NCBI GenBank assembly: GCA_002269645.1
Contig: NIVC01004286.1
Span: 1-51,764, forward strand
DNA: 51,764 bases
Direction of reading: 5' to 3'
Source: Macrostomum lignano
Taxonomy: Eukaryota
This document shows, in pieces, positions 1-51,764 of the stretch (its first letter is position 1; every line of letters starts with the position of its first letter). The notes under the pieces are model-generated. The model was not told where the DNA came from, ran no database searches, and worked only from the letters and a program-made list of their open reading frames with translations. A program made the position numbers and the translations under genes.

Positions 1-3000
1 GCCTGCAACGTATCGTGACCTAACAATGGTGAACCAATTCAAATGGTAGGCCAACTAACTATTAAAGTGAAAGATTGGTAATTTCGAGCCAACAGTTAAG
101 TTTCTGCTAGCGAAAGATCGCACGACAACATCCTGGGCTTTGAGTTCCTAAGAAGTACAGCACATCACTAGATCTCGCCGCCGGGATGCTGTTTTTCAAG
201 GACGGCACTGCGCACCACTTCGCTACACGCGAGCTGAGGCTACCACGTGCAGAATCTACACAGCCGAGAGCACTATGGTGGCCACCACTGTCATCATCAG
301 CCTAAATTAAAATTAAGCTTGCAAAAGACGAGAAGAAAATCAGGGTACACCGCTGTGATCGAGCCGCTAAAACCAGCTTGGCGCAAAGAAGATGTGCAGC
401 ATCTGACGCAGCGCCGGCACTAATATCTATGGCTAATGGACAAGGCACTATGAAATGATTAATCGAGGAACAACATCAATCAGAGTACGAGCGAATGCCC
501 TAGTCGGGATTGCTAGACCAATCAGACTGCCCGAGCTACAGTTCTTCCCGCTGCTGAAGCCAGAGGACTCTGTCAATCAAATTCAAAGACAAAGATCCTG
601 AACTCTTGGATCAAGGAGATTGACATCAGCGAAGATCTGTCCAGTGACCAGCGTGCTCAAGTCATCGAGCTATTGAAGAAGTACAAGACCATCTTCTCTC
701 AGGCCACACGATCTTGGCCGAAACTCATCTGTTCACCCACAGTATTGTGCTACGAAGTAAAGGACACGAATCCGGTGCATCTGCTGACTCGACGGATCCC
801 AGCCGCATCTTCTGCCCAAAGTGGATCAGCTACTCAACGATCTCCTGGCCAAAGGCGTGATTTGACCGAGCTTCTCCAGCTACAACACCCTGCTGGTGAT
901 CATCCCGAAGAAGGACGGCAGCCTGCGGATTGTGCAAGATTTTCGGAGTCTGAATCAGAAGTGCGGATATTTTCTATACCCGATTCCTAACATTCAAGAA
1001 GCATTCGCCAGCCTTGAAGGAAGCCAGCTATTCAGTACGTTCGATTTGAATAGGCGGCTATCAGATTCCTCTGCGTCCGGAAGATCAAGACCTGACTGCC
1101 TTCGCCACGCTGCACCAGCGGACAGTTTGCCTACAATGTTATGCCTATGGGATTAAGTTCAGCTCCAGCCAGCTTCATGCACCTCATGAACACTGTGCTC
1201 AACGGGATTGCCTACAAAAGTGCAATAGCCTACCTGGATGATGTAATCGTCTATTTTTAAGAAGATTTAATGACCATCTACGGCATATGGAGGAAGTATT
1301 CAAGCGAGTCCAAGGCGCTAATCTCAAGTTCAAGGGCAAGAAGTGCCATCTATTTTGGGCAAGTTTAAACTATCTGGGCCATGTTGTAATAAAAGATGGA
1401 ATCAAAAACCGACCCGGCGAAAATCGAAGCTATTCAAACCTGGCCAAGACCAAGAACAGCACGACAACTTAAGAATTTTGTCTGCACGTGCACCTATTAT
1501 GCTAAATTCGTACCTGGCTACGCAGAACTTGCTGCTCCGCTCCACCAGTCTAATTAAAGAGAAGAAAATCCGAAATTTCAACTGTCTATGGGGAAAAGCC
1601 CAGCAAGACGCGTTTGACCAGCTCAAAGCAGCCTTGGCTTCGACATCAGTGCTCGCGTATCTGCAGTTCAGTGAGGACCCGGAAGTTATGTTCATCCTGG
1701 ACATGGATGCTTCTGCAACCAGAATTGGAGCCTGCCTGAGCCAACGCCAAGCTGACGGAGTTGAGCGCCCAATTGGCTATTTCTCCCGGCGACTCAAACC
1801 GGCCAAAGCCCGGTATCCGATCACTAAACAAGAACTATTGGCAGTTGTAGACGGAATGCGACATTTCAATTCTACCTGCTGGCCAAGAAGTTCATCTGCT
1901 GAACCGACCATGCCGCATTAACCTGGATCTTAAGGCGAACCTAGCAAGAAGGAATATTTGGACAATGGCTACAGCGCCTTAGAGAGTTCGAGTTTGAGAT
2001 CCAGCACCGGAAGTCAAGTCAGCATCAGAACGCCGACGGTCTCTCGAGACGGCCCCAGGACGACGCCGAATGCATGGAGGAGGCCCAGCGTGAGGCAGCA
2101 GAGGAGGTTCAAAGTAAGCAGCCAGCCGCAAAAACGGGCGCAGCGGCGCTGAAGGTCCTCGACAGCAGCCATCCTAGCCCTCCGCTGAGCAGGAAGCCGT
2201 CGACCCGCCATAAGCAACGGAAACTGCCGACGAAGCCAAAGGAGTCCAATGGCGAGGCAACGCCGCCAGCAACATCGACAGCCAACAGCAAGCCACTGAC
2301 AGCGCTGCACCCGCCGGCGACGAAGCCGCGGCCATCAGCCAGCCGTTTTCGAGACTCACAGAGGTCGCCCACTAGTTTTAGCAGCACGACATGTTGCCCG
2401 TCAAGGAGCCGCCATCTACTAGCTAAAGGCGACGAGGACAGCGACCACAGTGCAGCCAGCAACGACAGCTGCCAACCCGCTCGAGTCTGGTGTTCAAGAA
2501 ACGAGTGAGATTCAGCATCGACGCCAACAGTTCTGCTGACTTACCCTCATCTGCTGATGAAGCTAATGCCGACAGTGACGCCGACGCGACCGACGAGGAT
2601 TGGCCTTCAAATTCTTCATCGACCCAGCAACCGGCCAGAGTAGCGATTATGTGGAGGGAGCTCCAGACCCCGAACCATGCCGCCACAGCCGAAGCCGCGC
2701 CGACAAATTCGACTAATCCGACTAATCGACGCCAAACTCTGAATCTAACTGATCACATTCCGAGGCCAGTCACCCGCAGGAGCTCCAGACCCATCAGCGA
2801 GCTGACTCTGCCATTGCAATGATGATCAACTTAATTGAAAGTCGACAACCGAAGCCGCCGCTGAATCAGTGATTAAATCTAACAAGAGATGAGCGAAATC
2901 TCTTAGCATTCTATGAGCAATTGGAAGTCCGAGACAACAGACTATTAGTCATCCATCTCGACGATGTTGGCGAGGAGGACAAAGCGAGGATCGTCCTGCC

Positions 3001-4300
3001 GAAGAGCTCGACCCACTGTGTTTGCCGACCTGCATGGCTCGCCTTACTGCGGACACATGGGCTGAGATCTCACCATCGCGAAGGTGCGCGAAAGGTTCTG
3101 GCGACTGGTCCTGGCCAAGGCCGTGTCCGACTATGTCGCTTCCTGCCAGACCTGCACTCAGAGCAAAGGACGGCAACAAATTCTGGCACTTGTACAGTCG
3201 TTCCCGGTCTGCGAAATCTATGGGTGATGTGCAATCGACATCCTGGGCCCCACTGGAGACCCAACAGACCGCGGCAACAAGTACATCCTCACCTACGTTG
3301 ACACGACGTCAAAGTATCCATTCGCTTTCGCCATGAAGAATCAGCGGGCAAGACGATTATCACTCTGCTCCAGGAACAAGTGTTTCCAATCACCGGAATC
3401 CCGGCATGGATTCACTCCGATCAAGGGAAACAGTTCAGCAGGACACGAGTTTCGACATTTCTGCGAAGTCTATGGCATTCGACAGACTACGACGCCGCCA
3501 TACTCGCCCTGGGCCAGCGGACAAGCTGAGTCGTGCAACAAGAACATCAAGAAGGTACTCACGTGTCTCCTCGAAGATCATCAACAGTGGGACAAGATGC
3601 TGCCAGCCGCTCTGACAGCTCTGAGATCAGCTGTCAACCGTACGACGGGATTCTCGCCGCATTACGTCATCTACGGAGTGCCCTACCGGTATCCGATCGA
3701 TAACACCCTAGACCGCCTGGACGATCGCCGGACCTCCCCGAGTATATCGCGAAGCATCAGCGCAGACTGGCCGAGACCGAAAGGATTGTACAACAGCGAT
3801 TGCAAGCTGAGATTCAACGTCGCATAGAGTACTACGAGAACCAACCCAAGCCTGTGGAACTGCAGCCCGGAGACCTGGTCTGCCTGGCCAACCGAAGCTC
3901 GAGCTGGGCGAGCTGCCGAAGTTCCATCGGCCATACAGAAGCTTGTACAAGGTCAACAGAAAGGTCGCAAAGTAGCCTACTGGATCCAGCCTGCAACAGC
4001 CCGACGTGGACGTCCAGCAGAAATACTCGTGCATTGCAATAACATCATCAAGGTGCCGCAGATGATGGCAGATCGACCGCAGGAGCCGCTGCACCCAAAC
4101 TGAGCGGCCAATGCTGCCTTTTGAGTCGAGTGAGGACCCAGCCAATCAGCCCACTCCAGAACAGCCAGCCGCAGCTCAGCCTGACCTGCGCGGCAGCCAA
4201 TTGTTCGAGCCAAGTCTCCGCCATCCGGAAGTGCTGCCTGAAGTCAACCCGGATCTGCCTGACATCGGCATGGAGCTTGAGATCTAAAAGGTATTACCAA
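1..4300 (+). mobile_element. Ty3/Gypsy LTR retrotransposon pol region (protease C-terminus, RT, RNase H, integrase), heavily frameshifted, 5'-truncated by the window edge
   Basis: Fragments across frames: PKKDGSLRIVQDFRSLN (RT); YLDD at 1231-1242; FILDMDASATRIGACLSQ...PIGYFSRRL...YPITKQELLAVV (RNase H); PPYSPWASGQAESCNKNIKKVL...LRSAVNRTTGFSP (integrase core). Order RT-RH-IN is Gypsy-type. LTRs not identified. Confidence 0.93.
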
Positions 4301-4467
4301 TGAATTTGTTATTGCGCCAAGTTGCTAACTTTTGATGTGCATTACTATTAGTAGTTGTATTTGCAAATGCATTCCAATTCTAATTTTGCTGTAAGCTTTC
4401 TCTGCACCTGCTCTGTGCTGAAAGCCGATTTTAGTTTTTCCATTTAAGTTTGCCGTTTTGTCATTTC

Positions 4468-4962
4468 TCCTTATGCTTTCCGGATAAAAGCAGGCATCAA
4501 TTTTCAATTTTAATGTACTTTTCCTTATGCTTCAGGGTAAAAGCAATTTCTCTTTTCCTTATGCTTTCAGGCTAAAAGCAGGCGTCAAATTTTAATGTAC
4601 TTTTCTTTATGCTTCAGGGATAAAAGCAGATTCTCTTTTCCTTATGCTTTCTGGTAAAAGCAGTGTATAGTTTCCTGTGCTCATGTATAGCGCAAAATTT
4701 TGCTAATCTATTAAATGCAAATTCTTTAATCAGCACCATGCGCTCTGTAAATTTCCTTATGCTTTATGGTGAAAAGCACGCACCAATGCGACAATTTAAT
4801 CAATGTGTCCTCATTAAACAATGCAATATGGTATGATCATTGCGTTATTTTGCATTTTTTCTTTCATCTGAATTTTGCGCATCCCTGTTGCTGTAAGCTT
4901 CTTCGCACCACGTTCAAAGTGCAGAAGTGCCCCTTTCCTTATGCTTTCGGGAGAAAAGCAGT
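4468..4962 (+). repeat. Seven copies of a dyad/hairpin motif, consensus TTTCCTTATGCTTT-N5-7-AAAAGCA
   Basis: Copies at about 4474, 4528, 4562, 4610, 4645, 4760 and 4942. Arms TGCTT(T)/(A)AAGCA are conserved and loops vary. Confidence 0.85.
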
Positions 4963-5734
4963 GAATTTGTACACCTTACAGTTTGATTAAAACTGTAGGT
5001 AATTTAATTTCTTTTCAGTTTGCAAGCCCACTGTCTAAGGGCCAAACTGTCTTCTGCCCCGTTCAGGTCAAGCGCCCCCTGGATCCAGGCCTTGTCCTCA
5101 GCGGAGGGCATTTGAGGTGACTCGACCCCTGTTCTTTGTTTGTTTTGCTCGAGCCTGGGAATGTTGTGTGGGCCGCCAATTTGGCTTCCCCTCTCCCAGT
5201 GCCAGTTGTTGCCCCTGTTTCATTGTAACTCCTTATGGAGCCCCTTTGCATGCCATATCGGTAGCTTATTTTATTCTAACGTTCTCCTTAGTACGGAGCC
5301 TGTCTGCCTTTGCTCCTTTACTACTTTATTTTATTTTAACTATTATATACGCGCTAACCAGCCTTTCTTAACCGCCCACTTGATGTGAGCCATTTAAGGC
5401 ACCCCAATTCATTCTGATTTAGACCCCCACCGCGGTTAGCTATCTGTTTTATTACTATGTGATTAGTCACCCACCCTACCTCCGTGCCTACCATAGAGTG
5501 CATGAGGGGCGGTGACTGGTGCCTTGTTCCAATGCATGTTTTCCCCCTCATTCATCGCTTGGGCAGCCGCTCGCATATTTAAGGCAGCAAAGTGCCCCTC
5601 CCCGTCGTCAATTTTGTAAATTTTCTCTGTGCGCTTAGCAAAGTCCAATTTGCCTCCTATATATATATATTTTAGTTATTATTACTGCTACCCATTACTG
5701 ATTTTGGTTGATTCGTTTGTAACTGGCGGTAGAT

Positions 5735-6337
5735 ATGTGCAACAACGCTATGTATGGAGACGCGGCTCTGGAGGACAATGACCCGGCTTTCGATGATGCC
5801 TATGACAATGGTCAACTAGGTCTAGCATTTGCCAATGCTCCGCTTGCACCGGCCCCCAGCCCAGTGTCCAACGATGACCAGTGGCTTGACCAGTTCCTGG
5901 CCCAGGTCAGCGCCACCCAAGTACTCCCGGAAATCGACAATGATGCGATCCGACTCCTAGAGGCGCGCCCAGAGACGCCCCCACCGCTGCCAGCTGCCTA
6001 GTCTAATGGCACGAGTAACGAAGGACAGGCCATGCCGCCCCAGGCCAATGAAATGCAGGCCACACTGCAAGAGCCCAAGCCGACCCGGACCCTCGCAGAA
6101 TTGCTGTACTGGGAGACGATCAGCGGACCTGGGGCTACTCTTATGAACGGCTGCCGGCTCTGGAGCCAGATCGCTGCCCAATACCCAGTCGGAGGTGGTG
6201 CTGGCAATCACACGGCTGCATCACTCGTTGGCCCCATCTACGAGCCGACACTGCCGGATAGCAGCTCGGCCCCTGTGCCACCCTGGCTGCCCTGTTTGCA
6301 GAATTCGGGCAATGCGACAGGATTCTGGCCCATCTAG
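5735..6337 (+). other. Orphan acidic/Pro-rich reading frame (~200 codons) with one internal TAG at 5999-6001; product unknown
   Basis: Track ORFs 5735-6001 and 6032-6337 share a frame. GC-rich island with a TA-rich tract at ~5659 upstream. No family recognised. Confidence 0.3.
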
Positions 6338-9159
6338 AATAGCTCTGCCAGGATCTGAGGCTTGCCAGCTCGGCTCGGCCCAGGACCAACTGCCAGGGCG
6401 ATACTGGCGCCGCCAACCAAGGCGGCCACCATTCGGCTGGCAGAGGATGCCACCACAGCAGCGGCTGACTGCCTAGTTTCTTCTGTTGTGTAGGGCCGCC
6501 CCGCGCATGTGGCAGGTGGGATGCCACAGTAATTGTTTGGACTCAGTTTTTTAATAATTTTAAGCGCTATCAAAACTTTAATTTACTGACCCAACCATTG
6601 TCTTTTCACCCCAATTTTTGTCCATCGTCTGCCCAGCTCCCTTTCCCTTCCGTGGCCTGGTTGCGTCCCTTTGCTGTTTTTGTCATCCCTTCATTGAAAT
6701 TTTGTTATCCGCCCTATGTCCCAATGTTTTTGAGCCCCGTCCCGTGAATTTCTGTTTGCCCAGCGTTTGCTTCCAGTACTTGTCAGCCCCCTTTCGGGTA
6801 TTTATTCTGCTAATTGTTGTGCCCAGTTTCCTCATACCTTCCCCTTCCTTCCATTTTTTCTCATCCCTACCGTTCTTTTCTGTTTTCCATTTTCCTCAAC
6901 TAATAAGCTTTGATTCATTAAATTAGTGGTAATATTTTATTGAATTCATTTAGCGCACTGGCGCCACAAGAGCGAATTCATCTTGAGTGTTTAAATAATA
7001 GTAATATTAACTTTATTTAGTGCTCACCTGCTATTATCTTAACTAAGTTACCACAATAAACCGACATCATTAAATTAGCTTTTAATTTCATTTGTTGAGC
7101 CATAGCTTCTCTTGAATCATTTGCCCGTGGGGCGTAAAATAACCAAAGCTCTTATCTTAAAGAAAGCTCTAAGACTTATCCGTTCTGTAATACGTAAATT
7201 ACAGTGGTGGCAGCAACTACCCTACTGGAAGTAATAAGTTCAGCAAATATACGCATTCATTTACGGTGTCTCATCGCTTTGAACGACCGCGCTGCTACAT
7301 GACCGCTCTGCTACGATTACGACTACCCTCCCCCCAGACTTGAGAACCTGGCAGCCGGAGTAAAAGGAGAAAGATTTTTTCTGTTGAGATTCATCTGCAT
7401 GATTTTTCTGGTTTTATTTGTGCAAACTCAACATTCGGCGGCAATTCAAACAAGGAATCCGCCCCACCTCACTGGTGTCAGCAAATTTTCAAAACTGACC
7501 AATTTCCAAGAAAAATCTTCTCCACCCCCACCTCAAAGGTAACTTATTGGCACAACACTGGCAAAGATTTGAGAGTGGGCATGAACTCAAAATTTTTTTG
7601 GCATGCATTTATAATTATTCAATTTTTGTTTGGGCATGCACCTAGCATGATCTAGACTATGGCGCTTAGCTATAACCATAGCTACTCTCCCCCTGACCCT
7701 GAGAAACTCAACAGCTAGAGCTCCCCTTTATTTTGCACCAAAATTTCTGCCCTGCCCTGAAGTTGTTTGTTCAAATTAAGACTAGCACCAATTTGAACAG
7801 CCCAAAAGTTGACAACAAAGCTATAAATAGCCAAGAAACTAAGCTTTAGACTATCTGTCCTCAAAACCCATTAAATCAAAAATAAAAGATTGAACAAAGC
7901 TTAAGATATCTTATTAGTGACTAATTACACCTACAGAATTAAAACAAGATAGTCTATTTCTATTTTGGGAAAGGAATTTTTTTGGCAAAAGATGCTTTAG
8001 CAACAGTGAATTTTTTTTTTATATAAATTTTGGCAATACTCTATAAAATGTGGAATCCACTGCGAAATTGGAATAGAATAGCATAATAAAATGCAGAATC
8101 TGCAATGGAATGGTAAACTGTGGAATCAACTGCGGAGTCTACAACTTAAAATAAAATGCAAAATATTGGAATCAAAAAATATAATTTTAAATACAAAGGC
8201 ACACAATGAATTAAGACCACTTAATACAAATTTGAACATTTAATTCCATAACCTTCGCAGATTGCAAGAGCATTTTTATCTAATCAGTTATAGATAACCA
8301 TAGCATCAATCAATTAAAGTAATGATGTGTTAGGCATTAATTGCAATTGAATATAGTTAGATAGAGTCCCTTGTCTCATTTTTTGAATATTGTAAGTCAG
8401 ACAGTAATAAGACCACTTCAATAATTGTGCTAAGGGTGCTATAAAAATGGCCCTACTGATTCTGCAAATTTAAAACATCAAACTCAATACTACTCTAAGC
8501 CAAAATGATCTCAAACTCTCCTATAGAATGGGGAAAGGCAGAGCTCTATCGCTTGAGTTATGTAGGAAAATCAAGGCTCTGTTAAACAAGAGTTTCCCAG
8601 CGTGCCACAGCCACGCACGCAGCTGGAAAGTTAAAAATGTGCGTCTAGCAGGCCCTCAGGGGTTCCTAGTCATTTCGTCATCTGCCATTTCATCATCTGG
8701 GTGTCTGGGGTGCTCACCTCGACTATGCATATGGTCACTTTGTCATCTTAATTAACATGCACTACCTGAAGAGAGTCATTTCGTCATCCACCAATCATAT
8801 TAGTTCCAACTTCAAGTGAATTATTGTGGCAATTAAATATATTTACTTGGAATCCTAATGATCCCAGTCATTTTGTCATCTCAATTGATAAAACCTGTCG
8901 TTTTTTTTCAAGCTACTTTGCTTCTGGTCACTTTGGGCCTTTTCATATTGCTTGTTCTGGTTCCAGAACCAGAACCAATTTGTGAAGTATAACTTTTTGT
9001 CTCCATAACTAGAGGGAGATACATGCTATAAAGTTTTTATTATTGAATGACAATCGCCAAAAAGAAAATGAAAAATGTGCTAAGGGAGCTTGTTAAGGCA
9101 GTCAAACATTCAACAGAATTAAATAGTTATACTGCTGTTTTTCTTAGAAGATCCAAACT

Positions 9160-12100
9160 CCTTGGGGAAGGCAAGCAGGGTACGGGAAAGGCACGCAGGG
9201 TGCAGGGAAGGCAAGGAGGGTGCGGGGAAGGCAAATAGGGTGAGGGGAAGGCAAGCAGGGTGTGGGGAAGGCAAGCAGCGTGCGGGGAAGGACAGAAGGG
9301 TGTGGGGAAGGCAAGCAGGGTGTGTGGAAGGCAAGCAGGGTGTGGGGAAAGCAAGGAGAGTGTGGGGAAGGCAAGGAGGGTGTGTGGAAGGCAAGCACCC
9401 TACACCCTCCTTGCTTTCCCCATACCCTGCTTGCCTTCCCCACACCCTTCTGTCCTTCCCCGCACGCTGCTTGCCTTCCCCACACCCTGCTTGCCTTCCC
9501 CACACCCTGCTTGCCTTCCCCACACCCTGCTTGCCTTCCCCACACCCTCCTTGCTTTCCCCATACCCTGCTTGCCTTCCCCACACCCTCCTTGCTTTCCC
9601 CGTACCCTGCTTGCCTTCCCCACACCCTGCTTGCCTTCCCCACACCCTTCTGTCCTTCCCCGCATGCTGCTTGCCTTCCACACACCCTGCTTGCCTTCCC
9701 TACACCCTCCTTGCTTTCCCCATACCCTGCTTGCCTTCCCCACACCCTTCTGTCCTTCCCCGCACGCTGCTTGCCTTCCCCACACCCTGCTTGCCTTCCC
9801 TACACCCTGCTTGCCTTCCCCACACCCTGCTTGCCTTCCCCACACCCTGCTTGCCTTCCCCACACCCTGCTTGCCTTCCCCACACCCTGCTTGCCTTCCC
9901 CACACCCTCCTTGCTTTCCCCATACCCTGCTTGCCTTCCCCACACCCTCCTTGCTTTCCCCGTACCCTGCTTGCCTTCCCACACCCTGCTTGCCTTCCCC
10001 ACACCCTTCTGTCCTTCCCCGCACGCTGCTTGCCTTCCACACACCCTGCTTGCCTTCCCCACACCCTGCTTGCCTTCCCTACACCCTCCTTGCTTTCCCC
10101 ATACCCTGCTTGCCTTCCCCACACCCTTCTGTCCTTCCCGCACGCTGCTTGCCTTCCCCACACCCTGCTTGCCTTCCCTACACCCTGCTTGCCTTCCCCA
10201 CCCTCCTTGCTTTCCCCATACCCTGCTTGCCTTCCCCACACCCTCCTTGCTTTCCCCGTACCCTGCTTGCCTTCCTCACACCCTCCTTGCTTTCCCCACA
10301 CCCTGCTTGCCTTCCCCACACCCTTCTGTCCTTCCCCGCACGCTGCTTGCCTTCCCCACACCCTGCTTGCCTTCCCCTCACCCTATTTGCCTTCCCCACA
10401 CCCTCCTTGCTTTCCCCATACCCTGCTTGCCTTCCCCACACCCTCCTTGCTTTCCCCGTACCCTGCTTGCCTTCCCCACACCCTGCTTGCCTTCCCCACA
10501 CCCTTCTGTCCTTCCCCGCACGCTGCTTGCCTTCCCCACACCCTGCTTGCCTTCCCCTCACCCTATTTGCCTTCCCCACACCCTCCTTGCTTTCCCCATA
10601 CCCTGCTTGCCTTCCCCACACCTCCTTGCTTTCCCCGTACCCTGCTTGCCTTCCCCACACCCTGCTTGCCTTCCCCACACCCTTCTGTCCTTCCCCGCAC
10701 GCTGCTTGCCTTCCACACACCCTGCTTGCCTTCCCTACACCCTCCTTGCTTTCCCCATACCCTGCTTGCCTTCCCCACACCCTGCTTGCCTTCCCCACAC
10801 CCTGCTTGCCTTCCCCACACCCTCCTTGCTTTCCCTATACCCTGCTTGCCTTCCCCACACCCTCCTTGCTTTCCCCGTACCCTGCTTGCCTTCCCCACAC
10901 CCTGCTTGCCTTCCCCACACCCTTCTGTCCTTCCCCGCACGCTGCTTGCCTTCCCCACACCCTGCTTGCCTTCTCCGCACCCTGCGTGCCTTCCCCGCAC
11001 CCTGATTGCCTTCCCCACACCCTGCTTGCCTTACCCGCACCCTGCTTGCCTTCCCCACACCCTGCTGTCCTTCCCCACACCCTGCTTGCCTTATCCGCAC
11101 CCTGCTTGCCTTCCCCGCACCCTGCTTGCCTTCCCCACACCCTGCTGTCCTTCCCCACACCTTGCTGTCCTTCCCCACACCCTGCCGGCCTTAACCACGC
11201 CCTGATGGCCTTCTCCACACGTTTGTGGCCTTCCACACAGCCTGCTTCTTTTCACCATACCATACCCTGCTTGCCTTCCCCACACCCTGCTTGCCTTCCC
11301 CACACCCTCCTTGCTTTCCCCACACCCTGCTTGCCTTCCACACACCCTGCTTGCCTTCCCCACACCCTTCTGTCCTTCCCCGCACGCTGCTTGCCTTCCC
11401 CACACCCTGCTTGCCTTCCCCGCACCCTCCTTGCCTTCCTCACACTTTCCTTGCTTTCCCCACACCCTGCTTGCCTTCCCTACACCCTCCTTGCTTTCCC
11501 CATACCCTGCTTGCCTTCCCCACACCCTTCTGTCCTTCCCCGCACGCTGCTTGCCTTCCCCACACCCTGCTTGCCTTCCCCACACCCTGCTTGCCTTCCC
11601 CACACCCTGCTTGCCTTCCCCACACCCTCCTTGCTTTCCCCATACCCTGCTTGCCTTCCCCACACCCTCCTTGCTTTCCCCGTACCCTGCTTGCCTTCCC
11701 CACACCCTGCTTGCCTTCCCCACACCCTTCTGTCCTTCCCCGCACGCTGCTTGCCTTCCACACACCCTGCTTGCCTTCCCTACACCCTCCTTGCTTTCCC
11801 CATACCCTGCTTGCCTTCCCCACACCCTTCTGTCCTTCCCCGCACGCTGCTTGCCTTCCCCACACCCTGCTTGCCTTCCCCACACCCTGCTTGCCTTCCC
11901 CACACCCTGCTTGCCTTCCCCACACCCTGCTTGCATTCCCCACACCCTCCTTGCTTTCCCCATACCCTGCTTGCCTTCCCCACACCCTCCTTGCTTTCCC
12001 CGTACCCTGCTTGCCTTCCCCACACCCTGCTTGCCTTCCCCACACCCTTCTGTCCTTCCCCGCACGCTGCTTGCCTTCCACACACCCTGCTTGCCTTCCC

Positions 12101-13403
12101 CACACCCTGCTTGCCTTCCCTACACCCTCCTTGCTTTCCCCATACCCTGCTTGCCTTCCCCACACCCTTCTGTCCTTCCCCGCACGCTGCTTGCCTTCCC
12201 CACACCCTGCTTGCCTTCCCTACACCCTGCTTGCCTTCCCCACACCCTCCTTGCTTTCCCCATACCCTGCTTGCCTTCTCCACACCCTCCTTGCTTTCCC
12301 CGTACCCTGCTTGCCTTCCTCACACCCTCCTTGCTTTCCCCACACCCTGCTTGCCTTTCCCACACCCTCCTTGCTTTCTCCACACGCTGCTTGCCTTCCA
12401 CACACCCTGCTTGCCTTCCCCGCACCCTGCGTGCCTTCCCCGCACCCTCCTTGCCTTCCCCGCACCCTGCTTGCTTTCCCCACACCCTGCTTGCCTTCCC
12501 CACACCCTTCTGTCCTTCCCCACACCCTCCTTGCTTTCCCCACACCCTGCTTGCCTTCCCCACACCCTTCTGTCCTTCCCCGCACGCTGCTTGCATTCCC
12601 TACACCCTGCTTGCCTTCCCCGCACCCTCCTTGCCTTCCCCGCACCCTCCTTGCTTTCCCCACACCCTGATTGTCTTCCCTGCACCCTGCTTGCCTTCCC
12701 CGCACCCTGCTTGCCTTCCCCGTACCCTGCTTGCCTTCCGCACACCCTCCTTGCTTTCCCCACACCCTGCTTGCCTTCCCCACACCCTCCTTGCTTTCTC
12801 CACACCCTGCTTGCCTTCCACACACCCTGCTTGCCTTCCCCACACCCTGCTTGCCTTCCCCGCACCCTCCTTGCCTTCCCCGCACCCTCCTTGCTTTCCC
12901 CACACCCTGCTTGCCTTCCCCACACTCTTCTGTCCTTCCCCACACCCTGCTTGCCTTCCCCGCACCCTGCTTGCCTTCCCCACACCCTGCTGTCCTTCAC
13001 CGCACCCTCCTTGCTTTCCCCACACCCTGCTTGCCTTCCCCACACCCTCCTTGCTTTTCCCACACCCTGCTTGCCTTCCACACACCCTGCTTGCCTTCCA
13101 CACACCCTCCTTGCCTTCCCACACTCTCCTTGCTTTCCCCACACCCTGCTTGCCTTCCACACACCCTGCTTGCCTTCCCCACACCCTTCTGTCCTTCCCA
13201 GCACGCTGCTTGCCTTCCCCACACCCTGATTGCCTTCCCCGCACCCTCCTTGCCTTCCCCACACCCTTTTTGCTTTCCCCACCGCCTGCTTGCCTTCCCC
13301 ACACCCTCCTTGCTTTCCCCACACCCTGCTTGCCTTCCACACACCCTGCTTGCCTTCCCCACACCCTTCTGTCCTTCCCCGCACGCTGCTTGCCTTCCCC
13401 ACC
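9160..13403. repeat. 20-bp satellite (GGGGAAGGCAAGCAGGGTGT family): short G-rich arm 9163-9397, then long C-rich arm 9398-13403
   Basis: Period 20 with recurring variant units (GACAGAAGGG, GCAAGGAGGG, GCAAGCAGCG) in 100-200-bp blocks. Orientation flips abruptly at ~9397. Confidence 0.97.
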
Positions 13404-14805
13404 CCAAACTGGCTGGTCGGTTTAATGACACTCGGTTGTCATTCGCTGTACCGGCGTTTTACAATTACGGGCACGTTCTGCGCTGTCAACTGACATATGG
13501 AATTCGCTCTATTGCCTCTGTTGGCTTGACCGATGGTGAAAGTGTAGAGAGAGTCTGGGCGGATCTGCGATGTTTCGGCCCTCAGGTTAAAGAGATGGCG
13601 CATGACAATTGGCGCGAATTTCTCAATTATCTTGCCGAAAGCATGAATTTTCACTGCATTACAAATATCAGTAAGGTTATTATATAGGCTGATTAATTAT
13701 CTGTATTAATATTATTCCATAGAGTATTGAATTGATACCTTAATGCATGGTTGTTGAAATTTTGCGTGAAAAATACGGCAAGCTTAGGCTACACATGCTT
13801 TAAGCTTTAAGCTTAAACAATTTAGGCTACACACTTTTTTCTTTTTAGCTACCTGGCTGGGTCACTGCCGAACGGTCCAAAAGAAGGCAGTGCAACAATT
13901 CGAAGCTGACTTTGCTGAATTTCAAGCGCGCCACAATGTGCCCGGTTAGTCCTGACTCACTCCTCATAATTAATCTGTCAATCAAATATTAATAATTTAT
14001 TACATTAAATATTTGCTGTATCTCCATTAGTGACTCTTGAAGAATTCCTTCAAGAGGCAGCCAATTGGAGGCAAGAGCTGATCAATGTGCTATCATCTGC
14101 GCGTGAGTCATCTTCTTCCAAGTCGGAGACTATCCGGAAACTATTCGGCATTGCTGCGAGCGTCAGTATTTACTCAAACATGCGGCAACAGAGCGTGGTC
14201 AACGTATGAACAGGCTACTTCGAGTAGCGACAGACAAGCTGCTCCGCAAGACGAAGACAGTCTGTTCAAAGTTTAACAGCAAAAATCCAACGGACCTACT
14301 TGATTGGAATAACTTCATTTCGACAGACGCCTCTGGCTTCCAGCAGCTTATAAATGGAGGCACTTTCGGTGTCGAGGTCCTAACTCACAAGGTGCAAGCC
14401 ATAAAACTTCGCGATCTGTACCTTCGATGCTCGGAAGAATCGCTCCTGGTGACTTCAGAGGCAAAGCGTGTTTATAATTTTCTTTCTGCTGCCGTTCTAA
14501 CCGTGAGCTCAGAGTTGCAAGCCGCCCGAGATAGCAACAGCCCACTCGCTGCGGTATTATCTCTTCGGCTAAGTGGTATATTGCGCTTACGCCATGCTCA
14601 TGAAGCAGCTTTCCCGTTCGGAGCTGTGGCAGAGACACAAGTGGATTCGGAGTCGGGCGATTCTCATGACAGTGAATCGGACAATTCGCAAGCTTTATTG
14701 TCTGACAGTGACGATGACTCTGAGTTCAACTCGGAAGGTCAACTGGAACAGGGAAAGGCCGTCAGGGTGTGGGGAACGCCAGCAGGGTATAGTAAAGGCC
14801 AATAG
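13404..14805 (+). pseudogene. KDZ (Kyakuja-Dileera-Zisupton) transposase, 3' half, three exons (13404-13670, 13849-13944, 14031-14805); 5' half missing, one frameshift near 14160
   Basis: FAVPAFYNYGHVLRCQLTYGIRSIASVGLTDGESVERVWADL matches the remembered KDZ core (PKFHxxGHxxxCQ...GxTDGEGxERxWS). Two phase-1 GT-AG introns splice into an open frame. Downstream helical region RQYLLKHA...GQR...LRCSEESLLVTSEAKRVYNF. Confidence 0.8.
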
Positions 14806-16200
14806 GGCATGGGAACAAGTGCTAGGGCACGGTAAAAATCATCAAGATATGGTGATGATATCTTAACAGGGTTGGGTAAGGCCATCAGGGTGTGGGGAAG
14901 GCAAGCAGGGTGCGGGGAAGGCAAGCAGGGTGTGGGGAAGGACAGAAGGGTGTGGGGAAGGCAAGCAGGATGTGGGGAAAGCAAGGAGGGTGTGGGGAAG
15001 GCAAGCAGGGTACGGGGAAGGCAAGCAGGGTGCGGGGAAGGCAAGCAGGGTGCGGGGAAGGCAATCAGGGTGTGGGGAAGGCAAGCAGGGTGCGGGGAAG
15101 GCACGCAGGGTGCGGGGAAGGCAAGTAGGGTGTGGGGAAGGCAAGCAGGGTGTGGGGAAGGCAAGCAGCGTGCGGGGAAGGACAGAAGGGCGTGGGGAAG
15201 GCAAGCAGGGTGTGTGGAAGGCAAGCAGGGTGTGGGGAAAGCAAGCAGCGTGCGGGGAAGGCAAGGAGGGTGCGGGGAAGGCAATCAGGGTGTGGGGAAG
15301 GCAAGCAGGGTGCGGGGAAGGCACGCAGGGTGCGGGGAAGGCAAGGAGGGTGCGGGGAAGGCAAGCAGGTTGTGGGGAAGGCAAGCAGCGTGCGGGGAAG
15401 GACAGAAGGGTGTGGGGAAGGCAAGCAGGGTGTGTGGAAGGCAAGCAGGGTGTGGGGAAAGCAAGCAGGGTGTAGGGAAGGCAAGCAGGGTGTGGGGAAG
15501 GCAAGCAGCGTGCGGGGAAAGCAAGGAGGGTGTGGGGAAGGCAAGCAGGGTATGGGGAAAGCAAGGAGGGTGTAGGGAAGGCAAGCAGGGTGTGGGGAAG
15601 GCAAGCAGCGTGCGGGGAAGGACAGAAGGGTGTGGGGAAGGCAAGCAGGGTGTGTGGAAGGCAAGCAAGGTGTGGGGAAAGCAAGGAGGGTGTGGGGAAG
15701 GCAAGCAGGGTATGGGGAAAGCAAGGAGGGTGCGGGGAAGGACAGCAGGGTGTGGGGAAGGCAAGCAAGGTATGGGAAAGGGTAGCAGGGACAGTGAGTA
15801 GGGAAGGCCAGCAGGGTATAGAAAAGGCCACCAGGATGTGGGGAAGGCCTGCATTGGTAAGAAAGGGTAGCAGGGTATGGAAAGCCACTAGGGTATAGTG
15901 AAGGGCAATAAGATATAGAGAAAGCTAGCAGGGTATAGACAAAGGTGGCAAGGTATAGTGAAAAACAGCAAGGTATAGAAAAGGCCACTAGGATATGGGG
16001 AAGGTCTGCATAGGTAGGGCCTAAGAAAGGGTAGCAGCATATAGGAAGGCCAGTGGGTATAAGGAAGGCTAACAGAATGTGGAAAAGGCTAGCAGGATAT
16101 AGGAAAAGCCAGTAGGGTATAAGAAGGCCAGCATGATATAATGAAGGCTAGCAGGAAATAGTAAAAAGCAGCAGGGTATAGAGAAGGCTAGCAGGGTATG
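14750..16200 (+). repeat. Same 20-bp satellite, G-rich orientation, with degenerate edges (14750-14880 and 15780-16200)
   Basis: GGGGAAGGCAAGCAGGGTGT tandem units that decay gradually at both ends. Confidence 0.95.
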
Positions 16201-17050
16201 TGTGGGGAAGAAAAAGGTTAAAAAACAAAAAATAGAACCTTTTAAATACTAAATACTAATTGGCTTAGCCTATAACATAAAATAGTAGAATAGAACCAAA
16301 TTTAATAATAAACTTTAAAATATAAATAATAACTCCATTTATGGAATTTTATGCTAGCAGCTAGTTATACTAGGTATATATATAATAGGCTATAGTCTAT
16401 TAGAACCCTAAATTATGCCTGCTCAATATATCAGTTATAGCTTTACTGGATAGTTTCTCTCCTAAACTCAGTGTTCAAAAAGTAGAATATATAGGCCTAG
16501 CCTTAGATTAGTCACACAGTTATTGAGTTACAAAATTGTGCATAGGCCTAGCTACAAACTGAGCGCCATCCTATTCCTGTCACGCTTTAAAGTTCACTTA
16601 AGTCAGGTCGAGTCTTATTGTTCTCTTGTTCTAATATTAATTCGCTATTTCAGTGATGTGGAAATAATAAACAGCTAGAGCTACATAAAATAATGTCAAA
16701 TGTTTCGATACTTGTAACTTTAGAAGTCATCCTAATTATCTAGCATTACTGTACTAGAAAATAGTAGTAAAATCGCTACTTTGCATAGTGAATTATATAA
16801 AAATGAGCAGAAACGGCTGTTCAAATTTGTGCCATTTTGGGTCCTAAGTGCGCATATAAAAGGCAATCAATAGCATGCTACCGTATCATATAGCATGACA
16901 CGGACCGCCTTATAGGCGGTTTTTGCCGTGTTCTATACCGCCTAATGTGTATATACGGCTGTTCTGGAATTGGTAATATGAAAAGCCTCTTTGTCATCGG
17001 ATATGACGAAATGGAATATGACGACGTGACCACGTGACCCTAGACTCTAT

Positions 17051-17310
17051 GGGCCTTTTCATATTGCTTGTTCTGGTTCCAGAACCAGAACCAATTTGTG
17101 AAGTATAACTTTTTGTCTCCATAACTAGACAGAGATACGTACTATATAGTTTTTATTATTGAATGACAATGGCCAAGAAGAAAGTGAAAAATTGTGCTAA
17201 GTTAGGTTGTTAAGGCAGTCAAATATTAACAGAGTTTAATAGTTATACTGCTGTTTTTCTTGGAATTCCGAACCGATTCTGGTTCTGGAATTGGTAATAT
17301 GAAAAGGCTC
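17051..17310. mobile_element. PIF/Harbinger-like MITE copy 2, intact, 260 bp
   Basis: TIRs GGGCCTTTTCATATT and AATATGAAAAGGCTC; 3-bp TSD TAT at 17048-17050 and 17311-17313; clear similarity to 8935-9159. Internal dyad TTCTGGTTC-CA-GAACCAGAA. Confidence 0.9.
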
Positions 17311-17588
17311 TATCTCGGGTACGTAATGTTTCAACTGTAATGATCTTGAATATGGTAGTAAATTACCCCGAGATTACTTGTGCCCAGAAAGATTCAAAAA
17401 GTTTATATTTTTTAAACCAAATATACCAAATCTTTCATATCTAAAAGGCATTTTTTCTGCCTAATTAAATTTTGAGTACGCCTGGCTTTCTTAATTTTTT
17501 CTAAAAATTTCGCGCTTTTTTAATTTAGCGGTAAATTTGAATAGCGCAAGGCGAGCTATGGACCGCGTGGCGGAGGCTAATTATTATT

Positions 17589-18389
17589 GCCTGAGCCAAA
17601 TTCTTACTACTACTACTAGTACTATAAAAAAAGTTCTGACTGACTGTTTGCTGCCAAATTGACTTGTCGCTGAATTGACTGTTGCCGCGTCAACCTGTCG
17701 CCGAATTAACTGGTTCAATCTGTATATCTCTACATATAAATCAACACTTCATTAATAAAACCAAACTATGCTATGTAATACTAATAGGCCTACTATCAAA
17801 GGCAAAGTTTTTTAATCAATGTACTAATTTCGTAACAGATATTTAAAATTTTAAACAGACAATTAAAATAAACATTTAATGTTTTTTGCCAAAGGGGCAA
17901 AGATGGTCAAAGCCTCAATGTAGACTTTATTTTCATAATTTTTTATGCATTTTTAGGCATTCTTTTGATGTAAAACTAAGGGCAAGGTATTATTTTTATA
18001 GTTGAAAGAAAATAAAATATATATCAAGAAACTATAACTATACTATAGTTTAGCAACAAAAAATTTTTAGTATTATAATTCATTTTAAGTGCTTAAAGCC
18101 TCATTTAAAGGTTGAGACATTGTCACATTATTGGTATAGTGGCTGTAACCCTCAAAAGGGCCATTTTGACAAAAATTACTTGGCGCGTTAAGTCATTGTA
18201 GTCCTAAATTAATTGTGAAGTCAAATTCTTGCGGAGCAGATTGTGTAGCAGAGCACTTGGCATATAAAGGCAGAGGACTACCGTAAGCTGGTTTATTGTC
18301 ATTATTAATATGGTTAATGTCAATACAAGCTTATAGCGTTCTGGGGCACTGGCGGCTGTAGTAGTAGTAGTAGTAAATTTGGCTTAGGC
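17589..18389. mobile_element. Candidate non-autonomous DNA transposon bounded by ~30-bp inverted repeats containing (TAC)n
   Basis: GCCTGAGCCAAATTCTTACTACTACTAC at 17589 and GTAGTAGTAGTAAATTTGGCTTAGGC ending at 18389. No clear TSD. Confidence 0.45.
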
Positions 18390-18892
18390 TTAAGGAGCCT
18401 GTTTTGCCAGTATAATCCATTGTATTTAGTATTTGTTTATAAGGTTAAATTTTTACACGAGTTACGATATTTGTAAAAGTAAGGTATTTAAAAGAGCATC
18501 TAGAGTTTTTTTAAATGGTTTTCCAGCTGATTAACAACTAACGCCAGAATAACAAGATTCTAAGCAGGGAAAAATAAAAAATCAATGTTGTATATGTATA
18601 TATATATATTAGATATTAGTTAGATATTAACAAATATAACAAATATCAAGTATAATTAAGGATAGCTCTACAATAATAGGCAATTTTTGTAAAAAGATAT
18701 AATATTTTTGAAAGCGTGTGATATTTCAAAGCGTGAAAAACAAACATAAACATAAGCTACTTCGAACAAACTTAGCATCTAACGAGTAACAATGATTTCA
18801 ATAGGAAATTAAAAAAGACAATAAATGAATAAATAACTGAAAAGCAGATTTGTTACACTGCTAATGTATCTGATTCAGTTTGTTTAACTGTT

Positions 18893-19242
18893 TTAGCTAT
18901 TCATGACTTCATATATTTTAGCTACACCAGTGAGTTCTTTTCTGACTCTTTTTTCATTTGTAGAATATCCTATCTTGTGTATTTGATCACCATATAAAAG
19001 GTATTGACAGAAGTATTTTTTCCTGATCTCTTCAGTTTGTAGACATTCGGTCAAGTAGTGTAGGATGTCAGAACCATTTTGTGCTCCACACATTTTACAT
19101 GGTTCTTGAGAAAAAAGTTGAGTGTAATCTGGCATTTCAGTTTTAGGTGGGTTGTTAAAAAATTTTTTGTTTCTAAATGTGCATGAAAAGTAATCCGAAA
19201 GGTCAGGCCTGCAGATTTTTTTGTATTTTTTGGCTGCAACAA
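18893..19242 (-). mobile_element. Non-LTR (LINE) ORF2 C-terminal CCHC zinc-knuckle fragment, frameshifted
   Basis: CKMCGAQNGSDILHYLTECLQTEEIRKKYF fits the CX2C-X7-8-HX4C motif of LINE ORF2 C-termini. Confidence 0.5.
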
Positions 19243-19589
19243 TGGGTTGATGTAATTGAAATTATGAAGTCAAGTAGTTGACGAAGGATGCAGTGGCGAC
19301 GCAATGTAGTAAGTGATGGCGGTGAGCACAGTGATGGCAGTGAGTAGCAAGTAGACAAGCAGACAGGTAGTGGCGGGATTGGGCGTTAGCCTATGGCAGT
19401 ACAAGGTGGAGCAAGAATGTGTAAACAAGTCTGGCCCAGACGGAGTGGAGCTGTGGCAAGAGATAAAGAGAGAGAGGGAAAGGAAGAAAAGGAAGGAACG
19501 CAAGTGAAGACCCCCCAGTCCGCCGCCAGGCAGGGTTAATAAAGGAGCGCAGGAGGGTTAGCATAATATATGCAGAGAGTTATCATTTG

Positions 19590-20040
19590 CTGGCAGTGAC
19601 TAAAAAAGGACTAGTGCACTAAATAAATAAATTATTATACTAACTAAAATGGGGATTATTGCACTATCTGAGAAAGGACTATTGTATTGCACTAGCTTAG
19701 AAAGGGATTATTGTGCTAGTTAAGATACAGGTCAGTGCATTTAATAATTTGATAAAAAATAATGCACTTGATAAGTAAAGAATTATTGCACTTGATGAGA
19801 AAAGGATTATTGCACTAAGGGATATTGCACTAGACAGGGATTATTGCATTGGCTTAAAACAGAACTATTGCACTGGCTAAGAAATTGATTATTGTAGTAG
19901 ATAAAAATGATTTTTGCATTAGCTGAAAAAAGGATTATTGCACTAGCTAGGAAATGATTATTGTGGTAGTTGAGACATGGATTATTGCATAATCTGAGAA
20001 AGCAATTTAATTGCATTAGCTAAAGAAATAGTTGCATTAG
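19590..20040. repeat. Degenerate tandem repeat built on GGATTATTGCACTA
   Basis: About a dozen diverged copies of ATTATTGCA(C/T). Confidence 0.7.
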
Positions 20041-20128
20041 CTACTTGCTGACTGACTGACTTGTCCGACTATTATAGCTATAAGACTATTATATAGTAAA
20101 TAAATATATACTATATACATGTATACAA

Positions 20129-20215
20129 TCCAATATACTAAAAATGGTCTGTCTGTGTCTATCTATGTGATCGATTAAAGAAAAAATGGCTGGACCGATT
20201 TTGTTCAAACTTTCA
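20129..20215 (+). mobile_element. Helitron-like 5' end (A^TC...ATATACTAAAAATGGTCTGTC...ACCGATTTTGTTC)
   Basis: Near-identical ends recur at 30097-30192. Starts with TC after A and has a short microsatellite, as in non-autonomous Helitron termini. Confidence 0.5.
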
Positions 20216-20749
20216 CTGTTTGATCAGAAATTTTCCCGTGACGGTACATGCATCATGGCTAAGAAATTGCTCAATGCTAAAGGCATTAAATATTCGAAAA
20301 ACATGCTTTTTTGCAAAGGTCAAGCAAACTTTTCGACTTGAAATGCATTGTAAGAATGCTAGAGAAAAAACTGACTGGTTGAATTCTGATTCTGAAATAG
20401 ATTGCATCATAACTGAATTGTAACTCCGACTTGAATTGAAAATGCAGTGTGGAAGCATAGCACCAGACTTGATTTAAATTTCGTAACCATATTGTTAACT
20501 GATACTGACTGACTGAGAAACTGATTATGACATAACTGCTTCGTGTGATTTACTCTATGCTTGGATTTTAAAGTGTTGAATTATATAAGTGCAAAATTTG
20601 ATGTTATCAAAACGATGAGAGCTAGCCTAGAGGTAAACAGACTGAACTGCTAAATGCAGCGATGATGGTTCAAATTTTCATAGAGTATAATTTTTTTAAT
20701 TAAAGCTTTTCACCGTCAGGAAAACTAAAATACTTTTAAGAAGAAGCGT

Positions 20750-21560
20750 CGTGTAAAAATCATAGAAGCGCCATGTAAAAAATCATAGAAGCGTCATGTA
20801 AAAAATCATAGAAGCATCATGTAAACAATCATAGAAGCGTCATGTAAACAATCATAGAAGCGTCATGTAAACAATCATAGAAGCGTCATTTAAAAATCAC
20901 AGATGCGTCATTTAAAAAATCATAGAAGCGTCATGTAAACAATCATAGAAGCGTCATGTAAAAAATCAGAGAAGCGTCATGTAAACAATCATAGAAGCGT
21001 CATGTAAACAATCATAGAAGCGTCATGTAAAAAATCATAGAAGCGTCATGTAAAAAATTGTAGAAGTGTCATTTAAAAATCATAGAAGCATTATTTAAAA
21101 AATCATAGAAGCGTCATGTAAAAAATCGTAGAAGCGTCATGTAAACAATCATAGAAGCGTTATTTAAAAAAATTATAGAAGTGTCATGTAAACAATCATA
21201 GAAGCGTCATGTAAACAATCATAGAAGCGTCATGCAAACAATCATAGAAGCGTCATGTAAACAATCATAGAAGTGTCATGTAAACAATCATAGAAGCATC
21301 ATGTAAACAATCATAGAAGCATCATGTAAACAATCGTAGAAGCGTCGTGTAAACAATCATAGAAGCATCATGTAAAAAATTGTAGAAGCGTCATTTAAAA
21401 ATGATAGAAGCGTCATGTAAACAATCATAGAAGCATCATAGAAGCGTCAAGAAAAAATCATAGAAGCCTAATTTAAAAACTAATGAGTGTCATTTAAAAA
21501 ATTAAGAAGCATCATGGTACAATAAAAGAAGTGTCATGTCAGACATGAAGGGTGTCATGT
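20750..21560. repeat. 23-bp satellite ACAATCATAGAAGCGTCATGTAA (~30 copies)
   Basis: Period 23 read directly (20821 to 20844). Confidence 0.95.
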
Positions 21561-21619
21561 AAAAATTAAATGCAGCTATAATGCTGTGCTGGGGAGAAAA
21601 ACTGAGACGTAAAGGCTCT

Positions 21620-22640
21620 CAGAGAATAACTGAGATTACAGGGGGGTTTCTGAGATGTCAAAGCAAAAGTCAGAAGCTATTTCAAAGTTCATGTACTTTA
21701 CTCAATTTTTTTATTGCATTCTTTGTTGGCTTGCCATGGGGGGGGGGCACTGATAGAAGAAGAGTCATGTAAAAAATAAGAGTAGCACTATGTATACATA
21801 AAGAAAAGTCATGTCAAAGTTAAAAGATTCATTTGGGAATTGCTACGATGTCAAAGCTTGGTGGAAATCGTTATAGTGCTGTGATTCTTAAAGAAGGAAT
21901 CATGAAAATGTCAAGGCTTAGGGGAGAAGAATTGCTGAGATTTCAAGGCTTTAGGTTGGGTTAAAGTTAGGTTTAGGTCAGGTGTGGGTTGAGGATTATA
22001 TTTTATCGGGTTTCAAGGTTAACAGAATAACAGGGGATTTTTTAGATTTCAAGGTTTATGGGGGCTATCGCTGACATGTTAAGGCTTACGGGGGGAATAG
22101 CTGAGATGTCAAGGCTCACGGGAGTATAAATGAGATTTCAAGGCTAAAGTCAGAAGCTACATGTAGTTTATTGAAAACTTTTTATTACATTATTTGATGC
22201 CTCCTCAGGGGAGGGATTGCTGATAAAAAAAGAGTAATGTAAAAAATAAAAGAAGCTTCATGTCGAAGTTAAGAGATTCATTTGGGAATCCCTACGATGT
22301 CGAGGCTTGCAGGGAATCGCTATAATGCTGTAGTAGTGCTATAATGACTCTTAGAGAGAATTACTGAAATTTCAATGCTTTAGGGTTAGGTTAGGGTTAG
22401 GGTTAGGGTTAGGGTTAGGGTTAGGCTAGGGTTAGGGTTAGAAGGTTGACAGATATTTTTAGATTTCCAAGGCTTATTGGGGGCATTGCTGAGATGTCAA
22501 GGGGGGAAGTTGATATGTTAAAGCTTGTGGGGGGAATTACTGACATGTCAAGGCTTACAAGGTTTGACAGGAGATTTTTTAAGATTTCAAGGATACATGT
22601 AGCTTATTAAAAAAACGTGTATTGCATTTCTTTGGCTCCC
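21620..22640. repeat. Diverged tandem duplication of a ~480-bp unit; second unit contains (TTAGGG)n at 22381-22440
   Basis: AAAGTCAGAAGCTA and AGATTCATTTGGGAAT..CTACGATGTC recur in both halves. A degraded TTAGG tract sits at ~21955-21985. Confidence 0.7.
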
Positions 22641-22915
22641 CAACGGGGGCGTAGATTGCTAGTCCAAATATACTAAATGTGTTAATACTTTCGACTGAAG
22701 TGGACATATGAGTGTACTTTGTTACTAAACTGTTTAGCTTACAGCTCAGGGATACATTGTATGCAATTCATTGCTTCAGTCTTTCTTGTATGAGCCTGCA
22801 TAGTTGGAGTTTGGTTTGACTAAACAGTTCACCAGTTTTAGATTATTGCAATATCTTTTTGCCATGTTGTAAAATTTATTAGAATTACATTTCAATTCCA
22901 GTTGAAGCAGCTTCA

Positions 22916-23335
22916 ATGAAGCCAATGCTGAGTTTCATCTTGCGCCCGTATCTGGAGCTGCGTGGCACTGCACCCAACCTGGAACGCTATTTCTGCTTCA
23001 AGTGTGCACAGCTGTTTGCTGAGCCGCCTTGCCAGACCGCAGATGGCCAGCGTGTCTGCGCTGCGTGCTGCTGCGCTGCGGGAATCCCAGTTGCCATGCG
23101 CAAGGATCGAGCCTTGTGGCGGGACCTGCGCCCGCTGCTCTGGGTTCGCTGCCCTGGCAACGGTTGTCAAGCGGTTCACTTGCTGGCTGAGATTGATCAA
23201 GCCGGTGGCCTGGCCGCCTGTCCGGCTTGTCGGTTTCGCCTGCGCATCGACAGTGCCAATGAGCTTGCGCACCTGCTGAGCGCCTGTCTGAGCATGTGCG
23301 ACCTTGTCGATCAATTCAGTGACCTAGCCGCCTGA
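22916..23335 (+). CDS. Small TRAF-type RING/zinc-finger-like protein (139 aa), no TRAF-C domain
   Basis: RYFCFKCAQLFAEPPCQTADGQRVCAAC...RKDRALWRDL...VRCPGNGC resembles the TRAF N-terminus (CxxC..L..PxQTxCGHRFCxxC...KD....REI..L.VxCxN.GC). GC-rich island in AT-rich DNA. Confidence 0.55.
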   Translation: MKPMLSFILRPYLELRGTAPNLERYFCFKCAQLFAEPPCQTADGQRVCAACCCAAGIPVAMRKDRALWRDLRPLLWVRCPGNGCQAVHLLAEIDQAGGLAACPACRFRLRIDSANELAHLLSACLSMCDLVDQFSDLAA

Positions 23336-23399
23336 TAAACTCAGATAGAACTAGTCCAAGGCTTCTTTGCGACATGCTACCCACCCCATGAACCTTCAG

Positions 23400-23630
23400 C
23401 GACCCAAGACCTCTTCACCTATCAGTGACCCAATACCATCCCATGACTCTTCAGTGACCCAATGCTTAACCCATGACCCATCAGTGACCCAAGGCTAACC
23501 CATGACCCATCAGTGACCCAAAACTAACTCATGACTCGTCAGTGACCTAAGGCTAGCCCATGAGCCATCAGTGACCCAAAACTAACCAATGACTCATCTG
23601 TGACCCAAGGCTAGCCCGTGACCTTAGTAA
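23400..23630. repeat. 29-bp tandem repeat CATGACCCATCAGTGACCCAAGGCTAACC
   Basis: Period 29 (23472 to 23501), ~7 diverged copies. Confidence 0.85.
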
Positions 23631-24364
23631 GTGCAAGAACTGATAAAGTACTCGCATTGTTGCGAATGTGCACAGTATCTCAGTATCTCAGATTAGACAA
23701 ATAATCTGAGATGACAACTATGCCGAATTTTTATCGTTTTACCGAAAATAGAGATATATTTTGAAGATAGCAATTATAATCAGCATTAACAATTAACATT
23801 CCATCTGTAATTTTACATTTTATAATTATTATCAGAGTATTTTTATTACTGAGAATCTCCGCCTCCTGCCAGCGCTCTTTTCCCCGGTGCAATTGCCGCG
23901 TTTTTAGCTTATCAATTTGTTTTAATTCTAGAAAAATATTATTTGTTTATTAATAATTTGCTTGCTCAGTTCACAAAGTGTGCCAGAATCACGTGCTATA
24001 CACTAATGTACACTAACGCGTACCTGTTGTTGCATAATTACAGAAGAAATAAATAAATAATGCATGCTCCGAATTTAAAGCAATAAATCTGTTAATTTCA
24101 TCTCTTTTGGCTTTTTATTCATATATTAGCAACAAGCAAAGCTTACTTTTTATCAGCTGACACAATCGTATAAATATTGAAAACTGCCTTTGTGAAGTCT
24201 AACTTGAAAAATTCAACTCTTAGACCGAGAACAAATCTCAAACAATGAACCTTTCAGAGTCCAAATTTACAACTCAAAAATTTATATATTAGAGGAATCA
24301 AACCGATCGATTTGGAATTCTTTGGCTTGCAAAAGCAGCAGACCAGGAAATCTGGGAGCAGCAA

Positions 24365-26108
24365 ATGGGCCGGAAGGATGCGATGGCGGCGCAGCTGCCT
24401 GTGGATCAGTACCGAAAGAAGATCGGTGCGTCTTTTGATGTCTGTGCTGCTGGGTGGCCACTGGGTGTCATGGGGCAGTCTGGGGCCACTGCTGATGGTC
24501 ATGGGGCAGTCTAGGGTCACTGCTGATGGTCATTGGACAGTCTGGTCACTGCTGATGATCATTGGGCAGTCTGGGTGGGTGGTCATGGCCCCATGGGGTA
24601 GCGGTGGAACACAGGGGGGGGGGGTCATGACTCCATGGGGTAGCGATGGAACACTAAGGGGGGGGGGTCATGGCCCCATGGGGTAGCGTTGGAACACAGG
24701 GGGGTCATGGCCCATGGGGTAGCGGTGGAACACAGGGGGGTCATGACATCATGGGGTAGCGGTGGAACACAGGGGGTCATGGCCCCATGGGGTAGCGGTG
24801 AAGCACAGGGGGTGTCATGGCCCCCATGGGGTAGCGGTGGAACACTGAGGGGGGGGGGGGTCATGGGATAGCGGTGGAACACAGGGGGTCATGGCCCCAT
24901 GGGATAGCGGTGGAACACAGGGGGGTCATGACATCATGGGGTAGCGGTGGAACACAGGGGGGGTCATGGCCCCATGGGGTAGCGGTGGAACACAGGGGGG
25001 TCATGACATCATGGGGTAGCGGTGGAACACAGGGGGGTCATGACATCATGGGGTAGCGGTGGAACACAGGGGGTCATGGCCCCATGGGGTAGCGGTGGAA
25101 CACAGGGGGGTCATGACATCATGGGGTAGCGGTGGAACACAGGGGGGGTCATGGCCCCATGGGGTAGCGGTGGAACACAGGGGGGTCATGACATCATGGG
25201 GTAGCGGTGGAACACAGGGGGGTCATGACATCATGGGGTAGCGGTGGAACACAGGGGGTCATGGCCCCATGGGGTAGCGGTGAAGCACAGGGGGTGTCAT
25301 GGCCCCCATGGGGTAGCGGTGGAACACTGAGGGGGGGGGGGGGTCATGGGATAGCGGTGGAACACAGGGGGTCATGGCCCCATGGGGTAGCGGTGGAACA
25401 CAGGGGGGTCATGACATCATGGGGTAGCGGTGGAACACAGGGGGTCATGGCCCCATGGGGTAGCGGTGAAGCACAGGGGGTGTCATGGCCCCCATGGGGT
25501 AGCGGTGGAACACTGAGGGGGGGGGGTCATGGGATAGCGGTGGAACACAGGGGGTCATGGCCCCATGGGGTAGCGGTGGAACACTGAGGGGGGGGGGTCA
25601 TGGGATAGCGGTGGAACACAGGGGGTCATGGCCCCATGGGATAGCGGTGGAACACAGGGGGGGGGGTCATCGCCCCATGGGATAGCGGTGGAACACTGAG
25701 GGGGGGTCATGGCCCCATGGGGTAGCGGTGAAACACAAATGGGGTCATGACCCCATTCGGTAGCGGTGACCCCACTAAGCTGATAAGCCTGCTGCCATCC
25801 CCCTGTCAACTGCAGGCCAGAGCCAGCAGAAGCGGGCCAGCAAGAGCATGAAGGAGCAGCGATCAGCTGATGAGCAGCTCAAATCGCGGTCGCTTGTCTC
25901 GGTGAGTCATAAAAAAGCTCCGGATGATCAGTTAAAAATTTCCTGAACAAAAGTGTAAATAAAATCCATCGTTCTCCAACATCAGGACGTGCTGCTGCCT
26001 CTGGCCGGTCTTCTGCTTTTGCTAGTCGGTCTCTACTGCTCTCTATACTACTATATAGATCGGCAGGGCAGTAGTGCGAAAGGCGCATCTTCAACGTCGC
26101 AACAGTGA
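24365..26108 (+). CDS. TRIQK: Triple QxxK/R motif-containing protein, 89 aa; join(24365-24425, 25816-25901, 25986-26108)
   Basis: Splices to MGRKDAMAAQLPVDQYRKKIGQSQQKRASKSMKEQRSADEQLKSRSLVSDVLLPLAGLLLLLVGLYCSLYYYIDRQGSSAKGASSTSQQ*. Matches the remembered TRIQK N-terminus MGRKDA...LPVDQYRKQIG plus a C-terminal TM helix. GT-AG introns have consistent phases (1, 0). Confidence 0.9.
24460..25770. repeat. ~32-37-bp G-rich satellite filling TRIQK intron 1 (CCCCATGGGGTAGCGGTGGAACACAGGGGGTCATGG)
   Basis: About 35 units carrying the palindromes CCCCATGGGG or TCATGA. Confidence 0.95.
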
Positions 26109-26589
26109 TATTTTGATGAAATTTGAGAAAACTTCATTGCCTTTTTCGTTGTTTAAAAATCAAATCAATAATTTTATTGACCTAAGACTTTTTGTACTTT
26201 TAATATTTATGATTTTTTATGGATAATATAGGCACGGAGTGGGTGGCATTAAATTCTGATTGCGGTCCAGGTTCCTTCAAGGGGGGATGGTTGGTTGCAG
26301 ATTGATTGTCAAATCCCCTTTGTGTGCCAAATTTCTTGTGTCCTGTGTACATACTGATTTTCAGAATTGTTTTACAAACTTGTGATTTTTAATTAGAATT
26401 TCATTACTAAATACAATTCTTGATATTAATTTCATTTTCATAGCCTGAAAATGCTTTTTTAGTGCAATTTTGATCACATTTTAACACCTGGTGTGAATCT
26501 GGCACACGCGTTCGGCTTCCAGCTTCTCGACTTAAAACTTACTTTTTAAGTTGGAAATTTGTTGGATGGGACTTCACCAGGATTACCGT

Positions 26590-26965
26590 TAGAGGGCTCC
26601 ATATTGGTCTGTTGGTGTCGCATTAGTTTTAGGGGGCCACATTGGTCTGTTTGAGGGGGTCACATTAGTCCGTTGGGGGTGTCACATTGGTCTGTGAGAG
26701 GTTACATTGGTCTGTTAGAGAGGCCGTGGTCACATTGCTCTGTTTGAGGGGGTCACATTGGTCTGTTAGAGGGGCCGGGGTCACATTGCTCTGTTTGAGG
26801 GGGGTCACATTGCTCTGTTTGAGGGGGTCACATTGCTCTGTTAGAGGGGCCGGGGTCACATTGCTCTATTAGAGGGGGTCACATTAGTCTGTTTGTGGTG
26901 TCTCATTAGTCTGTTGGGAGGGGATATATTGGTCGGTTAGAGGGGGTCACGTTAGTCTGTAAGTT
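26590..26965. repeat. ~24-bp diverged tandem repeat GGGGGTCACATTGGTCTGTTAGA
   Basis: About 15 copies between TRIQK and POLG. Confidence 0.85.
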
Positions 26966-27217
26966 GGTCAAATTTGTCTCAGGTCAGGGAGTGGGTCAGT
27001 TACATTATTTCAGTAATCACAGTCGGTGAAACCATTTTCTAATCAAAGGCCTTCGCAGCACCCATAATTAATTATTTGAAAAAGTACTGAATGTACTTGC
27101 ATAAATCTTCTGTTGCAGCATCCATCCAGAGTGATGCTGATGCTCGCCTTGCTCAATCTTCATCAGCTTGCTCAGCAGCATCCGCTCTGACTCGGCGGCA
27201 AAGTAGGTCAAAGCCAA

Positions 27218-27364
27218 ATGCAGCTCCTGTCGAGCCAGCGCCTTCTAGCGAAGTTGCTTAAACGATTTAAAAGCGTTGAAGCTGCGGCAACTGCGACAGC
27301 GACTTCTTCAAGCGCTGCTGACGCCGCCGCGCCAGCGGACTTTGAACCGCCGACCTTCAATGAG
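27218..27364 (+). CDS. POLG: POLG exon 1 (putative mitochondrial presequence [20 protein letters not shown]...FNE)
   Basis: 49 codons; basic/hydroxylated N-terminus without acidic residues. Splicing gives FNE|VGIQLLS, matching the conserved N-x-x-GIQ(M/L)LS motif. Confidence 0.8.
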
Positions 27365-30300
27365 GTTCGTTGAGGCTCTCCAGATTTGGTTACCTCTGTG
27401 ATTGTCTTTGTCGGCTAATGACTAAATACGATTTGTACATGTATTACTTTTTAAGCCAGTGGGGAATAATAAACGTCTGATTTATACATACTTCGATTCT
27501 TACGAGCAGTAGGCCAGGCCGTAAGAATGTAAACTGAGCCCAATGTACACCTGAGTTGCCACAGTGTTCACCAGTCCCGATACACACTAGTCCTAAGTTC
27601 CAATGTGCACTAGCCCTAATGTACATGTGCACTAGTCCTGATGCATGTCATCCCTTTTTACGCCAGCCCCACTGTAAACTACATCAACTTAACACCATGT
27701 GTTATGTGACACAACACAAAGTACATGTCAAACGTACAACAGCTTCAATTATTGTGCATGTTCACCAGCCCCGTTGTGTACTCAGTGAATGTAGAACAAC
27801 TGCAAATATTCTAAGGTTAATGTACACCTAAACCCTACAGCCCCCCAATGTTACACCAAACCTACGGCCCCAATGTACACCAAACCTACAGCCCCAATAT
27901 GCACCTAATCTACAGCCCCAATGTACACCCAAACCCTACAGCCCAATGTACACCCAAACCCTACAGCCCAATGTACACCCAAACCCTACAGCCCAATGTA
28001 CACCCAAACCCTACAGCCCAATGTACACCCAAATCCTACAGCCCAATGTACACCTAAACCCTACAGCCCAATGTGCACCTAAACCCTACAGCCTAATCTA
28101 TACCCAAACCCTATAAGTCCAATGTACACCAAACCTACCGCCCCAATGTGCACCAAGTTGCAAACCTTCATGTGCTTCAAGGTTGGCATCCAGCTACTCA
28201 GTCGGGACCTTCAACGCGCCCTCTTCGGAGGCCAGGAAGGCACCGGCGGCTCGCGCGATGCTTCGAAGCGGCAGGCGCGGCCGCCGCCGGCAGCCGCTGT
28301 GGCTCACCTGAAGCGCCACGGCATCCCGCTGGAGCAGTCCCTGGCCTCTGCCTCCGCCGGCAGCCACGCCCCGGTGATCCGCTGCCCCTCCCGCCGTTGG
28401 AGGGCGGGGCGGGCATCGAGGAGCACTTCAGGCGCATCGCCGAGGAGCAGGTGGCGCCCTACCGCCGCCTGATTGACGCTCTAGCCTCCGCGAGGACCTC
28501 GAAGTCTGGTCCGCCGGCCAAGGACGCCTGGCCGATGCCACCTGGTCCGGGCTGGCACCGGCTGCTGTGCTCCGGCACTTCCGCTGCGAGACTCGAACCC
28601 GTGACCTGTCCTGCCGGGGACGCGTTCGTGTTCGACACCGAGAACGTGCTAGCGGTGGGCCAGGCGCCCGTCATGGCGGTGGCTTTCGGCCTGGAGGGCT
28701 GGTCCGTACCCTGGGGGTGGGGGTGGCTTGGGGCCTGGAGGGCTGGTCCGTGCCCGGGGTGGTGGGGGTGGCTTTCGGCCTGGAGGGCTGGTCCGTGCCC
28801 GGGGGTGGTGGGGTGGCTTGGGGCCTGGAGGGCTGGTCCGTGCCCGGGGTGGTGGGGGTGGCTTGGGGCCTGGAGGGCTGGTCCGTGCCCGGGGGTGGTG
28901 GGGGTGGCTTTCGGCCTGGAGGGCTGGTCCGTGCCCGGGGTGGTGGGGGTGGCTTGGGGCCTGGAGGGCTGGTCCGTGCCCGGGGGTGGTGGGGGTGGCT
29001 TGGGGCCTGGAGGGCTGGTCCGTGCCCGGGGGTGGTGGGGGTGGCTTGGGGCCTGGAGGGCTGGTCCGTGCCAGGGGGTGGTGGGTGGGGGTGCGCGAGA
29101 ACTAGACACGTGATTCAGGCGCTAAATTATGTACTATAAATGTACTGTTAATTAAATGTACTTTAAAGGAACTATATTGTAGGCTTAAAGAGGCTGCTAA
29201 ATCACAATTTAGGAATATTAGAGTTCCGAATGGGACAGAAAGGCGACTGTTGCATCACTAGCGCGTCACGTGAGTTGCAGAATCGTAACAGAGTCGCGAA
29301 AGAGTCGTCCAAGAATCGTAAAACTCAAATTCATCAAGCGACGCAAATGCGCTTCAAACACAACTCAGCGACTCTGGCACGCCTTTAAATACGACTCTAC
29401 GGTCCAGATCGCGTTTCAGAGTCGCAGACAATAAAACACTTCAAATTGACTGTTGGGCGACTCTTTGACGACTTTTTTGCGACTTGTATCGACTCGTCGT
29501 TTTAGCGTCGTTTAGAGTCGTATTTTACCCCCTGTGTTACCTGCAAGCGACTCAGAAACGACTATGGGACGACGAAAGTCATTCTGGGACGCTTCTTGGT
29601 CTTGGTACCGTAGATAGTTTTACTTAATAGTTTTTAATTATTTCTTATTAGATGACGAGGCTTCGACTACTATAGATACATCTATAGTTACTCCTACTGT
29701 TTACCCCGATCAGGTACTGCTGGTGCTCGCCGATGCTGTTCGGTGGGCCGCCAGTCGCAGACGATGAGCTCGCGCCGGAGCACCTGGTGCCGATGTACGG
29801 TCCTGGGGATGATCCAGACCGGCCGCGCCTCATTGCTGGCCACTTTGTTGCGTTTGACCGGGCCAAGATCAAGGAGGAGTACAGTCTCCAGGTGAGGGGC
29901 GAATTGCTTACTGACAGGCCTTCATAATTCCTTTGTCACGGCAGCGCGAGCTTCTAAAATTTGGCTGCCTAAAATCGGCAATCACCCACACAATCGCCTT
30001 TTTAAAATAGCTGTTTAAAAATAGCAAACATCATTTAAATTTGTTTTCTTAGGAATATCACCCTTCAGAAAATTGCCCCTATAATCGCCCCCTAAATCCA
30101 TATACTAAAAATGGTCTGTCGGTAGGTAGGTAGGTATATGGGTATGTGATCGATTTTAGCAAAAATGGCTCAACCGATTTTGTTCGAACTTATGGTCCCT
30201 AAATCGTCTCTAAAATCGCCCCCCTAAAATCGCCCCTAAAATCGCCCCCTAAATCGCCCCTAAAATCGCCCCCTAAATCGCCCCTAAAATCGCCCCCTAA

Positions 30301-33300
30301 ATCGCCCCTAAAATCGCCCCCTAAAATCGCCTCTAAAATCGCCCCTAAAATTGCTCCCTAAAATCGCCCCTAAAATTGCTCCCTAATATCGCCTCTAAAA
30401 TCGCCCCCTAAAATCGCCCCTAAAATTGCTCCCTAAAATCGCCCCCTAAAATCGCCTCTTAAAATCGCCCCCTAAAACCGCACCTGAAAGCGCCCTTAAA
30501 ACCGCCTCTCAAAATCGCCTAAAAAACCGGCGGCCGCGCAGCGCACGGGCAGCCGGTTCCTGGACACGATGTCGCTACATATCGGCATGCGCGGCCTGAC
30601 GTCCAACCAGCGCACCCTGAAGCTCATGGCCAAGCGGGGCCGCTTCGCCAACAAGCGCTGGGCGGAGTACCAGCGCGACCGGAAGCAGCGCGGCGCCGAC
30701 TCCGTTGACGAGGACAACTTCGGCCGCCTGGCCTGGGTTAGCGACTCGGCGCTGAACAACTTGGCCGATGTCTTCGCGCTGTGCACCGGCGAGGACGCCG
30801 AGGCCGACGCGAAACTCGAGCTGCGAGATTATTTCGTCAGCGGCAGTCTGGCCGACGTTCGAGACCGACTGCGCAAGCTGCTCGCCTACTGCGCCCGCGA
30901 CGTCTGGATGACCCACCGGGTGCTGGCGCGCCAGTGGAAGGATTTCGACAAGCACTTTCCCAGCCCGGTGACTCTCGGCGGCCTGCTGGAGATGGGCAGC
31001 GTGCTGCTGCCTACCAACTCCAGCTGGAATAAGTACAGGTGCACTAATTAGATGGCGAGGCAATCCGTTGTATAATAGCAGTCATAGTTACTCTCGCTGT
31101 CTACCCATTGTAAAGTTATTACTATCTACGAGTAGACTAATTAGACTAATTAGAAGATAACGATGTAATTATGTATCAGACAGGGCAAAATGCACTTGCT
31201 TTTTACCCTATTCAAGAGTAATAAACTGAATCTCGTACTAATTACATTACGAAGTACATGTATTTAAATATAAACTACCTCGGGTATAGATACTCACGCC
31301 AATTACTGTTAAACAATCTTTACTAAATGTATGACGAGGCATCAACCTATCATGGTTACTCCCTCCGTTTACCCTGTACGATAAATCTAATCCAACCCGC
31401 TGCTCCGTCCCTGTACAGGCGGCTGTCCCAGACCGTCTACGACCGCCTGCAGGACGGCCAGCGGCAAACTCTGCAGCGTCTGGCTGACGAAGCCGTTAAA
31501 AAATTTGCTAACGGAGGTCACGAGCTCGATCCCTGGCTATGGGATCTCGACTGGTCCGTGGGAAAATCCAAGACCGGACTGCCGAAGTGAGTGTTTTGGT
31601 ACATTGGCTGTTCCGTCTTGTACGAATAACTTTACTCATCTGACTGGTTGGAGTCCTGCTCTGTTCTCTCATCTCTCTCCTCCATCTCCCCTCTCCCATC
31701 TCCCTCGCATCTCGCATCTCACCTCTCCCCTCTCCCTTGCCCCATCTCCCATCTCCCATCTCCTCTCTTCCATCTCTCCTCCCCTCTCCTCTCCCTCTCT
31801 CTCCTCTCCCATCTCTCCTCTCCCCTCTCCTCTTTTCTATCTCCCCTCACCCACCTCTCCTCTCCCCTCCCATCTCTCCTCTCCCCTCTCCCATCTCTCC
31901 TCTCCCCTCTCCTCTTTCCTATCTCCCCTCTCCCATCTCTCCTCTCCCATCTCTCCTCTCCCCTCTCCTCTTTCCTATCTCCCCTCACCCATCTCTCCTC
32001 TCCCCTCTCCCATCTCTCCTCTCCCATCTCTCCTCTCCCATCTCTCCTCTCCCCTCTCCTCTTTCCTATCTCCCCTCTCCCATCTCCCCTCTCCCCTCTC
32101 CCATCTCTCCTCTCCCATCTTTCTTCTCCCCTCTCCTCTTTCCTATCTCCCCTCTCCCATCTCCCTCTCCCCTCTCCCATCTCTCCTCTCCCCTCTCCAT
32201 CTCTCCTCTCCCCTCTCCTCTTTCCTATCTCCCCTCTCCCATCTCCCCTCTCCCCTCTCCCATCTCTCCTCTCCCATCTCTCCTCTCCCCTCTCCTCTTT
32301 CCTATCTCCCCTCACCCATCTCTCCTCTCCCCTCCCATCTCTCCTCTCCCCTCTCCCATCTCTCCTCTCCCTCTCCTCTTTCCTATCTCCCCTCTCCCAT
32401 CTCCCTCTCCCCTCTCCCATCTCTCCTCTCCCATCTCTCCTCTCCCCTCTCCTCTTTCCTATCTCCCCTCACCCATCTCTCCTCTCCCCTCCCATCTCTC
32501 CTCTCCCCTCTCCCATCTCTCCTCTCCTCTCTCCTCTTTCCTATCTCCCCTCTCCCATCTCTCCTCCCATCTCTCCTCTCCCCTCTCCTCTTTCCTATCT
32601 CCCCTCACCCATCTCTCCTCTCCCCTCTCCCATCTCTCCTCTCCCCTCTCCCATCTCTCCTCTCCCCTCTCCCATCTCTCCTCTCCCATCTTTCCTCTCC
32701 CCTCTCCTCTTTCCTATCTCCCCTCTCCCATCTCCCCTCTCCCCTCTCCCATCTCTCCTCTCCCCTCTCCTCTTTCCTATCTCCCCTCACCCATCTCTCC
32801 TCTCCCCTCCCATCTCTCCTCTCCCCTCTCCCATCTCTCCTCTCCCCTCTCCTCTTTTCTATCTCCCCTCACCCACCTCTCCTCTCCCCTCCCATCTCTC
32901 CTCTCCCCTCTCCCATCTCTCCTCTCCCCTCTCCTCTTTCCTATCTCCCCTCTCCCATCTCTCCTCTCCCATCTCTCCTCTCCCCTCTCCTCTTTCCTAT
33001 CTCCCCTCACCCATCTCTCCTCTCCCCTCTCCCATCTCTCCTCTCCCATCTCTCCTCTCCCATCTCTCCTCTCCCCTCTCCTCTTTCCTATCTCCCCTCT
33101 CCCATCTCCCCTCTCCCCTCTCCCATCTCTCCTCTCCCATCTTTCTTCTCCCCTCTCCTCTTTCCTATCTCCCCTCTCCCATCTCCCCTCTCCCCTCTCC
33201 CATCTCTCCTCTCCCCTCTCCCATCTCTCCTCTCCCCTCTCCTCTTTCCTATCTCCCCTCTCCCATCTCCCCTCTCCCCTCTCCCATCTCTCCTCTCCCA

Positions 33301-36300
33301 TCTCTCCTCTCCCCTCTCCTCTTTCCTATCTCCCCTCACCCATCTCTCCTCTCCCCTCCCATCTCTCCTCTCCCCTCTCCCATCTCTCCTCTCCCCTCTC
33401 CTCTTTCCTATCTCCCCTCTCCCATCTCCCCTCTCCCCTCTCCCATCTCTCCTCTCCCATCTCTCCTCTCCCCTCTCCTCTTTCCTATCTCCCCTCACCC
33501 ATCTCTCCTCTCCCCTCCCATCTCTCCTCTCCCCTCTCCCATCTCTCCTCTCCTCTCTCCTCTTTCCTATCTCCCCTCTCCCATCTCTCCTCCCATCTCT
33601 CCTCTCCCCTCTCCTCTTTCCTATCTCCCCTCACCCATCTCTCCTCTCCCCTCTCCCATCTCTCCTCTCCCCTCTCCCATCTCTCCTCTCCCCTCTCCCA
33701 TCTCTCCTCTCCCATCTTTCCTCTCCCCTCTCCTCTTTCCTATCTCCCCTCTCCCATCTCCCCTCTCCCCTCTCCATCTCTCCTCTCCCCTCTCCTCTTT
33801 CCTATCTCCCCTCACCCATCTCTCCTCTCCCCTCCCATCTCTCCTCTCCCCTCTCCCATCTCTCCTCTCCCCTCTCCTCTTTCCTATCTCCCCTCTCCCA
33901 TCTCTCCTCCCATCTCTCCTCTCCCCTCTCCTCTTTCCTATCTCCCCTCACCCATCTCTTCTCTCCCCTCTCCCATCTCTCCTCCCATCTCTCCTCTCCC
34001 CTCTCCTCTTTCCTATCTCCCCTCTCCTATCTCCCCTCTCCCCTCTCCCATCTCTCCTCTCCTATCTTTCCTCTCCCCTCTCCTCTTTCCTATCTCCCCT
34101 CTCCCATCTCCCCTCTCCCCTCTCCCATCTCCCCTCTGCCATCTCTCCTCTCCCCTCTCCTCTTTCCCATCTCCCCTCTCCCATCTCCCCTCTGCCATCT
34201 CTCCTCTCCCCTCTCCTCTTTCCTATCTCCCCTCTCCCATCTCTCCTCTCCCATCTCTCCTCTCCCCTCTCCTCTTTCCTATCTCCCCTCTCGCATCTCT
34301 CCTCTCCCATCTCTCCTCTTTCCTCTCCTCTTTCCTATCTCCCCTCACCCATCTCTCCTCTCCCCTCTCCCATCTATCCTCTCCCTCTCCCATCTCTCCT
34401 CTCCCCTCTCCTCTTTCCTATCTCCCCTCTCCCATCTCTCCTCCCCTCTCCTCTCCCTCTCTCTCTCTCTCTCTCTCGGCTCCCTCTAATCCCCCATGCC
34501 TCTCATTTTCAATAATAATATAGTATTCTTATTCTTTCTCGATAAGAGCTCAAGGCTCCTGTTCTCATGCAGTTCTCAATTTTGGGAAATGCATTTAATA
34601 TTCTTATATTTCTTCATTTGCCTCCCCCTTACCGTGGCAGGTAGAGGGGGGGGCTGAATTGAATCGGGGGCTGAGCGGCTGCTGCTGGGGACGGAAATCT
34701 GAGAGCGAGTGCAGCGGCCTCTCCGGCTTCAGAATCGAAGACGCGAGTCTCGGGACTCGGGGGGGGGGGTGGCTACAGAGACAGCCAGGCGGGAGAATGA
34801 AAGTAGAAAACCTGGGGCCGGCTTATTAATGCAGCTAATCAGTTTATCCTGCTGTGTGCACCGGCTCGCCCTGGGCCTCCTCGGCAGCCAGCCATGCAGA
34901 CAGCTGGGGCTGTTGATTTCTTTGACTGCCAGCTGCTCAAGTTCGGTTAGGGAACTATTAATCTGCTTTACTTTATTAGTATTATTGTTGCCTATGGGGG
35001 CTCGATTGAAATCCCATGTACTTTAATAACATATTTTGGGTTTTTTAAGGTTTTCTTGCAAAAATCACATGACCAGCCACAGTCAGGGTTGAAACTCAAT
35101 TTGAGCTCACCAAACAAGGTAGGATTACTAATTAGGATTGCTAGGGTATATGGTGGTGCCGTTTCCTGAGTCAACTTTGAAAGTTGCACCACTTTTTTCC
35201 GCATTTAACCATCGAAGCGTACGGATAGTCACGTAGGCTGGCAGGTGAGAACAGTACAGACATCATGCGGATGGTCACGTAGGTTGGCAGGTGAGAACAG
35301 TACAGACATCATGCGAATAGTCACGTAGGCTGGCAGGTGAGAACAGTACATACATCATGCGAATAGTCACGTAGGTTGGCAGGTAAGAACAGTACAGACA
35401 TCATGCGGATGGTCACGTAGGCTGGCAGGTGAGAACAGTACAGACATCATGCGGATGGTCACGTAGGTTGGCAGGTGAGAACAGTACAGACATCATGCGG
35501 ATGGTCACGTAGGTTGGCAGGTGAGAACAGTACAGACATCATGCGGATGGTCACGTAGGTTGGCAGGTGAGAACAGTACAGACATCATGCGGATGGTCAC
35601 GTAGGTTGGCAGGTGAGAACAGTACAGACATCATGCGAATAGTCACGTAGGCTGGCAGGTGAGAACAGTACAGACATCATGCGGATGGTCACGTAGGCTG
35701 GAAGGTGAGAACAGTACATACATCATGCGAATAGTCACGTAGGCTGGCAGGTGAGAACAGTACAGACATCATGCGAATAGTCACGTAGGCTGGCAGCTGA
35801 GAACAGTACAGACATCATGCGGATGGCCACGTAGGCTGGCAGGTGAGAACAGTACAGACATCATGCGGATGGTCACGTAGGTTGGCAGGTGAGAACAGTA
35901 CAGACATCATGCGGATGGTCACGTAGGCTGGCAGGTGAGAACAGTACAGACATCATGCGGATGGTCACGTAGGCTGGCAGCTGAGAACAGTACAGACATC
36001 ATGCGGATGGTCACATAGGTTGGCAGGTGAGAACAGTACAGACATCATGCGGATGGTCACGTAGGTTGGCAGGTGAGAACAGTACAGACATCATGCGGAT
36101 GGTCACGTAGGTTGGCAGGTGAGAACAGTACAGACATCATGCGAATAGTCACGTAGGCTGGCAGGTGAGAACAGTACAGACATCATGCGGATGGTCACGT
36201 AGGTTGGCAGGTGAGAACAGTACAGACATCATGCGAATAGTCACGTAGGCTGGCAGGTGAGAACAGTACAGACATCATGCGGATGGTCACGTAGGCTGGC

Positions 36301-37572
36301 AGGTGAGAACAGTACAGACATCATGCGGATGGTCACGTAGGCTGGCAGGTGGGAACAGTACATACATCATGCGGATGGTCACGTAGGCTGGCAGGTGAGA
36401 ACAGTACAGACATCATGCGGATAGTCACGTAGGTTGGCAGGTGAGAACAGTACATACATCATGCGAATAGTCACGTAGGCTGGCAGGTGAGAACAGTACA
36501 GACATCATGCGGATGGTCACGTAGGCTGGCAGGTGAGAACAGTACAGACATCATGCGGATGGTCACGTAGGCTGGCAGGTGAGAACAGTACATACATCAT
36601 GCGGATGGTCACGTAGGCTGGCAGGTGAGAACAGTACAGACATCATGCGGATGGTCACGTAGGCTGGCAGGTGAGAACAGTACAGACATCATGCGGATGG
36701 TCACGTAGGTTGGCAGGTGAGAACAGTACAGACATCATGCGAATAGTCACGTAGGCTGGCAGGTGAGAACAGTACAGACATCATGCGGATGGTCACGTAG
36801 GCTGGAAGGTGAGAACAGTACATACATCATGCGAATAGTCACGTAGGCTGGCAGGTGAGAACAGTACAGACATCATGCGAATAGTCACGTAGGCTGGCAG
36901 CTGAGAACAGTACAGACATCATGCGGATGGCCACGTAGGCTGGCAGGTGAGAACAGTACAGACATCATGCGGATGGTCACGTAGGTTGGCAGGTGAGAAC
37001 AGTACAGACATCATGCGGATGGTCACGTAGGCTGGCAGGTGAGAACAGTACAGACATCATGCGGATGGTCACGTAGGCTGGCAGCTGAGAACAGTACAGA
37101 CATCATGCGGATGGTCACATAGGTTGGCAGGTGAGAACAGTACAGACATCATGCGGATGGTCACGTAGGTTGGCAGGTGAGAACAGTACAGACATCATGC
37201 GGATGGTCACGTAGGTTGGCAGGTGAGAACAGTACAGACATCATGCGAATAGTCACGTAGGCTGGCAGGTGAGAACAGTACAGACATCATGCGGATGGTC
37301 ACGTAGGTTGGCAGGTGAGAACAGTACAGACATCATGCGGATGGTCACGTAGGCTGGCAGGTGAGAACAGACATTATGCCTCTTGAAAGCGCTGATTGGT
37401 TAATTCACAAATGCTATCAGGTGAGTCAATGAAGCAAGTCTATTATTAGTACACCTTGGGCCTGCTAATTATGTAACGATAAGAGAGAAAATAAAAGCCT
37501 GCATTGCTTCCTTTGCATGAGAACTGCTGGGCCGGCAGCACCCCCTCCCCAGCTCCGCATTGATCTCAACAA

Positions 37573-37623
<51 letters not shown>

Positions 37624-40600
37624 AGAATCTGCTGACTGCTTTGTGCGCTCCATCTTTGCCCAGATTCCTGGAAGCTGCTCCTGTTTGAACACCGTAGGGG
37701 TTCCGCTTCTTCTACTCAGCTCAGAATTCTGATTGAGCTGCACAGGAACTGCTGCTGCTGAGAATGGCTGAGAATCGATAACTGTTTTCCCCTGCCAGCC
37801 AGAGTCTCCCCGGCGGAAAGTAATTTGAATTTGAATGGCAGTTTCTCTAAAATTTTGTTTTAGATAATCCCCTGTCATGCCACTAATCCCTCCTTAGTCG
37901 CTGAATTTTAATCCTTCCTGCTTGGTTCGTACAAACGGGTCTGAGCAATTTGAGTTGCTGCGCTCTCTTGTTTGAGCAGACTGCCAAAGCAAACTTTGCC
38001 GAACATATCTCTTGCATTTCGCTTCTAAAAGAGGACAAGTTGCATGCTGAGCTCTGAGTCTTAGCAGAAGAGCTCAACAAATTGAAGTCGCATTTTGCCT
38101 GCCCACTTTGGTGAAGTATTTCAGTTTCTATTGCTGCTACAGAACGAGGGCAAATAACGAGACAAGACAAGGAAACAAATATTGTGTGTATGGCAAACAT
38201 GACTGAGAACTGAGAGTTATTAACAAAACACGTATCGATAAGTAACGGTTTTAAAAGTGTTATTAAACTTCGTTGCTTATCTGACGCTACCAGCACGTGT
38301 CGAAGACCTCCAGGCCTTTCATAATCACTGGCGAGCTGTGGCAGTACCGCTGAAAGTCTTCGTACGTAACGGAGCCCTTGCCCTCGGTGTCCATCTGGTG
38401 GAAGATTTGGCTGGCGTGGTCGTGCACGCTCTTGGCCGACTCCTTCTTCCTTGCGTGGCTGCCCAGCAGTTCATAGATGGAGGCCAGGAACTGGCAGATC
38501 TCTTCGTGGCTCAGCGTGCCGTCCAGGTTGACGTCGTACAGCCGGAAGATCCACACGATCTTCTCCTCGACGCTGCCCCTAGCCAGCTCGGAGAGCCACA
38601 TCACATACTGGTGGAACGGCAGCGACTCTTTCTTGTCCACGTCGAGCCAGTTGAATATGATCCGCGCGAACGGCGCTGGGTTGCCGAAGGGGAACAGCTG
38701 GGCGAAGATGCCGCAGATGTGCTCCTCGCGCACCAGGCCAGTCGGGCAGTCCTGCTTGAAGCCGCGATACAGCAGGCGGAGCTCCCGCTCACTGAACTTG
38801 GACCTCTGCGCCAGCAGCCGGATTGGCGGCGGCTTGTAGCGCTGGAAGTTCGCCTGCAGGTCCGGGTCGCTCATCTCGGTTGAAGGAAATCCTTCTAATG
38901 CGGGCCTCGGATATCCTGGATTGCCCGCGGGCTTTGCCGCTTCGGTCTTCTGCTGGCTTCTGTTTGTCTTCTCTCTCTTCTGGCTGCCGATTCTCTTCCA
39001 GTTTCTTTTGGCTGGCACTGGCTTAGTCTGGGAGCCGCGGCCCGGCCCTGAATTCCCAGCTGACTGAATAGAATAGCAGACTTCTGGGCCTCGGTCTGCG
39101 TTGTCCGACCTCCTTCCTTTTTTCCCTCTCTTCTTCCTGGCCTTCTGTCGATTTGGAGTTTGGCGTCTTGCTTGCCTTTCTGCTGGGCCCCCGGATTGGC
39201 CGGACCGGCCCAGGCCTGCCCCGCTCCACTCCCAATCGCTTCCAGGCGGTCTCGCGCAACTATGGTAGGGGGGGGATGGGAAATGAAAAACGGCCAACGG
39301 GTCACTGATAGGGGAGGAGGCAAGCGAGAAATGCCGGTGCCTCGAGGCTCCGTAGATCTGCAGGCGATGGGGCTGCGGGTGGAGCTGAGGGTCAAAACTC
39401 TGCGCAGTTGCGGAAAGGAAAGTTTTGTCTGCCTTGGCGCTGCTGCTGCTGCAAACAAACCCAGACTTACTGTCTAGGTTTATAACCTTCCAATAGCTGT
39501 TGCTCTTGCCCAGTGGTTATCTCTGCTTTGCACTGAGCCATTTGTACTGAAGGCAACCTGAGTGGTCGGGTCCGGCATCGAGACTAAACTCCTGTCGGAG
39601 GAAATTGCTTGCATACGTCGCCGATATGTATTGAAGTGCCTTGTATAAAGATAGAATCTCTATATAAGAAGAACATTATATCAGCGGGTTTGAATTCCGT
39701 TAACCCGAATCGCTTTGGGAAGAGAGGAAAACGGTTTCGGGGAAGTGACTCGGCTACCCCGAGGGTTCGGCGTAACCGAAGCAACGATTAGTGCCATCCG
39801 GAGCCTCTATTAAAAGCCATTCCGTTCCGCTCCCCTCGGTCCGCATTCCAACAGCCGGAAGTCATCCATAAAAACTTTCTGATTGGCTGCTCTGTGGAAT
39901 ACAGATAATTGCTTGCCGGTTTCAGAAACTTCGTATATGGTGTGCTTTTTCCTGTTGTGGAGTTTTTTATTTCTATTTCTAGCTCTGCGCCTCCTTGGCC
40001 TATACGACAGCCTTTTGTGTAGCTCCTTCTGCAGTAGCTAAGGAATGCTGGGCCAGTTGCTGCACTCCTTCTAGAAGATCAATGCGGGCAGCGAACCGCG
40101 CCGGGGCGGAGCTGCATCGGCTGAGAAGTTCTCGCGCAATACGCTTGGCGAACTGCTCTGAGGACAATATGTATAGTTCGTGTGCAGTTGGTAAAAAATC
40201 AATAAAGTAAAAGAGTTCATCAACAGTGGCAGCTGGCGCACTCTGTCCCACTTTGTGGGTCTTGCCAGGCTACGAAAATTTTGGGTACTTGTTTGGATAT
40301 GTCGGAGTTGATTTATTAACATTCTGTGCCACTTGCAATTTATGTTTTATCGTGTAAGATAGCGGACTCATCTGGAGTCAGGATATTTGGGCTCTGGAGA
40401 AGTTCTCATCCAAGTATTGGCATCTGAGAAATTCCCCGTGATGTATTAGCATCCTCTGAGAAATTCCCCGTGAGGTATTAGCATCCTCTGAGAAATTCCC
40501 CGTGATGTATTAGCATCCTCTGAGAAATTCCCCGTGAGGTATTAGCATCCTCTGAGAAATTCCCCGTGATGTATTAGCATCCTCTGAGAAATTCCCCGTG

Positions 40601-43600
40601 AGGTATTAGCATCATCTGAGAAATTCCCCGTGAGGTATTAGCATCCTCTGAGAAATTCCCCGTGAGGTATTAGCATCCTCTGAGAAATTCCCCGAGAGGT
40701 ATTAGCATCCTCTGAGAAATTCCCCGTGAGGTATTAGCATCCTCTGAGAAATTCCCCGTGAGGTATTAGCATCCTCTGAGAAATTCCCCGTGAGGTATTA
40801 GCATCATCTGAGAAATTCCCCGTGAGGTATTAGCATCATCTGAGAAATTCCCCGAGAGGTATTAGCATCCTCTGAGAAATTCCCCGAGAGGTATTAGCAT
40901 CCTCTGAGAAATTCCCCGTGAGGTATTAGCATCCTCTGAGAAATTCCTCGTGAGGTATTAGCATCCTCTGAGAAATTCCCTGGGAGGTATTAACATCCTC
41001 TGTCGAGAAATTCCCCGTGAGGTATTAACATCCTCTGTCGAGAAATTCCCCGTGAGTTATTAGCACCCTCTGAGAATTCCCATTGAGTCACGGTATTGGT
41101 ACATGAGAATAGAAATTTCCCCTAAGCATAGCGTTGGAATCTGAGAGTAGAAATTACCGAAATTCCCATTGAGCAAAGGCATTTGCCCTTGAGCCTTAGC
41201 ATCCCAGACCGTGAATTTGGTAAAAAATTCCCTTTGGAGATTAAATTTCTAATAAATACACGCTGGATTTTCTCAGGGATTTTCTTCTGCCTTTCCCAGA
41301 TGCTCATGAACCTCATAACATAAGCCTCTCATAGCCGTCATTATTGCATAGCTTCGCCTTGCACGTTTTCCTTTGCGCCAGAACTGCGCAATAATAGCCT
41401 AATTAATAAATAATACAGCCAATGCGTGAGCTGGAAAACTATATGGGAGAGGTGACGGACACGCCTGAGTCGGCTCAGACACCCGGAGCAATCACCCGCC
41501 TGCCTTGCTCTCAGTGCGTGCCGTGGCTCTTGTCTGACACATGCCGGCCCGCATGCCAAGCCGCGTGTTGACTCTGCGCTACGCTGGCACTAGCGGGGAA
41601 GCCTTGATGCTCTCAGCTCAATCTCAGCTAAGCCTGTTTGCCCGCATTGCAGCCTTGGGCTCAAATACCCACTCAATGTCGGAGCTCCTCTTACCGCCGT
41701 CCGTCGGTCTGAATCCATATTTCTTCTGTTGCCTAATTTGAATGCTTTTTCACAATCAAAGGCCGCTGTTTTTACCCGACCCCCCGCGCGGTTGAATTGC
41801 TTTCTTTGGTCCATTAGAATGCTTTGAGTTCAAGCAGGGCACGGGTTTAAGCGTGGGCTCTTCGTTGGAGAGCGTTGGAGAGATCTTCAAACAGACTTGT
41901 GCACTTTTGTGTCTTGGTGCTGGCTTCTGCCTTTCTATGGCTTTTTTGTCACTTTCTTCTCGACAGCTAAATGTGCAATACAGAGGCTGGATGATGAAAA
42001 TCTGAATAATCAGAATTGGACCTAAATGTGATTCCATTTTGGAACTATTTTTGATTCCACTCTGAAGCTATTTTTTTTATTTCACTCTGGAACTAAATTC
42101 AATTCCACTCTGGAACTACTTATTGATTCCACTCTGGAACTATTTTTCAATTCCACTCCGGAACTAAATTCAATTCCACTCTGGAACTATTTTTCAATTC
42201 CACTCCGGAACTAAATTCAATTCCACTCTGAAACTATTTTTCAATTCCACTCCGGAACTAAATTCAATTCCACTCTGAAACTATTTTTCAATTCCACTCC
42301 GGAACTAAATTCAATTCCACTCTGAAACTATTTTTCAATTCCACTCCGGAACTAAATTCAATTCCACTCTGAAACTATTTTTCAATTCCACTCCGGAACT
42401 AAATTCAATTCCACTCTGAAACTATTTTTCAATTCCACTCCGGAACTAAATTCAATTCCACTCTGAAACTATTTTTCAATTCCACTCCGGAACTAAATTC
42501 AATTCCACTCTGAAACTATTTTTCAATTCCACTCCGGAACTAAATTCAATTCCACTCTGAAACTATTTTTCAATTCCACCCCGGAACTAAATTCAATTCC
42601 ACTCTGAAACTATTTTTCAATTCCACTCCGGAACTAAATTCAATTCCACTCTGGAACTACTTATTGATTCCACTCTGGAACTATTTTTCAATTCCACTCC
42701 GGAACTAAACTTGATTCCACTCTGGAACTGAATCTGGTTCCACTAAGGAACTATACTGTAGCTGATTCCACTCCGGAACTAAATACTAACGTATTGTATT
42801 TATCAGACACTAATCTTCGGCTCCACCGCACCTCCCCCACCCCAGGTGGTACCGCGACCTGGTCCCCAAGCCCGTGGAGAAGAACGCCGCCCAGGGCGCC
42901 AGCCTCATCACCGCGCAGATGCGCGTCGCGCCCAAGCTGCTCCGCCTCACCTGGCGCGGCTTCCCGCTGCACCACGACTCCGAGCTGAAGTGGGGCCGCC
43001 TGGTCCCCGGCCGCAACCCCAGCCCGGCCGAGGTCGACCCGCGTTACTTCAACCCGGACAATAGCCGGCTCCTGTCCGACCAGCCGGCCATCAAGACGGT
43101 CGCCGCTGGCAGCTCGGAGCTGCGCTTTCCGCTGGCCGCCTACTGCCGGGCCTGCCTGCCCTCCCTGCTGCGCTGCCTCCGCCAGCACGAGCTGCTCGAC
43201 CAGCAGCAGCAGCGCCGGCGCCAGCGTCAGGCCTGGTGGCGCCGTTTTAGCGCCGATTTGGCCGGCTCGCTGAGAATGCTGCCCGTGGACGAAATCGGCA
43301 GGGCGGAGCTCGAGGCTGCTCTGACGGCGATGGAGAGCGGCGCGGCTGGAGACGATGGGGAAGGCGGCCGGGAGGCTGGCAAGGAGGAGTACGACTGGGA
43401 GCGCCATCTGCCCTGCGCGCTCACCGCCACTCCGCTGGCGGAGGGCGCCGCCTTCAAGCGGGCCGCCAACCCTAGCATTGACGCCTGCTGGTTCTGCGCC
43501 CTGCCGCACCCACAGGTCCGCCTGCAGTGCCCTCTCAGAGCCTCTGTTGCTGGGCCAGCCTCCCAGATCCTCAGTTGCTGGGCCAACCTCCCAGATCCTC

Positions 43601-46600
43601 AGTTGCTGGGCCAACCTCCCAGATCCTCAGTTGCTGGGCCAGCCTCCCAGATCCTCAGTTGCTGGGCCAGCCTCCCCGATCCTCAGTTGCTGGGCCAGCC
43701 TCCCAGATCCTCAGTTGCTGGGCCAGCCTCCCAGATCCTCAGTTGCTGGGCCAGCCTCCCAGATCCTCAGTTGCTGGGCCAGCCTCCCAGATCCTCAGTT
43801 GCTGGGCCAGCCTCCCAGAGCCTGACTCAGGCCTCCGCATCAGGGCCTGACCGCTAGCTACGAGAACCCCCCACCCCCCGCAGGGCACCAGCGTGGGCAA
43901 CCCGCTATCCAAGAGCTTCCTGGCCGCCATCGACGCCGGCCTGCTGTGCAGCGACCGGCCGGAGGTCGGCGAGCTGCTCCGCATGCACGCCCGCTGCACC
44001 TACTGGCAGGGCGCCAGCAAGCGGGTGAACAGCCAGCTGGCCCTGCCGCTGGTGCACGGAGGAGAAGGCGGTGGAATCCGTTTGATCCTGCCGCAGGTGG
44101 TTGCCATGGGAACGGTGAGCAGGCGGGCGGTGGAGCCGCTGTGGCTGACGGCCAGCAACGCGCGGCCGGACCGGCTGGGCTCTGAGCTGAAGGCGATGGT
44201 GCAGCCGCCGCCCGGCTACCGCCTGGTGGGCGCCGACGTGGACTCGCAGGAGCTGTGGATTGCCTCCATGGCCGGCGATGCAGAGTTTGACGACGATGCT
44301 GGAGGCGGCAACGGCGAGCGTCGGCGAATCCACGGCGCCACGGCCGTCAGCTGGATGAGCCTGCGGGGCAGCAAGGCGGAGGGCACGGACCTGCACTCGG
44401 TCAGCGCCCGGCTCATCAACGTGTCCCGCGAGCACGCCAAGGTGCTGAACTACGCCCGCTTCTACGGCTCCGGGGCGGGCAACATCGCCAAGCTGCTGTG
44501 CCAGTTCGACCCCGGCATCGACAAGCAGCTGGCCATGGACAAGGCCAGGAAGCTGCTGAGGGAGACCAAGGGCAGCCGGAGCGGCGGCGTCTGGCGCGGC
44601 GGCAGGTGAGAGCGGCCGGCTTTATTGGATTGGGGTGGGGGAATTTTCCGGAGTGATTTTTGTTGAAGTTTTCGGGTGGTGATTGGGGAATTATTCTTAT
44701 GGGAATTGGGGGATTTTTCTTATGGGAATTCGGGAATTTTTCGAATGTGAATTGGGAAATTTTTTGAATGGGAATTGGGGAATTTTTCGAATGGGGATCG
44801 GGGAATTTTTCGAATGGGAATCAGGAATTTTTCAAATGGGGATTGGAGAATTTTTCTTATGGGAATTAGGGAATTTTTCTTATGGAAATTGGGTAATTTT
44901 TCTTATGAAAATTGGGAAATTTTTCTTTTGAAAATTGGGGAATTTTTCTTATGGGAATTGGGTAATTCTTCGAATGAGGATTGGGGAATTTTTCGAATGT
45001 GAATTGGGGAATTTTTCGAATGGGGATTGGGGAATTTTTCGAATGTGAATTGGGAAATTTTTCGAATGTGAATTGGGGAATTTTTCGAATGGGGATTGGG
45101 GAATTTTTCGAATGTGAATTGGGAAATTTTTCGAATGGGAATTTTTCGAATCGGGATCGGGGAATTTTTCGAATAGGGATTAGGGAATTTTTCGGATTGG
45201 TTTTTGTTGAATTTTTATTATGTGCATTGGGGGATTTTTCGAATGGGGATTGGGAAATTCTCTAAATGGGGATTAGGGAGTTTTCCGAGTGAGGACAGAG
45301 AATTTTTTGAGTAGGACCTGGGGACTTTTTGATTGGAGGCAGGGAAATTTTTTGAATAGGGATTGGGGAATTTTCGATTGGAGGCTGGGGAATTTTTTGA
45401 CTAGGGATTGGGGAATTATTGAGTGAGGTTTGGGGATTTTCGAATATTGTGTTGGGATGCCTTTTAGGATCAGGTCTCCAAGCACGGCACAGACTACAAA
45501 GTGCAAATTAATTCTTTTGTTGGTCTGTTTCTCTTCCCGAAATATCGCTAGGATATTATTAATAACTGTCCGCATTGATTGCATAGTGTGTACTGTCCGC
45601 TGTCCGGGGGTTCCTGCTCTATCAATGCGGCAATCGATTTCTATGAACCCCTCTGGCTGAGGCGGTTATTTGATTAGCTGAGCAGCTCTGAAGCTCCCCG
45701 CCTGTCTCGCTCGGCTCGTCAAGTGGTCCGCAGAGTTTGCTGACCAAGCGCCGGCGCTGGTCTGCGACGGAAACAGATACAGGGCTTGGGGAGTGTTGCC
45801 GGGGAGATGGAGACGGGAGAGAAACTGATTCGGAAGATGGATAGTGAGAGCGAGGGAGAGAGGAGGCTGTGGAGATGAAGGGTGAGGGAGGAAGGGAGCG
45901 GAGATGGTGAGGGAGCAGAGGGTGAGGGAGCAGATGGTGAGGGAGTAGAGGGTTAGGGAATAGAGGGTGAGGGAGCAGAGGGTAAGGGAGCGGAGAGGGT
46001 GAGGGAGCGGAGAGGGTGAGGGAGAGGAGAGGGTGAGGGAGCGGAGAGGGTGAGGGAGCGGAGAGGGTGAGGGAGCGGAGAGGGTGAGGGAGCGGAGAGG
46101 GTGAGGGAGCGGAGAGGGTGAGGGAATAGAGGGTGAGGGAGCAGATGGTGAGGGAGCAGATAGTGAGGGAGCGGAGAGGGTGAGGGAGCAGAGGGTGAGG
46201 GAGCAGAGGGTGAGGGAGGAGAAGGTGGGAGTAGAGGGTGGGACAGAGGAGCAGTTGAAGGAGAGGAGAGGGCAGGGCAGAGGGCAGAGAGGGGGGGGAG
46301 ACAGCCGGCAGGAGTTGCTGGATGGTGAGGCTGCGGGGATAAGAAAACAGTGGAAAAGTGAGCCGAGTGGCGGGACAGAAGGCGACAGCGGGGGCCGCAG
46401 GGAGCTGTGGCCAGTCAGTGCGAAAGTCTGTCAGATTAGCAAAGTGTAAAACACGGGCATCGGGTGCCGGAACTGCCTGCCAGGTACTTCACGATCGGCC
46501 CCAGCTGCCCGCTCGCCAGGCTGATATTGCTTTTTCCCAGAGCTGCGGGACTTGAGAGCTGGGGAGGGGGGTTGCTATGGATTTATGGGATAATTAATTC

Positions 46601-49084
46601 AGCTTTGCGTGCAGCGGGCGGGACAGAAATGCGTTTTAATGCTACGACCGCGTCCTAGCAACCAGTTCCTGGTGTGTCCTGGCCCGCACACTGACTTCAT
46701 TCAAGTTTGGACATGCCGTGCTTTACTGAATTGGGCCGTTAAGCTTCCTCTTGTAATGCTGCCACCTTGACCCCCTTCATCTGCCCCCCTCTTGACCTCC
46801 CTTGACCCCTTCCTTCATCTGCCCCCTCTTGACCACCCCCTTCCTTCATCTGCCTTCTTTTGACCTCCCTTGACCTCTTCTTGCATCCACCCCCTCTTTA
46901 CCCCCTCGACTCCTTTCATCCAATCCCTTTTGACCCCCCTTGACCTCCTTCTTCTTAAATCCGCACCCTTTTGACCTCATTTGATCCCTTTTTTATCCGC
47001 CCTCGTCTTGGACCTCCCTTGACCCCCTTCTTATATCCACCCTCTTGACCCCATTGACCCCTTCTTTCATCCGCCCTCTTGATCACCCTCAAGCCCCTTC
47101 TTTCATCTGCCCCTCTTGACCTCCCTTGTCCCCCTTCTTTCATCCGCACCTGACTGCCTTCTTACAGCCACCTTTCTTTGACCCTGCCTTTCTCCCACCC
47201 GCCCTCTCCACCCTATCCCTTCTTTTATCCACCCCTCTTGACCCCTTTCGTCTTCTCCTTCCAGCCACCCTTTGACTTCTTCTTTCCTCTATTCTGTCAG
47301 CTGCCTTGGCCCCCCTTTGCTCCTCCACCCGCTATTAAAAAAAGCTGTTAAAAGACATTTCGCTCTACTATAAGTAGCTGAACCAGCACCGCCAACCCGC
47401 ATTTGTCTCGGCAGCGAATCCTTCCTATTCAACCACATGGAGCGCATCGCCGGTCTGCAGTCGCCGCGCACCCCTTTCCTCGGCGCCGCGCTCAGCTGCG
47501 CCCTCCGCGCCGGCAGCACCGGCGGCGACTTCGCAACCTCGCGCATCAACTGGGTGATCCAGAGCTCGGCGGTGGACTACCTGCACTGTCTGCTGGTGGC
47601 CTGCCGCTGGCTCACTGCCAAGTACGGCATCGACGCCCGGTTCGCGATCTCCATTCACGACGAGGTTCGCTACCTGGTGCGCGACAGCGACACCATGCGG
47701 TTCGCCCTGGCGTTGCAGCTGGCCAACCTGCTGACCAGGGCCTTCTTTGCCAGCCGGCTGGGCTTCCGAGACCTGCCGCAGGTGGGCGGGGCGCTGATTC
47801 GGGCTGGGTCATGGTGCCAGCTTAGGCTGGGTCATGGTGCCAGCTTAGGCTGGGTCATGGTGCCAGGTTAGGCTGGGTCATGGTGCCAGGTTAGGCTGGG
47901 TCATGGTGCCAGGTTAGGCTGGGTCATTGTGCTAGGTTAGGCTGGATCATTGTGCTAGGTTAGGCTGGATCATTGTGCTAGGTTAGGCTGGGTCATTGTG
48001 CTAGGTTAGGCTGGGTCATTGTGCTAGGTTAGGCTGGGTCATAGGACTAAGCCAGGATGAACCATGGCGATCTTTCAGGCCAGGCTGGGTCTCGGTGTTG
48101 GACGTACAGTTTATGCATCACTGGGTCAGCAATAGGTCACTGTACTTGAGAAGGGTGATTGGTAGCTTCAGCCATATTACCTTCAGCAGCAGGGTAAAAT
48201 GAGGAGCCTTGAGCAACTTCTAACATCTCTCCGGCTTTCAGTCTGTCGCCTTCTTCAGCGGCGTGGACATCGACAGCTGCATGCGCAAGGACCCGCTGGA
48301 CGACTGCGTGACGCCCTCGAACTCCGCCGGACTCCGGCTGGAGTACGGAATAGAGCCGGGTGAGTGCAGTGGCTGGGTCTGCGAGTCACTTCTGGGTCAC
48401 TGGGTCTCCGAGTCTGTGGGTCACTGGGTCACTGAGTCAGGGTCTGCGAGTCACTACTAGGTCACTGGGTCACCGAGTCTGTGGGTCACTGGGTCACTGA
48501 GTCAGGGTCTGCGAGTCACTACTAGGTCACTGGGTCACCGAGTCTGTGGGTCACTGGGTCACTAAGTCAGGGTCTGCGAGTCACTTCTGGGTCACTGGGT
48601 CACCGAGTCTGTGGGTCACTGGGTCACTGAGTCTGTGGGTCACTGGGTCACTGAGTCAGGGTCTGCGAGTCACTACTAGGTCACTGGGTCACAGAGTCTG
48701 TGGGTCACTGGGTCACCGAGTCTGTGGGTCACTGGGTCACTGAGTCAGGGTCTGCGAGTCACTTCTGGGTCACTGGGTCACCGAGTCTGTGGGTCACTGG
48801 GTCACTGAGTCAGGGTCTGCGAGTCACTTCTGGGTCACCGAGTCTGTGGGTCACTGGGTCAATGAGTCAGGGTCTGCGAGTCACTACTAGGTCACTGGGT
48901 CACAGAGTCTTTGGGTCACTGGGTCACTGAAACTGTGAGTTACTGGGTCACTGAGTCTTTGGGTCACTGGGTCTGTGAGTCACTGGGTCACTGAATCTGC
49001 CATCAATTTCAAATTGCAGGAGTCACGCTTGACATCGAAAAGATACTGCAGGCCACAGGCGGTCGGCTTGACAAGTCAGCTTGA
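27218..49084 (+). CDS. POLG: Mitochondrial DNA polymerase gamma catalytic subunit, ~1150 aa; join(27218-27364, 28182-28701, 29714-29891, 30542-31038, 31419-31586, 42846-43515, 43884-44605, 47415-47781, 48242-48359, 49020-49084); one apparent 1-bp deletion near 28380
   Basis: Exo motifs [24 protein letters not shown]; Pol motifs [37 protein letters not shown]; also [32 protein letters not shown]. All nine introns are GT-AG with matching phases once exon 2 (520 nt, needs 521) is corrected. Confidence 0.96.
27800..28150. repeat. 25-bp tandem repeat AATGTACACCCAAACCCTACAGCCC (POLG intron 1)
   Basis: Period 25 (27920 to 27945). Confidence 0.9.
28182..28701 (+). CDS. POLG: POLG exon 2 (Exo I), frameshift near 28380
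   Basis: [16 protein letters not shown]...HLKRHG in one frame; [20 protein letters not shown]...AFVFDTEN in another. Confidence 0.9.
28680..29085 (+). repeat. 44-46-bp G-rich tandem repeat that copies the POLG exon 2/intron 2 junction (~9 units)
   Basis: GGCTG|GTCCGT recurs at 28697, 28741, 28786, 28831, 28876, 28922 and onward. Confidence 0.92.
29223..29590. mobile_element. Possible MITE with many CGACTC/GAGTCG subterminal motifs (POLG intron 2)
   Basis: Imperfect terminal inverted match GTTCC-GAATG / CATTCTGGGAC; GCGACT/AGTCGC motifs in both orientations. No TSD seen. Confidence 0.3.
29714..29891 (+). CDS. POLG: POLG exon 3 (Exo II)
   Basis: (W)YCWCSP...[21 protein letters not shown]; CAG acceptor, GTGAGG donor. 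Confidence 0.93.
30097..30192 (+). mobile_element. Helitron-like 5'-end fragment within the intron 3 minisatellite
   Basis: Ends are nearly identical to 20129-20215; the internal microsatellite differs (GTAG vs GTCT). Confidence 0.5.
30198..30530. repeat. 11-13-bp minisatellite AAAATCGCCCC(C)T (POLG intron 3)
   Basis: About 27 copies running almost to the acceptor. Confidence 0.95.
30542..31038 (+). CDS. POLG: POLG exon 4 (Exo III)
   Basis: [20 protein letters not shown]...[12 protein letters not shown]...[19 protein letters not shown]. Confidence 0.95.
31419..31586 (+). CDS. POLG: POLG exon 5
   Basis: RLSQTVYD...LADEA...[10 protein letters not shown]...GLP(K); GTGAGT donor. Confidence 0.93.
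31660..34480. repeat. Polypyrimidine (CT-rich) satellite with a 1022-bp internal duplication
   Basis: Modules CTCCCCTCTCCTCTTTCCTAT and CTCTCCTCTCCCAT. Rare variants recur at +1022 (31831/32853; 32119/33141). Confidence 0.97.
35222..37370. repeat. 46-bp satellite GTCACGTAGGCTGGCAGGTGAGAACAGTACAGACATCATGCGGATG (~47 copies) with a 1104-bp (24-mer) duplication
   Basis: Period 46 (35228 to 35274). Variant markers recur at +1104 (35700/36804; 35825/36929). Confidence 0.98.
37577..37620. repeat. (GA)n microsatellite
   Basis: Perfect GA run of about 22 units. Confidence 0.95.
38287..38874 (-). CDS. KCNIP: Kv channel-interacting protein (KChIP/calsenilin; neuronal calcium sensor family), intronless core nested antisense in POLG intron 5; frame stays open to 39297
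   Basis: [35 protein letters not shown]...[26 protein letters not shown]...[17 protein letters not shown]...IMKGLEVFD matches remembered KChIP-type motifs (KFT.KELQ.LYRGFK.ECPSG; C-terminal IM.S..LFD). The true start codon is uncertain. Confidence 0.88.
   Translation of the reverse strand: MSDPDLQANFQRYKPPPIRLLAQRSKFSERELRLLYRGFKQDCPTGLVREEHICGIFAQLFPFGNPAPFARIIFNWLDVDKKESLPFHQYVMWLSELARGSVEEKIVWIFRLYDVNLDGTLSHEEICQFLASIYELLGSHARKKESAKSVHDHASQIFHQMDTEGKGSVTYEDFQRYCHSSPVIMKGLEVFDTCW
39850..39890 (-). promoter_or_regulatory. Possible promoter elements (ETS-type CCGGAAGT and reverse CCAAT box) upstream of the KChIP-like gene
   Basis: AGCCGGAAGT at ~39853 and CTGATTGGCT at ~39880. Motif match only. 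Confidence 0.25.
40425..41075. repeat. 32-bp satellite GAGAAATTCCCCGTGAGGTATTAGCATCCTCT (~20 copies)
   Basis: Period 32 (40458 to 40490). Confidence 0.97.
42035..42780. repeat. 47-bp dimeric satellite (23+24 bp; AATTCCACTCCGGAACTAAATTC + AATTCCACTCTGAAACTATTTTTC)
   Basis: Two related subunits alternate, ending ~65 bp before the exon 6 acceptor. Confidence 0.95.
42846..43515 (+). CDS. POLG: POLG exon 6 (spacer)
   Basis: (K)WYRDL...[23 protein letters not shown]...WG...WFCALPHPQ. Confidence 0.93.
43540..43820. repeat. 28-bp tandem repeat CCTCCCAGATCCTCAGTTGCTGGGCCAG (POLG intron 6)
   Basis: Period 28 (43569 to 43597), ~10 copies. Confidence 0.95.
43884..44605 (+). CDS. POLG: POLG exon 7 (Pol A and Pol B motifs)
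   Basis: [12 protein letters not shown]...[13 protein letters not shown]...[14 protein letters not shown]...[16 protein letters not shown]...WRGG(S). Confidence 0.96.
44640..45440. repeat. ~22-24-bp diverged repeat GGGAATTTTTCGAATGGGAATT (intron 7)
   Basis: More than 30 diverged copies. Confidence 0.9.
45870..46225. repeat. 17-bp purine-rich repeat GAGGGTGAGGGAGCGGA (intron 7)
   Basis: About 20 copies; runs of GGG give G-quadruplex potential. Confidence 0.92.
46765..47330. repeat. Degenerate pyrimidine-rich repeat (CCCCTTCTTCATCCGCCCTCTTGAC-like)
   Basis: CTTGAC/CATCC modules recur. Confidence 0.75.
47415..47781 (+). CDS. POLG: POLG exon 8 (Pol C motif)
   Basis: [12 protein letters not shown]...[16 protein letters not shown]...[11 protein letters not shown]...LLTRAFFA...DLPQ. 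Confidence 0.96.
47800..48045. repeat. 23-bp tandem repeat GGGTCATTGTGCTAGGTTAGGCT (intron 8)
   Basis: Period 23, ~10 copies. Confidence 0.93.
48242..48359 (+). CDS. POLG: POLG exon 9
   Basis: [27 protein letters not shown]...YGIEP(G). Confidence 0.95.
48372..48995. repeat. Compound repeat of GGGTCACT modules, ~65-bp higher-order unit (intron 9)
   Basis: GGGTCACTGGGTCAC(T/C)GAGTC blocks recur. Confidence 0.93.
49020..49084 (+). CDS. POLG: POLG terminal exon 10
   Basis: (G)[20 protein letters not shown] aligns with the remembered GE(A/S)LDIYQI..T.G.L POLG C-terminus; phase 1 matches. Confidence 0.88.
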
Positions 49085-49799
49085 GCCTGACCCACATTTA
49101 CCGGACAGTGTCCGGACAGTGCATTCGTACTCAATTCGCGAGCCTATTTTTGTAGCCTATTTTACTGACATAATCTCGCACGAGAGCTTAACAAAGCCGG
49201 ACATTTTACACATGAAAAATAAATTGCATAACTGCTGTTGGAAACCCGCAGCTGAGCCATGAAAGGGCGCAATCTTCATGGTTACTGAAAGCATTTGTCA
49301 AATATCTGGAAACAAACTGCCGCTTGACAACACAATCTCTGGGTTGTTTATTTCTGTGAATTTCAATTTAGTTGCGATGGGATTAAAGTGATTGCATTTA
49401 AAAAACTGGGATTATTAAATTGCAAGAATCAGTGGGAGAATGACGACAAAATCCAGGATAAGCTCCGGGATGATGATAAGCCTATAAAATGCCAACATCA
49501 ATGATTTCTGATAATGTCTGATTGAAATCTGGAATAATAAAACTGCAGCCGGAGACAACACGGCAATGACTGAATGATGACTGCAGATATTGCACGAGCT
49601 GTCAGGGTCTGTGCGCTCGTGTTTGTACAGGGCAATCCGAGAACAGCACAACACTGAGCTTTTGTTCCTAGCAAGCAAGAGACTGCATGGCGCGCTTCTT
49701 TGCGGCAGTGAAATCCAATTAATTTGTTAATGAGAAGACAACAGAGACTAGATTGAGGCGTAGAGGATGCCAAGGTGAGACTTCAATTCTGGAGCCTCT

Positions 49800-50260
49800 G
49801 TCTTACAAGTGAAGCTCCTGCCTAACAGGTGAAGCCCTGTCTAACGTGTAAAGCCTCCTGTCTAACAGGTAAAGCTCCTGTCTAACGTGTGAAGCCCCTG
49901 TCTAACAGGTAAAGCTCCTGTCTAACGTGTGAAGCCCCTGTCTAACAGGTGAAGCTTCTGATTAACAGATGAAGCTCCTGTCTAACAGGTGAAGCCCCTG
50001 TCTAACGTGTAAAGCCTCCTGTCTAACAGGTAAAGCTCCTGTCTAACGTGTGAAGCCCCTGTCTAACAGGTGAAGCTTTTGTTTAACAGATGAAGCTCCT
50101 GTCTAACAGGTAAAGCCCCTGTCTAACGTGTGAAGCCATGTCTAACAGGTAAAGCTCCTGTCTAACATGTGAAGTCCCTGCCTAACAGGTGAAGCCCCTG
50201 TCTAACAGGCGGCGAAGTCCTTATCTATCAGACAGAGAAGCTCTTGTCTAACAGGTGTTA
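49800..50260. repeat. 20-bp tandem repeat CCTGTCTAACAGGTGAAGCT with an internal CCTGT/ACAGG dyad
   Basis: About 20 copies between the POLG and TNFAIP8-like 3' ends. Confidence 0.92.
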
Positions 50261-50405
50261 CCGACTCGAACAGACAAAATCGGTCCTGCCGGCTTGTAAC
50301 AGGTTTCAAGCAACACTCAATGCTATAACAGTCAACAACGGACACTGATAACGATTCCAATCCAAATCCAGCATAGTGAAGCCATCAAGCTCAAGGCTCA
50401 GGTGG

Positions 50406-51062
50406 TCAGACCACGCCCCTGTCCAGCAGCTCTCCTGCACATCCTGGCACAGGCTGGTCATGTGCGGGGCCAGCGGCGAGCTCCGGTCGAACAGGGCCTG
50501 CAGGAAGCGGGCTCCGTGAACAGATCCGAGCAGGTGCGAATGCTGGTCAGCGACTTCTCGCTCAGGTGCCGCCGGACCATTCGCAGGCGATGGCCTCGCA
50601 GTCCCTGAACTGCTTGGCCAGTTTCTCCTTGTCCAGCTGCCGGCGGCCCGCTGCATGAGCACCAGGTCGTGGCGAGGTCGTTGAAGCGGTTCGCGAAACT
50701 GATCGGCGAGGGCCTTCTCGCTCTCCGACAGGATGTCGTGCGTGTACAGCACGGCGACTTTCATGTTGAGCTTCACGATGTGCTCATGGTCTTCTGGGCG
50801 CGGCTCCGCGACCCCGTGTGCAGGCTTCACGATCCGGTAGATGGAGTCGAAGGCTCGCGCCGAGGTGGCGTCGATGAAGATCTTCACCGCCTTCTGGTTG
50901 AGGGCTTGCCGATCAGCTTTCTTCTGGGCGCGAGGCTCACGGACTGGGCGCTGAACTTCGAGGAGTTCGATCTCCGTCCGCCGCCGTGCCGCCGCTGCTG
51001 GCCGGCCCCGCCCACCGCTCCCGCTCCGAGTCTGCGAGGGTTCGGGCCGCTTGACAGACTGG
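50406..51062 (-). CDS. TNFAIP8: TNFAIP8/TIPE-family protein, main coding exon with many apparent single-base indels (assembly errors or pseudogene)
   Basis: Frame-hopping gives KFSAQSVSLRAQKKLIGKALNQKAVKIFIDATSARAFDSIYRIVK..HIVKLNMKVAVLY...QFRDCEAI..MVRRHLSEKS...FLQALFDRSSPLAPHMTSLCQDVQELLDRGVV*. This is colinear with remembered TNFAIP8 (AQKKILGK...LIDDTSSEVLDELY...RHLTAKS...FLAALY...PHLQKLC). Confidence 0.85.
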
Positions 51063-51084
51063 CTGAGCTGGGATTTGATGGGGA

Positions 51085-51660
51085 TGGGAGGGGATCGTGG
51101 GAGAGGGGGAGAGAGACGGAGAGGAGGGAAGAGAGAGAGAGGAGGGGAAGAGAGAGAGGAGGGGAAGAGAAGAGAGAGGAGGGGAAGAGAGAGAGAGGAG
51201 GGAAGAAAAGGAGAGGAGGGGAAGAGAGGGAGAGGAGGGGAAGAGAAAGGGAGAGGAGGGAAGAGAGAGAGAGAGGAGGGGAAGAGAAAGGGAGAGGAGG
51301 GAAGAGAAAGGGAGAGGAGGGAAGAGAAAGGGAGAGGAGGGAAGAGAGAGGAGAGAGGGGAAGAGAGAGAGATGGAGAGACGAGAGAGGGAGAGAGGAGA
51401 GAAGAGAAAGAGAGGAGGGAAGAGAGAGAGAGAGAGAGGGGAAGAGAAAGGGAGAGGGGAAGAGAAGGGAGAGGAGGGAGAAAGGGAGAGGAGGGAAGAG
51501 AAAGGAGAGGAGGGAAGAGAAAGGAGAGAGGGAGAGAAAGGGAGAGGAGGGGAAGAAAAGGGAGAGGAGGGAAGAGAAAGGGAGAGGAGGGGAAGAGAGA
51601 GGAGAGAGGGAAGAGAGAGAGATGGAGAGACGAGAGAGGGAGAGGAGGGGAAGAGAGACG
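51085..51660. repeat. Polypurine (GA-rich) degenerate satellite, probably intronic to the TNFAIP8-like gene
   Basis: GAGAGGAGGGGAAGAGAAAGG modules. Confidence 0.93.
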
Positions 51661-51764
51661 GAGTTAGATCAAAGAAAGTGGAGAAAAAAAAATAGTGCAG
51701 AAAAATGAAGTAAAGAGCAGTTTAAAACAGTTATATTTTCTGTCGTGGCGATTTTCAGTTCCTG

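Follow-up and report, generated by a model that had tools for sequence, protein, structure and literature searches.

The question raised by this locus is whether an open reading frame that emerges from a tandem repeat array in a flatworm genome belongs to a transposase gene of the KDZ (Kyakuja-Dileera-Zisupton) type, and in what state that gene has survived. The window, meaning the whole stretch of DNA analyzed, is 51,764 nucleotides long (contig NIVC01004286.1, forward strand). A preliminary description had assigned positions 13404-14805 to an intron-containing KDZ/Zisupton-type transposase of an invertebrate, with a KDZ-like region hidden at the end of a repeat-derived open reading frame. 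The frame at 12671-13687 does pass from a repeat array into a KDZ exon, and positions 13406-14751 are very probably what remains, in non-functional form, of the transposase gene of a KDZ DNA transposon in Macrostomum lignano.

The invertebrate host is the flatworm M. lignano or a very close line, as indicated by a 100% protein match and about 97% DNA identity. An EF-hand open reading frame at 38290-39297 on the minus strand is 100% identical to M. lignano BOX15_Mlig010014g1. A POLG exon compared for the same purpose reached 49% identity at best. The region from 26 to 49.7 kb of the window was matched to contig NIVC01001795.1 in pieces that are 92-98% identical, of which the two longest are about 97% identical, and the array lengths differ between the two contigs. 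The window appears to be another haplotype, subgenome or line of M. lignano relative to NIVC01001795.1.

The KDZ homology spans 13406-14751 on the plus strand and corresponds to the last ~361 of ~790 transposase residues (~45% of the protein). From 13406 onward the plus strand encodes KLAGRFNDTRLSFAVPAFYNYGHVLRCQ...GLTDGESVERVW. Exon 1 alone matches the Pfam KDZ family (PF18758) with 58.6 bits (E=9.3e-16), and the spliced peptide does so with 54.7 bits (E=1.5e-14), the curated cutoff being 26.6 bits. Both matches are confined to profile positions 142/143-217 of 217, i.e., the last third of the model. The Pfam scan of the window itself covered selected open reading frames. A HMMER comparison of the spliced peptide with PF18758 had been proposed in the preliminary description, and its significant result bears out the KDZ-like catalytic region. 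An independent KDZ profile was built from 26 animal and fungal KDZ proteins with the window sequence left out. Only two open reading frames in the six-frame translation of the window (51.7 kb) match this profile, namely exon 1 (E=7.5e-31, profile positions 445-529 of 893) and the last exon (E=1e-21, positions 665-866).

Exon 1 is 67% identical to the protein P0002, and the last exon is 54% identical to P0001 in the +1 frame from 14146 (tblastn). The closest database proteins reach 67% identity over exon 1 and 49% overall, and none is nearer. No DNA-level similarity was detected between the fragment and the fetched M. lignano KDZ loci, and exact-protein look-ups of P0001, P0002 and the open reading frame 14206-14805 returned no contig encoding any of them. 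By these comparisons, the window copy appears to be a lineage distinct from the M. lignano paralogues compared, and its source lineage seems to lack an annotated intact gene. The extent given in the preliminary description holds in that the fragment lies there. The homology itself runs from 13406 (KLAGRF) to about 14751, and the last ~18 codons of the frame are degenerate repeat monomers.

The fragment consists of a truncated exon 1, a complete second exon and a last exon, all on the plus strand. Exon 1 (13406-13670, KLAGRF...ITNI) covers the last third of the KDZ domain and contains the H-x3-H motif (the first His is now Tyr), a Cys and the DGE..ER block. It is followed by intron 1 at 13671-13848 (GTAAGG...TTTTTAG), exon 2 of 32 codons at 13849-13944 (TTWLGHCRTVQKK...), and intron 2 at 13945-14030 (GTTAGT...CCATTAG). 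Exon 2 aligns with SVWLFSREKVAKQ... of P0151 and with the W-L motif of other relatives. The last exon (14031-14751), recognized by tblastn, profile (positions 651-863) and alignment, contains a conserved helical C-terminal region and an acidic tail. Both of these had been noticed previously.

Both introns are GT-AG introns of phase 1 and have polypyrimidine tracts. The M. lignano paralogue PAA55188.1 (P0151, locus L003) has two introns that interrupt the matching codons of the alignment (after ...NNI/S and ...ID/G), likewise in phase 1. These are located at 12812-12891 and 13000-13109 of L003, measure 80 and 110 bp, and flank a 36-codon exon that aligns to the 32-codon exon 2 of the window. 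A Logan contig (L004) contains an uninterrupted 748-aa open reading frame across both junctions. The 26-protein profile gives 195.3 bits when both introns are taken out and one base is restored, whereas the score is 180.0 bits when exon 2 is skipped, so that exon 2 adds ~15 bits. The conserved positions and phases, together with these scores, confirm the two phase-1 introns that had been proposed from the letters of the DNA. The transposase gene thus appears to carry spliceosomal introns, as multi-exon animal KDZ/Zisupton genes do.

Several changes disable the copy. One base is missing after 14154 (GGC ATT GC/TGC GAG CGT CAG), where relatives read A/S-C-E/D-R. The single-base loss had been placed at ~14160, and it is real. 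With the base restored, the fragment reads as 361 codons with no stop; with the frameshift left unrepaired, the profile score falls to 123.0 bits and 9 stops appear. A sequencing error is a conceivable source of this frameshift. In the 26 relatives, which range from flatworm to mushroom, complete or near-complete conservation is seen at D311, C350, C380-R-H382, G395-E396, Y422-D423, C426, H445, H449, C453, D469-G-E471, E474-R475 and R495 (P0151 numbering). The first His of PAFHxYGH (H445) is His in 26 of 26 relatives and Tyr in the window, in agreement with the earlier reading. The H-x3-H-x3-C motif, which lies between the second acidic residue and DGE, retains its second His and its Cys. A second near-invariant residue, R495, is Arg in 24 of the 26 relatives and Trp in the window.

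By this conservation, the catalytic core seems to comprise the invariant D...YD...H-x3-H-x3-C...DGE-x2-ER positions. By analogy with other eukaryotic cut-and-paste transposases (PMC12730594), D311, D423 and E471-474 would form a metal-binding acidic triad of the DDE/DDD type and H-x3-H-x3-C would be a zinc insert. When solved structures were searched with the KDZ profile, the catalytic core matched none of them, and the N-terminus gave only weak ZZ/B-box zinc-finger matches. The first residue of the window copy lies downstream of D423, 30 codons into the corresponding exon of P0151, so that the zinc modules are missing along with two of the three acidic positions that are conserved. Only the DGE..ER block of the complete core (D311, D423, E471/E474) is present in the window, and the N-terminal CxC-type zinc cluster is absent. 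No coding sequence for the KDZ N-terminal half or a CxC cluster was detected on either strand of the 51.7 kb, either by tblastn with two M. lignano KDZ proteins or with the 26-protein profile.

Because of the truncation, the frameshift and the His to Tyr and Arg to Trp changes, a transposase cannot be made by this copy. What had been called a transposase is instead a 5'-truncated relic, which derives from a KDZ member and is itself an incomplete one. The ancestral gene would have encoded a protein of ~790 residues spliced from about eight exons, with a B-box/ZZ-like and CxC zinc module (presumably for DNA binding), the KDZ core, the helical C-terminal region and the acidic tail in N- to C-terminal order. 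Only the last two and a half exons have survived. Apart from the frameshift, the 361 codons are free of stops and both introns keep canonical splice signals. So few lesions mean that the copy is young or that some constraint persists, and they suggest that it was disabled fairly recently.

Relatives of the fragment were collected by an exhaustive search of representative proteins, with an alignment of the window pieces with P0001 and P0002 as the query. The search returned 1074 proteins at E<=0.001. The top matches are all from M. lignano and include the multi-copy families Mlig004599g2-g29 and Mlig001681g6-g20. Proteins of Pecten, Branchiostoma, Lytechinus, Patiria, Apostichopus, Astyanax, Sanderia, Tubulanus and Littorina follow, and then those of Agaricomycetes and Tilletia. 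With E about 1e-10 to 1e-13, the fungal matches are far weaker than the animal ones. The full-length relatives comprise 750-890 residues and contain a B-box/ZZ-like finger, a CxC1/CxC2 cluster, the KDZ core, the helical C-terminal region and the acidic tail. A CxC cluster is present in the scallop, lancelet, urchin and nemertean relatives, whereas one M. lignano paralogue has a sub-threshold match and the others have no Pfam CxC match.

SWIM or CxC4 domains were found in none of the 16 full-length relatives scanned. The animal proteins among them have B-box and CxC1/CxC2 modules without Ulp1, and the fungal ones have CxC1 with or without Ulp1. The canonical Zisupton combines KDZ, CxC4 and SWIM (bioRxiv 10.1101/2024.08.15.608186). 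The label Zisupton-type, taken strictly, accordingly fails when judged from the relatives rather than from the fragment. By the domain content of the relatives, the accurate label would be KDZ of the B-box/CxC1-2 type.

The M. lignano paralogues (UniProt A0A1I8GH28 and A0A1I8HMS9; GenBank PAA55188.1, PAA87534.1 and PAA89046.1; families Mlig004599 and Mlig001681) belong to the same protein family as the window copy. They have the helical C-terminal region and acidic tail in common with it, and PAA55188.1 also has both intron positions and phases in common. The paralogues are full or near-full proteins of 700-830 aa with a zinc N-terminus and a complete core, whereas the window copy is truncated and frameshifted.

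KDZ elements were defined in fungi together with the fish Zisupton (Iyer 2014 and Bohne 2012, as cited in PMC12730594). Multi-exon Zisupton/KDZ elements have been reported from nematodes, lancelets, sea stars and mussels, and the Zisupton proteins of Pristionchus pacificus are 1166-1367 aa long and encoded by 18-31 exons (PMC9297572). A multi-exonic gene structure is unusual for DNA transposons. The Zisupton of fish (Bohne et al. 2012, as cited in PMC12730594 and PMC9297572) and the Pristionchus elements resemble the gene of the window copy in that they belong to PF18758, occur in animals and are multi-exonic. The Pristionchus proteins are far longer, and Zisupton differs in having an 8-bp target-site duplication (PMC12730594) as well as CxC4 and SWIM domains, whereas the relatives of the window copy have B-box and CxC1/CxC2 modules and neither a duplication nor terminal inverted repeats were seen.

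The fungal Kyakuja and Dileera elements (Iyer et al. 2014; Kojima 2025, PMC12730594) have a KDZ core with the same invariant residues as the flatworm relatives. They also resemble these relatives in having an N-terminal cluster of the CxC1 type and in being large elements with extra genes. Further fungal comparators are KDZ1-3 of Cryptococcus (bioRxiv 10.1101/2024.08.15.608186). Kyakuja generates a 7-bp target-site duplication and has 5'-CA...TG-3' ends without inverted repeats (PMC12730594), and the Mlig001681 element of M. lignano also starts with 5'-CAG. DNA transposons with SET genes have been described among the Harbinger and MuDR elements of oomycetes, and those with TET/JBP genes in fungi (PMC12730594). 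Where the flatworm relatives have a ZnF-SET gene, TET/JBP or Ulp1 is found in the fungal elements.

Since multi-exon invertebrate KDZ genes have been published, an intron-containing invertebrate KDZ gene is of a known kind. The proposal of a poorly characterized spliced family stands as to splicing. It overstates how obscure the family is, given those published elements (PMC9297572) and the KDZ/CxC labels that the M. lignano paralogues already bear in UniProt and GenBank. No description of KDZ elements in Macrostomum or in flatworms was found in the literature searched, and the paper that names both Macrostomum and Zisupton concerns Tc1/mariner elements.

The fragment is flanked by repeat arrays and forms part of a 7.8-kb block (9163-16957) located within a MITE. 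Its neighbors in the window are thus these arrays, and not the TET/JBP genes that the preliminary description had considered for full-length copies. The block contains, in order, inverted repeat units, a forward array, the KDZ fragment, a reverse array and an AT-rich tail. The left part of the MITE (8934-9158, plus strand) corresponds to positions 1 to ~228 of ~260 bp; its identity is 92% with an intact copy of the MITE (17050-17310) and 90% with M. lignano loci L001 and L002. It stops where the array begins. About 12 units of a 20-bp repeat in G-rich orientation (TGGGGAAGGCAAGCAGGGTG) occupy 9163-9397, where they make up a small inverted block on the outward side of the left array (Tandem Repeats Finder, motif count). 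About 200 units of the same repeat in C-rich orientation (CCCCACACCCTGCTTGCCTT) extend from 9398 to 13402 (Tandem Repeats Finder) and adjoin the truncated KDZ exon. The junction (...ccttccccacccc/aaactggct) is sharp, the array ending abruptly at 13403, and it is this C-rich array that supplies the repeat-derived open reading frame upstream of the exon.

On the right side, about six degenerate 20-bp monomers are read in the sequence at 14752-14866, and the frame of the last exon stops within them at 14803-14805. The right arm, with the repeat in G-rich orientation, occupies 14867-16199 and contains 46 good units up to 15790, after which the units decay. The two arms were also considered as a recent mirror-image inverted duplication; this was rejected, the best 200-bp matches being 90-95.5% identical and at scattered positions. 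An AT-rich unique tail of 0.76 kb (16200-16957), without similarity to any fetched locus, closes the block. The last ~30 bp of the MITE (GTTCTGGAATTGGTAATATGAAAAGCC...) follow at 16958-16995 on the plus strand and form a direct repeat with 17282-17316. In the alignment, the MITE resumes ~8 bp past where its left part stops. The 260-bp MITE and a 23-bp repeat are common to other M. lignano loci, and the window holds about 25 tandem arrays (Tandem Repeats Finder).

The 7.8-kb block interrupts the MITE and therefore arrived as an insertion. It may have entered as one mobile unit and then undergone an internal deletion. Alignment revealed no target-site duplication at the block edges, such as the 7-8 bp typical of KDZ elements, and no recognizable terminus was found at the block ends. 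Since the duplication is absent, the insertion may have occurred by non-canonical transposition, or the left end may have eroded. The right end of the block was also compared with the reverse complement of the L010 terminus, and this candidate was discarded (local alignment score of 19.0 against a shuffle mean of 18.3). Foldback elements (Drosophila FB) and the subterminal repeats of CACTA/En-Spm transposons consist of short tandem units in arms of opposite orientation around a central segment that may hold the transposase. The likeness of the block to these elements is structural only; its arms are unequal (4.2 kb versus 1.3 kb), a target-site duplication is lacking and the transposase belongs to another family.

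Intact KDZ elements of M. lignano outside the window show how arrays of this kind can be placed. In three loci of the Mlig001681 family the left flanks are unrelated, yet all three have the same sharp terminus, 5'-CAGTTTATGGCCGCC, and are identical from 5'-CAGTTTATGGCCGCCCGTTAGCGG. The terminus is followed by ~260 bp, ~3 inverted units, a 5.6-kb forward array of GGCGCCGATTTGAGCTTTCC (285 units), 2.7 kb of further sequence and the KDZ gene. A ZnF-SET gene and then an array with a period of 387 bp are located downstream of the KDZ gene. Measured from the 5' terminus, the element is at least 21 kb long (>21 kb, a lower bound). As the common terminus lies outside the array in all three loci, the 20-bp array is inside the Mlig001681 element. 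The Mlig004599 family has the 20-bp unit of Mlig001681 upstream of its KDZ gene and a homologous ZnF-SET gene downstream, and the KDZ DNA of the two families is otherwise unalignable. A third family, represented by locus L001, shows two inverted pairs of arrays near the KDZ gene. No inverted copy of the 20-bp array was found within 10 kb downstream of the intact element in L011, and no convincing terminal inverted repeats were found around the L003 paralogue. Among the genes annotated in the fetched loci, the one downstream of the intact M. lignano relatives is ZnF-SET, and TET/JBP is not represented.

These elements give substance to a reading in which the 20-bp repeat of the window is the subterminal array of the KDZ element itself and the block derives from a giant (>20 kb) transposon by internal deletion, its oppositely oriented arms giving it a foldback-like form. 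Mlig001681 carries a 5.6-kb array of 20-bp units inside the element, and one 20-bp unit stands upstream of the KDZ gene in both Mlig001681 and Mlig004599, which are otherwise unalignable. The window has a similar layout, with 12 inverted and then 200 forward units 5' of the KDZ fragment, the entire block is inserted in the MITE, and L001 has its two inverted pairs of arrays. The match in layout (an array 5' of KDZ whose outer end is a short stretch of inverted units) makes an array of the element's own, with a single internal deletion at the left junction, plausible as a minority possibility. Against this, the window unit is unrelated in sequence to the units of the other families and occurs in no other fetched locus, and no inverted array lies within 10 kb downstream of intact elements. 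The block has neither a target-site duplication nor a recognizable terminus, and its two arms are not mirror images. Moreover, tandem arrays are very dense throughout this genome (about 25 in the window), so that the adjacency of array and KDZ sequence is by itself weak evidence. It is similarly tentative, though conceivable, that the block might be mobilized in trans and that family-specific units, possibly transposase-binding sites, seed kb-scale arrays.

Much less room is left for a mis-join of repeat-rich long reads as the source of the inverted arms and of the sudden change from repeat to exon. A region of near-identical 20-bp units that run in both directions is hard to assemble, and over 26-49.7 kb the window differs from NIVC01001795.1 by ~3% and in array lengths. 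However, the halves of the MITE fit across the block within ~8 bp, which a random mis-join would not yield, and on its right side the fragment passes gradually into degenerate monomers, as is seen where arrays end naturally, so that an assembly artefact is improbable. Least probable of all is a live gene, either a transposase with exons beyond the array (the array then being an intron) or an exapted fusion of the repeat with the KDZ C-terminus. The continuity of the frame 12671-13687 from the array into exon 1, the origin of all stops in the frameshift and the intact splice signals would agree with such a gene. Yet neither strand of the 51.7 kb encodes a KDZ N-terminal or CxC region, positions 13403-13405 offer no AG acceptor, and the homologous exon is broken 30 codons from its start. 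The frameshift is accompanied by Tyr and Trp at positions that are invariant or near-invariant in 26 relatives, and the exact product of the open reading frame 14206-14805 occurs in no called gene of public assemblies, Logan included. A decayed relic of a KDZ transposase gene remains the preferred reading of 13406-14751.

The fragment alone matters little, as it is one more decayed copy of a superfamily catalogued in Pfam; its value is as a pointer to the KDZ-array-SET architecture. A ZnF-SET gene downstream of the transposase is conserved in two diverged M. lignano KDZ families. If the 20-bp array does belong to the element, the ZnF-SET gene (histone methyltransferase-like) of the intact relatives would be a passenger and the animal counterpart of the fungal TET/JBP cargo. 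If the SET gene is true cargo, the idea of chromatin-modifying enzymes as transposon cargo would extend to animals and to KDZ elements. Should the arrays prove to be part of the elements, the very dense tandem repeats that hamper assembly of this genome would owe part of their origin to KDZ transposons.

Exons of the mitochondrial DNA polymerase gamma gene (POLG) were identified on the + strand of the window at 29688-29924, 30569-31048, 43893-44606 and 47437-47868, with matches to Pfam DNApol_Exo and DNA_pol_A. The best database protein for one of these exons is just 49% identical, yet the GenBank contig NIVC01001795.1, which is 92-98% identical in pieces to window 26-49.7 kb, bears a 1151-aa model. 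An EF-hand gene (38290-39297, - strand) containing an EF-hand_7 pair and 100% identical to BOX15_Mlig010014g1 is located antisense within a POLG intron, and was judged by eye to be neuronal-calcium-sensor/KChIP-like. The host species was recognised from this match. A Cys-rich ORF of 139 aa with CxxC pairs, beginning MKPMLSFILRPYLELRG, lies at 22916-23335 on the + strand; it has no match in Pfam, and the annotation of the GenBank contig places a TRIQK-like gene downstream of it.

The POLG introns are many kb long and crowded with differing tandem arrays. Unrelated mini-satellite arrays are very dense throughout the window (about 25 per 51.7 kb), some of them within gene introns, with units of 12-154 bp in up to 200 copies; they include those at 31682-34455, 35222-37370 and 24577-25768 and about 20 others. 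The GC skew falls to -1.0 across 32-34 kb. A 23-bp repeat, AGAAGCGTCATGTAAACAATCAT, is present in 30 copies at 20742-21439 and also occurs with approximately 82% identity at positions 1-264 of L006, a KDZ-bearing M. lignano locus, and is a dispersed repeat family of this species. Next to another M. lignano KDZ gene, in L001, tandem arrays with units of 28 bp and 40 bp form two inverted pairs, each around a short spacer, at 10518-11584/12041-12812 and 23812-24503/25639-26521. Array pairs of this foldback-like form may be a common feature of the M. lignano genome.

A MITE of approximately 260 bp, bounded by the terminal inverted repeats GCCTTTTCATATT...AATATGAAAAGGC, is present twice in the window. 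One copy is split, its halves (8934-9158 and 16958-16995) lying on either side of the 7.8-kb block that contains the KDZ fragment, and the second, 50 bp farther along at 17050-17310, is intact. The window MITE is 90% identical to copies within an intron of the KDZ gene in L001 and L002. Decayed LTR-retrotransposon pol fragments were found at 1343-1918 (RT RNase H) and 2921-3827. The first ORF (1343-1918) matches the Pfam RT_RNaseH_2 and RT_RNaseH models; the ORF at 3333-3824 has no Pfam match and was considered integrase-like by eye only.

In KDZ proteins, conservation does not stop where the Pfam KDZ model ends but runs approximately 300 residues farther towards the C-terminus (26-sequence alignment, about 530-790 of the paralogue P0151), as in CERxFL...GQ and R674-x2-E677-E678 (P0151 numbering; 23 of the 26 animal and fungal proteins). 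A KDZ profile search found no sequence-related structure for the core among solved structures. On its left side the giant KDZ element starts sharply at 5'-CAGTTTATGGCCGCCCGTTAGCGG, a terminus common to three loci with unrelated flanks (L010:1767, L011:1315 and L013:1738). About 370-440 bp inward begins an array 5.6 kb long (L011 1705-7322), built of the 20-bp unit GGCGCCGATTTGAGCTTTCC and showing higher-order periodicities of 138, 158 and 276 bp.

A SET-type gene lies directly downstream of the transposase in each of two diverged KDZ families of the M. lignano assembly GCA_002269645.1, and the genes of the two families are homologous. The product contains a C2H2-like finger and a SET domain (PF00856). 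The KDZ and SET genes occupy 10001-12791 and 14863-16865 in L006-L008, and 10001-12515 and 13238-14236 in L011 and L012; L010 lacks the SET gene owing to a 1.8-kb deletion. Copies are more than 99% identical across at least 11.5 kb. SET cargo has been reported for oomycete Harbinger and MuDR elements (PMC12730594), and the literature searched mentions none elsewhere. An animal KDZ transposon may here carry the SET gene as chromatin-modifying cargo.
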